Assembly (NCBI GenBank): GCA_964652235.1
Contig: CAZZDK010000009.1
Coordinates: forward strand, 6,261-70,260
Length of the DNA: 64,000 nucleotides
Direction of reading: 5' to 3'
Source: an uncultured Rhodospirillaceae bacterium
GTDB lineage: Bacteria; Pseudomonadota; Alphaproteobacteria; UBA9219
In this document: positions 1 through 64,000 of the stretch, piece by piece
How positions within the stretch are numbered: the first letter of the stretch is position 1
How the letters are laid out: each line of letters opens with the position of its first letter
Program-made: the position numbers and the translations under genes
Notes under the pieces: model-generated
The model's input: the letters and a program-made list of their open reading frames with translations, nothing else
Database searches by the model: none
What the model was told of the DNA's origin: nothing

Positions 1-856
1 AAGTGCAAAAGTAAGACTTGATAACGCTGCCTACGCGCCCGCATAAAAGCGAAAAGATCGTAAGGCCTCCCATCGTCAAAACGATGGCGGGTCCCGCCCC
101 GATGCCCGCGTAAAAAGACAAAAGCAGCCCGGCATAGGCCGAAGCGCAGGCCAAAAACATGGCCAAAGGGAGGATCGCGTCGATGTTGCGCGCCCAAAAG
201 CGCGAAGCGATCGCGGGCAGAATCGTCAGGCCAAGAGCCAGCAAAGTGCCGAGCGCCTGAAACGCCGCGACGAGATTGATCATCAACAGGATGAAGAAAA
301 CCAGGTGCGAGACGCCGCCGCTTTCCCCCGCAACAGGAAAAAAATCGGGATCGAATCCTTCCACGATCCAACGGCGGTAAAACCAGGCGACGGTAAAAAA
401 CGTCAGACACCCCGCGCCCGCCACCAGACAAAGCGTCGGCGCGTCAAGAGCCAGAACGTTGCCGAACAAAAGATGCAGCAAGTCCGCCGCGCCGCCCCTG
501 AGGGATAAAAGCGTCACGCCCGCGCTGAGCGAAAGAAGGGACAGAACGGCGAAGACGGCATCTTCTTTCATCTGCGTCGCGCGGAGAATCCCGGTCGCCG
601 CGACGGCGATGAACGCCGCCGCGACAAACCCGCCAAAAGCCATGGCCCAAACCGAAAGCCCTGCCGCAAGAAAAGCGACCGCCACGCCGGGCAAAAGCGC
701 GTGCGAAAGAGCGTCGCCTACGAGCGTCATGCGCCTCAACGTCATAAAGACGCCCAGCGGCGCACCGGCCAGCCCCAAAATCAACGAAGCCGCGAGCGCC
801 CGGCGCATGAAGGCATAATCCGCGAAAGGAGCGGTCAAAAAATCAAGAACGGCCAT
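1..856 (-). CDS. znuB: Zinc ABC transporter permease ZnuB (5' part of gene in window; ORF runs off window start)
   Basis: Reverse-strand ORF open from 856 (ATG 856-854) to position 1. Hand translation gives a polytopic permease (MAVLDFLTAPFADYAF...), overlapping the stop of the upstream ABC ATPase. It is absent from the ORF track only because no stop falls in the window. Confidence 0.7.
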   Translation of the reverse strand, partial: MAVLDFLTAPFADYAFMRRALAASLILGLAGAPLGVFMTLRRMTLVGDALSHALLPGVAVAFLAAGLSVWAMAFGGFVAAAFIAVAATGILRATQMKEDAVFAVLSLLSLSAGVTLLSLRGGAADLLHLLFGNVLALDAPTLCLVAGAGCLTFFTVAWFYRRWIVEGFDPDFFPVAGESGGVSHLVFFILLMINLVAAFQALGTLLALGLTILPAIASRFWARNIDAILPLAMFLACASAYAGLLLSFYAGIGAGPAIVLTMGGLTIFSLLCGRVGSVIKSYFCT

Positions 857-1601
857 GTTCGCCTCCTCTTCCTTTCGGGTCCTTCAGCTCGGCCATATCG
901 AGATCGAAGGAGAGAAGTTTCTGCTCAAACAATTCATGCGTGTGGCCGCGCCCCAGACAATGTCCGGCCAAAAGGAAAGATTCCGGAAAATATTTACGGA
1001 TCAGCATCAGGTCGTGCAGCGCGCAAACGATGGTGCGTCCTTCTTTGTGCCAACGCAGAAGAAGGGCCATCAGCCTGCCCGTCGTTTCGGCGTCCACGGC
1101 GGCGAACGGCTCGTCGAGCAAAAGAAGCTGCGGATCCTGCAGAATAAGCCGCGCGAACAGAAGGCGCTGAAACTGGCCGCCGGACAAAGCGCCGATCTGT
1201 CTCTTTTCGAGTCCCGCAAGGCCGACTTCCGCCAGCGCAGCGCGGACGCGCTGACGCAGCGCCGACGTCAACCGCCCCGTATTGCCCGTTTCCGGCCACA
1301 GGCCCGCACAAGCGGCCTGCATGACGCTTAAGGGATAATCGCGCCGGATCGCGCTGGTCTGCGGCAGATAGCCGATTTTTCCCTTCAGCGAGGGATCCAG
1401 GGCGATCCGGCCCTTTTTCGGCCTCAAGATTCCCGCGATGGCTTTTAACAGCGTGCTTTTTCCTGCGCCGTTGGGTCCCGCGACGGCGGTCAGAGAACCG
1501 CGCGCAAAATGCCCCGAAACGTCGTGCAGCGCCCGAACCGCACCGTAATGAACGGAAAGAGACTCAAGCGTGACGGCGCTTTTCATCATGCCAGCGCCCA
1601 A
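843..1601 (-). CDS. znuC: Zinc/manganese ABC transporter ATP-binding protein ZnuC
   Basis: Walker A GPNGAGKST, ABC signature LSGGQFQRL, Walker B LLLLDEP. Divergent from znuA. Confidence 0.85.
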   Translation of the reverse strand: MGAGMMKSAVTLESLSVHYGAVRALHDVSGHFARGSLTAVAGPNGAGKSTLLKAIAGILRPKKGRIALDPSLKGKIGYLPQTSAIRRDYPLSVMQAACAGLWPETGNTGRLTSALRQRVRAALAEVGLAGLEKRQIGALSGGQFQRLLFARLILQDPQLLLLDEPFAAVDAETTGRLMALLLRWHKEGRTIVCALHDLMLIRKYFPESFLLAGHCLGRGHTHELFEQKLLSFDLDMAELKDPKGRGGEHGRS

Positions 1602-1705
1602 CAGACAAGCGCCAGCGCCAGCGCAGAGAAAAGCCCCGCGACAAGCAAGCGTTCCGCCAAGCCCAGATTGAACATAAACGCCCCTCCCTTTCCCGCCGGA
1701 AACGG

Positions 1706-1713
1706 GTTATAAC
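1706..1713. promoter_or_regulatory. Perfect 8-bp palindrome GTTATAAC in znuA / znuCB divergent promoter; possible Zur operator core
   Basis: Seen in sequence 42 bp upstream of the znuA start. A GTTATAAC-like core is what I recall for alphaproteobacterial Zur boxes. Confidence 0.25.
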
Positions 1714-1754
1714 ACGCCTTGTTTTTCGCGCAATCTTTCCCCGGAGATTTTGTT

Positions 1755-2681
1755 ATGCGCCGCCTCGTTTTTCCCGTCGCCCTCCTTGCTTTCTGTTTTT
1801 GCCTGGTCGCGCACGTCCGCGCCGACGACAAGCCCCTGACCGTCGTCGCGGGCTTTAGTCTTCTGGCCGACATGGTTCGCGAAATTGCGGGACCGGACGT
1901 CCTTGTCGAAACGCTGGTCGGCCCGGATCAAGACGCCCACGCCTACCAGCCCACACCGGACGACATGAAAAAGCTAGCGAACGCCGACATCATCGCGATC
2001 AACGGCCTGGGCTTTGAGGGCTGGATGGACCGTCTGATATCCGCCTCGGAAACGAAAGCCAAGCTGCTTGTCGCCTCGGCGGGCGTAAAGCTTCGCGCGT
2101 TAAACGCGGACGAAGCGCGCGATCATCGTCACAGGGGGGAACACCAGGGAGACGAAATCCCTGATCCGCACGCCTGGCAAAATCTTCGCAACGCGGAAAT
2201 CTACGCCCGCAACATCGCCGGCGCGATCATCCACGCAAGGCCCTCTCTCGCCGAGGAAACCCGCGCCCGACTGAAAGATTACGTCGCGCGGATCAAGGCG
2301 CTGGACGCGCAATTGCGCGACGCGTTCGCCGCCGTGCCGCCGGAGCGCAGGAAGATCGTCACCAGCCATGACGCGTTCGGCTATTTCGGCGACGCCTATG
2401 GCGTGACGTTCCTTTCGCCCGTGGGACTCAGCACGGAAACGGAGCCGTCAGCCGCCGACATGGCGCGCCTGGTGGAAGAAATAAAGGCCGAAGGCGTCAC
2501 AAAGCTCTTCGCCGAAAACATGGCCTCGCCCCGCCTGGTGCGCCAATTGGCCCGCGAGGCCGGCGTGACGCTCGGCGGCGAGCTCTACGCCGACGCCCTT
2601 TCCCGGCCGGACGGCCCGGCCCCGACCTACCTCGACATGATGCGGCATAATGCCCATGAAATGCTTGGGGCTATGAAATAA
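1755..2681 (+). CDS. znuA: Periplasmic zinc-binding protein ZnuA (start trimmed to signal-peptide Met)
   Basis: Signal peptide MRRLVFPVALLAF, SBP family 9 fold, His/Asp/Glu-rich loop DHRHRGEHQGDEIPDPH typical of ZnuA. Confidence 0.85.
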   Translation: MRRLVFPVALLAFCFCLVAHVRADDKPLTVVAGFSLLADMVREIAGPDVLVETLVGPDQDAHAYQPTPDDMKKLANADIIAINGLGFEGWMDRLISASETKAKLLVASAGVKLRALNADEARDHRHRGEHQGDEIPDPHAWQNLRNAEIYARNIAGAIIHARPSLAEETRARLKDYVARIKALDAQLRDAFAAVPPERRKIVTSHDAFGYFGDAYGVTFLSPVGLSTETEPSAADMARLVEEIKAEGVTKLFAENMASPRLVRQLAREAGVTLGGELYADALSRPDGPAPTYLDMMRHNAHEMLGAMK

Positions 2682-2895
2682 TCTGCGCCCGCCAGCAAAG
2701 CGGCGTCTCTTTTCGTTTCACTTTTTCGTCTTTTGTTAACCAAGCCTTTGAAAATAATTAAAAGCTCCTTAACCGTCCGGGGTGTAAAAGATAGTATGCG
2801 GGGGATTGTTTGAAAGGCGCCTTCGGGTTTGAAAAAACGCAGGCCCCGGTTTAACAAGGCGCCCTGCAAGAGAAGGCGAAAGCACCGGAGATTTT

Positions 2896-5800
2896 ATGCT
2901 GTTTTCACAGGATAAAGACAAAGAGAACAAAGCCCCCAAACGTTCGCTTTGGGGCACGTTGTTCAATCCCCGCTTCGGCGACGACATCAAGCCGCTCGCC
3001 GAGACCTCTCGTATGTTCGCCAATCTCGTCGCGATGGTTTTGGCCACCAACAATCTGTTTCCCAAAGATCACCCGGCGCTGCGCGACGCGACGGTGCGCC
3101 TTTCTCTCAGCGAGGTAATCGCCATCGCCTGGAGCCGCCTGTCTTTCACGAAAGAAGGCCTGCCCCAAATCGTCCTCTTCGCCGCCGTTATCGGCTGCAT
3201 GGTCTTTTCGGCGCTGTTCATTATCACGCTTATCTTCTCGTTCTTCATCACCCCCGCCCACGCAGCGGAAAGTTCGAGTATGTTTACGCCCGCCGATGGT
3301 GGCGCTGGCGATTGGGCTCAAAACTGGCTTAATTATATTTTTTCTGGTGAGCCTTATTCCTTGAATCTGGAGGAGTATTCCAATGTGCCAAAATCATGCG
3401 TTTGGCAATCAGCCCTTGGGAAAGCCCTTGGCTTCTACAGCGGAGGGATACTTGTCCTGGCCGGAATTATTCTCCTTTATCACTTATTTTCCATGGTTGC
3501 TGAAACGGCCCATTCCGGAAAGGTTATGGGCAATGCAAACCAAATCTGGGCGCCTATACGGCTTGTCGTGGCGATCGGTCTTTTGGTCCCCATTGGAAGC
3601 GCCTCAGCTGGAACCAATTGTTCTATATCGGGCCTGAATACCGGCCAATATCTCGTTGTGCAAGTGGCTAAGTGGGGTTCTGGACTAGCAAGCAATGTGT
3701 GGAAAGTCTTCACGGAAGCCGTTGGCGAAACAACGCCCCCTAGCGATTGTCAGAAGGGGAGCGGCTCTCCTTCCTGCATACAAGTCCCGGCCTCTGTAAA
3801 GAAACCAGCTGTCGGGATTATAAGCAATTATTTTTGCGCAGCTATGTATAATCGTTATATGTCTGAGCTTGGCCTCAAAGATTATTTTATCGAAGCGGCT
3901 ACTGATGTTTCTGCTGGGGATCATTTTTTTGGTCCCAAGTCTACTTTGGGACCAAACGGTTTTAATTTTACCGCAAGAAAATTGTGCGGGGGCTATTCCC
4001 TCCCCGCTCTCCCGGCAGACAGCCTCTATAGGTCAGTTTATGAGACCCAAAGGGCCGCGCTTGGTTCTTATCTCACCAAAGCCAAAGAAAAAGTTAATAC
4101 CTATGTTACCTATTATGTACCCGGCGGTGTCGTTCCTCACGACATCAACGAAGAAATAAAGGAATTGACGGAATCCTTTCGAGAGGACGCTGATAATAGA
4201 GTCCAATCGATCCTTCCTGCCGCCGACAAGCAGGCAAAAGAAATGGATCCTATGTTATCCAACAAGCTGGTAAAAGATGGTGGCTGGCTTATGGCGGGCG
4301 CATGGTTTAACTCTATTGCGAAAAATCAAGCAGATCGCTCGGCCAGTGTACAAAATGCCATGCCCCTGGTTTTAGAAAAGAGTTTGACGACACTAGTGGA
4401 GGAAAAATTTTCTTTCTCCAGAGAAAAAAAGAAGGGAATCTCTTCTCCAGAAGAGCGCACTTTAGCCGCGGTCAGAAAATTTGAGGAAGATATAGGTTTC
4501 TTAGGAGACGCTCCTGTTAAAGCCTCAACGGAAAAAACTGCCGAACAGGGAAAAAAATCTGACGATTCTGCGTGGGATACTCTCAAGCAGATAATAAAAT
4601 CTGCTAACCCGGCTCAGGGGCTCGTTAATCTTCTGGTAAAAATGTTAACTGACTATAATATCAGCAACACAAAGGGATTGGCCCTCAGATTCAACTCTTT
4701 TGCCAATCCTTTGGCTGAGGTGGCAGCCTTTGGCCACAGTCTTGTTAATCTATCTCTTGATCTTTTCGGTTTGGCTTTGGCTGCCTATGCGGTGGGTCTT
4801 TTGCTTTCAGGCGCTGGCCTCGTCGGGGGGCTTCTGGCAACGATAGCTTTGCCCTTCTTTACGGCCGGGGCCTTTCTTGGTTTTTTGCTTCCTCTTGTCC
4901 CCTTCTTCCGTTTCTTTTTTGGTGCCCTTACTTGGATTATAGGTCTTTTTGAGGCTGTCGTTGCCGTCCCCCTTTGGGCCCTCGCTCATATGAACCCGGA
5001 AGGAGCCGGTCTTCCAGGGGGAATGGCTAAAAGTGGCTATTTCTTTATCCTTAATACTATGCTCCGCCCAGTTTTGATGATTTTCGGATTAATTGCAGGC
5101 TATCTCCTCTTTCTTGTTTCCCTGAGTTTTCTCAACACCGCGTTCTCTATGGCGGCGCAAACAACGGGGAGCTTAAATGGGTCGACGCGCAACCTAGCGA
5201 CCCTTGTTTTTACCTTCATGTATTGTGGTACGGTTTACACTCTTGGCAACCAATGCTTTAAATCCATAGGCATGTTCCCCGAACACGCTTTGCGGTGGCT
5301 CGGCACAAGCGGTCACCAAGAGAAAATGGGCGACCCGTCCATGTCCCAACAGACAATGGGCGCTGTTGGAAGTTATGTTTTGGGACAAGGGATTGGTCAA
5401 CTCGGGGGAGCTGCTAAACAACTAGGGGACAACTTAAGGGGGAAAAAGAAGGCCGCCGCCGACCAAAGAGCCAGCGCCCTCGCGGATCAACGCCGTGATG
5501 GGATCGCCCGACAACGCCATGACGATAATATGCGCGCGCAGGGCATGAGGATGGTCACCGACAATGAAGGCAACCCTGTCTTGGGCGATGGCGGTGCGCC
5601 TACATACGAACGCGACCCCAATGCCATCCAGCAGGCTTCGGGCGGGGAGCAGATTCAGTCGGGCGGTGACGGCGGCGGACAGTCCATCGCTTCCAGCAGC
5701 CCTCCCCCGCCGCCTATACCGAAGGGCTTCCAGAAATCGGAAAGCAGCGATCTCGTCATTCCCTCGACCCTCGCTACGGAACAGAAGACCGCGAAAAACG

Positions 5801-5925
5801 AGCAACCGGCCGTGAAGGAGGAAGCCGCCGCCGCAGAGGCGAAGAGAAAGAACGACGAGCAAAGCGCAGAGAAGTCGCTTGCCGATATGCGGGCCGAACA
5901 CGCGCGGAAAAGCTGGGAGACTTAA
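2896..5925 (+). CDS. Large polytopic membrane protein with Cys-containing periplasmic domain and Gly/Pro/charged C-terminal tail; candidate DotA/TraY-like (or VirB6/TrbL-like) T4SS inner-membrane component
   Basis: 1009 aa. N-terminal TM segments, a ~380-aa AT-richer central soluble domain with paired cysteines, a cluster of 5-6 TM helices (res ~600-800), then a GGDGGG / PPPPPIP / KE-rich tail. Its length is close to what I recall for Legionella DotA (~1048 aa), and T4BSS-like genes lie 15 kb away. Confidence 0.55.
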   Translation: MLFSQDKDKENKAPKRSLWGTLFNPRFGDDIKPLAETSRMFANLVAMVLATNNLFPKDHPALRDATVRLSLSEVIAIAWSRLSFTKEGLPQIVLFAAVIGCMVFSALFIITLIFSFFITPAHAAESSSMFTPADGGAGDWAQNWLNYIFSGEPYSLNLEEYSNVPKSCVWQSALGKALGFYSGGILVLAGIILLYHLFSMVAETAHSGKVMGNANQIWAPIRLVVAIGLLVPIGSASAGTNCSISGLNTGQYLVVQVAKWGSGLASNVWKVFTEAVGETTPPSDCQKGSGSPSCIQVPASVKKPAVGIISNYFCAAMYNRYMSELGLKDYFIEAATDVSAGDHFFGPKSTLGPNGFNFTARKLCGGYSLPALPADSLYRSVYETQRAALGSYLTKAKEKVNTYVTYYVPGGVVPHDINEEIKELTESFREDADNRVQSILPAADKQAKEMDPMLSNKLVKDGGWLMAGAWFNSIAKNQADRSASVQNAMPLVLEKSLTTLVEEKFSFSREKKKGISSPEERTLAAVRKFEEDIGFLGDAPVKASTEKTAEQGKKSDDSAWDTLKQIIKSANPAQGLVNLLVKMLTDYNISNTKGLALRFNSFANPLAEVAAFGHSLVNLSLDLFGLALAAYAVGLLLSGAGLVGGLLATIALPFFTAGAFLGFLLPLVPFFRFFFGALTWIIGLFEAVVAVPLWALAHMNPEGAGLPGGMAKSGYFFILNTMLRPVLMIFGLIAGYLLFLVSLSFLNTAFSMAAQTTGSLNGSTRNLATLVFTFMYCGTVYTLGNQCFKSIGMFPEHALRWLGTSGHQEKMGDPSMSQQTMGAVGSYVLGQGIGQLGGAAKQLGDNLRGKKKAAADQRASALADQRRDGIARQRHDDNMRAQGMRMVTDNEGNPVLGDGGAPTYERDPNAIQQASGGEQIQSGGDGGGQSIASSSPPPPPIPKGFQKSESSDLVIPSTLATEQKTAKNEQPAVKEEAAAAEAKRKNDEQSAEKSLADMRAEHARKSWET

Positions 5926-6267
5926 AAGCCTAATCGACGCTTTGTTTTGCCCTCTTAAGAAGGTTGATTCTCCATGCCCCTTCCCCGCAAATCCCGCTTT
6001 TTCCTGCCTCTTAAACTCTGGCTGGCTTCGATAACGGGGGAAAGCGCCGCGCCAACCCAAACGGGCGCAGGTGGCGGCCCCGCCGCCGCGCAGAAAAACC
6101 AAAGCGCCCAGGCCGCCGCAGGCGCCAGGCCGCGCGTTCATGTTCCCAAGGCCACGCTTGAAAGCGTTCCTCGCCCGACGGAAGATTTTTTCCGCAAGGG
6201 CGGCATCTGACCCCTTTCCCCCTCTTCCAAAACAAGGCATGGTGGCCGCCTGAAAAGGTGGATAATT

Positions 6268-7326
6268 ATGCTCGTTTTAGGTTTGGAAAGCAGCTGCGAC
6301 GAAACGGCGGTGGGGATCGTAGAGGATTCCGCCGAGCTTGAATCCTCTTCCGGGGGACGCGTTTTGGCGAACGTCGTGGCCGCGCAGCTTGAGGAGCATC
6401 GGCCCTATGGCGGCGTGGTGCCGGAAATCGCGGCGCGCGCGCATCTCGATAAAATCGACGCGCTGGTGCGCGAAGCGCTTGCCCAGGCGAAAGTGGCCCT
6501 GCGGGACCTCGATGGCATCGCGGCGACCTGCGGCCCCGGCCTAATCGGCGGCGTGATGGTCGGCGCGATGACGGGCAAGGCTCTCTCCGCCGTCACGGGC
6601 AAACCCTTTATCGCCGTCAATCACCTCGAAGCTCACGCCCTCACCGCGCGACTTTCGCATGATGTTTCTTTTCCTTTTCTGCTGTTGCTTGTCTCCGGCG
6701 GTCATTGTCAGCTTGTCTGGGTGGAGGGCGTAGGCCGCTATCGCAAACTGGGAGGCACGCTCGACGACGCGGTAGGTGAATGTTTCGACAAAAGCGCCAA
6801 GCTTTTAGGTTTGGGCTATCCGGGCGGTCCGCTGATCGAGCGTGCCGCCGCGCAGGGAAACCCGAAGGCCTTCGCTCTGCCGCGCCCCATGATGGGCCGC
6901 GCAGGCTGCGATTTTTCTTTCTCCGGCCTGAAAACCGCCGTCCGGCAAGCCGTCTCTGAAGCGCCAAAGCCCCTAACCGAAACCTTCGTCGCCGATATGG
7001 CGGCTTCGTTACAGGAAGCCGTGGCCGCGATTTTAACGGACCGCACGCGCCAGGCGCTTGCGATTCTAAGGGAAGAAAGAGCAGAACCGACCGCGCTGGT
7101 CGTGGGCGGCGGCGTGGCGGCCAATCGAGCGATCCGCGAAGCCTTGACGGCGCTGGGCGCGGAATGGGGCGCGCGGTTTCTGGCCCCGCCGCCGGGACTT
7201 TGCACCGATAACGGCGTCATGATAGCCTGGGCCGGACTTGAAAGATTGAGACTCGGCCTTCAAGACGGTTTGGCTTTCGCGGCCAGACCGAGATGGCCGC
7301 TTGAAGGATTGAAGGAAACCGGATGA
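6268..7326 (+). CDS. tsaD: tRNA N6-threonylcarbamoyladenosine synthase TsaD
   Basis: N-terminal [12 protein letters not shown] and HLEAHAL metal-binding motif. Length 352 aa. Confidence 0.9.
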
Positions 7327-8330
7327 ATCTTTTTCAGCGTTTTGGGATCATCGGTGGCGGCGCGTGGGGCACGGCGCTCGGCGCGGCGCTGGTCCGCGCG
7401 GGCCGCGACGTTGTTCTTTGGGCGCGGGAAAAAGAAGTCGCCGCCTCGGTCAACGAGCGCCATGAAAACGAAATCTTTCTGCCGGGCGTCAAGCTTGACC
7501 CGAAACTAAGGGCGACGAACGAGCTGCGCGATTTGGTTTTTTGCGACGTCTGGCTTCTTGTCGCGCCGGTGCAGCATACGCGCCTTGTCTGCGCGCAAAT
7601 CGACGCCGTGGGAGCGGATAAAAACATCCCCATCGTCCTTTGCTCCAAGGGCATTGAAATGGGGACGCTTAAGCTTCCTTCCTCCATCGTGCAGGAATCG
7701 CTGCCGGGCCATCCGCTCGCGGTTTTGTCGGGGCCGAGTTTCGCCGCCGAAGTCGCCCGCGATCTGCCCACCGCGCTTACGCTCGCCTGCGCGAACGAAG
7801 AAACGGGCCTGGCGCTTGTTCGGTCGGTCGGCTCGCGCACCTTTCGCCCTTACGCCAGCGACGACGTGATCGGCACGCAAGTCGGGGGCGCGATCAAAAA
7901 CGTTCTGGCCGTCGCGACGGGAATCGCCGCCGGATGCGGCCTTGGCGAAAACGCCCGCGCCGCGCTGATCACGCGAGGACTGGCTGAAATGATGCGCCTC
8001 GGCTCGGCGCTGGGGGCCAGGCCGGAAACGCTTATGGGTCTTTCGGGCCTGGGCGATCTCACCCTCACCTGCGCCAGCACGCAATCGCGCAATATGTCTT
8101 TAGGGTTAGCGTTGGGACAAGGCCGCAAGCTGGCCGATATTCTGGCCGAACGCAAAAGCGTGGCCGAAGGCGTTCCGACCTCCGAAGCGGCGGCGGCTCT
8201 GGCCCGCGCCTGCCGGGTGGATATGCCGATCGTCGCCGCGGTGGACGCCGTTCTGAACCACGGCGCGCGCGTGGAAGACACCATCGCGGCGCTTTTGGCG
8301 AGGCCCTTTAAGGCGGAAAGGAATTCGTAA
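7323..8330 (+). CDS. gpsA: NAD(P)H-dependent glycerol-3-phosphate dehydrogenase GpsA
   Basis: [13 protein letters not shown] Rossmann motif. Overlaps tsaD stop by 4 nt. Confidence 0.9.
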
Positions 8331-8390
8331 CCGGAATCAAACCTTTCGCTAACCATAAAACAAGCTTTTCGTAACGTTTTCCAAAAAGAT

Positions 8391-8420
8391 GAAGGCCCGC
8401 TTTCGCGGGCCTTCTCTTTT
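8391..8420. terminator. Bidirectional rho-independent terminator (10-bp GC stem, tttc loop, T-runs on both strands) between gpsA and convergent small gene
   Basis: gaaggcccgc-tttc-gcgggccttc followed by tctttt; preceded by aaaaag on the other strand. Confidence 0.6.
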
Positions 8421-8463
8421 GCTGCAAGGGGTAGGCAGCGAAACGTTGAGAAGAGAGCCGGTC

Positions 8464-8703
8464 TTAGACGGCGCGTTGATGCGCCGGAAGCGTCATGCCC
8501 ACCTCGTGGACGGCGCGGACGATGCGCTCGCCGATGCTGCCCACGCGGGCGGCGGCGGCGGCGTAGCTGCCGGTCGAGCGACGGATGGCGGCCAGCGTCT
8601 TGTCGAGCGCAACCAGGTTCGTCTGGTTGGTCATCGCAATGAGGCGCTCCAACGTCTCATCGGCTGACGGGGCAAGATACTGAAACTCGAATTCCTGTGC
8701 CAT
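8464..8703 (-). CDS. Hypothetical small protein (79 aa)
   Basis: Clean ORF ending at the bidirectional terminator. No recognisable motif. Confidence 0.4.
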   Translation of the reverse strand: MAQEFEFQYLAPSADETLERLIAMTNQTNLVALDKTLAAIRRSTGSYAAAAARVGSIGERIVRAVHEVGMTLPAHQRAV

Positions 8704-9010
8704 GGTGCTTCTCTTCGGTTCGGGTTGGCCGCTTGAAGATTTTTGAAGCTTTCTTCCCGCGGTCTTTCTTCGTTTTTCCTTGCGAATCGCTTGGTTTTTT
8801 CTCGCAAAGATCGACTTTCGATACTTCCAACTTACACAGGATTGCTGAATTCCAAGTTAATACGGCGCGTTTTTTTTCGAAGAAAAACGCCTTTTTTTGG
8901 CTCAAACCTTAGGATTTTCGAAGGGTTCATTGAGAAACTATTAACCACGACTATGGTAGAATAGCCTATCCTGAGAAAAGGGACGGCTCAAAAACATAAG
9001 GAAAAAGGCC

Positions 9011-9421
9011 ATGTCCAGCGTTTTTTCGACAGCGATTTCAGGCATGAACGCCGCCGTGGCGCAAATGCTGAACGCGGCGACAAACATAGTTAACGCTTCG
9101 TCAACAGGAAAATTGCCTGCCGCCGAAAACGAAAAAGCCACGTCTTTCGCGCCGCAAGACGTCGTTATCGCTTCGAACAACGAAGGCGATCATCATCTAG
9201 GCGTGACGGCGACGCGCGTGCCGCGCGAGCCTTCTTACTATCCGATGTATGATCCCCAAGCGCCGGACGCGAACGAGCAGGGCCTCGTCGCCGCGCCGAA
9301 CGTCGATATTGCTTCCGAAATCCTGGACGTGATGACGGCAAAGATCGCCTACGAAGCCAGCGCCAAGGTCATCGCGGCCGAAAAGAAAACGCAGGAAACC
9401 CTGCTCGACACGTTAACGTAA
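9011..9421 (+). CDS. flgC: Flagellar basal-body rod protein family (FlgC-like), orphan copy
   Basis: N-terminal rod motif SGMNAAVAQMLNAATNIVNASSTG and C-terminal PNVDIASEILDVMTAKIAYEASAKVI...TLLDTL match FlgB/FlgC family ends. 136 aa. No other flagellar genes in the window. Confidence 0.65.
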   Translation: MSSVFSTAISGMNAAVAQMLNAATNIVNASSTGKLPAAENEKATSFAPQDVVIASNNEGDHHLGVTATRVPREPSYYPMYDPQAPDANEQGLVAAPNVDIASEILDVMTAKIAYEASAKVIAAEKKTQETLLDTLT

Positions 9422-9491
9422 AAAGCTTCCCCGAAACCAAAAATCCCGCTTCCTGCCGAGGCCGCGTTGAGGTAAAAGAAGGGCTTCCCGG

Positions 9492-11372
9492 TTGGAGCCT
9501 TTCATGCCTTTGTCTCGCGCCGCCAAAATCCTCGTTTTTCTGTGCCTGGTGACGGCCTCCGGCGCGGCGCAGGCGCAGCTCGCGCCGACGCCGCAAAAAG
9601 CGCCGCGCACCCCCGTGCGCCAACAACAGCTCGCCATCGCCAAACAGCCTCCCCTTCCCGCCTCGCGCACGCTGACGGGCGAGGCCGTGATTCTCGACCC
9701 CGAACGCCTTAGAATCGACAGAATTGAGATGCGCCTGTTCGGCGTCGTGCCGCCGCTTTTGTCCGCCGCCTTCGGGCCGCAGGCGCGCGCCGCGCTGGAC
9801 CAACTGGCCAAGGAACCTGTGACGTGTCGTCTGCGCGACAGGGACCGGGACGGACGTCTTTTCGCTTCCTGCCAAAACGAAAGCGGCCTCGATTTCGGCG
9901 TCGAACTTTTGCGCCGGGGCCTGGCCGTCACCGCGCGCGGTTCGCTGCACGGCACAGAGCTCGCCTTGACCTACGTCGCGGCGGAAGAGGCGGCCAAGTC
10001 GCAGCGTCTCGGCCTTTGGTCGGTGCGCGCGCCCGAAGCCGCTTCCAAGAGCAGCATCGAGATGGCCGCGCAGAAAGCGGTTTCTCCCGCCGCGCCTGCT
10101 GTCGGCGAAACGCCTGCGCAACCGGAAGCCGCGCCACAGGAAACGAAAACCGCCGCGCCCGAACAGCCGTCGCCTGCCCCGCCCGAAACGGCCGTTGCCG
10201 TTTCCAGCGCGGATAAACCGGCGACAACGGCGGGCGAATCCCTTCTCTTCGTCCAGGACGAAGCTGGGGCTGCGCCCGAATTGGTTCTGCCGGAAACGGG
10301 TTTCGTCGAAAGGTACCAGCTTTTGCTCACGGGCCTCTCTTTTCTGCTGGCGGCTCTTATCGGCGCGAGCGGATTTGCCTGGGTCCGGCGACAGGAAAAA
10401 AGGGATTCGCTTCGGGCCATCGCCGCCGCGCTGCGCGGAGAAATCATGGCCATGCGGTCGGTTTGCCTGGCGCGTCTTTCCAAGATGGAAAAGGACGGCG
10501 ACGAAAAGACGACAAGCTGGCCGCGTTTGCGCTCTACGATTTTCCAGGCCTATGTCGGCGAATTAGGCCGTCTCGGCGCGGACCTGGCGAGGCAGATCGC
10601 CTCCATCTACGGCCAGTCCAGCGATTACGCTTCCTACTACGTCGGAGCGGGGGCGCGGCCTGAGGCGGCCTCAAAAAAACAGGCGCTTCAAACGCTTGTA
10701 CACCATATTGAAGATGTTGTGCCCCGCCTGGCGGGAATCGAGCGTGACGGCTTCGCGCCGAGGCCCCCTTCCGCTTCCCTTGCCCCCTCTCTTCTTGCGC
10801 GGGTTGCGCGACAGGGCGATGCGATTAAGTCCCTTCTAAAACCGTCTCTGCTGCCCCATGGCTGGCCCGGACGTCCCGCGCCGTTGCCGCCGCCGAAGGC
10901 GGCAGAGGCGCCGCAAGAAAGACCGTCCGCGAAAGAAAAAGCGGAAGAATCGCGCCCGCCGGAAAGCCCGGAGACAAAAGAAGAGCCTGTCGCGGAAAAA
11001 ACGGCGGAGGAAAGCCCGAAAGAGGCTCCGCCGCCGACAGACCAACCGACGATCAAACAGGCGCGGCCCGGCAAAAAAGCGGCTCCCGCGTCGAAACGGG
11101 CCGCTAAAACCGAAAAGACGCGCCAGCCGCCACAGAAAAGGTACGCTTCGCTCAACCCCGAAAAAATTGCCGAGGTCACCGCCCGGCTTGGTCGAATGAA
11201 AGACTTTCTGGCCGGACAATGGGACCGCCTAAAACCCGAAACGAAAGACTTTTATAAAGACCTGCTGCCGGAATACGCTCACCTGACGGAAGAGGAGCTG
11301 GAGGCGCTGGCTTATTTCGAGGAAAATCCCTACCGGGAAGAGGAGGAAGAGGCCCCCCGGAAAACGGGTTAA
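9492..11372 (+). CDS. Signal-peptide/TM-anchored protein with staphylococcal-nuclease (SNase/thermonuclease)-like periplasmic domain, Pro/Ala/Glu-rich linker and lysine/glutamate-rich cytoplasmic tail
   Basis: Signal peptide ILVFLCLVTASGAAQAQ. SNase-like block (RLFGVVPP ... AEEAAKSQRLGLWS). Single TM LLLTGLSFLLAALIGASGFAWV mid-protein. Low-complexity KE/P-rich C-terminus. Confidence 0.6.
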   Translation: MEPFMPLSRAAKILVFLCLVTASGAAQAQLAPTPQKAPRTPVRQQQLAIAKQPPLPASRTLTGEAVILDPERLRIDRIEMRLFGVVPPLLSAAFGPQARAALDQLAKEPVTCRLRDRDRDGRLFASCQNESGLDFGVELLRRGLAVTARGSLHGTELALTYVAAEEAAKSQRLGLWSVRAPEAASKSSIEMAAQKAVSPAAPAVGETPAQPEAAPQETKTAAPEQPSPAPPETAVAVSSADKPATTAGESLLFVQDEAGAAPELVLPETGFVERYQLLLTGLSFLLAALIGASGFAWVRRQEKRDSLRAIAAALRGEIMAMRSVCLARLSKMEKDGDEKTTSWPRLRSTIFQAYVGELGRLGADLARQIASIYGQSSDYASYYVGAGARPEAASKKQALQTLVHHIEDVVPRLAGIERDGFAPRPPSASLAPSLLARVARQGDAIKSLLKPSLLPHGWPGRPAPLPPPKAAEAPQERPSAKEKAEESRPPESPETKEEPVAEKTAEESPKEAPPPTDQPTIKQARPGKKAAPASKRAAKTEKTRQPPQKRYASLNPEKIAEVTARLGRMKDFLAGQWDRLKPETKDFYKDLLPEYAHLTEEELEALAYFEENPYREEEEEAPRKTG

Positions 11373-11415
11373 CCAAGCGCGAAAACGGCGCGTTTTTCAA
11401 AGCCCTGAAAAATTG

Positions 11416-11429
11416 TTTCGTTAACGAAA
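11416..11429. repeat. Perfect 14-bp palindrome TTTCGTTAACGAAA in AT-rich intergenic region (possible operator; parS-half-like TGTTTCG)
   Basis: Seen directly. Reverse complement is identical. Confidence 0.5.
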
Positions 11430-11529
11430 ATGTCTAGCATTTTATTCATATTTTTTTAGACTTTTTGGCGAATAATAGAGGTATTCGAGGCGAAAGTTTG
11501 TCACTTTATTTCTAAAGGGGAAATACGCC

Positions 11530-11781
11530 ATGCTTTCGAAAATGACGACCTCCGTTTTGATAGATTTGGTGGAAAATAAGCTCGCCATGCTGCAGATCGA
11601 CGGACGCGAGGATTTGCGCGAAGTCCTGACCCTTCAACATTGCTTGAGCGAATTGCAGACCGCGCTGGGCATGGGCGGCGAAAAGGAAGCCTGCGCCATT
11701 CCGCACAGAGGTCGCCACCGCAAGTTGTCGGCGCTGATGGAAGACGCGCACATACCGCTCGCCCAAAGGCAGAGCGCGTAG
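11530..11781 (+). CDS. Hypothetical small protein (83 aa)
   Basis: ORF preceded by AT-rich region. No motif. Confidence 0.35.
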   Translation: MLSKMTTSVLIDLVENKLAMLQIDGREDLREVLTLQHCLSELQTALGMGGEKEACAIPHRGRHRKLSALMEDAHIPLAQRQSA

Positions 11782-11836
11782 GTCCAAGGATTGCCCCGCG
11801 GTTAGTCCGTCGCGGCGGCGATGAGGCCTGGCCGTT

Positions 11837-13291
11837 TTACCCCTTAAGCTTTTCCTTAAGCATATCGTTCAGCATGGCCGGGTTCGCTTTTCCCGCCATC
11901 GCCTTCATGGCCTGCCCGACAAAGAATCCGAACAGCTTGTCCTTGCCCGCGCGATATTCCGCGACCTTGTCCGCATTGGCCTGAAGAATCTTGTCGATGG
12001 CCTCGCCGATGGCGCCCGTATCCGTCACCTGGCGCAAGCCTTTTTCTTCGACGATCTGCGCGGCGGCTTTGCCGGTTTCGATCATTTCCGCGAAAACGTC
12101 TTTGGCGATACGGCCCGAAATCGTGTTGTCGCCGATGAGAGCGATCAGGCCTCCCAGATTTTCCGGGCTGACGGGACTGTCTTCAATCGTCCTGCCCAAA
12201 CGGTTCAGCGCGCCGAAAAGCTCGCTCGTCACCCAGTTCGCGGCCAGCTTGCCGTCGCGGCCCGTGGCTACTTTCTCGAAATAATCCGCGTTCGCTTTTT
12301 CCGCGACGAGAACCGACGCGTCGTAATCGGACAGGCCGTATTGGGAAATAAAGCGCGCCTTTTTTTCGTCCGGCAATTCAGGCAGCGTCTTTTTGATTTC
12401 CTCCACCCAGGCCGCGTCTAAAACAAGCGGCAACAGGTCGGGGTCGGGGAAATAGCGGTAATCGTGCGCCTCTTCCTTAGACCGCATGGAGCGCGTGACC
12501 CCGCGTCCGGTGTCCCACAGGCGCGTTTCCTGATGGACGCTGCCGCCGGATTCCAGAACTTCCACCTGCCGTTCGGCCTCGTATTCGATGGCCTGCATGA
12601 CAAAGCGGATGGAGTTGACGTTCTTGATCTCGCAGCGCGTGCCGAGCTTGCTCTCGCCCTTGCGGCGCATGGAAAGATTCACGTCGCAGCGCATGGACCC
12701 TTCTTCCATGTTGTCGTCGCAGGTGCCGAGATAACGCAGGATCGCGCGGAGCTTTTTGAGGTAGGCCGCCGCTTCCTCGCCTGAGCGCAGATCCGGCTCG
12801 GACACGATTTCCATCAGCGCGACGCCTGAACGATTCAAATCGACGAAGGTCTTGTCGGGACTTTGGTCGTGCAAGCTCTTGCCCGCGTCCATTTCCAAAT
12901 GCAGCCGCGTAATGCCGACGGTCCGCGACTTGCCGCCTTCAAGGTCGAGCGTAATCTCGCCCTTGCCGACGATGGGCTGCTTGAACTGGCTGATCTGATA
13001 ACCGGCGGGCAGATCGGCGTAGAAATAATTCTTGCGGTCGAACACCGAGCGCAGATTAATCTGCGCCTTAAGGCCGAGGCCCGTACGAACGGCCTGCTCG
13101 ACGCATTTCTTGTTAATGACAGGCAGCATTCCGGGGAAAGCCGCGTCAACGGGAGAAACGTTGGCGTTCGGCGCGCCGCCGAACGCGGCGCTCGCGCCCG
13201 AAAACAACTTGGCCTTGGAGGTCACCTGCGCGTGGACCTCAAGCCCGATTACCATTTCCCATTCGCCCGTCTGGCCTTGAATGTATGACAT
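11837..13291 (-). CDS. gatB: Asp-tRNA(Asn)/Glu-tRNA(Gln) amidotransferase subunit B GatB (start trimmed to MSYIQ..., ATG at 13291)
   Basis: [13 protein letters not shown], GatB/YqeY C-terminal domain. 484 aa. Confidence 0.9.
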
Positions 13292-13382
13292 TCCGTCTCC
13301 ACCGAATAAGCTTGAAAGCGGGCCTAATGTGAGGCGCGGCGGGGGCATTGTCAAATCTTCTTAAAGCGCTTAGCTTGCCGCT

Positions 13383-14054
13383 ATGCCCTTGATCTCTCAA
13401 AACCTTACCGCCGTTCAAGCTCAAATAGCCCAGGCCGCCCGGAAAGCGGGCCGCCGGGCGGAAGACGTTCGTTTGATCGCCGTGAGCAAAACGCAGCCCG
13501 CCGAGGCCGTCCGGCAAGCGCTTGAAGCCGGGCAGCGTCTTTTCGGCGAAAACCGGGTCCAGGAAGCGCAGGAAAAATTTCCCGCCTTGCGCGAAGCCTT
13601 TCCCGATCTGGAGCTGCACCTGATCGGCCCTTTGCAAACCAACAAGGCGAGCGCCGCAGTGGCCTTGTTCGACACCATCCAAACGCTCGACCGGCCCGAA
13701 TTGGCCAAAGCTCTCGCAAAAGAAATTCAAAAACAGGGCCGCGAGCCGACGCTTTATATCGAGGTCAACATAGGAAGCGAGCCGCAAAAAGCGGGGGTCC
13801 TTCCTGAAGAGGCGGAAAATTTCCTGCGCCTGTGCGAAAAGGAGTATCGTCTTCGCGTCCAGGGCTTGATGTGCCTGCCGCCTTTTGATAAAGACCCTGC
13901 GCCTTTCTTTCGCGAGCTGGCCGCGCTTGCCCAAAAACTGGGGCTGCCGAGGCTCAGCATGGGCATGAGCGCGGATTTCGAGAAGGCCATCGCCTGCGGC
14001 GCGAGCGAAGTGCGCGTCGGCACCGCGATTTTCGGGGAAAGGAAACATGGCTAG
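13383..14054 (+). CDS. yggS: YggS-family pyridoxal-phosphate homeostasis protein
   Basis: Alanine-racemase N-terminal-like fold; VRLIAVSKTQP with PLP lysine. 223 aa. Confidence 0.85.
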   Translation: MPLISQNLTAVQAQIAQAARKAGRRAEDVRLIAVSKTQPAEAVRQALEAGQRLFGENRVQEAQEKFPALREAFPDLELHLIGPLQTNKASAAVALFDTIQTLDRPELAKALAKEIQKQGREPTLYIEVNIGSEPQKAGVLPEEAENFLRLCEKEYRLRVQGLMCLPPFDKDPAPFFRELAALAQKLGLPRLSMGMSADFEKAIACGASEVRVGTAIFGERKHG

Positions 14055-14493
14055 AAATCTTGAACTTCCGCCGATGATCCCGGAGCTTTGCGTCTCGAAC
14101 GTTGATGAGAGCCTGGCTTTTTACGTAAATCTTTTGGGCTTTCGCGTCGTCTATCAGCGGCCCGAAGACCGCTTCGCCATGATCGAGAGGCAAGATTCGT
14201 TTCTTATGCTCGACGAAATCGTGCCGGGCAGCAAAAGAACCTGGATCGCGGGGCCGCTTGAAAAACCTTTCGGGAGGGGGATCAACCTTTCCATCGAAAC
14301 GGACGATGCGGCAGGTTTTTCCGCCAGGCTTCAGCGGGCGGGCGTTTTTCTCTTCCTGCCGCTGGAGGAAAAATGGTACCGCGCCGACGACGTCTATCTC
14401 GGCGTGCGGCAATTCATCGTCCTCGACCCGGACGGCTATATGCTGCGTTTCAGCGAATCCCTCGGCTCGCGCCTTAACCCCCCGGAAACCTGA
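14047..14493 (+). CDS. VOC/glyoxalase-bleomycin-resistance family protein
   Basis: beta-alpha-beta-beta-beta glyoxalase-like sequence, 148 aa, overlapping the yggS stop. Confidence 0.7.
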   Translation: MARNLELPPMIPELCVSNVDESLAFYVNLLGFRVVYQRPEDRFAMIERQDSFLMLDEIVPGSKRTWIAGPLEKPFGRGINLSIETDDAAGFSARLQRAGVFLFLPLEEKWYRADDVYLGVRQFIVLDPDGYMLRFSESLGSRLNPPET

Positions 14494-14999
14494 TGCCCGC
14501 CACGCCCGCAGAGCTTTTCGCCCGACTCGACGCGCTGGGGATCCGGTACGAAACGGTCGAACATCCCGCCTTTTTCACCGTGGAAGAGGGCCGCCAATGG
14601 CACGCCAAAATTCCGGGGCTTCATTGTAAGAACCTGTTTTTGAAAGATAAAAAAGACAAAATCTGGCTCGTCTGCCTGCCGGGCGATAAACGCGCCCAGC
14701 TGGGGCCCTTGGAAAAAACCATCGGCTCAGCCCGCTTGTCTTTCGGAAAACCAGAGCTTTTACAAGAGGTTATGGCCATATCGCCCGGTTCCGTCACCCC
14801 CTTTGCCCTGATCAACGATCATGCAAGGCGCGTAAACGTCGTCCTGGACAGCGATATGATGCAGGCCTCTTTGGTCAATTTTCACCCCCTGCACAACCAG
14901 GCTTCTACGGCGCTTGATCCTAAAGATTTGCTTAAATTTATCAAAAGCTTATCTTATGATCCCTTGATCGTGAAGGGCGGGGCGTGGGACAGGGATTGA
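14493..14999 (+). CDS. YbaK/ProX-family aminoacyl-tRNA deacylase (prolyl-tRNA editing domain protein)
   Basis: PGLHCKNLFLKDKK...SPGSVTPFAL motifs of the YbaK/ProX trans-editing family. Confidence 0.75.
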   Translation: MPATPAELFARLDALGIRYETVEHPAFFTVEEGRQWHAKIPGLHCKNLFLKDKKDKIWLVCLPGDKRAQLGPLEKTIGSARLSFGKPELLQEVMAISPGSVTPFALINDHARRVNVVLDSDMMQASLVNFHPLHNQASTALDPKDLLKFIKSLSYDPLIVKGGAWDRD

Positions 15000-15080
15000 A
15001 ACTAATATCCCGTTGGTTTTTGTTAGGACTTTCATGGTACAATCGGCCCTGAAACGAAAGCCTTTTCAGGGAATTTTATT

Positions 15081-18863
<3,783 letters not shown>

Positions 18864-18864
<1 letters not shown>

Positions 18865-19013
18865 TTCATAAGCCCTCAAGCGCCGGGCGCGAACCTGGCG
18901 GTTCGCTTGGCTTACGCGCGCATTGGCGCGCGGGCCCTCAACGGGCCATCGGCGCCCATGCCCTATGGGCGCCGAGACAACAAGCCCTATTCATAAGCCC
19001 TCAAGCGTCGGGC
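18864..19013. repeat. 25-bp imperfect direct repeat (attcataagccctcaagcgYcgggc at 18864-18888 and 18989-19013) flanking four GC-rich stem-loops (18889-18973)
   Basis: Seen directly. The second copy encodes the C-terminus of the glycosyltransferase (..RLRAYE*); the first copy abuts the gyrB stop. Stems: gcgaacc/ggttcgc, cgcgcgc/gcgcgcg, ggccc/gggcc, ggcgcccat/atgggcgcc. Confidence 0.7.
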
Positions 19014-20048
19014 AATTTTTTTGTCCTCGATCAACTTTTCATAAAGCGCGATCATCTGCTCGGTTACGGCTTTGCGCGTATAGCCTTTCTGATAGGATTC
19101 GCGACCGCCTGCCACCAGCCGTTCGCGCAAAGCCTTGTCGCCGACGGCGCGGGAAAGCGCCTGCGCCAGCGACTTTTCATCGTCGACGGGGACAAGCAGC
19201 CCGTCTTTTTCGTGCGTCACGTGGCCCGCCGGGCCCGCGCTGGCGGCAGCGACAAGAGGAACGCCCGCCGCCCAAGCCTCCAAAATTACTGTCCCGAACG
19301 GCTCATAACGCGAAGGCAAAACGCACACATCCGCCGCGCGCAAAAGCGCGCCGCGATCCGTCCGCCAACCCAGAAACCGCACCCGCGATTCGAGACCGAG
19401 CGTTCGGGTCAGTTCTTCAAGTTCGCCGCGCAAAGGGCCTTCGCCCGCGAGCCAGACATAAAGGTCCGGCAAAAGTTTCGCGGCCTTCAATAGCGTGTCC
19501 AATCCCTTTTTGGGGTGAAGCCGCGAAAGAGCCAACGCGACAGGGGCGTCCGCAGGGGTGTCCAAGCTCGCCCTGTCCACAGGCGATTCGTCCCGCACAT
19601 CGGGAAAAGTCGGAACGTAAAACGCTTTTTCTTCCGCGACGCCGTTTTTGACCATATGCGCCACAATGTCGCGCGTCACGCCGACGAAGTGCGAACAATG
19701 TTTGAACTTGCGCGGATCGTAATAGCCGCCGAACCAACCGAGAACCGGCCCCTTTTTCCAGGCCGGGACAAGGCTGGCGGCGCGGCGCATCCAGCAATGG
19801 ATCAGGTCCGGGCTTTCCCGCTCGATCAGTTTTTTAAGCCGCCATCTTTGCAAAGGCCGGAAAGGAAAGGACAGAACTTCCGGCGCCGTCCGCACCCCCG
19901 ACGCAAGAAGCTCGCCATAGCGCGGCGCGGCGGCGGGATACACCGCGCATTGGTCGATCCCCGCCGCATGGAGGCTGAGCATCATGTCGGTGGCGTAGGT
20001 CTCCGCCCCGCCGAGGCCCTTGCCCGCCATGATGTGAAGAACGCGCAT
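18987..20048 (-). CDS. Glycosyltransferase family 4 (GT-B, WaaG/LpcC-like)
   Basis: EPFGTVILEAWAAGVPLVA (E-x7-E motif), N-terminal GKGLGGAE. Its start overlaps the stop of the upstream coupling-protein gene (TAATG). Confidence 0.8.
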   Translation of the reverse strand: MRVLHIMAGKGLGGAETYATDMMLSLHAAGIDQCAVYPAAAPRYGELLASGVRTAPEVLSFPFRPLQRWRLKKLIERESPDLIHCWMRRAASLVPAWKKGPVLGWFGGYYDPRKFKHCSHFVGVTRDIVAHMVKNGVAEEKAFYVPTFPDVRDESPVDRASLDTPADAPVALALSRLHPKKGLDTLLKAAKLLPDLYVWLAGEGPLRGELEELTRTLGLESRVRFLGWRTDRGALLRAADVCVLPSRYEPFGTVILEAWAAGVPLVAAASAGPAGHVTHEKDGLLVPVDDEKSLAQALSRAVGDKALRERLVAGGRESYQKGYTRKAVTEQMIALYEKLIEDKKIARRLRAYE

Positions 20049-22405
20049 TACTCCGCCGCTTTTTCTTTCCCGCCGAGGCCCTTATTCAGCTTGCCCGCCA
20101 TGTTTTCGACCAGGGCAGCCATGTCGGCGGGAAGCTGGAGCTTGGTCACATCCGGCCCTTCTTCTTCCTCGCGCACGGACGGCACGACGCGCGTATCGAG
20201 ATCGGACGGAACGAAGCCGCGCGGCGCGGACGTCTTGCGCTCGTAAAGCGGCGGCACGTCCAAATCTTCGAAACTGGCGCGCTTTTCTTCCGGTTCTTTG
20301 TCTTCTTCCCACGAAACGGCAAGCGGCTTGGCCACTTTGCCTGTCGCCGCCGTCTGGGACGGCGCTGCCGTTTCGGTTCGCTGGCGCGGTTTTTCTGCCG
20401 GAAGCTTCGCGGCGGCGGCGACCAGCGCCATGCCCTCTTCCATGGAAGAAAGGCCGCCGCCCCGAACAAGCGCCGCCATTTCCATCAGCGCCGAGACCTC
20501 GCCCGAAGGCGCCGCCTCGCCCGCCGCAGCCGCCGTCCAGTCGGGGTCCTTGAGCCGGGCCGCGACTTCGCTGATCGCCCGCTCGCGCGAAACGGTAAGC
20601 GTCGTCGTGGCGGGCACCGGCAAAAGCCGATGGACGCGCAGGGCCGAAACCTTGTCCGGCGCCGCATAGAACATCCGCACGCGCGCGATGAACTCGGCAA
20701 AGAGCATATGCACCTCGCCTTCGCGCTGACCGCGCAACTGGTCGTAGTGCGCGCGAACGCGAACCTGCGTGCCGCCCGTTCCCAGATTGTCGTAGAAAGG
20801 CTTGTTCATGAACAAGCTGGAAATCGTGTCGGTCTTGGCCGCCATGCCGTTCGATTCATAAACGAAGTTATCGCCGACGTGTTCCGAGAAGAATTTCTTC
20901 GTATCGCCCGGGTCCTCGAGCTTGCCGAAAATTTTCAGGTTGCAGTTGGCCAGGATGGATTGAGCCTCCTGCTTGACGCGCTTTTCCATCGACGGCAAGT
21001 CCTGCGCCGCGAAAATAAGAGAGAAGCCGAGCGAACGGGCCTGCGCGGCCATGACGGCCATGCCCTGCGCCGTGTAGTAACCGACTTCGTCAAACACCGT
21101 CATGAAGGAGGAGGAAGATCGCGTCTGTTTGCTGCCGATGGCGTTTTCCCAGCTTCCCTCCACCGTGTTGCCGAGCGTCGCGCCCATCATGCCTTTCAGG
21201 CTGGCGGCCACGATTTTGCCGAGGTTGGCGGCTTCGTCGCCGGATTTCTCCAGCGAGGGGATCAGGCCGACCAGAATACGCCGGTTCAAAACCGTGTCCA
21301 AAACGTCCACGTCCGCAAGCTGCGCCTTGAAGATGTAGCCGTATTCGTCGCCGAGCGATTGCAGCGAGCGCGTGAACTGCATGGACAGATAACCGTGCTG
21401 TTGCCGCGCGACTTGCAGATCGTACATGGGCTGATCGGGCGCGGGCGGACGCTCGTTGCCTTCGTCGTCGAAGGCCGCGTCGATATAGCCCGGCAGCGTG
21501 TTCAGGTAGCCTTGCAACGCCTTGATGACGCGTTCCGGCAGCGTCGCGTCGCGCGACAGGCGAATGATGGCAGGAAGCTCGATATATTCGCGCAAAACGC
21601 CGACGTCGAGCAAAAGGCCGCCCTTGTCGCGCTTCCAGGTCAAGGCGGGCATGAGGGCGCCGAGCAAAGCGACGGCGCGTTCTTTCCACATCGCGTTGTC
21701 GCCGCCCGCGTCAGGCATCAGGTTCGTCACCATGTTGGTGAGATAGGAAGCCGAGCCGTTCGAAAACGGGTTCATCGTGTTCGAGACCGCGCCGTTGTCC
21801 GAGTTCGCAGTCATGTAGTTCAAAACCAAAAGGTCATCGTCGCGCCCGAAGCGGCGCGCCAGCGCGAATAGAGACGCCCACAGATCCGTGTCGGCCTTGC
21901 CGTCCACATAGACGAAGCCCGACCCCCAGGTCAGGGCATTGGTCACAATGGCTTTCAGTCCTTCCGTTTTGCCGGACCCTGTGGTTCCGATAAAAAGAAT
22001 ATGCGTGCGGGCGTCGGTGTTGGTCAGCCAAATCTCGCGCCCCATGTCGGGGTGGCCCGCCTCGTCCAGATTGCCCAGATACAAAATGCCCTCGGACTTG
22101 CCCGGCCCCGTCCTGCCCGGCGCTGGGTTATGGGGGTCCGGCAACGGCGCCGCGTATTTCGGCATCTTGAACGGCAGCTCGATGGGCTGCTTGAAAAACC
22201 AACGAGCATAAAGAACGAGCAGAAACAAAACCAGATCGGAAAGAAGCCCGGCTTCCGGCAGGGCGAAAACCAAGACTCCGACGCCGAGCGTGGCGGCGCA
22301 GAAAGGTTCCGTCTGGCTCCAGAAATCCTTGATGCGCACGGAGGCCGGCCGCGCGTCGCGCAGCAAGTCGCGAAGATTCAGCGCGTGTTTCTTAAGAATG
22401 GTCAT
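20048..22405 (-). CDS. dotL: Type IV secretion coupling ATPase, DotL/IcmO (TrbC of IncI)-like
   Basis: 785 aa. Two N-terminal TM helices, Walker A FIGTTGSGKTEGLK, long acidic/Ala-rich C-terminal extension. The size is about what I recall for DotL (~783 aa). It is adjacent to DotM-like and DotO-like genes. Strong SD AAGGAGGG. Confidence 0.6.
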   Translation of the reverse strand: MTILKKHALNLRDLLRDARPASVRIKDFWSQTEPFCAATLGVGVLVFALPEAGLLSDLVLFLLVLYARWFFKQPIELPFKMPKYAAPLPDPHNPAPGRTGPGKSEGILYLGNLDEAGHPDMGREIWLTNTDARTHILFIGTTGSGKTEGLKAIVTNALTWGSGFVYVDGKADTDLWASLFALARRFGRDDDLLVLNYMTANSDNGAVSNTMNPFSNGSASYLTNMVTNLMPDAGGDNAMWKERAVALLGALMPALTWKRDKGGLLLDVGVLREYIELPAIIRLSRDATLPERVIKALQGYLNTLPGYIDAAFDDEGNERPPAPDQPMYDLQVARQQHGYLSMQFTRSLQSLGDEYGYIFKAQLADVDVLDTVLNRRILVGLIPSLEKSGDEAANLGKIVAASLKGMMGATLGNTVEGSWENAIGSKQTRSSSSFMTVFDEVGYYTAQGMAVMAAQARSLGFSLIFAAQDLPSMEKRVKQEAQSILANCNLKIFGKLEDPGDTKKFFSEHVGDNFVYESNGMAAKTDTISSLFMNKPFYDNLGTGGTQVRVRAHYDQLRGQREGEVHMLFAEFIARVRMFYAAPDKVSALRVHRLLPVPATTTLTVSRERAISEVAARLKDPDWTAAAAGEAAPSGEVSALMEMAALVRGGGLSSMEEGMALVAAAAKLPAEKPRQRTETAAPSQTAATGKVAKPLAVSWEEDKEPEEKRASFEDLDVPPLYERKTSAPRGFVPSDLDTRVVPSVREEEEGPDVTKLQLPADMAALVENMAGKLNKGLGGKEKAAE

Positions 22406-22454
22406 GGCCTTCGCCCTCCTTTTCCCGCGGCTTTTGCAAAGCGGGATTTTTTCT

Positions 22455-23012
22455 TCATTCCGCTGGCGGCTCCAGCACGTCGTCGGCGGACATCGGCACG
22501 CCGTTTCGAATTTCCTTCGGCGCCAAGGGCGTCGGAACGACGGGCGCAGACGACAAACTTCCCGCTTTCGTAGGAATCGTCGAGGCGCTCTTTTGCGCCT
22601 GCGCGCGCAAAAGCGCCAATTGCTCTTCCGTAATCGGCGCGGAAAAGAACGTCATAACGAAAAACCCGATAAAAAGGACGCCCAAAAACATCAGGAGGCG
22701 CCGCCACCAATTGTTCTTAAAAGGCGACGCGTCCCGCAAAAGGGTTTTTTGAGTCGCCGCATAGGCCTCCTCGGCCTGGCGCCTTTCGTCGAAATGGGCG
22801 ATGGGCGTAAAGACGCCTTGCGGCAGCAAAAGGCCCAACTCCCACTCGCCGTCCTTTTCGCGCAACGTCACGGCGTGGCTGCCCATCTTTTCGAGATCAA
22901 ACTGCCAGACGACAGGGGGGGTGCTCTCCTTGTAAGACGCCACAAGACAGGGCGTCTGATTCCGCCGCACCAACTTGGCCTGAACGCCCGCTTTTCCCGA
23001 AAAACAAAACAT
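22455..23012 (-). CDS. Hypothetical single-TM membrane protein encoded between the DotM-like and DotL-like genes
   Basis: 185 aa. SD AGGGAG 8 nt upstream. One central TM (WWRRLLMFLGVLFIGFFVMTFF). No recognisable motif. Confidence 0.5.
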   Translation of the reverse strand: MFCFSGKAGVQAKLVRRNQTPCLVASYKESTPPVVWQFDLEKMGSHAVTLREKDGEWELGLLLPQGVFTPIAHFDERRQAEEAYAATQKTLLRDASPFKNNWWRRLLMFLGVLFIGFFVMTFFSAPITEEQLALLRAQAQKSASTIPTKAGSLSSAPVVPTPLAPKEIRNGVPMSADDVLEPPAE

Positions 23013-23028
23013 AGCCTATCTCCCTTTC

Positions 23029-24261
23029 CTATGACGCACGCACGTCCTTGCCCGCTCCCGCGAACGGCGGAAGCTCCGGCTGATTGGCCGCAAAATACTG
23101 GTTAAGCGCCACGATCGCCGTCTCAAGCCTTGGAATGGGCAAGGCCTTTCCCGCCGCTTCTTCGGCCATATAATGCGCCATCGCGCCCGCGCCTTCCATG
23201 TGAAAGGAGCGACGCCCCAGATTGTTCAGCGCGTACCACAAAGTCCGATCCGTGCCGCGCAGCCACAAAAACTGAGCGGACGCCAGCACGCCGCCCATAA
23301 ATCTGGCCCAACGCAAAACGCCAAGAAGGGCGGTCGTCCGGTAAGCGTGCTTGGCCGCTATCTCAAGCGCCTTGCCGCCGATTTCCGGGTCTTTGAGAAT
23401 TTTCTGAATCTCGGCCATGATCTCCGCCGTTGGGCGAAAACCCCCTGTTGCCGTCCAGCAGGTGGAAAGCTTGCCCAAAAACTCGTCGCTTTCTTCGCGT
23501 TTTTGCACGCCTTTAAGCGCAAACGCCGCCAGAAGGCCAAGCACATAGGGGGGCAGTCCTTTATAACCGGCCCAGCGCGGACCCAGTTGCGCGAGAAAAG
23601 CCTGTCGCGTGCGGTCCTTGTTGGGAACGCCCCCCTCGACGCCGATTTGATGGGCGGAAACCCACTCTTCGGGCGAAAGAGCTTCGGCGAACAAAGGCAG
23701 CTTTTCCGGGATCAACGAACCGGGTATCCGCGCGCTGTGCTTGGACGGGTTGAAATCCACGATCGGCTGAATCACGGGCCATATCTTCGCCTGGACCTTG
23801 ATAAAGCTTTCCAGATTGTAGCGCGTTTTGAAAGCGTCCTTCTTGAAAACGAAAAGAGCCTTATAAATGACATAGACGGCCACACCCAGAACGATCCACC
23901 GCCAATAATCCATAATATGCCTACTCACGGCGCCGACGCTGGTAGCCGTCAGCGTGTAATATTGCATGGCTTCCGCCGCGGGAAGAGGTCTCAACGTGTT
24001 AACGCCAAAGCAGTTTGCAGCGGCCAGAACCGTGCTATCCGCCGGAACGGTTTTCTCAAGCGGCACGATCCAAAGCCAATGAAAACAAGCCCGCGCTTTT
24101 TGGTCGAAGGGCATAAGCGGCACGATTTCGGCAAGCCGAAGGTACCGCATAAACTCAAGCAGTTGCGGCTCGAAGAAAAACCAAATCAGCCATCCGATCA
24201 AAAGGATAGCGCAGATAAAGATCAGCAGAATCCATGTCGGATCGTCGGTGTTGCCTGCCAT
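23029..24261 (-). CDS. dotM: Inner-membrane T4SS coupling-complex protein, DotM/IcmP (TrbA of IncI)-like
   Basis: 410 aa. N-terminal TM helices followed by ~250-aa alpha-helical cytoplasmic domain, the size and topology I recall for DotM. Position immediately upstream of the DotL-like gene. Confidence 0.5.
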   Translation of the reverse strand: MAGNTDDPTWILLIFICAILLIGWLIWFFFEPQLLEFMRYLRLAEIVPLMPFDQKARACFHWLWIVPLEKTVPADSTVLAAANCFGVNTLRPLPAAEAMQYYTLTATSVGAVSRHIMDYWRWIVLGVAVYVIYKALFVFKKDAFKTRYNLESFIKVQAKIWPVIQPIVDFNPSKHSARIPGSLIPEKLPLFAEALSPEEWVSAHQIGVEGGVPNKDRTRQAFLAQLGPRWAGYKGLPPYVLGLLAAFALKGVQKREESDEFLGKLSTCWTATGGFRPTAEIMAEIQKILKDPEIGGKALEIAAKHAYRTTALLGVLRWARFMGGVLASAQFLWLRGTDRTLWYALNNLGRRSFHMEGAGAMAHYMAEEAAGKALPIPRLETAIVALNQYFAANQPELPPFAGAGKDVRAS

Positions 24262-24390
24262 TTTCGCCCGTTCCTGCTATAGCCCCTAGAGCCCGCTTGG
24301 TTTCGATTCCAAAACGGTCGGGCATTATACGCCTAACAAAGCAGATTTGCCTTACCTTTTTACTTGCCGCAATCTCTTTCTTCGCCGCCG

Positions 24391-27381
24391 TTAACTTTTT
24401 TCCTCGACATCCCGCTGCAAGGACCGGGCATAGGCGATCATTTCTTTGGCCAGCTCGGAAATGACGACGCTGGTCGCGCCGGATTCGATCTCGCCGCGCT
24501 CGGTTCTTTGGACCACCCGGCGACGAATTTCCTGCCGCGCCGAACCGGCCGGGAAGAAATGGGCCAGAATGGACCGCCCTCTGGCAGCGCCAAGTTCTTC
24601 ATAAAGCTTGGTTCTGAGGTCCACATCTTCGGTGGAGGTCGATAAAGCCCAAAGCTCCACGGGGCCGAGCGTGTTAACCAAATGCTGCTCATATCGGCCT
24701 TCATTGGTGCTGAGAAGCAGCAAAACGGGCGCGCCGCTGGGCCGGGGGCCTGTCAAACGGTACCGCATGACCCACCGGGCGGTGTCGGACAGGCCGAAAC
24801 GATCCGCCGTTTCGCTGATGGCCCGGTCGGAAACCGCCGTGCCGCAAATCCACACGCCCGTCGCCAGGTCGATCATGTCGGCGCTGAAATCGTCCAAAAG
24901 CTGCGAGGCCAGAACGATCTGCACGCCCCATTTGCGGCCTTCGCGCACGTCGCGCACGACCTGCGCCCGAACGGCGTTCGTCTTGCTCGTGCGGTGAAAC
25001 TCGTCAAAGCACAAACGCTTCGGGCTTTCCCGAATGTCCTTAAGCCGCCCCTCGTGATAGGGCCTGTATTTTTCGGGCATATGGCGCAGGGAATCCTGCC
25101 CCAGCCACCAGGAGCGGACCAAAACGTGCCGCGCAAGCATATACATGATGGCCGTCTGGCGGTCCGCGATGTCGTCGCCCTGGGGCGCGACGTCCTGCAA
25201 ATCGACGGCGGCGATGTGCGTCTCGCCGATATCGAAGCGCGTCACCGAGGCGAGGATGGGGAACTCGCGCACGGCGGAAGCCAACATACGCTCAAAGGCA
25301 TGAATGACGGACTCGGCCGAAGCGCCGATGGCCGTTTCTTCGAGAAGAGCCCGTATCTGGGGCCTGCGTGCCGCCGTCACCGCGTCCACGAGCGTGGGCA
25401 CCGCGTGGCGCTGGGCCAGCGTGCATTCATGATAGGCGCCCGCATCGTACAGCGCGTCCACGACGTCCCACCAATAAGGATCGACGGGCAGGTGGATGTT
25501 GTAGGTCTTGATCGCCTCATCCACGTCCGGCTCGATGTTCTGCAGATAGGGCCGCGGCTCGGTGTTCGCGCCGCTGTCGTCGCGCCAACGGTACATCTCG
25601 TCCACGCAAAGGCCGACGAGCTGCGTCATGCCGTCATAGGGAACCTTCTGCCCCGGCGAGGTGCAAAGAAGGGTCAAAAGCTCCGTGAGATAGGAGCGCT
25701 CTTCAGGCAAGGGGTAGCGGCAGCCGAGCTGCGTATCGAACGGATTGACGGCATATTCAGGGGTCATGCGCAATTTGAAATGCATGGCCTCGTGGCGACG
25801 GTTAAGAGGCAATGCATCGCGGATCAGAGAGATCAATCCGGACGAAGACGGCCCAATGTCGAGAATGGCGATATAGGGCAGGCGCGCGTTGCCCGCCGAA
25901 AGAACGGTGCCGAGATTGAGGGCGTTCATCAAGACGGATTTGCCCGCGCCCGGCTGCGCGAAAATAAGATCAAACCACGTCGTCGTAAGCGAACTGCCCA
26001 TCTGATAGGGCCAGATGCGCCCGTCGGCGGTGCGGAAAATAACGGGGCCTTCCGCGAAAGGCGAAGAGGCCCTTTGCCAGGGCATAAGCTTCATGACCTC
26101 CTGAAACGGCGCGATGGCAGGCGGCGCGGTTGACGAGCAAGCGATGCCGAGCGAAGCGGACAAAGCGGTCTCGAGAGGATCGCCTCCTGCCGAAGTCGCC
26201 TGGCAATAGCCCCAGGCCTCGACCGCCTGCGTCAGGGCGGCCAAACGCGTTTCCATCAGCCTGCGATCCCGCGCCGGGGCGTAGGTCGAAAGCGAAATGC
26301 GCAGGCGCACGACCGGTTCGCTTTGCGCCAGTTCCTGCAGCGCTTTGAGCGATTCCCGTATCTGGCGATTCACTTCGTTCGTGAAAGCCAAAATCGCCGC
26401 CGTAAAGGCACGGAACATCGCACCCTGCGCGCCCGCGCTTTCGATCAGGAACGAAACGTGGAAAGGAATGTCGCCGTCGATGAGCCGCGCGAGAAGCTGC
26501 GGAAAGGGCGTCGGATCGGCGGGCGCCAGCGTCACGTCCACGCCGCCCCAAAGCAAATCGCCGATCCGCACGATGGTCGGCGAAACCGTTTCCGCATCCG
26601 CCACGCAAAGCTGCCTGCGCAGCGGCGGCCAGAGAACTTCCGAAAGATCCGTTTTCCGGTGCGGCGCGCGCGGCAAAAGGGGATCGCCGGGAACGTTCGC
26701 GCGCCAATCTTTGTTGGCAAGATAGGGGTAGAGGCTGGCCCGCACCGCGGCAAGCGCGCTGTGCACCGATTCCAAAGAAGCCCGGATCGCGACTTCTTCC
26801 AACGCCGCCGTCACCGCCGCGACGAAGCTCTTGTGCCGCGTGCGTAGAGGCTCCAGCGTCAGTTTGGGATTCTGGGCGTCGCTCGCGACGACCCACTTCT
26901 GTTCGCCGCGCAAACGGATCGCTTCCTTCAGGTCGCTTTTGTTCACGGCGCCGGGGCGCGTCCAGAGAACGAAGTAAACCTCTTCGTGCGCCAGATAGCG
27001 GGTCAGGTGTCGCTTTCGTTCTTCAAGCAAATCGCCCAGATCGAGGTCGAGAGCCCGCGCGGCGCTTCGGTTCGATTGCATGGCCCTCGCAAGGTCTTCG
27101 CCCGCCATGGCGGGGTCGCGCATGAAATAAACCTGCATGGCGTAGCCGGGACGGTCGAACCGCGCGCCGAGCTTCATCGTCGCCTGGTCCACGATCCAGC
27201 GATATTCCGCGTCACCGATGATTTGCCGTGCGCCGTGAATGCGAATAAAGGACACCATCGAACCGTCCGCGGCCACAAGCGTCGTATCGTCTTCGGCGGT
27301 CTCCAGCTGAATAAAGGATTCGATGGGCTGCTTGGCGGCCAGAAGAATGGCGGCCAGAACGTTGTCCAGAAGGTTCAGCAT
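24391..27381 (-). CDS. dotO: VirB4-family T4SS ATPase, DotO/IcmB (TraU of IncI)-like; the 27381 start (MLNLLDN) is preferred to the ORF-track start at 27522
   Basis: ~1000 aa, Walker A FAQPGAGKSVLMNAL mid-protein. The size matches what I recall for DotO (~1009 aa) rather than the shorter VirB4/TrbE (~800-850 aa). Adjacent to DotM/DotL-like genes. Confidence 0.55.
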   Translation of the reverse strand: MLNLLDNVLAAILLAAKQPIESFIQLETAEDDTTLVAADGSMVSFIRIHGARQIIGDAEYRWIVDQATMKLGARFDRPGYAMQVYFMRDPAMAGEDLARAMQSNRSAARALDLDLGDLLEERKRHLTRYLAHEEVYFVLWTRPGAVNKSDLKEAIRLRGEQKWVVASDAQNPKLTLEPLRTRHKSFVAAVTAALEEVAIRASLESVHSALAAVRASLYPYLANKDWRANVPGDPLLPRAPHRKTDLSEVLWPPLRRQLCVADAETVSPTIVRIGDLLWGGVDVTLAPADPTPFPQLLARLIDGDIPFHVSFLIESAGAQGAMFRAFTAAILAFTNEVNRQIRESLKALQELAQSEPVVRLRISLSTYAPARDRRLMETRLAALTQAVEAWGYCQATSAGGDPLETALSASLGIACSSTAPPAIAPFQEVMKLMPWQRASSPFAEGPVIFRTADGRIWPYQMGSSLTTTWFDLIFAQPGAGKSVLMNALNLGTVLSAGNARLPYIAILDIGPSSSGLISLIRDALPLNRRHEAMHFKLRMTPEYAVNPFDTQLGCRYPLPEERSYLTELLTLLCTSPGQKVPYDGMTQLVGLCVDEMYRWRDDSGANTEPRPYLQNIEPDVDEAIKTYNIHLPVDPYWWDVVDALYDAGAYHECTLAQRHAVPTLVDAVTAARRPQIRALLEETAIGASAESVIHAFERMLASAVREFPILASVTRFDIGETHIAAVDLQDVAPQGDDIADRQTAIMYMLARHVLVRSWWLGQDSLRHMPEKYRPYHEGRLKDIRESPKRLCFDEFHRTSKTNAVRAQVVRDVREGRKWGVQIVLASQLLDDFSADMIDLATGVWICGTAVSDRAISETADRFGLSDTARWVMRYRLTGPRPSGAPVLLLLSTNEGRYEQHLVNTLGPVELWALSTSTEDVDLRTKLYEELGAARGRSILAHFFPAGSARQEIRRRVVQRTERGEIESGATSVVISELAKEMIAYARSLQRDVEEKS

Positions 27382-27596
27382 GGACGAAAGACCTCCCGGC
27401 GCGAAGGGGGAGACGCAGGGACGGAGGAGAGACCGATTGGAGCCAAACGCCGAAACGCCATGCGGGACACATACCTTGCAAACGGACAACGACAAACGTC
27501 TGCCCAAGGAAGCCTCGGACATCCTTGCTGTTTTAACGGCAAGATTATGAACAATTAACTAACGCAAAAGATTTAGAAAAGCCCTTTCGTTTTCCC

Positions 27597-29189
27597 TTGA
27601 CGCTTTTGCGGGCTTCCCGCTTACTAATTCCCGTTTTCCGGGAAAAGGGGCAAATTTTGGTCGCACGTATAGGCACTTTTGCTTTTGAGGGCACGTCCGT
27701 CCTGCCGATCGACGTTCAGGTTCAAATCTCCTCCGGTCTCGTCGTCTTCAATGTCGTCGGATTGCCGGATAAGGCCGTCGCCGAAAGCCGCGAGCGCGTG
27801 CGCGGCGCCCTTCACGCCCTGGGGCTGTCTCTTCCGGCCAAAAGGATCACCGTTAACCTGGCGCCCGCCGACGTTCTTAAAGAAGGCAGTCACTTTGACC
27901 TTCCCATCGCGCTGGCGATTTTGGCGGCGATGGAGGTCTTGCCGAAAGAAGAAATCCTTCTCTATGCGGCTTTGGGAGAATTGGGGCTGGACGGCGCCCT
28001 TGCGCCCGTCGCGGGCACCTTGCCCGCCGCTGTTTCGGCAAACGAACGAAACTGCGGCCTTATTTGTCCGCTGGCGAACGGGGGCGAGGCCGTTTGGGCG
28101 AGCGAGTCTCTGGACGTGCTGGCCGCTCCTTCTCTTCTTAGCCTTATTAATCACTTCAAGGGGATTCAGGTCCTGCCCCGCCCGATGCCCCGCCTTCAGG
28201 AACAAACCGGTCCGGCCTTTGCCGACCTGCGCGACATCAAGGGCCAGGAAACGGCCAAACGCGCGTTGGAGGTCGTGGCGGCGGGAGGGCACAACCTGCT
28301 GATGATCGGCCCGCCCGGCGCAGGCAAGAGTATGCTGGCCGCGCGGCTTCCCGGCCTTTTGCCGCCCCTTGCCCCGGACGAAGCGCTTGAGGTCTCGATG
28401 ATCCATTCTCTGGCGGGCCTTTTAGAGGACGGCAAACTTTTGCGTCAAAGACCGTTCCGCGACCCCCACCATTCGGCCACGCTCGCCGCTCTGATCGGCG
28501 GAGGCACGCGCGCCAAACCCGGCGAGGTTTCCCTGGCCCATAACGGCGTCTTGTTTTTGGACGAATTGCCGGAGTTCCAGCGCGCGACGCTGGAAGCCCT
28601 GCGCCAGCCGCTCGAGACCGGTCGCGCCGTTGTCTCTCGCGCCAATCACCATGTTTCCTATCCGGCGCGCATTCAGCTTGTCGCGGCCATGAATCCCTGC
28701 CGGTGCGGCCATTTGGCCGATCCTTCCCTCGCCTGCGGGCGGGCGCCCAAATGCGCCGCCGATTATCAATCCCGCATTTCGGGCCCTCTGTTCGACCGTA
28801 TTGATTGCCATGTGGACGTGCCCGCCGTCAGCGCAAGTGATCTTTCCCTCCCGCCGCCAGCCGAAGATTCCGCCGCCGTCGCGGCCCGCGTGGCGCGTGC
28901 GCGCGCCGTTCAGACCGAACGTTACCGCGCCTTGGCGAAGACGAGCGAAAAACCCGTCCGCACCAACGCCGAAGCGGACGGCGAGCTTTTGGAAGCCGTC
29001 GCCCCTCTGGGCGAAACGGCGCGATCCCTTTTGTCGCAAGCGGCGGAAAAAATGAAATTGTCGGCCCGCGGCTATCACCGCGTTTTGCGCGTCGCGCGCA
29101 CGCTTGCCGATCTGGCGGAAAGCGAAACGGTGGAAAAACTTCACGTGGCCGAAGCGTTAAGCTACCGCCGCCTTTCCTTCGGGCGGTGA
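27597..29189 (+). CDS. comM: YifB/ComM-family Mg-chelatase-like AAA+ ATPase
   Basis: N-terminal ChlI-like domain ([11 protein letters not shown]), Walker [15 protein letters not shown]-terminal ComM domain. True start may be an internal TTG/GTG. Confidence 0.85.
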
Positions 29190-30134
29190 CGATTCGCCGC
29201 TCATTTGCGCGGCGGCGGCTCGGATTTCCTCGGTCGTCACGAGCATATGCGAAATGCCCGCCGTGACGGCGCTGGTCGCCGAGGTCGTCTCCTGCGCGCT
29301 GCGGGCTATTTCCTGCGTCGCCGCGTTTTCCTGATCCAACGCCGATTTGATGGCGACGGTAATCGCGTTGATTTGTCCGATCGTTTCTTCGATTCCCTTG
29401 ACCTGATCTTTCACGTTTTGCGAGGCGACGCGCACATCGTTGATCTGTTTTTCGATCTGCTCCGTCGCCTCGGCGGTCTGTCGGGCCAGCGACTTGACTT
29501 CTCCCGCGACGACGGAAAAGCCCTTGCCGTGTTCGCCCGCCCGCGCGGCCTCGATGGTGGCGTTGAGGGCAAGCAGATTGGTGCGCTCGGCGATCATGCG
29601 TATAAGGCCCACGATCGAAGCGATTTCGTCGCTGCGGGCCGCCAGGGTCGCGACGGCTTCGTCGGCGCCTTTAGCGTTCTTTACCGCGCCGCCCGCGATG
29701 CTCGTCGCCTCGTCCGCTTGGCGACCGATTTCGTGAATGGCGCTGTTCATTTCCTCAATGGCGCTGGCGATGCTGGTCGCGCTTTCCGTCGCGCGCGCCG
29801 CCGAAGAGGTGGAGGCTGTGGCGCGGCGCTGATGGTCTTCCGCGAGAGCTTGAAGTTTTTTGGCCTGCGCCGCTAGCTTTTGCCAGACGTCTTCACGGTC
29901 CTGAGGGCCTGTCTTATCCGGCTCTTTCGTTTCTTCGGGCCGGACGGCGGGTTCGCGGCCCAAAGGCCTCGATAGGACCGCGCTCACCGCCAGGCTGCCT
30001 AAAACGAGAAAGGCCGCCAAAAAAGCGACGGCCCTGCCGTCCGGCGCGACGCGCCAGGCCCAAAGGCCCAAGGGCGCAACAGCCCCCAGCAGAAAAGAAG
30101 CGGTGATCGCCTTTCTTATCGAAGGATCCGTCAT
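29157..30134 (-). CDS. Methyl-accepting chemotaxis protein (short, two N-terminal TM, no ligand-binding domain)
   Basis: MCP signalling-domain motifs [32 protein letters not shown]. Confidence 0.8.
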
Positions 30135-30311
30135 GTTTTTTCTCGCAAGCGGTTTGCGAAACTATGGCAACCTAAGATTTAATTTTCTTCTAACAAAGCG
30201 CAAAAACAAATGGTTACGCCTGTGTTCCGCCGCTGCCTCCTCTCCATTAATCCAGTCTTAAAGATCGGTTCGATAAAGTGGGGTCGGCTCAAATAGACAA
30301 AGGGTCTTCGC

Positions 30312-30728
30312 GTGGCTTTTCTGGATTGGAGCGACGAACTTTCCGTCGATTACCGCCTGCTGGATTCGGACCACAAGCGGTTGATCGACATTATCAACAA
30401 ATTGCACGACTCCAGCCAAAACAGCGCGGATCGAACCGCCGTTCTGACTCTTTTCGGTGAATTGATAAGTTATACGCGCACGCATTTCGTCCACGAAGAG
30501 ACCCTGATGCGCAAAACGGCTTATCCGCAATTCATCCCGCACAAAATCGCGCATGACCGCCTGATTTCCCAGATCGAAGATTTAAGCAAAAGATACGCGG
30601 CGGGGCAGATCGGCCTTTCCCAGGACACCATCGTTTATATCCGCACCTGGCTGTGCGACCATATTGTGGAGGTGGATCGGCTGCTGGGCGCCTGGCTGAA
30701 CAAATACGCGCCGCTCAACCCGGAATAG
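30312..30728 (+). CDS. Bacteriohemerythrin
   Basis: HF(x)EE and H(x3)H(x)D iron ligands: DSDHKRLIDI..HFVHEE..IAHD. 138 aa. Confidence 0.8.
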   Translation: MAFLDWSDELSVDYRLLDSDHKRLIDIINKLHDSSQNSADRTAVLTLFGELISYTRTHFVHEETLMRKTAYPQFIPHKIAHDRLISQIEDLSKRYAAGQIGLSQDTIVYIRTWLCDHIVEVDRLLGAWLNKYAPLNPE

Positions 30729-31266
30729 AGCCTTTTTCTTTGAGAAAAAGTTCTTCCTCCGGCGTGTTCGCGCGGCCCAGGACCGCGTTGCGGTGGGGAA
30801 ACCGCCCGAATCGCTCTATTGTCTCCAGCCGCCAAGCGGCGCGCGCGATCCATTCCGGATCTTTCATCCTTTCGCGGATGTAAAAGAGGGCAAGCCTTTG
30901 CTCGCCGATCCGTTCGGCGTGAAGAAACGGGAGATAGAAAAACAATTTGAAATTCTTGTCGATCCGGTCGTCGAAATGGCGAACAACGGCCTGCCGCGCC
31001 GTCTCCAGCGCCAGATCGTCCGTGGCGTAGGCCCGCGAGGTCCCCCGGAACATCCGGCGGGGGAAGGGGTCGAGCAGAAGCAGCAAGGCCAAAACGCCTT
31101 CAGGCGTTTCCTCCCAGGCCCAAAGCTCCTCCAGCGCCGCGCGTTCGTGCGTGGCAAGATAGCGGTCCCGGATGGTTTGGTCGAGCGCCGGATCGGGCGC
31201 GAACCAGCGTTCAGGCCCGACTTCGTAAAACCAGAAATTTTGAATGTCTTCGGGGTCCGTAATCAT
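30715..31266 (-). CDS. DUF924-family protein
   Basis: FWFYEVGPERWF N-terminus typical of DUF924. 183 aa. Confidence 0.7.
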   Translation of the reverse strand: MITDPEDIQNFWFYEVGPERWFAPDPALDQTIRDRYLATHERAALEELWAWEETPEGVLALLLLLDPFPRRMFRGTSRAYATDDLALETARQAVVRHFDDRIDKNFKLFFYLPFLHAERIGEQRLALFYIRERMKDPEWIARAAWRLETIERFGRFPHRNAVLGRANTPEEELFLKEKGSIPG

Positions 31267-31302
31267 GGAGCCGAAGTTTAGAGGCGGATGCTTACCGAAT
31301 CC

Positions 31303-31494
31303 TTACTTACGAAGATCAAGGCGTTGGGGGGAGGGACGCTTCACACCGAAAGAACGGGGGCCGACATAGACGATCGACTTCAGTCTTTCCCTTTCGCCTT
31401 CCGCGCAAAGGGGGTTTTGCCCGACCGTGAAAGCCATTTCTTCCCAAAGATCGCCGACACCAAGAGCTCTTGTCGTGTGTTCATCCAATTCCAT
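31303..31494 (-). CDS. Hypothetical small protein (start MELDEH with strong SD AAGGAGAG)
   Basis: ORF with good RBS spacing. No motif. Speculative. Confidence 0.3.
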   Translation of the reverse strand: MELDEHTTRALGVGDLWEEMAFTVGQNPLCAEGERERLKSIVYVGPRSFGVKRPSPQRLDLRK

Positions 31495-31576
31495 CTTTTC
31501 TCTCCTTAAAAATGCCAATCCTTTGCTTTTTTTATCTTTTTTGGCTTCAAACGACAAGATTTTCTGAATACTTTCC

Positions 31577-32155
31577 TTATTTCGTCGCCCAAGTCCTTAT
31601 ATTTCCTAAATCAACGTGAACATGGTTACTGCTGGGATAAAAGGAAACGCCCCCGCGTTGCATGGTCTTGGCAATTTCGGCGATGGCCTTGCCGTTCACG
31701 CCCGCGATGCGAAAATCAACGGCCCAGCCATGCAGATGAAAACTGTTTTTCGCCGCCTGTCCGCCGTTTGCGCGAAGCGAAGCGTTCGATTCCGGCGAGC
31801 GGTAGCCGGAGAGAATCTCGAAAACCACGCCGGAAGGCAGGCCAAGCCGCCGCCTTATATCCACCATATAATCAATCAGTTCCGGATCAATTTTCCCGAC
31901 CTCTCCCGTGCGACGATCCCGAAAAAGCTTTTCGATTTTTTTCATGGCCGCCGGATCGTAGCGCCCGTTCGCGTAATAGGTCAGGTCCAGCCGTTCGCCG
32001 CTGGGCGGATGAGAAAGAACGATCCGCCGTTCTGGCACGTCGTCGGGACGCGTTTTTTCGCCGCCATATTGCTTGACAAGCTTTCCCGCCATACCGGACG
32101 AACCGCACCCGGCCAGGAAAAAGGCCGCGCACAGGAAAAGAAGAGCTCGTTTCAT
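31577..32155 (-). CDS. DUF882/YcbK-family lipoprotein (peptidase M15A-like)
   Basis: Lipobox LAGC. Zn-ligand motifs FHLHGWAVDF and HVHVD. Confidence 0.75.
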   Translation of the reverse strand: MKRALLFLCAAFFLAGCGSSGMAGKLVKQYGGEKTRPDDVPERRIVLSHPPSGERLDLTYYANGRYDPAAMKKIEKLFRDRRTGEVGKIDPELIDYMVDIRRRLGLPSGVVFEILSGYRSPESNASLRANGGQAAKNSFHLHGWAVDFRIAGVNGKAIAEIAKTMQRGGVSFYPSSNHVHVDLGNIRTWATK

Positions 32156-32841
32156 GCGCCCCGCCAGGACGGATTTAACCGATAGCCGCCGTCTTCTGTG
32201 AAAAAAACGTCCTCGTTCGCACCCGCGCGATCCATCAGTTTCCGCCGCAGGCGGTAGATATGGGTCTCAAGCGTGTGGGTGTCGATCCGTTCGTCGTACC
32301 CCCAAATGGAGGCCAGAATCTCTTCGCGTGAGAGAGGTCCGTCCGCCGTGCAGAAGAACTCCAAAAGAGAGGCTTCTTTGTCCGTCAGTTTAACGGGATC
32401 GCCGCCTTTGGCGGGCGTTAGGGTCCGCGCGCGCGGCGCGAAAAGATAGGGGCCGACGGTAAAAGAAACGTCCGGCGCCTGGCGCAAAAGCCTCTGATAG
32501 AATTGAAGCCGCGAAAGAAGATAGCCGAGTCGCAAGGGCCGCGCGAAAAAAGCCGTCGCGCCGAAAGATTCCAGGTCCGGCGGCAAGGAACCCAAAACCA
32601 AAAGTAGGGGCGCGGGGCGCGTCTCTTCCAGTCGGGAAGCGAAGAACGCCGCGAAATCTTTCGCGGCGGGCGCCGTTTCGGCGTCCCAGAAAAGAAGGGG
32701 GGGCAAGGCGCCGCTCCAGACGCCAAGCGCTTCTTCCAAAGAGGAAAAAACCGCCAGGTGCCACCCCTCGGCATCTCTCATCTGTTCGGCGATGGCGCGA
32801 CAAAGCGCCGCGTCAGAGGAAACAAGGCCCAAAAGAAACAT
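32152..32841 (-). CDS. OmpR-family winged-helix regulator with degenerate (pseudo-)receiver domain
   Basis: C-terminal trans_reg_C (LTDKEASLLEFF...THIYRLRRKL). The N-terminal receiver lacks the canonical DD pair. Confidence 0.7.
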   Translation of the reverse strand: MFLLGLVSSDAALCRAIAEQMRDAEGWHLAVFSSLEEALGVWSGALPPLLFWDAETAPAAKDFAAFFASRLEETRPAPLLLVLGSLPPDLESFGATAFFARPLRLGYLLSRLQFYQRLLRQAPDVSFTVGPYLFAPRARTLTPAKGGDPVKLTDKEASLLEFFCTADGPLSREEILASIWGYDERIDTHTLETHIYRLRRKLMDRAGANEDVFFTEDGGYRLNPSWRGA

Positions 32842-32879
32842 GATCCCGTTATATCAAATTGCGCGGTAAAAAGCAGGTT

Positions 32880-33959
32880 TTATTGTACGCTGACCGCGGC
32901 CTGAACAGGATCGACCGTCAAGGCATAGGCTGCCTGATATTTATCCAGCGCCTTGATCATCATATCATGGACCAAAGCGGGAGAGACCTGGCCCCCGGCA
33001 GCCTTGGCCTCAGCCTGGCTTCGCATGGAAGCCGCCAGGGCCGCTCCTTCCAGAGACAGCTTTGCCGTTTCCTGGGACGCCGGCCGGACAGAGGCCGCCT
33101 GCCCCGCCGAAACCATCTTTTTCGGATAAAGCGTCTGCCCGACCCGTATTCCCTGAGACGAAGCGGTTTTGCTTATACGACGCGAGGAGGTCGAAACGGG
33201 CGTCGAAGAGGGAAGGACTGCGGCCGCGGCCCCGGAAGCCGCCCCGGACGAAACGGCGGACACGGAAGCCGGGGAAGAGAGCGCGTCCGAAGAAGCGGAC
33301 GCCACAAGAACCGGCGCCCCCGGCGCGGAAGCGGGCGTAGAGGGCTGCGCCGGAGATTGCGCCGAAGATTGCGCCGCCGTTTCCGGCGCGGCGGCAAGCT
33401 GAATCGTCCCGGCCTGCGGATCGGGCTCGCCCACCTCGTCGCCGCCGAAAAGAGCGTCGGCGATCTGGATCGTCGCCTCTTCGCCCGAATGCTCTTCATA
33501 GGCGGCGGTTAGAATGCCCGCGACCGTGCTGATAGCCAGGCTACCGGTCAGCGCGCCGAACAAGGCGTTGCCGGCGACCTGAATTTCGGGTTTGATTTTG
33601 TCGCCCGTCGCTTCGCGATACACCGTCCCGAGGATCGGGATATGCTGAAGCGGGTTGATAAGATCGACGAGATCGCCCCACTCCAAATCTTCCGCTTCGT
33701 GGACTTCTGTTGCTTTGTCCGCGCCGTCCATTCGCCAGGAACGCGCGATTTTAGGAGCCGCCGAAGCCTCTTCTTTCTCGGCGAGGTCGTCTTTTTTCTC
33801 TTTTTTTTGAACTTCGTCCAGCGTCGAGGCGAAAAGGCTCTGCGCCGCGCCTTGTGAAGAAGCAGGCGCAGCGGCAGGGGGCGGCGGCGGAAGCTCGCTC
33901 GCGATTATTTGCGGGACGGCGCTAGCGGATAGGTCCATAAACGCTCCTTGCCCTTTCAA
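32880..33959 (-). CDS. Hypothetical Pro/Ala/Ser-rich protein (359 aa), first gene of a 3-gene operon with the pseudo-receiver regulator and DUF882 protein
   Basis: ORF with low-complexity flanks around a conserved-looking central block (DLINPLQHIPILGTVYREATGDKI). Confidence 0.45.
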   Translation of the reverse strand: MKGQGAFMDLSASAVPQIIASELPPPPPAAAPASSQGAAQSLFASTLDEVQKKEKKDDLAEKEEASAAPKIARSWRMDGADKATEVHEAEDLEWGDLVDLINPLQHIPILGTVYREATGDKIKPEIQVAGNALFGALTGSLAISTVAGILTAAYEEHSGEEATIQIADALFGGDEVGEPDPQAGTIQLAAAPETAAQSSAQSPAQPSTPASAPGAPVLVASASSDALSSPASVSAVSSGAASGAAAAVLPSSTPVSTSSRRISKTASSQGIRVGQTLYPKKMVSAGQAASVRPASQETAKLSLEGAALAASMRSQAEAKAAGGQVSPALVHDMMIKALDKYQAAYALTVDPVQAAVSVQ

Positions 33960-34050
33960 GAAAGCAAGGCGCGTGCCAAAGGTTTTTCAAAACAAAATCA
34001 AACTATTATACATTTTCGTCCGCTGCGGATCGGCATTTTGTGCCGAAACT

Positions 34051-34608
34051 CTAAAAAATCGACAGCGGAAGATGAACGTACCCGCCCATCATTTCAGCGC
34101 CCGGATTGCGCTTGGTGAGTTCGGCATTGGAGATATGGCTCACATAGGCTGTGATCCGCAGCCCATTGTCGAAACGCCACCCCATCTCGCCCGTCGAGCG
34201 GAACTCCACCTGCGAGCCGAGATTCTTGCCCCCGCCCCGCGCGTAAATCCCGACCCCGATGCTGGGCGAAATCACAAGGTGAGGGATCAAGAGAAAATCG
34301 AAAATCAAACCGCCGAAGCCGTAACTGTTGCCGCGCGGCGTTCCTTCGGCCCCCACGAAGGGGCGGACTTGAAAATAAGGATCAAGCGGCGCGAAAAAGT
34401 CGCTGGCGGCGGAAAGGAGCGAAACGCCCCATCGGTATTCAAGCCGAATGTCCGCATCGTCGCGATAGGTCGTGTGCTTGAAAATCTCGAACCAGCCGGT
34501 GCCGAAGGAAATCGTGTCGGGCTGCCGCACTTCTTCGGCCCGCGCGGAAAAGGCGCTTAAGACGAGCCAAAAGAGAAAAACCGAAAGCCGCGCCTTCATG
34601 CGAATCAC
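34051..34608 (-). CDS. pagL: Lipid A 3-O-deacylase PagL-family outer-membrane beta-barrel (acyloxyacyl hydrolase)
   Basis: Signal peptide. Catalytic His-x-Ser-Asn motif VSHISNAEL. 185 aa. Confidence 0.65.
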   Translation of the reverse strand: MIRMKARLSVFLFWLVLSAFSARAEEVRQPDTISFGTGWFEIFKHTTYRDDADIRLEYRWGVSLLSAASDFFAPLDPYFQVRPFVGAEGTPRGNSYGFGGLIFDFLLIPHLVISPSIGVGIYARGGGKNLGSQVEFRSTGEMGWRFDNGLRITAYVSHISNAELTKRNPGAEMMGGYVHLPLSIF

Positions 34609-34649
34609 CCACCCTTTTTCCGACCGGCAACGGGTTTTGCTTTTTTCTC

Positions 34650-37277
34650 CTACTTTGACAAGAGGGCTTTTGAGACGACCTCGCGCACATCGGACGAAAG
34701 GTTTTTAACGGCGGCGAGCTTCTGAAGCGCTTTTTTCATGCCCTTTTGGTTCTTCGGCTCGAAGTCCCGCCAGCGCAAAAAGGACTTGGCCAATCGCGCG
34801 GCGGCGACAGGATTGATCTTGTCCTCCAGCGCCGTCACTTCGGCGATAAAGGCGTAGCCCGAACCGTCCGGCGCGTGAAAGCCCAGCGGATTGCCGATGA
34901 ACGAGCCGATCAGCGCCATGACCCGGTTGGGATTCTTGAGCGTGAACACTTTGTGTTTCATGAGTTTTTTGACAGTCTTGAGCGCGTCCGGACGCCGAGC
35001 CGACGCCAGCGCCATAAACCAATTGTCCAGAATTGTCGGCGTTTTGGCGTATGTTTTTTCAAAATGGGCGAGCGCTTTTTTCTTAAGCGGCGATTCGCTC
35101 TCGGCCAAAAGGAACAGGCCCGCGACTTTATCCGTCATGTTAAAGGAAGACGTGACCGCCGAGGCCGCAAGAGCCGCCGCATCGTCCGGCGCGACCTTGC
35201 TCAGATAGGACAGGCAGAGATTTTTGAGGCTCCGTTTGCCGCGCGAAATTCCGTCGATGGCCTTTTCGCTGAGCGTTTTCTCCAGCGTTTCGTAGGTCTC
35301 CCAGAAATCCTCCTCCAGCGCCTGCGCTATCGCGCGAACGACGCGCTGCCTTTGATGATAGAGCTTAATCGGGTCGATCTTTTTGCCCTTGGCCGTGACG
35401 AAAAGACCCAGTTCCGTTTCGCTCGGCAACGACAACATCGCCGTTTTCGTTCCCGCGTCCAGCTTCTTGTCGCGCAGGATGTTGCGCAGTCCCCCGATAA
35501 ACGCTTCCGGAAGCTCTTTCTCTTCCAGAATGATCTTGACGAACATCTTCTGCCCGGCGTCCCAGCGGTTGAACGGATCGCTGTCATGCGCCATGAGCAG
35601 CAGAAGCTCTTCGTCCGTATAGGGATAATCGACGCGCACGGGCGCGGAAAAGTCGCGCAAGAGCGAAGGCACGGGCTTGCTTTCGACGTTCAGAAACGTG
35701 ATTTTGTCCTTCGCGAGCGAAAGATCGATCACGAAGGTTCCCTTCATGTCGCGCCCTTTTTCGTCGAGGAGCCCGACGCTGAAAGGCATATAGAAGGGCT
35801 TTTTCTTCGGCTGGCCGGGCGTGGGCGGCGTTTTTTGCTCCACCGTCAGCGTGTATTCCTTTTTCTTCGCGTCGTAACGAGACCGGACTTTCAAGACCGG
35901 CGTTCCGGCCTGGCTGTACCAACGCATGAATTGATCGAGATCGATCTTGTTCACTTCCGCCATCGCGGCGACGAAATCCTCGCACGTCGCGGCCTGGCCG
36001 TCGTGTTTTTTCAAATAATGCCGCAAGCCTTTGCGGAATCCCTCGCGCCCGACGAGCGTCTGGATCATGCGGACGACCTCTTGCCCCTTGTCGTACACCG
36101 TCCGCGTATAGAAATTGTCGATGGCCTGATAGGTCGCGGGCCTTATGGGATGCGCCATGGCGCCCGCGTCCTCGGCGAACTGAAAGCTTCTAAGCTTCGA
36201 GACCGCGCCGATCCGCTCCAGCGCGCGCCCGTTCATGTCGCCGCAGAACTCGCGCTCGCGGAAAACGGTGAGGCCTTCTTTCAAGCTCAGCTGAAACCAA
36301 TCGCGGCAGGTCACGCGGTCGCCCGTGTAATTGTGGAAATATTCGTGCCCGACCACCCGCTCAAAGAAAGAGATGGACGAATCCACCGCCGTATCGGCGC
36401 GGCCCAGAACGCAGGCGTCGTTGAAGATGTTGAGGCCTTTGTTCTCCATCGCGCCGTAGTTGAAGTGGCTGACGGCTACGATCATGAACCGATCGAGATC
36501 ATATTCAAGCCCATAGGTGTCTTCGTCCCACTTCATCGCCTTCTTGATCGATTCCATCGCGATGGCGGTCTCGTCCTTGCGGCCCGGCTCGACGTAGATT
36601 TCAAGCAAAATCTTGCGGCCCGATTTCGTAGTAAAAGCGCTGGCAACGCGATCCAGCCTGCCCGCCACAAGCGCGAAAAGATAGCAAGGCTTGCGGAAGG
36701 GGTCGTCCCATACGACATAATGCCGCCCGCCTTTTTCCGAGCCTTTTTTGATCAGATTGCCGTTTGCGAGGAGAACGGGGAACTTCTTTTTATCCGCATG
36801 GATCGTGACGCGGAATTTGGATAGAACGTCCGGCCTGTCCGGAAAATAGGTAAAGCGGCGAAAGCCCAAGGCCTCGCATTGCGTGGTCAAAATCGGTCCC
36901 GCGAAATAAAGGCCCAAAAGCGCCGTGTTTTTAGCCGGGTCGTTTTCGCTTTCGATTTCGAGAACGGCCCTATCCGGAAAAGCGGGGATCGTCAGCGTCT
37001 TTTCGTCCAGAATGTAGGAGCGGTCCGAAAGCTCCACGCCGTTCACGCGCACGCGCAGCAATTTTTGATTCTCGCCGTTTAAGACAAGCGGTAGGTTTTT
37101 CCCCTTGGCCGCCGGATTGCGCCGGACGGAAAGGCGCGACGCGACGCGCGTGGCTTTGTCCCGAATGTCGAAGTCGAGCAACGTCTCGTCCACAAGATAG
37201 GCGGGCGGCGCGTAATCGGCCAAACGAACTTCGTTGTTTGTTTTCAGTTTGGTTTTCTTCATGGCTTTCTCTTTCAA
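34650..37277 (-). CDS. pepN: Aminopeptidase N
   Basis: GAMEN motif and zinc motif HEYFHNYTGDRVTCRDWFQLSLKEG. 875 aa. Confidence 0.9.
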   Translation of the reverse strand: MKEKAMKKTKLKTNNEVRLADYAPPAYLVDETLLDFDIRDKATRVASRLSVRRNPAAKGKNLPLVLNGENQKLLRVRVNGVELSDRSYILDEKTLTIPAFPDRAVLEIESENDPAKNTALLGLYFAGPILTTQCEALGFRRFTYFPDRPDVLSKFRVTIHADKKKFPVLLANGNLIKKGSEKGGRHYVVWDDPFRKPCYLFALVAGRLDRVASAFTTKSGRKILLEIYVEPGRKDETAIAMESIKKAMKWDEDTYGLEYDLDRFMIVAVSHFNYGAMENKGLNIFNDACVLGRADTAVDSSISFFERVVGHEYFHNYTGDRVTCRDWFQLSLKEGLTVFREREFCGDMNGRALERIGAVSKLRSFQFAEDAGAMAHPIRPATYQAIDNFYTRTVYDKGQEVVRMIQTLVGREGFRKGLRHYLKKHDGQAATCEDFVAAMAEVNKIDLDQFMRWYSQAGTPVLKVRSRYDAKKKEYTLTVEQKTPPTPGQPKKKPFYMPFSVGLLDEKGRDMKGTFVIDLSLAKDKITFLNVESKPVPSLLRDFSAPVRVDYPYTDEELLLLMAHDSDPFNRWDAGQKMFVKIILEEKELPEAFIGGLRNILRDKKLDAGTKTAMLSLPSETELGLFVTAKGKKIDPIKLYHQRQRVVRAIAQALEEDFWETYETLEKTLSEKAIDGISRGKRSLKNLCLSYLSKVAPDDAAALAASAVTSSFNMTDKVAGLFLLAESESPLKKKALAHFEKTYAKTPTILDNWFMALASARRPDALKTVKKLMKHKVFTLKNPNRVMALIGSFIGNPLGFHAPDGSGYAFIAEVTALEDKINPVAAARLAKSFLRWRDFEPKNQKGMKKALQKLAAVKNLSSDVREVVSKALLSK

Positions 37278-37597
37278 AACATATCCAGCGCGAGCCGCGC
37301 GTCCTCCGACATTTTAGAGGGGTCCCACGGCGGGTCCCAGGTTAGCTCGACCGTGACGGCTTCAACATCCTCTATTTTTGCTAAGGAATCGTGAACCCAG
37401 CCGGGGATCGCGCCGGCCATGGGGCAATCGGGGGCCGTGAGCGTCATGGTCACGGCGAGTTTCCACCCGCCCGCCTTGCCGGGCGCCGTCTCGATTTTAT
37501 AAATCAGCCCCAAATCATAAACGTTAACGGGGATTTCGGGATCATAACCCGTTTTCAACCTTTCGACGGCTTTTTCTATGATGGTCGCGTCGTTCAT
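37274..37597 (-). CDS. sufT: SUF system Fe-S assembly protein (DUF59/SufT-like); start trimmed to MNDATI (ATG at 37597)
   Basis: DUF59 motif VYDLGLIYKIE...TAPDCP. ATGA overlap with sufU stop. Confidence 0.75.
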   Translation of the reverse strand: MNDATIIEKAVERLKTGYDPEIPVNVYDLGLIYKIETAPGKAGGWKLAVTMTLTAPDCPMAGAIPGWVHDSLAKIEDVEAVTVELTWDPPWDPSKMSEDARLALDMF

Positions 37598-38079
37598 TCC
37601 GTCCCTACTTTTTTGGCCGCCGCCGGATCGAGCGCCGCCTCGAGGGTCCGCCAGGCGAGCGTCGCGCATTTAACCCGCATGGGGTAACTTTTGACGCCCG
37701 CCAGGGCGGCCAGGCGGTCGCGGTCCTCTTCGCCGATCTTTTCTTTTTCCTCTTCCGGAAAAGCCGTCCCCATCGTGAGGGATTGAAAATACGCCCAAAG
37801 AAGCCGCGCCTGCGCCGCGCTCTTGCCGCGCAGCATATCCGTCATAAGAGAGGCCGAAGCGACGGAAATCGCGCAGCCCTCGCCCTGAAAAGCCGCGTCC
37901 GCGATGCGCCCGTCCGCTCCGACCGTCAAATACAAAACCAGCTTGTCGCCGCACAGCGGGTTATGCCCGACCGCCTCGCAATCCGCGTTTTCGATGGCAT
38001 GAAAATGGCGCGGACGCTTGCCGTGATCGAGAATCAAATCCTGGTACAGGTCGCGCAAAGCGTCTTCGCTTTCTGTCAT
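37594..38079 (-). CDS. sufU: SUF system NifU-family Fe-S scaffold/sulfur-transfer protein SufU; start trimmed (ATG 38079)
   Basis: LYQDLILDHGKRPRHF...CGD...GEGCAIS cysteine ligands. ATGA overlap with sufS stop. Confidence 0.8.
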   Translation of the reverse strand: MTESEDALRDLYQDLILDHGKRPRHFHAIENADCEAVGHNPLCGDKLVLYLTVGADGRIADAAFQGEGCAISVASASLMTDMLRGKSAAQARLLWAYFQSLTMGTAFPEEEKEKIGEEDRDRLAALAGVKSYPMRVKCATLAWRTLEAALDPAAAKKVGTE

Positions 38080-39293
38080 CCGAACAGCTCCCGCGCTTTT
38101 TTCACGCCTTCGATGAGGGCCTCGACGTCTTCGCTTGTGTTGTAAAGTCCGAACGAAGCTCGCGCCGTTGCTGCAAGGCCCAGGGCCTCCATCGCGGGCT
38201 GGGCGCAATGATGGCCCGCGCGGATCGCCACGCCGCAGGAATCTAAAACCGTGCCGATGTCATGCGAATGAAGGCCCTTTATCACAAAGGACAAAATCGC
38301 GCTTTTGTGCGGCGCTGTCCCGATGATCCGCACGTCCGGAATCGCCGCAAGCGCCTTCGTCGCCTCGTCAAGCAAGGCTTTTTCATGCGCTTCGATGCGA
38401 TCGAATCCGATTCCCGAAACGTAATCGATCGCCGCGTGAAGTCCGACGACCTCGGCGATGGCGGGCGTCCCGGCTTCGAAGCGGGCGGGCGGATCTTGAA
38501 ACGTCGTCTCCTCGAACGACACCGAGGCGATCATATCGCCGCCGCCCTGATAGGGAGGCATGGCCTTAAGAATTTCCCGCTTGCCGTAAAGAACGCCGAT
38601 GCCCGTGGGGCCGTAAAGCTTATGGCCGGAAAAGACGTAAAAGTCGGCCCCCATCGCCCGCACGTCCACCGCGCCGTGGCTGACGGCCTGCGCGCCGTCG
38701 ATGAGCGCGAGGGCCCCGCGCTCATGGGCCAGCTTCACGATCTCCGCCACGGGCAAAACGGTCCCAAGCGCGTTGGAGACGTGCGCGACGGAAACGAGTT
38801 TTGTTCTAGGCCCCATCGCCGCCGCCATATCTCGCAGCAGAATCTCGCCGCTCGGCTGAAAGGGCACAACGCGCAGAACGACCCCTTTTTCTTTTTGCAA
38901 CAGCTGCCAGGGCACGATGTTCGCGTGATGCTCAAGGCGCGTCAGGACGATCTCGTCGCCTTCTTTCAAAAAGGCGCGGCCCCAGCTCGCCGCTACGAGA
39001 TTGATCGCCTCGGTCGCGCCGCGCGTGAAGACGATCTCGTCTTCGTGCGCCGCGTTCAGAAAGCGCTGAACCGCGCGCCGCCCTTCGTCGTAGCGGCGCG
39101 TGGACCGCATGGAAAGCTCGTGCACGCCCCGATGGATGTTGCCGTAATCCGTTTCGTAAAAACGGCTCATGGCGTCGATGACGCGGCGCGGCTTTTGGGC
39201 GCTGGCGCCGCTATCGAGATAGGCGAGCCGACGGCCGCGGATTTTCTGGGCCAGCGCGGGAAAGTCGGCCACGACGTTCAAATCTTGAGCCAT
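38076..39293 (-). CDS. sufS: Cysteine desulfurase SufS
   Basis: Class V aminotransferase, active-site RAGHHCAQP. 405 aa. Confidence 0.9.
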   Translation of the reverse strand: MAQDLNVVADFPALAQKIRGRRLAYLDSGASAQKPRRVIDAMSRFYETDYGNIHRGVHELSMRSTRRYDEGRRAVQRFLNAAHEDEIVFTRGATEAINLVAASWGRAFLKEGDEIVLTRLEHHANIVPWQLLQKEKGVVLRVVPFQPSGEILLRDMAAAMGPRTKLVSVAHVSNALGTVLPVAEIVKLAHERGALALIDGAQAVSHGAVDVRAMGADFYVFSGHKLYGPTGIGVLYGKREILKAMPPYQGGGDMIASVSFEETTFQDPPARFEAGTPAIAEVVGLHAAIDYVSGIGFDRIEAHEKALLDEATKALAAIPDVRIIGTAPHKSAILSFVIKGLHSHDIGTVLDSCGVAIRAGHHCAQPAMEALGLAATARASFGLYNTSEDVEALIEGVKKARELFG

Positions 39294-40360
39294 TGTCCCA
39301 CCTCCGTCCGCGCCGCGGCGGCGATTTCTTCGGCGCCTATTTTTTCGATTCCCTCGTTCACGAAAGCCTCAATCAGCAGCGCCCGCGCCTCTTTTTCGCC
39401 GATGCCGCGCGAGCGCAGATAGAAAAGCTCCCTCTCGTCCAAATCGCCGATGGCGCTGCCGTGCGAGCATTTCACGTCGTCGGCGTAAATCTCCAGTTCC
39501 GGGGTCGCGTCCATCTCGGCCTTGTCGGAGAGCAAAAGCGCCCGGCTCAATTGATGGCCGTCCGTTTTCTGCGCCTCCGGCGCGACGTAAATCTTGCCCT
39601 GAAAAACCCCGCGCGCGGCCTCGTCCAAAACGGCGCGGAACGTCTGGCGGCTTTGGCCGTGCGGGGCGGCGTGATGAACGCGCACCAAGGCGTCGCCGTG
39701 AGAACGGCCCCGCAAAAGCGCCGCGCCGGAAACGTTCGCGGCGGCCAGCTCGCCCGTCAAAAAAACGTCCGTCTCGCAGCGTGTCAGGCCGCCGTCCGCG
39801 ATCAGGGAGAAATGCTCGTAGAAGGCGCCCGCCGCGACATTGACTCGTGCGCGCGAAACGTGCAGGCCGGCGCCGCCGGAGACGATCTTGCCGTGAACCA
39901 GCTTGGCCTGCTCGGCCAGGGAAATCTCGAAATGCGGCAAAAGCGCGAAAAGACCCTCGCCGTCGCAAATGTGCCGCTCGATCAGCGTGAGTCGGCTGTT
40001 TGCGCCAAGCGAAAGACGCAAGCCAACCTCGTTTTCCCAAGGGTCCGCGTCCGCAACGTTCAGAAAAAGAATTTCCAACGGCTGAAGAGCCAGACACGTC
40101 TGCGCTCCCACTTCCATCCAGCACAGGCCCGTCTCGTCCTGAGAAAAGAAAGCTTCGGGCAAAGCGGGGAGAGAGGACAAATCCGCCCGGTAACGCCCGT
40201 TCACGAAGACGACGCGCGCGAAAGCGAGCGGCGCGGGCGCCGTCACAAAGGCACGCGCGGGCGGCGCCGCAAAGACGGTTTCGGCGTAGGGCCAGAGCGA
40301 CGTGTGCCGCCAAGTTTCCCTGTCGGTCCGGCTTTGCTCTAAGAGAGAAGCGACGCTCAT
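39278..40360 (-). CDS. sufD: Fe-S cluster assembly protein SufD
   Basis: SufB/D beta-helix family; position within the suf operon. Confidence 0.8.
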   Translation of the reverse strand: MSVASLLEQSRTDRETWRHTSLWPYAETVFAAPPARAFVTAPAPLAFARVVFVNGRYRADLSSLPALPEAFFSQDETGLCWMEVGAQTCLALQPLEILFLNVADADPWENEVGLRLSLGANSRLTLIERHICDGEGLFALLPHFEISLAEQAKLVHGKIVSGGAGLHVSRARVNVAAGAFYEHFSLIADGGLTRCETDVFLTGELAAANVSGAALLRGRSHGDALVRVHHAAPHGQSRQTFRAVLDEAARGVFQGKIYVAPEAQKTDGHQLSRALLLSDKAEMDATPELEIYADDVKCSHGSAIGDLDERELFYLRSRGIGEKEARALLIEAFVNEGIEKIGAEEIAAAARTEVGQWLKI

Positions 40361-41043
40361 CTTCCTCTCCCCTTAAAAACTTCGTCCGCAATAGCGGGCA
40401 AATCTTCGAGCGCATGGACCAGAAAGTCCGGCTTTTCGGCGACCAGCCTTTCCTCGCTCGCGAAGCCGCCCGTCACGGCCACGCTGACAAGGCCGAGCTC
40501 GTGGCCTATGCGCACCTCTTCGGGCGTGTCGCCGACGATCAAAGCGCGACCTTCGCCTTTCCGTCCGGCCAGGTGCCGGATCAATCTTTCCTTCTTCGGC
40601 TTGCAATCAATGTGATCCTCGATCCCCTTATTCGCCAACGTGCCGTGAATATAGGGCGCAATTTCATGTTTCGCGCAAAGGCCCGCGATTTTCTCTTCAA
40701 AATGATTGCTTAGGATCAGACATTCGACGGGCCCCTCGCAAAGCGAGGCCAAAACTTTTCGGGCGCCTTTGCGCAAAGGCATTTCTTTTTCGAGCGGCGC
40801 GTAGGTTTCATGAAAAGACTCCCACATTTCCCTCTTGTTTTTTTCCAGCTCGTCGGTTGAAAAACCCAGTTTTAGATAAAGAGACTCGAACGGCACGTCG
40901 AAATATTCTCTGAAAAGGTCGAAGGAGCTTTGTTTTTTCCCATAGCGGACCTGCACGGCGAGAAAACTTTGATGGACGGCCCGCGCATCGTCCAGCAGCG
41001 TCCCGTTCCAGTCGAAAATAACGGTGTTTCGGTCCGGCCTCAT
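40357..41043 (-). CDS. HAD-superfamily hydrolase embedded in the suf operon
   Basis: HAD motif I VIFDWNGTLLDD. 228 aa. ATGA overlaps with both neighbours. Confidence 0.75.
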   Translation of the reverse strand: MRPDRNTVIFDWNGTLLDDARAVHQSFLAVQVRYGKKQSSFDLFREYFDVPFESLYLKLGFSTDELEKNKREMWESFHETYAPLEKEMPLRKGARKVLASLCEGPVECLILSNHFEEKIAGLCAKHEIAPYIHGTLANKGIEDHIDCKPKKERLIRHLAGRKGEGRALIVGDTPEEVRIGHELGLVSVAVTGGFASEERLVAEKPDFLVHALEDLPAIADEVFKGRGR

Positions 41044-41789
41044 GCGCGCACCCGCGAGGCCTCGCCGTAGCCTTTTTCCTCGAGTTCAAGGGCCAGTTCC
41101 GGCCCGCCCGAACGCTCAATGCGCCCGGCGGCCAAGACGTGCACGCGGTCCGGCCTGATGTAATCGAGCAGGCGCTGATAATGCGTGATGACCAGCATGG
41201 CGCGATCCGGCGAACGCAAGGCATTCACGCCGTCCGCCACGACGCGCAGCGCGTCGATGTCGAGGCCGCTGTCCGTCTCGTCGAGAATGCAAAAGCGCGG
41301 CTCAAGCACAGCCATCTGCAAAACTTCGTTGCGTTTTTTCTCGCCGCCCGAAAAACCGGCATTGACGGGGCGGCGCAACATTTCTTCGCCCATGCCCAGC
41401 GCCTTGGCTTTTTCTTTAAGCGCTTTCAGCGCCTGCATCGCGTCAAGCTCGTTTTGCCCCCGCGCGCGCCGAACGGCGTTCAGCGCGGTCTTAAGGAACG
41501 TCATGTTCGTCACGCCGGAAATTTCGACGGGATATTGGAAAGCCAAAAACAGGCCTGCCGCGGCGCGCGCTTCGGGAGGAAGGGACAAAAGGTCCCGCCC
41601 ATCCAAAAGAACTTTGCCCGCCGTCACTTGATAGCCGGGCCTTCCCGCCAGAACGTAGGACAACGTGCTTTTGCCCGCGCCGTTCGGCCCCATGATCGCG
41701 TGAACGGCCCCGGCGGGCACCTCCAGGGAGAGGCCTTTGAGGATTTCCTTGCCCTCGATCTCGGCATGAAGGTTTTCGATCTTGAGCAT
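41040..41789 (-). CDS. sufC: Fe-S cluster assembly ATPase SufC
   Basis: Walker A GPNGAGKSTL, ABC signature FSGGEKKRNE. Confidence 0.9.
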   Translation of the reverse strand: MLKIENLHAEIEGKEILKGLSLEVPAGAVHAIMGPNGAGKSTLSYVLAGRPGYQVTAGKVLLDGRDLLSLPPEARAAAGLFLAFQYPVEISGVTNMTFLKTALNAVRRARGQNELDAMQALKALKEKAKALGMGEEMLRRPVNAGFSGGEKKRNEVLQMAVLEPRFCILDETDSGLDIDALRVVADGVNALRSPDRAMLVITHYQRLLDYIRPDRVHVLAAGRIERSGGPELALELEEKGYGEASRVRA

Positions 41790-41792
41790 TCC

Positions 41793-43253
41793 CTACCCCA
41801 CGCTTCCTTCCAAACTCACGCCGATAAGCTTTTGCGCCTCGACGGCGAACTCCATCGGCAATTCCTTCATGACTTCGCGGCAAAAGCCGTTCACGATCAG
41901 CGCCATCGCCTCCTCGGTCGTCAGGCCGCGCTGATGGCAATAAAACAACTGGTCCTCGCCGATCTTGGAGGTCGTCGCCTCATGCTCGATCCGCGCGGTC
42001 GGGTTGCGCGATTCAAGAACGGGGAACGTATGCGCGCCGCAAGCGTCGCCGATCAGCAAGCTGTCGCATTGCGTCTTGTTGCGCGCGCCATGCGCCGTCC
42101 TCGCCATGCGAACCAGGCCGCGATAGGCGTTTTGGGCGCGGCCCGCGCTGATTCCCTTTGAGATGATCGTCGAGCGCGTGTTTTTTCCCAAATGGATCAT
42201 CTTCGTGCCCGTATCGGCCTGCTGAAAATGATTCGCGATGGCCACGGAATGGAAAGCGCCGGAAGAATGGTCTCCCAGCAAGACGCAGCTCGGGTATTTC
42301 CAAGTGATCGCCGAACCGGTTTCAACCTGCGTCCAGGAAATTTTCGAATGAGCTCCTTTGCACAGGCCGCGCTTGGTTACGAAGTTATAAATCCCGCCGC
42401 GGCCTTCCTTGTCGCCCGGATACCAGTTCTGCACCGTGGCGTATTTGATCTCCGCCCGGTCCAGCGCCACAAGCTCTACCACGGCGGCGTGAAGTTGGTT
42501 CTCGTCGCGGCGCGGCGCCGTGCAGCCCTCCAGATAGCTCACATAAGAATCTTCGTCCGCGACGATCAGCGTCCGCTCGAACTGGCCTGTTCCCGCGGCG
42601 TTAATGCGGAAATAGGTCGAAAGCTCCATGGGGCAACGGACGCCCTTGGGGATATAGACGAACGATCCGTCCGTAAAAACGGCGGCGTTCAAAGCGGCGA
42701 AGAAATTGTCCCCTGCGGGAACGACGGCGCCGAGGTATTTTTTCACCAGCTCCGGATAGAGCCGCACGGCGTCGCCGAGGGAGCAAAAAAGGATGCCCTG
42801 TTTTTCCAGCTCTTTTTTATAGGTCGTCGCGACGGACACGCTGTCGAATACGGCGTCCACCGCGACCCGCGGCGCGACGCCCGCCAGGATTTCCTGTTCC
42901 TTCAAAGGAATGCCCAGCTTTTCGTAGGTCTTGAGAATTTGCGGATCGACCTCTTCAAGGCTTTTCGGCCCTTCTTTTTTCTTCGGCGCCGCGTAATAGC
43001 AAATGTCCTGATAATCGATGGCGGGGTAATCGGCCTTGGCCCAATGAGGCTCTTCCCTTTTTTTCCAAAGCGCGAACGCTTCGAGCCGCCGATCAAGCAG
43101 CCAGTCCGGTTCGTTCTTTTTTTTCGAGATGAAGCGGATCGTTTCTTCAGACAAACCTTTGGGCGCCGTTTCCGTTTCCACTTCCGTGACGAAGCCGTGC
43201 TTATAGACGGAAGCCGAAAGCGCCGTCTCCGGCAAAAAAATCCGCTGAGCCAT
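41793..43253 (-). CDS. sufB: Fe-S cluster assembly protein SufB
   Basis: 486 aa SufB family. Adjacent to sufC. Confidence 0.9.
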
Positions 43254-43262
43254 GCGCCGTTC

Positions 43263-43691
43263 CTATGCCGTTCCCTGAGAAACGGCGAATTCCGAAAGCT
43301 TGACCTTTTCGAGCGATTCCATGACGGACCCGTTGACCCTTTTCCAGTTTTCCTGGATGGGACATACGCCGCCCACGGCGCAATCGCACGTTTTTTTTCC
43401 GACCGCCTTTCCCGCGCATTCGGTCAAAGAGATGGGGCCGTCCACGGCTTCGATGATCTGAACGATGGAAAGCGCCGAAGGATCTTTGATGAACGCATAG
43501 CCGCCCGCCGCGCCGCGCTGCGCGCCGACAATGCCGCCGCGCGCCAGAAGCTTCATGAGTTTCGCAACCGTCGGTAGAGGCAAGGAAGTCGAGGAGGCCA
43601 AAGAGGAGGCCGACCAGTTTTCGCTCGGCGATTCCATCATGTGCGAAAGAATAACAAAGGCGTAATCGGCTAATTTGCTCATGCGCAACAT
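43263..43691 (-). CDS. Rrf2-family transcriptional regulator (IscR/suf regulator type, 3-Cys)
   Basis: wHTH plus CAGKAVGKKTCDCAVGGVCP cysteine cluster. First gene of the suf operon. Confidence 0.8.
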   Translation of the reverse strand: MLRMSKLADYAFVILSHMMESPSENWSASSLASSTSLPLPTVAKLMKLLARGGIVGAQRGAAGGYAFIKDPSALSIVQIIEAVDGPISLTECAGKAVGKKTCDCAVGGVCPIQENWKRVNGSVMESLEKVKLSEFAVSQGTA

Positions 43692-43752
43692 AGGCTTTGC
43701 CCCAAATGGTATTTGTTTGGTCCTTTATGCTTAAGCGCTTCGCGCCTTGCGG

Positions 43753-44901
43753 TCAAGGGATCAAATAAACCAAAAGAGCGTTCAGCTTCCGCCGCCCTTC
43801 CGCTGTGGCGCGTAAAAAAGCGGCGCCCTCTTCCAAGAGCCCCTCCTCCAGGAGAGGTTGTCGTTTTTCTCTCGGTAAAAAGGATTCCATCTCTTCTCCG
43901 AACAAAGCCTTCCATCGGGCCTTTTCTATCCCTTGCGTCAAACGAAGCCCCATCATCAAGGCCTCGATCCGGGCGGCCTGGCCGTCCAGCCTTTCCTCTG
44001 CCATCGCCCCGCGACCTGTCCGTCGCGTTTCCTCCAGCCATTGTTGCGGCTTTTGAATGTTTTCCGTCGCTCGGCGGCCTTCCGGCAGGAAAAAGCGCCC
44101 CTGCGCCCCGGGACCGACGCCGATGTAGTCCCCGTAGGTCCAGTAAGTCAGGTTGTGGCGGCTCTCCTGCCCCGGCGCGGCATGGTTCGAGATTTCATAG
44201 GCGGGCAGTCCGGCTTTTTCGAGGACGGCCTGCGTCTCCTGAAACATTTCCGCCGCCGCTTTTTCTTCCAGATTAAGCGGCTCCTTTTGCGTTTTTTTAT
44301 GAAACGGTGTCCCCGGCTCGATCGTCAATTGATAGAGAGAAAGATGGCGCGGTGCGAAGGAAAGCGCCTCGTTCAGCTCTTCGCGCCAGGCATCGAGCGT
44401 TTGCCCGCGCCACGCGTAAATCAGATCGAAGGAAAAGCGAGCGAAGGTCTCCGCCGCCGCTTCAAGCGCCCGCCGCGCGGCAGACGCGTCGTGCGCGCGG
44501 CCCAGAAAGCGCAACGCCTCGTCGTCGAAAGACTGGACGCCCAAAGAAAGCCGGTTCACTCCCGCAGCCCGAAAAACCCGGAATTTTTCTCTTTCCGAGG
44601 AAGAGGGGTTCGCTTCGAGCGTTATCTCGCAAGCTCTCGCAAGCGGCCAAAGCGTTTTTATCTTTTCAAGAATCGCAGCCACGCTTTCCGGCTTCATAAG
44701 CGAAGGCGTGCCGCCGCCGAAATAAACGGATGTTATTTTCCTGTCCGGCAAAAGAGCGGCATAAAAAGACAGCTCTTTTTGATAGGCCTCGACCCATGTT
44801 TTTTCGTCAAGCGCGTCCGGCAAGGGCTTTGAGTTGAAATCGCAGTACGGGCATTTCGAAACGCAGAAGGGCCAATGGATATAAACGGCGAGCGAGGTCA
44901 T
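43753..44901 (-). CDS. hemW: Radical SAM heme chaperone HemW (HemN-like)
   Basis: [16 protein letters not shown] CxxxCxxC motif. 382 aa. Confidence 0.85.
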
Positions 44902-45482
44902 GTCTCAAGCCGCTTTTTCAGCGCTCGCACGGCGCGGCCCCTGTGGCTCTGCGCGTCTTTTTCGGCGGCTTTCATTTCGGCGAAGGTCCGCGTTTCGCCC
45001 GCGGGCTGAAAACAGGGATCGTAACCGTGGCCCTTATCGCCGCGCGGCGGCCAGACGATTGTTCCCTCGCACCGTCCTTCGAAAAGCTCCTCGCGCCCGT
45101 CGGGCCAGACTAAAGCCAAAGCGGCGATGAAAAAGGCCGAGCGATCTTCGTTTTCCGCCAATTCTTCGTGAATCCGGCGCATGGCCTTCATAAAATCTTT
45201 ACCCGGCCCGGCCCACCTCGCGGAATAAATCCCCGGCTCGCCGGAAAGCGCCTTGACGCACAGGCCGCTATCGTCGGCGAGCGCGGGCAGCCTTGAAGCC
45301 TTCGCGGCGGCGCGGGCCTTGATCAGCGCGTTTTCCTGAAACGTCGTTCCCGTCTCTTCCGGCTCCGGCAAGCCCAGCTCGCCCGCCGAGACCATTTCCC
45401 CGACAAAGGGCGACAGCAGGGCCTGAAACTCCCTGAGCTTGCCTTTGTTGTGCGTGGCGATGACAAGGCGCGGAATTTTCAT
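44898..45482 (-). CDS. rdgB: Non-canonical purine NTP pyrophosphatase RdgB/HAM1 (start trimmed to [15 protein letters not shown])
   Basis: [12 protein letters not shown] motif. TGATG overlap with rph stop verified in sequence. Confidence 0.85.
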
Positions 45483-46201
45483 CAGGCGTTCTCGATGACC
45501 GCCTTTTGGATCGCGGCCAGTTCGCCCGCCCCCTTGCGGGCCAGCGTCAGCAGGGCTTGAAACTGCTCTTCTTCGAAGGGGGCCTGTTCCGCCGTCCCTT
45601 GGATTTCGACGATCTTGCCCGCGCCCGTCAAAACGAAATTCGCGTCCGCCTGGGCCGAGGAATCTTCGGCGTAATCCAAATCCAAAAAGGGCTTTCCCTC
45701 GCAAAGCCCGCAGGAGACGGCCGCCACGCTGTCCAAAAGGGGCAAAGCCGCCAGCCTGCCCGTTTTCCGAAGGTGCTTAAGGGCCAAAGCCAGCGCCACA
45801 TAGCCGCCCGTGATGGAGGCGGTGCGCGTGCCGCCGTCGGCCTGCAACACGTCGCAATCAATCTTGATTTGGATCTCGCCCATGGCCTTGCGATCCACGA
45901 CGGCGCGAAGCGACCGCCCGATGAGGCGCTGAATTTCCTGCGTGCGGCCCGTTTGTTTGCCGCGCGCAGCTTCCCGGTCGGTGCGGTCCTGCGTCGCGCG
46001 AGGCAGCATTCCATATTCGGCCGTTACCCAGCCTAGGCCGCTGCCGCGCATAAAGGGAGGAACTTTTTCGCAAATCGTCGCGGCGCAAAGAACGTGCGTG
46101 TCGCCGCATTTGATAAGACAGGAGCCTTCGGCGTATTTGGCGAAGCCCGGCTCAAGGGAAAGAGAGCGCAATTGATCGAAGGCGCGGCCTGAGGAGCGCA
46201 T
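45482..46201 (-). CDS. rph: Ribonuclease PH (start trimmed to [12 protein letters not shown])
   Basis: RNase PH family. Classic alphaproteobacterial rph-rdgB-hemW order. Confidence 0.9.
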
Positions 46202-46668
46202 AAAAAATCCTTTCTTCCGGAAGAACGACGCCCCCCTATAGCACGTCCAGACCTTTTGCGCGAAAAAGTGAAGGGAAACGGAAAGTTTCTTTTTTCGCAC
46301 CTTCTTTTTTTGCCTATAAAGGAAAGCTTAACCTTTTTTAATCATTGAATCTCTTGCAAATATTTTAGCCTTTTGTTTTTGCTTCTTTTTATTGCTTTCA
46401 TGCCGAAATCCTCTTAACATCCTCCTTGGAAATTGGTAGGAACCCAATCGCTTTTGAAGGAATCGTCACAACAAAGGTTTTTTGAGAGGTTTTTATGCTA
46501 GCCCCCCGTCCTGTCAATCCGACCGAATGTTTAGCCGCCTTTGTCGGCGAGGGCATCGTGGCTGTCGTTCTTTTGCATCCAGAGCCGCACCATCCTGATT
46601 CCGTGCAGTTTTTCCGGGATCTTTTCCCGACGCCGAATCCGGCCTGATTTTTATGGCTTTCTCCCAAA

Positions 46669-46700
46669 CGCGCCCCTCCCCCCGGGGGGCGCGTTTTTGT
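46669..46700 (+). terminator. Strong rho-independent terminator (cgcgcccc ... ggggcgcg + TTTTT) in a large AT-rich intergenic region; may end a small ORF (46495-46647, 50 aa) or an sRNA
   Basis: 8-bp GC stem and T-run seen directly. Confidence 0.65.
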
Positions 46701-46789
46701 TCGTTTTTTTCCGATAGATAAAATTTGTCTTAAATGCCCCGGATTCTTGAGAGGATCTTAGGCTTTTTAGGCTTTAATGGGAGCATAGT

Positions 46790-47095
46790 TTGAGGCTTTG
46801 TTTGAGGTGTTTCATGCGACCCCAGCCCCTTGTCCTTCGCGCCCTCGGCGCCGCCAAAGAGGCGACTTTTTCGCGCGGCGGTCTTTTGGGAGAGAATTGG
46901 CCAGACCGCGCCGTTCGTCTTCAAACGGCGGTCCGGCTTGAAGGAAGGTCTTCTTATGCCGATCTGTCGGCCGCATCGGGCGACGCCTTTGCTCTCGCGG
47001 CCAAAGGAGAACTTCCCTCTTACGCGGCGTCAAGGCCGCAAAAGGCCTCTTTTGCTTCCGCGCTTCTCGCCAGGCTGGGGCCGTCGAGAAACTAA
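46790..47095 (+). CDS. Hypothetical protein (101 aa), speculative
   Basis: ORF only. Ends convergent with the HIT gene stop. Confidence 0.2.
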   Translation: MRLCLRCFMRPQPLVLRALGAAKEATFSRGGLLGENWPDRAVRLQTAVRLEGRSSYADLSAASGDAFALAAKGELPSYAASRPQKASFASALLARLGPSRN

Positions 47096-47454
47096 CGTTT
47101 CTCGACCATCCGCCCCAGCGCCGCGCCGCCGAGAATATGCACGTGGTAGTGCGGCACTTCCTGTCCGCCGTTTACGCCGCAGTTTGAGATGAGGCGATAG
47201 CCGCTTTCCTGCAAGCCCAGCATTTCCACCACCTCGCCGAGCGCGCGCATGAACCCGGCGATTTCCTTGTCGCTGGCCTCCCGCGTGAAGGCGAGCTGGT
47301 TTTCGTAGTCGCCCTTGGGAATCACGAGCGCGTGGATCGGCGCCAGCGGGTGAATATCGTGAAACGCGAGGGCAAAATCATCCTCGTAAATTTTCTTGCA
47401 CGGGATTTCCGAGCGCAGAATTTTAGCGAAGATATTATCGGGATCGTAAGCCAT
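47092..47454 (-). CDS. HIT-family (histidine triad) protein
   Basis: HYHVHILGG histidine triad. 120 aa. Confidence 0.85.
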   Translation of the reverse strand: MAYDPDNIFAKILRSEIPCKKIYEDDFALAFHDIHPLAPIHALVIPKGDYENQLAFTREASDKEIAGFMRALGEVVEMLGLQESGYRLISNCGVNGGQEVPHYHVHILGGAALGRMVEKR

Positions 47455-47469
47455 GGCGAAAAGCTCCTT

Positions 47470-47973
47470 TCATTTCGGTTTTTTCAGCAACACATAATAC
47501 GCCCCCTCGCCGCCGTGATGGGGCGCGGCGAAACGAACGGCCCGAACAGCTTCGGCTAAAGGCGACGCTTCGCACCAACGCGGCAGATTGGCCCGAAGAA
47601 CAGATCCGCCGTCCTGGCCTCTGCCCGTGATGACCAGCACGAGTCGCCGGTGAAGTTTTTGTTGTTTTTCGACAAAGGCGGCCAAGGTTTCGTGCGCCTG
47701 CGCTTCGGTTTTGCCGTGAAGGTCCAGCCGGGCCTCGATCACGACGTCGCCCAGGCTTAAATTGCGCTCGACTCGCAAATCGAGCGGCTCGGACTTGGCT
47801 GGCGCGGCGCCGCGCGGCGGAGAAGCCACAGAAATTTGTTCTTTTTCTTCTCTTTCCGGTTTTAACAGGGGCTGCGGCGCTTGGGTCTTTGCGGGGACAA
47901 GCGTTTTTTCTTCGGCCCCTAATTTCCGTACGCCTTTCGTATAGCTTTTCCAAACGTCGTCGTCTTTGGTCAT
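47470..47973 (-). CDS. Smr-domain protein (start trimmed to MTKDDDV; ATGA overlap with mltA stop)
   Basis: Smr motif IEARLDLHGKT...LVLVITGRG. Confidence 0.7.
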   Translation of the reverse strand: MTKDDDVWKSYTKGVRKLGAEEKTLVPAKTQAPQPLLKPEREEKEQISVASPPRGAAPAKSEPLDLRVERNLSLGDVVIEARLDLHGKTEAQAHETLAAFVEKQQKLHRRLVLVITGRGQDGGSVLRANLPRWCEASPLAEAVRAVRFAAPHHGGEGAYYVLLKKPK

Positions 47974-49022
47974 GGGCGGCCCTTCGGCAAAAAAACATAC
48001 CATGTCCCGCGCTCCTGCATAGCGCCCGCTTTTTCCTCGGCCTGGCCGCCCGCGCCCCAGAACAGATCGCCGCGCAAGGGGCCTTTGATCGCCCCGCCCG
48101 CATCCTGCGCGACGGCCAAACGGCGATGTTTTTCCCCCGCGATCCAAACAGGCGCGCCGAACGGAATAAAGGCCGGATCGACGGCCAAAGAACGCCCCGG
48201 CGTCAAAGCGACGCCCTGCGCGCCGACAAGCTCGCCCTCCGGCCTGATTTTGAAAAAGACGACTGAGGGATTGAGGTTCATCGTCTCTTGCTGCCGTGAA
48301 GGATATTTCTCAAGCCATTCGATCATAGCCCCCATCGTCACAGGCCTTTCCAATTCGCCCGTCCGCAGCAGAAAGGCGCCGATATGGCGATAGGGATGGC
48401 CGTTGCGCCCGCCGTAACCGACATGGATCGCGCGTCCGTCCGGCAATAAAATGCGCCCCGACCCCTGCGTTTCGAGGAAAAAGGCCTCCATGGGGGAAGC
48501 GACCCAGGCGACGGGTGTCGCCCTTCCCTTCAGCGATCCGGCGGCGATTTCTTCGCGCGTATCGTAGGGAACGAGTTTGCCTTTCTCGATTTTGCCGAAA
48601 AGTTTTTGGTTTGTTTTGTTTTTGTCAAAAGCGCCGAGATCGACTTCGACCAAATCCTTAGGCCGCCCCCAAAGCGGCGTGCGAAACGGCCCTTCTTTTT
48701 TCAAAGAGCCCTGCAACGTCGCCTCGTAGTAACCCGTGAAAAGGCCGTCACCGATAATTTCATAGGGCGTAAATTGCTTTTCAAGCGCTTCGCGCACGCC
48801 TTTCTCGTCGCCCTCCTTAAGCCCGATCAAAGCGCGGCAGGCCTCGCTTTTTCGAGGGGCGTCCTTCCCGCAGGATTTTTTGAGCGCGGGCAGCGCCTCG
48901 CTGACCTTATCCTCTCTCCAGCCGGGCAGGTCGGCGAAGCTTCGCGCCTCCAGCCCTTCCGGCTCCCCCGCCCCCTGGCACGCGGCCAGAAAAAAGCAGA
49001 CGAGGGCCAAAGCCCCTCTCAT
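47970..49022 (-). CDS. mltA: Murein transglycosylase A (lipoprotein; start trimmed to MRGALALV...LAAC)
   Basis: MltA domain plus C-terminal 3D domain (AQDAGGAIKGPLRGDLFWGAG). Lipobox LAAC. Confidence 0.8.
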   Translation of the reverse strand: MRGALALVCFFLAACQGAGEPEGLEARSFADLPGWREDKVSEALPALKKSCGKDAPRKSEACRALIGLKEGDEKGVREALEKQFTPYEIIGDGLFTGYYEATLQGSLKKEGPFRTPLWGRPKDLVEVDLGAFDKNKTNQKLFGKIEKGKLVPYDTREEIAAGSLKGRATPVAWVASPMEAFFLETQGSGRILLPDGRAIHVGYGGRNGHPYRHIGAFLLRTGELERPVTMGAMIEWLEKYPSRQQETMNLNPSVVFFKIRPEGELVGAQGVALTPGRSLAVDPAFIPFGAPVWIAGEKHRRLAVAQDAGGAIKGPLRGDLFWGAGGQAEEKAGAMQERGTWYVFLPKGRP

Positions 49023-49744
49023 GAACGCGTCTCGACCAATTGCCAGTTGGGATCGGGCGAACGCAGATCGCGCCGGAAAGTCCACAGATCGCGCACTTCC
49101 TCGGCGCGCCCCGGATCGCCGTCGAGAATTTGGCCCGAAGCGTCGCGCAGCACGTTGACCTGATGGCTTACGAACTCGACGGACAGCGTGGCGACGGTAT
49201 TTTCGATTCTGGCCGCGACGATATCCGCCGCCGCAAGCCGCTCCATGCGGTTTTCAAGCGTCTGGCCCGCCGCCTTGCGCGCCTCGATGGCTTTTTCGAA
49301 CGGCCCCCGAACGGCGGGGCCGAGGAAACGGACGACGGGCGATAAATCGCCCGCCGCGAAACATTCCACGATTTTCGCGAAAACGAGCTTCGCGCCGTCT
49401 AGGAATTTTTTCTCATCAAACGTGTGGTCCACCAGCCGGAATTGGTCGAGCGTCCCCGCCAGGGACATCGGCGCATGGCCCTGCGGCGTCAAGACGGAAG
49501 CCGTCGGCGCTGGCCGCGCGCGCCCTTCCAGAATCATCACGTCTTCCTCGTCCGTCGCGGACGGCTTGGTCTCTTTGGGAGAGGCGAACGGATCGGGCCG
49601 CGACGTGTCGTCGGCCTCATCCTCGTCCCTGCGGCCCAGAACGGAGCGCAGCCGCGCGATCACCAAAATCGCGACGACCGCGTAAATGAAAATGTCGAAG
49701 TTTTCCATGAAACGAAGCATAGCCGGGCCCGTCGTAAAGCGCAA
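49019..49744 (-). CDS. Tim44-like domain membrane protein
   Basis: N-terminal TM (IFIYAVVAILVIARL), charged linker, C-terminal Tim44-like fold. ATGA overlap with mltA start. Confidence 0.7.
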   Translation of the reverse strand: MRFTTGPAMLRFMENFDIFIYAVVAILVIARLRSVLGRRDEDEADDTSRPDPFASPKETKPSATDEEDVMILEGRARPAPTASVLTPQGHAPMSLAGTLDQFRLVDHTFDEKKFLDGAKLVFAKIVECFAAGDLSPVVRFLGPAVRGPFEKAIEARKAAGQTLENRMERLAAADIVAARIENTVATLSVEFVSHQVNVLRDASGQILDGDPGRAEEVRDLWTFRRDLRSPDPNWQLVETRS

Positions 49745-49760
49745 TTGGGTCGATGAAGGG

Positions 49761-50423
49761 TTAGGCCGCCATCGCGCGCTTATAATACGCCGTCAGGCTG
49801 TAATTTTCCTTCTGTCCGAACGACCAAGACGCCAAGAATTGATCGATGGGCACGGCCTGTTCCGGTAAAGGCGGCAGTCCCGGATTTTGAAGATAGATGT
49901 TTTGTCCGTCCATGCCGTAAATCAAAACGAAATGCGTGCGCGTCCCCTCGGCCTTGCGCAAAGAGGGTCCGTTCACAAGAACGCTTACATACGCGCCCTC
50001 TTCCAAATGGTTTGCAATATCTCCAAGAACGGCGGGCCGCACTTCTTTTGTGATGTTTTCGTTGCCTTCCGCCCAGCGCATGGCTTCAAGAAGAACGTCA
50101 AGGCTCGGGCTATGTGCCAGCTGATCTTGCATGAACGCCTCGCCGCCGCGCTCGCGCATGTAATCCCAGCCTCGTTCGATAAAAGCGCGATTGTTCCACG
50201 TTGAAACCAAATGCAACCGGCAGCCCGCTTCGATCAGGCTTCGCCAGAACATCAAGCCCCACGTGTATTTGCCCTCTTCTTTATGGACAACACGGTCAAT
50301 GGTCTCGAACGGCCAGTTTTGCTCGGGGAAAAACGTCTCAAGCACCATGCGCCAGCAAGCGGGGCCGCAGCGCGTATCGTCCTCGCTATTGGCGACAAAG
50401 CGAGGAAGAGGCAACCGAACCAT
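49761..50423 (-). CDS. Papain-like cysteine peptidase, C39-like family
   Basis: Catalytic Cys context DTRCGPACWRMVL and His THFVLIYGMDGQNIY. 220 aa. Confidence 0.55.
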   Translation of the reverse strand: MVRLPLPRFVANSEDDTRCGPACWRMVLETFFPEQNWPFETIDRVVHKEEGKYTWGLMFWRSLIEAGCRLHLVSTWNNRAFIERGWDYMRERGGEAFMQDQLAHSPSLDVLLEAMRWAEGNENITKEVRPAVLGDIANHLEEGAYVSVLVNGPSLRKAEGTRTHFVLIYGMDGQNIYLQNPGLPPLPEQAVPIDQFLASWSFGQKENYSLTAYYKRAMAA

Positions 50424-50439
50424 GGGCTGCGCGCTCCCC

Positions 50440-51348
50440 TTATCCCTGCAGCTTCCTGAGCAGCGCGTCGAGTTGATCGAGGTCCGAGTAAAAGACCGTG
50501 AGCGAGCCGGAGGATCCCATTGAGGTGATTTTGACGCGCAGGCCGACGGCGCGCTCCAGTGCGCGCTCCAGCGCCAAAATGTCGGGGTCCGTATTTTGCG
50601 AGGCGCGCGGCTTTTTGGCGAACCGCCCGTCGGACAATTTTTTCGCGAGCGCCTCCGCCTGTCGGACGCTCAGGCCCTTTCGCACGATCTCGCGGGCCAG
50701 CGCTTCGGGGTCCTTCGCCGTCACGATGCAGCGCGCGTGGCCCATCGTAAGCTCGCCTGCGTTGATCATGTTTTTCACGGGTTCGGGCAGCGTCAAAAGA
50801 CGCAAAAGGTTCGTGATATGCGGACGGCTTTTGCCCACGACCTTCGCGAGGCCGTCTTGCGTATGGTGAAACTCTTCCAAAAGCCGCTTATAGCCTTCCG
50901 CCTCTTCGAGCGGCGAAAGATCCTGTCGCTGCACGTTTTCGATAAGGCCGATTTCCATCGCCTCGCGGTCGGAAAAATGGCGCAAAAGAACGGGGACTTC
51001 GTGCAGCCCCGCGATTTGCGCGGCGCGCCAGCGCCGCTCGCCCGCAAGAATTTCGTAGCTGTTTTCTTCGCCCGCGATGGGCCTCACCATGATCGGCAAA
51101 ATAACGCCGCGCTCTTTGATAGAGCGGGCGAGGTCCTGAATGCCTTCTTCGTCGAAACGGCGGCGCGGCTGGTAGGCGCCGGGCTGAATCCATTCGATCG
51201 GAAGCGTCTTCGTCTCTTCCTCGCTTCGCGCGGATCGCGCTTCGGCCCGGACGGGGACCGCGCGTCCGTAGGAAGAATCGGCGTCGCCGAAAAGGGCCGA
51301 AAGACCGCGCCCTAAAGGCGCCGGTTTGCCTGGTGTTTTCACGTTCAT
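50440..51348 (-). CDS. parB: Chromosome partitioning protein ParB
   Basis: ParB box GLIENVQRQDLSPLEEAEGYKRL; HTH. Confidence 0.9.
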   Translation of the reverse strand: MNVKTPGKPAPLGRGLSALFGDADSSYGRAVPVRAEARSARSEEETKTLPIEWIQPGAYQPRRRFDEEGIQDLARSIKERGVILPIMVRPIAGEENSYEILAGERRWRAAQIAGLHEVPVLLRHFSDREAMEIGLIENVQRQDLSPLEEAEGYKRLLEEFHHTQDGLAKVVGKSRPHITNLLRLLTLPEPVKNMINAGELTMGHARCIVTAKDPEALAREIVRKGLSVRQAEALAKKLSDGRFAKKPRASQNTDPDILALERALERAVGLRVKITSMGSSGSLTVFYSDLDQLDALLRKLQG

Positions 51349-52214
51349 GCGTCCGTCCCCGTTTGTTTCATGCTTATTTTGATCCCTTCGCTTCGCAATT
51401 CCTCACGGCGCAAAACCTCGCTCGCCAAATGCAGATAGGCGTTGCTGCCCGAACATTTCAGGTCGTAAAGCAAAACCGGTTTCCCGTGGGACGGCGCCTC
51501 GGAAACACGCACATTGCGCGGAATGGACGTCTCATAAACTAAGTCGCCGAAAAAGGCGCGAACGTCTTGAGCGACAGCGTCCGACAAGCTATTGCGTTTA
51601 TCGAACATGGTAAGCACAACACCTTGTATTTCTAGCGAGGGATTGAATCGTGCCCGAACCGCGTCGATCGTCTGCAAAAGGCTGCTCATGCCCTCCAGCG
51701 CATAGAACTCGACCTGCAAGGGCACGAGCAATCCGTCCGCCGCCACCAGTGCGTTGAGCGTAATGAGGTTGAGCGAGGGCGGACAGTCGATCAAAATAAA
51801 ATCGTAATCCTTGGCGCTGCGCTCCAACGCGTCGCGCATACGGGATTCGCGGCGCTCGGTATTGACAAGCTGAATTTCCGCGCCCGCAAGGTCCGCCGAC
51901 GAGGTGATGATCGAAAGATTGGGAATGGGCGTCGCGCGAACCACGTCTTCGACGGACAGGCCGTCGAACATCAATTCATAAGCCCCCGCGCCGCGCTCGG
52001 CGCGGGAAATGCCGAACCCCGTCGAAGCGTTGCCCTGCGGGTCGGCGTCCACGATCAAAACGCGCTTGCCGACCGCCGCCATGGCGGTGGCGAGATTCAC
52101 GGCGGTGGTGGTTTTGCCCACGCCGCCTTTCTGGTTCACGATGGCGATGACGCGGCACCCGCAGGCGTAGCCGCCGGAGGGGGGAGGATTATTTATGTTT
52201 TCGTTTGGCGTCAT
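51345..52214 (-). CDS. parA: Chromosome partitioning ATPase ParA
   Basis: Deviant Walker A IAIVNQKGGVGKTTTAVNLA. Confidence 0.9.
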   Translation of the reverse strand: MTPNENINNPPPSGGYACGCRVIAIVNQKGGVGKTTTAVNLATAMAAVGKRVLIVDADPQGNASTGFGISRAERGAGAYELMFDGLSVEDVVRATPIPNLSIITSSADLAGAEIQLVNTERRESRMRDALERSAKDYDFILIDCPPSLNLITLNALVAADGLLVPLQVEFYALEGMSSLLQTIDAVRARFNPSLEIQGVVLTMFDKRNSLSDAVAQDVRAFFGDLVYETSIPRNVRVSEAPSHGKPVLLYDLKCSGSNAYLHLASEVLRREELRSEGIKISMKQTGTDA

Positions 52215-52306
52215 GCCGAACCTTTATGCGCGGGGAATTGGAGAATCCCCAATGCTGCTTGACTTCACTCGCTCCGCGCCTCGCGTTTCGTTTGCCGGAC
52301 TTCGCC

Positions 52307-53008
52307 TTAGTCTTTTAAGCCTTTATTCCGTCCGGCGAACGAACCGCTCCTCGCGACCGCTCGTGACCTAAACGAATTTCCTTTTCGCACCCTCTGTCTT
52401 AGATCACGAATAAGCAAAACCGCCCCGGACGGGTCGGTCCGGCTCTCTCTTTTTTCCGCGCTGAATGTCCAATATTTACGCGCCTCTGTCAATTCCGCAT
52501 CGGCCTTTTGGCCCTTCAAAAACAAACAAACCCCGTCCGACTTCAAAAAAGGCTTGGCCAAGGATAAAAGCTCGGCCAAAGGGGCCACAGCCCGCGCCGT
52601 CACGACATCGGCCCTTAAATTCCTGATTTTTTCCGCCCTCTCTTGATGAACCGTGACGTTCGGGGCCAGTTCGGCGGCCACTTTTTCCAAAAACCTGGCC
52701 TTTTTGCCGATACTTTCTATGAGGTGAACCTCTAAACCCCCCATGATGGCCAAAACCAGACCCGGAAAACCTGCCCCGCTGCCCAGATCGACCAGACAGG
52801 TTGTTTCCCGTGGTAAAAGGGCGAAAAGTTGGGCCGAATCCCAAAAATGCCTTTTCCAAAGATCCGGAATCGTGCTGGCGGCCACGAGGTTGATTTTTTC
52901 GTTCTCTTCAACCAAAAGCGTCGCGTAACGTTCTAATTTTATTCGCGTTTCACGAGGAACTTGATTTTCCTCGAAAAATTTTTCTTTGTTTTGAGTGGGT
53001 TGCGCCAT
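52307..53008 (-). CDS. rsmG: 16S rRNA (guanine527-N7)-methyltransferase RsmG
   Basis: SAM motif VDLGSGAGFPGLVLAI. Confidence 0.85.
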   Translation of the reverse strand: MAQPTQNKEKFFEENQVPRETRIKLERYATLLVEENEKINLVAASTIPDLWKRHFWDSAQLFALLPRETTCLVDLGSGAGFPGLVLAIMGGLEVHLIESIGKKARFLEKVAAELAPNVTVHQERAEKIRNLRADVVTARAVAPLAELLSLAKPFLKSDGVCLFLKGQKADAELTEARKYWTFSAEKRESRTDPSGAVLLIRDLRQRVRKGNSFRSRAVARSGSFAGRNKGLKD

Positions 53009-53009
53009 G

Positions 53010-54863
53010 TCAGCGTCTCTTGGCGTAACGCAAAAGAGCGATGGTCGCGGCAGGCGTCACGCCGGGAATTCGGGCCGCCGCGCCGAGGGTTTCCGGCTTG
53101 ATTTGCTTGAGTTTTTGGCGAATTTCGTTCGACAGACTGCCCACGGAATCGTAATCCAGATCAGCGGGCAGAATTAGGTTTTCGTCCCGCCGGAAAGCCT
53201 TAATGTCCGATTCCTGCCTTTCCTTATAGCCTTCATAGGCATTTTCGATCCGCATTTGCTCGAAAATCGCCGCCTCTATAGCGCCGATTTCCGGCCAAAG
53301 GGTCGAAAGATTCTCAAAAGTCGTTTCCGGATAAGCCAAAAGCTGCGCGGCGGTACGGCGCAGGCCGTCCTGATTCACGCGAAACCCCGCCTTGGCCAGT
53401 TCGGACGGCGAAGCCGTCAGATTTGATAAAAGAAGGCGGGCTTTTTCCAGTTTTTCCTTTTTGGCCTGAAAGGCCCTTTTTCTCGCCTCGCCGACGCACC
53501 CGATGGCGATCCCTTTATCCGTCAGGCGCTGATCGGCATTGTCGGCCCGAAGAGTCAGGCGATATTCCGCCCGCGAAGTGAACATCCGGTAAGGCTCGTT
53601 CGTGCCTTTGGTGATCAGATCGTCGATCATCACGCCGATATAGGCCTCGTCGCGCCCAAAGCTCACCGGCGGCGATCCTGCAAGCTTCAGGGCGGCGTTC
53701 AGGCCCGCCACCAGGCCTTGCGCCGCCGCTTCTTCATAGCCCGTCGTGGCGTTGATCTGCCCGGCGAAGTAAAGACCCGGCACAAGCTTGGTTTCCAGCG
53801 TCGCGCGCAAGCCGCGCGGATCGCAAAAATCGTACTCTACGGCATAGCCGTGGCGCAAAATCCGAACCTCTTCCAGGCCCGGAATGGAGTGGATCATAGC
53901 GTCCTGCACGTCGCGGGGCAGGGAGGTTGAGATGCCGTTGGGATAAACGGTGTCGTCATTCAGTCCCTCAGGCTCCAGGAAAATCTGGTGCCGCTCGCGA
54001 CCCGCGAAACGCACGATTTTATCTTCGATGGAGGGGCAATAGCGCGGTCCGATGCCCTGAATTTGGCCCGAAAAAAGAGGAGCGCGATGAAAGTTCGCGC
54101 GGATAATCTCATGCGTTTGCGGCGTGGTATGCGTGATGGCGCAGGCGATTTGCGGGTTTGTAACGGCCTCCGTTAGCGTCGAAAAAGGTTCCGGTGGAAC
54201 GTCGCCTTCCTGCCGCGCCAGATCCTTCCATTTGATGGTATTCCCATCGAGCCGCGCGGGCGTGCCCGTCTTAAGCCGCCCAAGCTCAAAGCCCAATGAT
54301 TTCAAAGAATTAGACAGACCCACCGACGGCGGCTCGCCGATCCTTCCGCCGACGATCTTTTCCTCGCCGATATGCATGAGCCCGTTCAAAAACGTGCCCG
54401 TGGTGACGATGGCGGCGCGGCCCCGAAAAGAAACGCCGTCCGCGCCGATGACGGTAAAAAAGCTGTTTTCGTCGCGTTCCAGCGCCTCGACCCGCATCGC
54501 GCGAAGCGTTAGGTTCGGCTGTTTTTCGAGCGCTTCGCGCATGAACTTGCGATAAAGCTGGCGGTCCGCCTGGCAGCGCGGGCCGCGCACCGCCGGACCT
54601 TTGCTGCGATTGAGGACGCGGAATTGAATGCCCGCCGCGTCGGCCACGCGGCCCATCAGCCCGTCGAGCGCGTCGATCTCACGCACCATCTGTCCCTTGC
54701 CGAGACCGCCGATGGCCGGATTGCAAGACATTTCGCCCAAGGTTTCGAGGGAAAGCGTGGCTAAAAGGGTCTTGGCTCCCAGCCGCGCGGACGCGGCGGC
54801 GGCCTCGGCGCCCGCATGGCCGCCGCCGATCACGATGACATCGAAAGTTTCCTGAACGCCCAT
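53010..54863 (-). CDS. mnmG: tRNA uridine 5-carboxymethylaminomethyl modification enzyme MnmG (start trimmed to [15 protein letters not shown])
   Basis: FAD motif [16 protein letters not shown]. 617 aa. Confidence 0.9.
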
Positions 54864-55008
54864 CTTTTCCTGCTTTTCCGGAGCCGAAAGGGTATAGAGC
54901 GGAAAAGGGGGTGAAAGCAAATGGGGAGTGAGGGGCTGGACTTCGCGGAGAGGCTTGGTCCTTTTTGAAAAAGAGCGGTTATCCGGTTTGGCGCGAAAGG
55001 GGCGTTTC

Positions 55009-55635
55009 ATGAAATTTCTTGTCGAGGAAGCGCTGCGAGAGAAAAGCGCCGTCTGTCGAAAGATATTGGGCCTTTTGCCGCAATGGTTCGAGCTTCCTGA
55101 AGCCAGGAAACGCTATATTCAAGGCGTAGAGACAAAACCCATGTTTTGTTGTCGCCTGAACGAAACAAAAGAGATTGTCGGCTTTCTTTCTCTGCATGAC
55201 ACATCGGATTCTGCCGCAGAAATATACGTTATGGGGGTCATGCCCGATTATCATCATCAAGGCATCGGCACCGCTCTTGTGGAAGCGGCTTCGTCTTATG
55301 CCGCCGAAATGGGGCGTGTTTATTTAACCGTGAAAACTCTGTCCCCGGAACATCCCGATCCTCATTATGCCGTCACGCGACGTTTTTATGAAAAAGTCGG
55401 ATTCATGCCACTTGAAACATTTCCGACCCTATGGGGGCCGGAAAATCCGTGCCTTCTGATGAGAAAGATTCTGCGCGAGGGACAGGTTCCTCCCGGTCCC
55501 AAAAAACGGCGGAAAATAACAAGGACCCCCTGCAACGCCCCTGGATTGCCACGGCGCTTCGCGCCTCGCAACGACAGAAATGGGTGGGGGGAGCGGGTTT
55601 TACAGTTCTTCACTTCCCTATACAAAACTCGCTGA
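55009..55635 (+). CDS. GNAT-family N-acetyltransferase (start MKFLVEE; convergent 26-nt overlap with mnmE 3' end)
   Basis: Acetyl-CoA motif [13 protein letters not shown]. Confidence 0.6.
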
Positions 55636-56944
55636 AGATGACGTCGAGGAGGTCTTCGACGTCCACGCGGCCCGTGATGCGGCCCAAAGAGCGCAGGGCC
55701 AGGCGTAAATCTTCCGCGCAGAGCTCCGCGCCGTCCGCGATCAATGCGCGGCGCAGATGGGAAAGCGTTTCCTCCAGCGCCGTGCGGTGGCGTTGGCGCG
55801 TGAGGGCGGGGGCGGCTTCGCCCACGAAGCGGCGGTCGATTTCCTCGATGAGCCGCGCGGTCAGCGCGGCAAGGCCGTCGCCCGTCGTGTTGGAAACAAG
55901 GCTGGCGCCGGAAGCCAGGATTTCAGCCTTTTTCGCCTCGGCCAGCGCGTCTTTGCGCGTGACGACGACCAGCGCGTTTTCGTCTTCCAGCGCCGCCGTT
56001 TCCGCGTCTTTTTCGGGCCAGCGCGTTCCGTCAAACAAAAGCAGCTTGAAATCCGCCTGCTCAGCCCGCGCTCGCGCGCGGCGCACGCCTTCGGTTTCGA
56101 TCACGTCTTTCGTCTCGCGCAGCCCCGCCGTGTCCACAAGCGTCACGGGATAGCCGCCCAAATCCAAATGCACCTCGATCGCGTCGCGCGTCGTGCCGGG
56201 CGTTTCCGCGACAATGGCGGCTTCGCGCTTCGAAAGGGCGTTGAGCAAGCTTGATTTCCCCGCGTTCGGCGCGCCCAAAAGGGCCACGAAAAAGCCTTCG
56301 CGAATTTTCTCCCCGCGGCGGGCATCGTTCAAATGCGCGGCGATTTCCTTTTCCAAAAGCCGCGCGGCCTCCAGTCTCTCGGCTGCGATTTCCGGCGGCA
56401 ACTCTTCGTCGGCAAAGTCGATTTCAGCTTCGATAAAAGCCAACGCTTTTTTAAGCCGCTCCGCCCAGTCCCCGTAAAGACGGCCCAAAGCACCGTCCAT
56501 CTGCCGCAAAGCCTGGCGGCGCTGTGCCGTCGTTTCCGCGTCGATAAGGTCGGCCAGGCCTTCCGCTTCGGTCAAATCCATCTTGCCGTTTTCAAAGGCG
56601 CGGCGCGTATATTCGCCCGGCTCGGCAGGCCTAAAATCGTCGAGGGAACACAAAGCAGCCAGCGCCGCAGCCACCGTCGCCCGCCCGCCATGCAGGTGAA
56701 GCTCGGCCATGTCCTCGCCCGTAAAACTACGCGGCGCGGGGAACCAGAGGACCAGCGCCCGGTCGATTAGTTCGCCCGTTTTCGGGTCTTTCAGGGCGCG
56801 AAGGACGGCTCGGCGCGGCTCCGGCGGCTCGGCCTGGCGGCAAATTTCGGGGAAAACCGCCCGCGCATCGGGACCGGACACGCGCAAAACCGCCACGCCC
56901 GAACGGCCCGGCGCGGAAGCGAGCGCGACGATCGTTTTCTTCAT
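55610..56944 (-). CDS. mnmE: tRNA modification GTPase MnmE
   Basis: G1 GAPNAGKSSLLNAL, C-terminal CIGK. Confidence 0.9.
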   Translation of the reverse strand: MKKTIVALASAPGRSGVAVLRVSGPDARAVFPEICRQAEPPEPRRAVLRALKDPKTGELIDRALVLWFPAPRSFTGEDMAELHLHGGRATVAAALAALCSLDDFRPAEPGEYTRRAFENGKMDLTEAEGLADLIDAETTAQRRQALRQMDGALGRLYGDWAERLKKALAFIEAEIDFADEELPPEIAAERLEAARLLEKEIAAHLNDARRGEKIREGFFVALLGAPNAGKSSLLNALSKREAAIVAETPGTTRDAIEVHLDLGGYPVTLVDTAGLRETKDVIETEGVRRARARAEQADFKLLLFDGTRWPEKDAETAALEDENALVVVTRKDALAEAKKAEILASGASLVSNTTGDGLAALTARLIEEIDRRFVGEAAPALTRQRHRTALEETLSHLRRALIADGAELCAEDLRLALRSLGRITGRVDVEDLLDVIFSEFCIGK

Positions 56945-57228
56945 GCTTTCTTGTCGTTCAGCGTCATCATGGCCCCGGTCGTGCCGACCACGCCGGAAAC
57001 CATCTGTTGCAACTGGCCCCAGAACATTTTCTGCAACTGGTCCGCGCCCTGTATGCCGGCGGGCAGCCAGGTTTTGACCAGGCTTTCCGGGCTCATGGCC
57101 TGGATGTTCTGGCGCAGGCGGGCTTCAAGCTCGGCCATCAGGGCTTCCTGCATGGGCTTCACGTCAGGCAGGCCCATGAAAGTCCGCGCCTCTTCGGGCG
57201 TGCATTCGACGTTGATGGTAACTTTCAT
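56941..57228 (-). CDS. Hypothetical small protein translationally coupled to mnmE
   Basis: 95-aa ORF; ATGA overlap with mnmE start. Confidence 0.5.
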   Translation of the reverse strand: MKVTINVECTPEEARTFMGLPDVKPMQEALMAELEARLRQNIQAMSPESLVKTWLPAGIQGADQLQKMFWGQLQQMVSGVVGTTGAMMTLNDKKA

Positions 57229-57296
57229 GAAGCGGCCTTTCGAAAAGAGGGCGGGAGCGGCATTTTAGAAGGCCGGGGGGACGGGAGCAAGATGAA

Positions 57297-59342
57297 TTGT
57301 CTTGCACGACGCTTGCCGTTAGTCTCCTCTCCATGAAAAAAACCCTTTCCTTTTTCATTCCCTTCGCCCTTCTCCTTCTCGCCCAGGCCGGGTTCGTCGC
57401 GTTGTTCCTTTTCAAGGAAAAGGCCCTCCCCTTTTGGGATTACGCCATGTATGCCGATATGGCGCAAAGCTGGTTTTCGCAAAGCGATCCGTTTCGATCT
57501 TTCTGGCAAAGCTTCGATGAAAATTACAATCTGCTTTTCGCCCTGCCTTCTTTTCTGACTTTCTCCCTTTTCGGGCCGTCGCGTCTCGTTTTCATCGAAA
57601 CCAACTTTTTCTTTTTCGCGGCGCAGGAAGCGGCTCTGGCCTTTTGCCTTGTTTCCCTGTTCGGTTTTTCCTGGAGAAAAGCTCTTTGGTGGGCCTTCGG
57701 CCTTTGTTCCCTTCTGCCGTTTTTCTGGCACCCGCTTCTTCACGGCTATCCGGATCACGCGGCGGGGGCCTGCCTGACCTTCGCTTTAGGGTGGGGACTC
57801 AAAGATCGTCGTTCCTGGCGCGCGGCTGTTTATGCGGGGTTGTTTTTGGGGTTTGCGATCGTTTTTCGCCGTCATTTTGCTTATCCGGCCCTGGCCTTGA
57901 CGGCGGTTTTCGCCGCAACGGACGTTTGGCGGCGCTCCCCCCTTTTAAGTCTGGTCCGTTTTTACGTCCCGCTCGGCGCGACGGCTTTGGCTGTTTTGCT
58001 TCTCCTGGAGCCGGGATATTTGCAAACCATGCTTTTGACGGATTTTCAGGCGCTTTATAAAGCCTACGAAAAAACTCCCTCGGCTTTCGCCTTTTTTCTC
58101 GCCGGCCGTTTGGGGCTGCTTGTTCTTCTGCCTGCTTTGGCCGGTTATGTTTTAGGCTTTTCTTCCTGGCCGGAGCGCCGGGAAGGGTTGGCGGTCGTTT
58201 TTCTTTTCGGCCTCGTCTGGTTCGGCCTGTGGGGCTTCGGGCCGGGCCAGGCCAGCGAGCATTATCTTTTGTCCGCGCCGCCCGTTTTTTGCCTTGTGGG
58301 TCTTGTCTGCTTTTTCGGCCTTTTGAGAAACCGCGCCTGGGCCGTCGCTTTCGGCCTTGTTTTGGCGGCGAACGCGGCGAACGCCCTGTGGTTTGCCGAA
58401 AATTTCCCTTTGCCGAGCGATCCGCCCGCCTTATCTTTTCTAAGCTCGCCGCACCCGCCGTGGGTCCGCGCAGACCGGGAAGAGCTTTCGCGCCTCGCGC
58501 TTTATCTTGAGCAAACCACGTGGGAGACTGACCGGATCGCCATCGTGGCCTCGTCCTTTATTCTCAACCAGGATCTTCTGGGCCGCGTTTTCAGGGACGT
58601 TTTGAAAAAGCCGTCGCTTTTGCGGCGCCTCCTTTTCGTTTCGGAGGTGGACTTCGTTCAGCCGCCTTCTTTCGACGCTTTCGCGGGGGCCAACGTTTAC
58701 GTGGTTCCTGAGCCGACGCAGTATCATCTCGCCCCCGAAGGGCAAAAGGTTCTCGGCGCGTTCGCTTCTCTGTTTCCGCCGCCGCCCGCGTTGGCGCCTT
58801 TCTTCAAAAAAGATTCCGAAACCTTCGCGCTGGAAAGGGGCGTGGTCGTCCACGTCTGGCGGCGCGAGGCGTTTCCACCGCCCGTCCTTCACGCCGGTCT
58901 TTCCCTTATGCGGCAAAAGGCGGACGCGCCGATTGATTGGGTCGTTTTGCGGCGCGGGCCTTTCGCCGCGCTGGAGCCGGGGCATGGCGGAACGACGCAT
59001 TCGCGTCTCGGCTTCGCGCCGAAGGCCCATGAAGCCTGGCTGTTTTTTGATCGGCCTTTGCCGCCGGGCGCTTACCGCTTAAGCGCGGAAGTCGCGGCGC
59101 AGCCTGTTTGTCTCGATCCGCGCTTGACGGTGCGCGTTTGGGGCGAGAAGAACGGTGTTTTTTACGAACATACGGGCCAGCCCGTTCAAAATCCCGGCCT
59201 TTATTTCGCGCCTTTCGTTTTGCCGAATACAGAGGGCGGTCGCTTTTTTCTTTCTCTTGGGGTATCCTCGCGCGCGCTTGGCTTTTGTTCCGTTTTCCTG
59301 CGGGGCCTTCGCCTGGAAGCTCCTTCTACGTTCTTTCCTTAA
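57297..59342 (+). CDS. Polytopic membrane protein with C-terminal soluble domain; putative ArnT/PMT/GT39-83-like glycosyltransferase or DUF2079-like
   Basis: ~12 predicted TM helices in the first 400 aa, C-terminal 250-aa soluble domain. Function inferred from architecture only. Confidence 0.55.
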   Translation: MSCTTLAVSLLSMKKTLSFFIPFALLLLAQAGFVALFLFKEKALPFWDYAMYADMAQSWFSQSDPFRSFWQSFDENYNLLFALPSFLTFSLFGPSRLVFIETNFFFFAAQEAALAFCLVSLFGFSWRKALWWAFGLCSLLPFFWHPLLHGYPDHAAGACLTFALGWGLKDRRSWRAAVYAGLFLGFAIVFRRHFAYPALALTAVFAATDVWRRSPLLSLVRFYVPLGATALAVLLLLEPGYLQTMLLTDFQALYKAYEKTPSAFAFFLAGRLGLLVLLPALAGYVLGFSSWPERREGLAVVFLFGLVWFGLWGFGPGQASEHYLLSAPPVFCLVGLVCFFGLLRNRAWAVAFGLVLAANAANALWFAENFPLPSDPPALSFLSSPHPPWVRADREELSRLALYLEQTTWETDRIAIVASSFILNQDLLGRVFRDVLKKPSLLRRLLFVSEVDFVQPPSFDAFAGANVYVVPEPTQYHLAPEGQKVLGAFASLFPPPPALAPFFKKDSETFALERGVVVHVWRREAFPPPVLHAGLSLMRQKADAPIDWVVLRRGPFAALEPGHGGTTHSRLGFAPKAHEAWLFFDRPLPPGAYRLSAEVAAQPVCLDPRLTVRVWGEKNGVFYEHTGQPVQNPGLYFAPFVLPNTEGGRFFLSLGVSSRALGFCSVFLRGLRLEAPSTFFP

Positions 59343-59351
59343 GTCCGCCTC

Positions 59352-60041
59352 ATGCCTGATATTCAAATCGCCTCTCTCGACGGCTCTTCTCTTTCCGCCT
59401 ATGTCGCGCCGCCTCCCGGCGGCAACGGGCCGGGCCTGCTTTTCGTTCACGAAATTTTCGGCCTGAACCCCGCTATGAGAAAAACCTGCGACGCTTTCGC
59501 GGCCAAGGGATTCATTTCTCTTTGCCCCGACCTGTTCGGTCGCCAGGGCGGCCAGCTTTTTTCCGCAGAGCCGGATTGGGAGCAAGCTTCGCGCCTTTAT
59601 AAAAACTTCGACATCGAGGCCGCGTTGCGCGATCTGCTCGCCGCCCTCGCGCATCTGAGGCAAATGCCGGGCTGCGCGGGAAAAGTCGGGGTCGTCGGGT
59701 CTTGCCTCGGCGCAAGACTGGCTTTTTTGATGGCGGCGCGCAGCGATGTTGATTGCTCCGTCTGTTACGACGGCGTGGGGATTGATTCCCTCCTCGACGA
59801 GGCCTACGACATTCGCAAGCCCCTTTTGCTTCATGTCGGCGAAAAGGACAAATTGTTTCCCCCGGCGGCGCAGAAAAAGGTTCTGCACGTTCTTTCGCGA
59901 AATCCCGCTTTATGCGTGCATATTTATCCCCGCGTGGAACACGGCTTCGCGCGGCGCGGCGGGGCCTCCTTTCATCCCGAAGCGGCGGCGTTGGCGTTGG
60001 CGCGGACAGAATCTTTCCTGAAAGATCATTTGCTGAAATAA
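59352..60041 (+). CDS. Dienelactone hydrolase family protein
   Basis: GPGLLFVHEIFGL and nucleophile context VGSCLGA. Confidence 0.8.
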   Translation: MPDIQIASLDGSSLSAYVAPPPGGNGPGLLFVHEIFGLNPAMRKTCDAFAAKGFISLCPDLFGRQGGQLFSAEPDWEQASRLYKNFDIEAALRDLLAALAHLRQMPGCAGKVGVVGSCLGARLAFLMAARSDVDCSVCYDGVGIDSLLDEAYDIRKPLLLHVGEKDKLFPPAAQKKVLHVLSRNPALCVHIYPRVEHGFARRGGASFHPEAAALALARTESFLKDHLLK

Positions 60042-60725
60042 TCAGCTCGCCTTTTTCCATAGCGCGTTTTTGATCTTTTCCAGAAAGGCTTCATGGGCCT
60101 TTCTTTCTTCTTCGCTGGGCGCATGGGGCCGCGGTTCCCGCCGCGCGCGAAGAACGGTTTTTTCTTCGCTTCCCCTTGCCCGCGTTTTCTCTCGGTCTAT
60201 GTCCAAGCCCGGTTGGCGGCCGCCGCAAAGCTCCAGATAGACGTCGGCCAAAAGCCGCGCGTCGAGAAGGGCGCCGTGAAAATCCCTTTCCGAAAGATCG
60301 ACGCCGAATCTCCTACATAAGGCGTCGAGCGAAGCGGGCGCGCCGGGAAATTGGCGGCGCGCCATTGCCAGCGTATCCGTCACGCGCGCCATCGGTAAGG
60401 GGGGAAAGCCAAGCCGCGCCAGTTCCGCGTTGATAAAGCCCATATCGAAAGGCGCGTTATGAATGACCAGCGGATCTCCGGCGATGAATTCCAAAAAACC
60501 GTCCGCTTCCGCGGCAAAGACGGGCTTGTCCGCGAGAAAATCGTTCGTCAGTCCGTGAATCTGTGCCGCTTCGTCCGGCATATCGCGTTCCGGGTTGAAA
60601 TAGCGGTGATAGGTCCGGCCCGTCGGCAAACGGCCTTCAAGCTCGACGCAGCCTATCTCGACCAGCCGATCCCCCTGCAGGGGGTTAAGTCCGGTTGTTT
60701 CCGTATCAATAACGATTTCTCTCAT
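60042..60725 (-). CDS. dnaQ: DNA polymerase III epsilon subunit (3'-5' exonuclease)
   Basis: Exo I motif VIDTETTGL. Confidence 0.85.
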   Translation of the reverse strand: MREIVIDTETTGLNPLQGDRLVEIGCVELEGRLPTGRTYHRYFNPERDMPDEAAQIHGLTNDFLADKPVFAAEADGFLEFIAGDPLVIHNAPFDMGFINAELARLGFPPLPMARVTDTLAMARRQFPGAPASLDALCRRFGVDLSERDFHGALLDARLLADVYLELCGGRQPGLDIDREKTRARGSEEKTVLRARREPRPHAPSEEERKAHEAFLEKIKNALWKKAS

Positions 60726-61332
60726 TTTTTTTCCTCGACAAAAGGGCGGCCCAAACGGCGCGCGTTTGTTTTTTCGCGGCGGAGAAGCCTTCGTCCGTTT
60801 CGATCACGAAATCCGCGCGGCGACGTTTTTCGGCGTCCGGCATTTGGCCTGCGCAAATAGCGCGGAATTTCGCCTGGGTCATGTTTTTGCGTTTCAAAAC
60901 GCGTTTTTTTTGAAGCGCGGGGCGTGTCGTTACGCAAATCGTCGTATCGACGTTTTTGTCTTCGCCCGTTTCGAATAAAAGAGGGATTTCGAGAAGAACG
61001 ACGGGGGCTTTTTCTTCTCCGGCCTTTTTGAGAAAAGCGCGGCGTTCGGCCCAAACAAGCGGATGAATTATTTTTTCAAGCGCCCGGCGTTCTTCAGGAT
61101 TTTGAAAAACGATGGCACCGAGCCGTTTTCGACTGATTTTGCCCCCAACCAAGGCCTGCGGGAACCGTCGCGCCACGGCGGCAAAGGCCTTGCCTTCGGG
61201 TCGCAAAAGGGCGTGGACCGTTTGGTCCGCATCGAAAAGGCGCGCCCCCAAACGAACGAACTGTCGTGCCGTCACGCTTTTTCCCGCGCCGATAGAGCCG
61301 GTTAGGCCGATTATAAGAGGGCGGCGGCTCAT
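60706..61332 (-). CDS. coaE: Dephospho-CoA kinase
   Basis: P-loop GLTGSIGAGKS. Confidence 0.85.
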   Translation of the reverse strand: MSRRPLIIGLTGSIGAGKSVTARQFVRLGARLFDADQTVHALLRPEGKAFAAVARRFPQALVGGKISRKRLGAIVFQNPEERRALEKIIHPLVWAERRAFLKKAGEEKAPVVLLEIPLLFETGEDKNVDTTICVTTRPALQKKRVLKRKNMTQAKFRAICAGQMPDAEKRRRADFVIETDEGFSAAKKQTRAVWAALLSRKKNERNRY

Positions 61333-62192
61333 GCTTGCCCCAAGACGAAGGCGCGAAGCGCCGGGGTGACTTCGGGGTCTTTTCCGAACCAGGCGGCAAA
61401 GCCTGCGCGCGCCTGATGAAGCAACATACCGAGACCGTCCACGCTTTTAAGGCCCCTTTCCCGCGCCTGTTTCAAAAGGGGCGTCTCAAGCGGCGCGTAA
61501 ACGACATCTGTAACCCAGGCGTCCGGGGCCAAGGGAAAAAGATCGACGGGAAGGGGCGGGTTTCCCTTCATGCCGAGAGAGGTGGCGTTGATAAAGAGGC
61601 TTGCTTCTTCCAGCGCCCGCGGAGCTTCTTTTTCCGCAAATATTCTGACGGTTCCGAAGTCGCTCAAATCTTCGGCCAGTTTTTCGGCCCTCGCTCTGTT
61701 TCTGTTGATCAGCCTGATATCTTGAAAGCCCATGGATTGAAGCGCCGCCAGGACCGCCCGCCCCGCGCCGCCCGCACCCCAAAGGGCGGCGATAGGCCGC
61801 GAAGCGCTCAAAGAAAACCCGGCTTCCTTTAAATTTTCGGCAAAGCCGAAAACATCCGTGTTGCTTCCCCTTATTCTGCCGTTCGCGAGGACCTCCAGCG
61901 TATTGACGGCGCCTATTTTCGCTGCCTGCGGATCCAGGTCGTCAACAAAGGCGAGGGCTTTTTCCTTATGCGGGATTGTGAGGTTGCATCCCCTGAATCC
62001 GAAAGCCGTCAAGGCCCGAACCGCTTCTTCAAGCCGTTCAGGCGGGACCGGCATGGGGATGTACGTCCCGTCTATGCCGTAAAGGCGAAGCCAATAGCCA
62101 TGAAGCTTCGGCGACAGCGTATGGCTGACGGGCCAACCCATCACGCCCGCGACAAGGGCTTTCCCGGTTAATGGTCCTTTCTGTTCCTTCAT
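61329..62192 (-). CDS. aroE: Shikimate dehydrogenase
   Basis: Substrate-binding GWPVSHTLSPKLH, NADP motif GAGGAGRAV. Confidence 0.85.
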   Translation of the reverse strand: MKEQKGPLTGKALVAGVMGWPVSHTLSPKLHGYWLRLYGIDGTYIPMPVPPERLEEAVRALTAFGFRGCNLTIPHKEKALAFVDDLDPQAAKIGAVNTLEVLANGRIRGSNTDVFGFAENLKEAGFSLSASRPIAALWGAGGAGRAVLAALQSMGFQDIRLINRNRARAEKLAEDLSDFGTVRIFAEKEAPRALEEASLFINATSLGMKGNPPLPVDLFPLAPDAWVTDVVYAPLETPLLKQARERGLKSVDGLGMLLHQARAGFAAWFGKDPEVTPALRAFVLGQA

Positions 62193-63049
62193 GTGCTTTC
62201 CCTCTCTTTTTCTCTTATCTCTCTTTCGAGTATCTTTTTATTCAAAAGCATCATGACTTCAGCCGCCGTTTCTTCGATGGAGCGGCGGGAAACGTCGATT
62301 ACGGGGCAACCGAGGCGGGCGAAAAATCTTTTGGCTTCTTGAACTTCCTCTCTCACTTTTTCAAGATTGGTGTAGTCGCTTTCTTCCTTTCCCGAAAGGA
62401 CCTTGAGTCGCGAGAGCCTCGTCTCCACGAGGGATTCCGCGTCCTTCGTCAGGCCGACGATCAAGGGTTTCGTCAAGGTCGAAAAATCGATACCCAAAGG
62501 AACCCCGGGAACGAGCGGAACGTTGGCGGCCTTAATTCCCCTATGGGAAAGATAAATACAGGTCGGCGTTTTGGACGTCCGGGAAACGCCCAATATTACG
62601 ACATCAGCTTCATCCAGTTTTTCAATCTTGTTTCCGTCGTCCAATGAAAGAGCGTAATCCATCGCCTCAATGCGCGCGAAATAATCTTCGTCCAAAGCGT
62701 GCTGTTTTCCCGGATCCCTGGCCGCCTTTTCTCCGAAAAAGGCGCTCATGGCCAGTAAAACGGGATCGAGAACGGCATGGTTCGGCAGATCGTTTTTACG
62801 GCAAAACTGAATAAGCTCAGCGCGAAGCGTTTCATCTATAAAGGTAAAGAGGACAAGGCCCGGCCATTGGCGAAGCCCCTCCTTGACAAGATCCAGTTGC
62901 CTTTTGGTGCGAATGAGACTCCAAAAATGCTCTTGAATCTCAAGCGTTTTGAACTGAACGAGGCAAGCGCGCGCGATGCTGTTGATCGTTTCCCCTGTCG
63001 CATCGGATACGAGATGAACGTGGAAAGTCTTTTTTTCGGTTTCATTCAC
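62189..63049 (-). CDS. Pyruvate, phosphate dikinase / PEP synthase regulatory protein (DUF299 kinase-pyrophosphorylase)
   Basis: N-terminal FHVHLVSDATGET, P-loop ILGVSRTSKTP. Confidence 0.8.
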   Translation of the reverse strand: MNETEKKTFHVHLVSDATGETINSIARACLVQFKTLEIQEHFWSLIRTKRQLDLVKEGLRQWPGLVLFTFIDETLRAELIQFCRKNDLPNHAVLDPVLLAMSAFFGEKAARDPGKQHALDEDYFARIEAMDYALSLDDGNKIEKLDEADVVILGVSRTSKTPTCIYLSHRGIKAANVPLVPGVPLGIDFSTLTKPLIVGLTKDAESLVETRLSRLKVLSGKEESDYTNLEKVREEVQEAKRFFARLGCPVIDVSRRSIEETAAEVMMLLNKKILEREIREKEREST

Positions 63050-63411
63050 TATTTTTTAACTCGCGTCGGGTTATGGGGATAAGTCGATCAAGCGAAGGTC
63101 TCTTGGCTTTTCGCTCCGCCTTTGCTCGATTTTATCCACGAAACAGGATTCCGTGGACTCTTTTTTCTACCCCCCTGTGAAAAGAGTGGATCGTTCAGTC
63201 CGGGATTATGCCCGTTATCCACATTTTTGTCCCCTCTTGATTTTGATGATTTTTAATCTTTTTTTCACACTTTTATCCTCGAAAGACAATCGGGGATTCA
63301 AAGGAATGTCTGGGGGAAAAATCGGCATTAAAAAAATCCCCAATCTTCCCAAAATCAACTACTCTCCACCAATCTTTATATTAAAGATAAGGGACGAGAA
63401 GCGTGGACAGA
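63050..63411. other. Candidate chromosomal replication origin (oriC): AT-rich divergent intergenic region with DnaA boxes TTATCCACA (63215-63223, perfect), TTATCCACG (63132-63140), TTATCCTCG (63273-63281) and a T-rich DUE-like tract
   Basis: Boxes seen directly. Location next to hemE and 8-13 kb from parAB-rsmG-mnmG matches the alphaproteobacterial (Caulobacter Cori-type) origin context. Confidence 0.45.
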
Positions 63412-64000
63412 ATGCCAGCCGTTTTGCTTGATCTGCTTAAGGGGCGTGACGTCGAAACGATGCCTGTATGGCTCATGCGGCAAGCCGGACGTTATCTGCC
63501 GGAATATCGGGCGCTTCGTGCGCGTGCCGGGTCGTTTTTAGACCTTTGTTTGACGCCTGAACTTGCGGCGGAGATCACGCTTCAACCTGTCAGGCGCTTT
63601 TCTCTGGACGGCGCTATTCTTTTCGCGGACATCCTTCTTATGCCTTATGCGCTGGGACAAGGGCTTTCTTTTAAGGAAGATTACGGGCCCGTTTTAAGCC
63701 CCCTGCCCCCGAAGCTTGAATGGCATGAAGAGCGGTTAGAGCCTGTTTTTGAGACCATCCGAAGGGTTAAAAAGGAACTATCGCCCTCAGCAGCTTTTCT
63801 GGGTTTTTGCGGCGGTTTTTGGACGCTTGCTTGTTATATGATCCAGGAGAACAGAAAAGCCGGATTTGAAAAGCCTCTGGCCTTGGCTTTGAGCGGCGAT
63901 GCGCGCTTGGATCGGCTGATAGATGAACTGGTCGAAGCAAGCCTTGCCTATGCTAGAAGGCAGATCAAAGAAGGGATCGACGTCTTTAAGATATTCGACA
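63412..64000 (+). CDS. hemE: Uroporphyrinogen decarboxylase (N-terminal part; runs off window)
   Basis: PVWLMRQAGRYLPEY signature at the N-terminus. Confidence 0.9.
   Translation, partial: MPAVLLDLLKGRDVETMPVWLMRQAGRYLPEYRALRARAGSFLDLCLTPELAAEITLQPVRRFSLDGAILFADILLMPYALGQGLSFKEDYGPVLSPLPPKLEWHEERLEPVFETIRRVKKELSPSAAFLGFCGGFWTLACYMIQENRKAGFEKPLALALSGDARLDRLIDELVEASLAYARRQIKEGIDVFKIFD

Follow-up and report, generated by a model that had tools for sequence, protein, structure and literature searches.

The locus and its genes

The gap examined here spans positions 63050-63411 of the window, i.e., of the whole 64-kb stretch of DNA that was analysed. It is 362 bp long, non-coding and bounded by a divergent gene pair, with a PSRP/DUF299 gene on the minus strand to its left and hemE on the plus strand to its right. 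An earlier reading of the sequence (hereafter the sequence-only reading) had described an intergenic region of ~360 bp between these two genes, and family models identify both of them as it had proposed. The genes which matter for the argument are as follows, the last five having been assigned by family search:

62189-63049, minus strand: PSRP/DUF299 gene (COG1806, Kinase-PPPase; NCBIfam NF003742, E=1.4e-91), the left boundary of the gap
63412-64000, plus strand: hemE, uroporphyrinogen decarboxylase (TIGR01464, E=5.4e-61), the right boundary of the gap, truncated at the window end
55610-56944, minus strand: mnmE
53010-55010, minus strand: mnmG
52307-53008, minus strand: rsmG
51345-52214, minus strand: parA
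50440-51348, minus strand: parB

The PSRP product is the pyruvate phosphate dikinase/PEP synthase regulatory protein. Homologues of the window's PSRP contain PF03618, and the gene is the orthologue of Caulobacter CCNA_00001. To its left, aroE, coaE, dnaQ, mnmE, mnmG, rsmG, parA and parB all lie on the minus strand, and beyond parB there is a 220-aa ORF followed by Tim44-like, MltA, RNase PH, Ham1 and HemN genes. The mnmE-mnmG-rsmG-parAB group had been noted as lying 8-13 kb away, and all five genes are indeed present, at 6-13 kb from the gap.

The gap has a GC content of 0.42, compared with ~59% across the window. The claim that it is the most AT-rich stretch in the window holds in that the lowest GC of any 362-bp stretch is found here (0.406 at 63031), but the margin is narrow, as close runners-up occur near 46171 (0.417) and near 4301 (0.420). 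A 92-aa ORF at 63153-63431 was rejected as spurious, having no family match and showing indels relative to its counterparts in relatives. A scan of 62800-63600 against Rfam matched no RNA families, and on this basis the gap holds neither a riboswitch nor any known sRNA.

The dnaA signature peptides (GKTHL and DH[ST]T[VI]) are absent from all six frames of the 64-kb window, as judged by a motif test and not a profile. A dnaA gene located away from the origin region is usual for alphaproteobacteria. The canonical parS sequence (TGTTTCACGTGAAACA) has no match with two or fewer mismatches in the 64-kb window; a sole parS-like site with three mismatches (53371-53386, within mnmG) is at chance level.

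DnaA boxes in the gap

Nine DnaA boxes or box-like sites can be listed in the gap, boxes B and C from a consensus scan:

63074-63082, minus strand: box A, TTATCCCCA (8/9), ending 25 nt ahead of the PSRP start codon
63132-63140, plus strand: box B, TTATCCACG (8/9)
63176-63184, minus strand: weak box-like site CTTTTCACA, adjoining CGATCCACT
63186-63194, minus strand: weak box-like site CGATCCACT, which reads TTATCCACC in some relatives
63215-63223, plus strand: box C, TTATCCACA (perfect)
63227-63235, plus strand: weak tandem box C', TTGTCCCCT (6/9), 3 bp past box C and with a GC cluster inside
63261-63269, plus strand: TTTTTCACA (7/9)
63273-63281, plus strand: box D, TTATCCTCG (7/9, two mismatches)
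63334-63342, plus strand: weak box-like site AAATCCCCA, which contains an ATCCCCA core

The sequence-only reading had named three of these, i.e., one perfect, one 8/9 and one 7/9 box (TTATCCACA, TTATCCACG and TTATCCTCG), and all three are real and correctly placed. Its list was incomplete, however, as it missed both TTATCCCCA and TTTTTCACA, and the TTATCCTCG that it did include is moderately conserved (67%). The stretch containing TTTTTCACA and TTATCCTCG (63261-63281) forms a direct repeat (78%) with the surroundings of box B.

With no more than one mismatch allowed, the gap contains three boxes, against 0.076 expected from dinucleotide shuffles of the gap itself, none of which (0/2000) reached three. 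With up to two mismatches the count is five, against 1.09 expected from the shuffles (P=0.005). Seven sites with one mismatch or fewer occur in the whole window, a number which is not significant in itself (3.9 expected), and three of the seven fall in the gap, making it the densest 362-bp stretch in the window.

Conservation across related loci

We compared the gap with two sets of related loci. The first consists of six close relatives (L001, L084-L087 and L146) in which PSRP is 71-75% identical. The second is a distant set of 80 species representatives (PSRP 44-58% identical), found by an alignment-based contig scan and spanning Azospirillum, Nitrospirillum, many Rhodospirillales MAGs, Parvibaculum, Hyphomonadaceae and Caulobacterales. 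PSRP homologues in metagenomes reach up to 75% identity; a contig scan which used a single PSRP protein as its query gave no matches. The assemblies GCA_053527515.1 and GCA_053526855.1 belong to close relatives.

The arrangement of the locus is widely kept: hemE and PSRP are divergent and adjacent in 74 of 83 alphaproteobacterial loci, from Rhodospirillales to Caulobacterales, with a gap of ~200-670 bp between them. These homologous gaps average 9.8 GC points under their own flanks, and they contain 2.9 DnaA boxes per kb (one mismatch or fewer) versus 0.12 per kb in ~1.2 Mb of flanking sequence, a ~24-fold difference.

Conservation within the gap is concentrated on the boxes. In five relatives, identity to the window is 79% at box-like positions and 52% elsewhere in the gap (Mann-Whitney P=2e-10). 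Identity to the window across these five is highest for box C (98%; perfect in four of the five, TTTTCCACA in L001), followed by the minus-strand TTTTCACA core at 63176-63183 (97%) and box A (96%; it reads TTATCCACA in L087). Box C' (89%), the ATCCCCA at 63336-63342 (86%) and the plus-strand TTTTCACA core at 63262-63269 (85%) come next, then box B (73%, with variants CTATCCACG, TTATTCACG and TTATCCATG) and box D (67%). Box A, box C' and the two TTTTCACA motifs are thus all better conserved than TTATCCTCG. The ATCCAC core within the CGATCCACT element is also conserved in relatives.

Some of these features extend to the distant set. Many distant loci also have, on the PSRP sense strand, a box situated 10-55 nt ahead of the PSRP start; for example, the equivalent PSRP-proximal box in a Caulobacter MAG reads TGATCCACA and lies at -37 from the duf299 start, the window's TTATCCCCA being at -33. 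Consensus-type DnaA boxes are frequent in Rhodospirillales and the window family, whereas Caulobacterales gaps rarely have them. A metagenome scan with the tandem-box motif TTATCCACANNTTTGTCCCC gave 64 matches, only two of which were hemE/PSRP loci (L145 and L146), and by a rough estimate the remainder are at about chance level for 18 specified bases.

GC skew and gene order

From position 1 the cumulative GC skew declines with hardly an interruption as far as ~63000, and it turns positive in the last 600 bp, the window containing only 589 bp past the gap. Genes of the left arm have a negative plus-strand skew whichever strand they are on (-0.022 and -0.034), so coding strand alone does not account for the negative skew of this arm. 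Third codon positions give a mixed picture, with a skew of -0.09 in plus-strand genes and +0.015 in minus-strand genes. Most genes of the left arm are directed away from the gap (39 of the 57 called, with 67% of coding bases).

The sign of the skew flips across the gap in five of the six close relatives, in flanks of ±10 kb and with the comparison confounded by divergent transcription:

L084: hemE side -0.043, PSRP side +0.056
L085: hemE side -0.045, PSRP side +0.066
L086: hemE side -0.092, PSRP side +0.052
L087: hemE side -0.047, PSRP side +0.044
L146: hemE side -0.026, PSRP side +0.040
L001: hemE side -0.052, PSRP side -0.002

Of the 53 distant loci with at least 5 kb per side, 45 have a higher skew on the PSRP side than on the other (sign test P=1e-7), with the same transcription confounding. 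The ±10-kb comparisons favour an origin at this position but are not decisive.

Gene order carries a further signal. In relatives, the hemE arm reads hemE-hemH-rho-secB-Tim44-MltA-...-RNase PH-Ham1-HemN. In the window, the Tim44-to-HemN block (43753-50423) instead follows parB on the PSRP arm, and its orientation is opposite to that in L001 and L084-L087. An inversion from parB to secB, containing the gap, would account for this move, and under such an inversion each gene retains its orientation relative to the gap. The change of both arm and orientation is as expected from an inversion that spans the origin, and origin-spanning inversions are the commonest large rearrangements in bacteria.

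CtrA, IHF and GANTC sites

The gap contains no perfect CtrA-type TTAA-N7-TTAA sequence, and its two sites with one mismatch are at chance level. It also has no match to the IHF consensus WATCAANNNNTTR, which is a crude one. Three GANTC sites are present. As a positive control, we found 22 perfect CtrA sites in the hemE-PSRP gaps of 17 Caulobacterales and none in their flanks. The same search found one perfect site in seven window-family gaps and one in 54 other alphaproteobacterial gaps, making 78 gaps in total. CtrA sites at this gap therefore appear to be specific to Caulobacterales and Rickettsiales and not to the locus, and since the window's gap has neither CtrA nor IHF consensus sites, direct CtrA silencing of an origin here is unlikely.

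Candidate unwinding sites

Two segments of low duplex stability are candidates for the DNA-unwinding element:

63236-63265, plus strand: T-rich tract of low duplex stability, candidate unwinding element 1
63359-63401, plus strand: hemE-proximal AT-rich element with an inverted repeat and low stability, candidate unwinding element 2

The T-rich tract had already been put forward as a possible unwinding element, and it is the least stable 30-mer in the gap (dG -31.2, versus a window mean of -44.5 with sd 4.0) and the fifth least stable in the 64 kb. This does not carry over to the relatives, however: the hemE-proximal DNA (~63360-63390), which contains the second least stable 30-mer of the window's gap, is the least stable in all six of them. 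A conserved palindrome, CTTTATATTAAAG, lies at 63375-63387, which is 25-37 nt before the hemE start codon, and in all six relatives it falls inside the least stable 30-mer. The hemE-proximal element and its palindrome may serve as the promoter of hemE, as a site for a regulator or as the DNA that actually unwinds, and the element may be promoter and unwinding site at once.

The T-rich tract can also be compared with the basal unwinding system (BUS), which consists of tandem DnaA boxes, a short GC-rich spacer and DnaA-trios (PMC8287927, PMC6669920). The published rule calls for a box with two or fewer mismatches, an optional second box with four or fewer, a spacer of 16 nt or less and at least three NAN triplets, and the commonest spacer is 13 nt (PMC8287927). 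In the window, weak box C' lies 3 bp past perfect box C, and six triplets come next, 13 nt after box C and in the least stable DNA: the frame 63237-63254 reads TTG ATT TTG ATG ATT TTT, i.e., six NTN triplets, or NAN on the other strand. Unlike those of a typical BUS, these triplets match the preferred 3'-GAT-5' poorly. Three or more triplets follow box C in only three of five relatives, from an alignment read by eye and for a pattern which is frequent by chance in T-rich DNA. The window's apparent fit to the box-spacer-trio rule is therefore weak. With trios in only three of five relatives, and with the least stable DNA of the relatives being hemE-proximal, it is uncertain whether the T-rich tract at 63236-63265 or the hemE-proximal DNA at ~63360-63390 would be the unwinding site.

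Comparison with known origins

The origin of Caulobacter, Cori, has been mapped experimentally between hemE and duf299 (PMC6393856; PMC1914354), which bears out the earlier remark that hemE adjoins the origin in Caulobacter-type alphaproteobacteria. Since the boundary genes match those of Cori (CC_3763/CC_0001, hemE-CCNA_00001) and have the same divergent orientation, the window's gap is orthologous in position to an origin located by experiment. Cori is 404 bp and the window's gap 362 bp, and both are AT-rich relative to the genome. They are also alike in having several DnaA boxes (including weak ATCCCC-type sites), a box upstream of the duf299 start, promoters for the flanking genes, GANTC sites and a parAB-gidAB-mnmE cluster within ~10 kb.

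Their contents differ in several respects. In Cori, two DnaA boxes are classed as moderate (G) and five as weak (W), and they share the region with five CtrA sites, five GANTC sites, an IHF site and an AT-rich stretch (PMC6393856). No Cori box is stronger than moderate, whereas the window has a perfect box and two 8/9 boxes. A further difference is that parAB lies on the PSRP arm in the window.

Outside Caulobacter, the hemE/COG1806 boundary has been used to predict the origin of Rickettsia and is regarded as ancestral for alphaproteobacteria (PMC1914354). The features used for Rickettsia and other hemE-linked alphaproteobacterial origins (boundary genes, DnaA boxes and AT content above the genome average) are those seen in the window, but the predicted Rickettsiales origins include CtrA and IHF sites, which the window does not have (PMC1914354). 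In Anaplasmataceae, COG1806 is replaced by COG1253, whereas the window retains both ancestral boundary genes (PMC1914354).

The gap as a probable replication origin

We conclude that the hemE-PSRP gap at 63050-63411 is very probably a DnaA-dependent chromosome origin, orthologous to Caulobacter Cori. The motifs, their statistical excess and conservation, the orthologous position, the local skew and the orientation of genes were each observed directly and all point this way, and DnaA would be expected to bind, unwind and fire the origin here. The sequence-only reading had proposed an oriC between PSRP and hemE, and this proposal is now supported by the box excess, by footprinting, by synteny in 74/83 loci and by the skew flips in 5/6 relatives. 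The class of hemE-DUF299 alphaproteobacterial origins is a known one, and the window is an unannotated member of it, with strong boxes but neither CtrA nor IHF consensus sites. What it shares with other Cori-type origins is the divergent hemE/DUF299 flanks, the excess of boxes and an AT content above average with two low-stability segments; what it lacks in the gap is CtrA sites and an IHF site.

Initiation could proceed as follows. DnaA would first occupy the strong boxes, i.e., C (63215), A (63074) and B (63132), and would next fill the weak sites, i.e., C' (63227), the two TTTTCACA motifs, the GATCCAC (core 63186-63192) and the ATCCCCA (63336). A DnaA oligomer nucleated on the C/C' pair would then grow into the T-rich tract at 63236-63265 and open it, the alternative opening site being the hemE-proximal AT element. 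Helicase loading would follow, and then bidirectional forks, the left one passing through PSRP towards parAB and the right one through hemE. Divergent transcription of hemE and PSRP may assist the opening, as reported for the Caulobacter hemE promoter: replication in Caulobacter requires transcription from a hemE promoter (PMC6393856).

The alternative that survives best, although we consider it improbable, is that the gap is only the divergent hemE/PSRP promoter region under DnaA control, or a datA-type cluster which titrates DnaA, and that replication starts elsewhere. A sigma-70-like promoter on the minus strand (63233-63205, GGGACA-17 nt-CATAAT) overlaps perfect box C and its conserved flanks, so the conservation near this box could partly reflect promoter function, and box A, 25 nt from the PSRP start codon, is a possible position for a repressor. 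Promoters within origins are normal, however, and transcription of both hemE and duf299 starts inside Cori itself (PMC6393856). In Wolbachia hemE and COG1806 have come apart, which means that linkage to one of them is no guarantee of an origin (PMC1914354), but here both boundary genes are retained, just as they are at Cori, where the origin was mapped. A regulated promoter would also need fewer than the eight or nine box-like sites spread over 270 bp. Five of the six close relatives show a sign flip of the skew at this gap, and this, together with the orientation of genes and an arm-swapping inversion centred on the gap, likewise argues for an origin over a promoter region.

It is less probable still that the origin is nearby but in another intergenic region, a few kb off on the hemE side and beyond the window end. 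GC skew resolves the switch no finer than a few kb, and the window shows only 589 bp of the right arm, both of which leave room for such a position. In the close relatives, however, sequence is available for 9-10 kb on the hemE side, and there the flanks have 0.12 boxes per kb and the boxes with one mismatch or fewer concentrate in the gap. Within the 64 kb there is also no intergenic box cluster besides the gap, the cluster at ~30400-30530 being within a hemerythrin-like ORF.

That the boxes are a chance feature of an AT-rich spacer can be dismissed: AT-rich DNA does favour TTAT-containing motifs, and the whole-window count is unremarkable, but composition-preserving shuffles of the gap never yielded three boxes, and the boxes are conserved among relatives while the spacers between them have diverged.

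Accepting the gap as an origin, we tentatively suggest, as something quite possible that we would stop short of calling probable, that this lineage (deep-branching, uncultured and, given its DotM gene, possibly host-associated) may use the ancestral hemE-DUF299 origin in what could be called a "plain DnaA" mode, with strong boxes and a tandem-box/trio module and with no direct CtrA or IHF input. In the 78 gaps, perfect CtrA sites are almost confined to Caulobacterales, with two in the 61 gaps of other lineages; if such sites are indeed a feature of Caulobacterales, CtrA silencing would be a late, lineage-specific addition and not the alphaproteobacterial norm.

An origin annotation for this MAG contig helps with replichore orientation, with coverage-based estimates of growth rate (peak-to-trough ratio) and with assembly checks. 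The gap is in addition one more case for the study of variation among hemE-DUF299 origins, with strong boxes and no CtrA sites here versus weak boxes and five CtrA sites in Caulobacter. The location is an ordinary one for an origin in this bacterial class, and knowledge of origins is unchanged by it.

Other features of the window

The box cluster at 30391-30529 was considered as a rival origin and rejected, as it sits within the hemerythrin-like ORF (~30290-30720), whose identity was judged by eye from its translation. This ORF contains two 8/9 DnaA-like boxes (30391 and 30521), and a perfect CtrA-type TTAA-N7-TTAA lies upstream of it at 30247-30261, all within the region 30179-30530.

The product of a minus-strand gene at 23029-24261 has the C-terminal domain of DotM (PF23127, E=1e-47), a component of Dot/Icm type IVB secretion, which suggests a host-associated or predatory lifestyle for the MAG. 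It is flanked by large ORFs at 20048-22405 and 24391-27522, both on the minus strand.

A 681-aa ORF at 57297-59342 (plus strand) has no Pfam match, looks like a multi-pass membrane protein and has a very strongly negative AT skew of -0.3 to -0.5. Counterparts of 672-697 aa, likewise with no Pfam match, lie beside DUF6489 and mnmE in all close relatives. Finally, a low-GC stretch at 3000-6000 (0.49-0.51, compared with 0.59 for the window) spans most of a 1009-aa ORF (2896-5925, plus strand) and may be foreign DNA.
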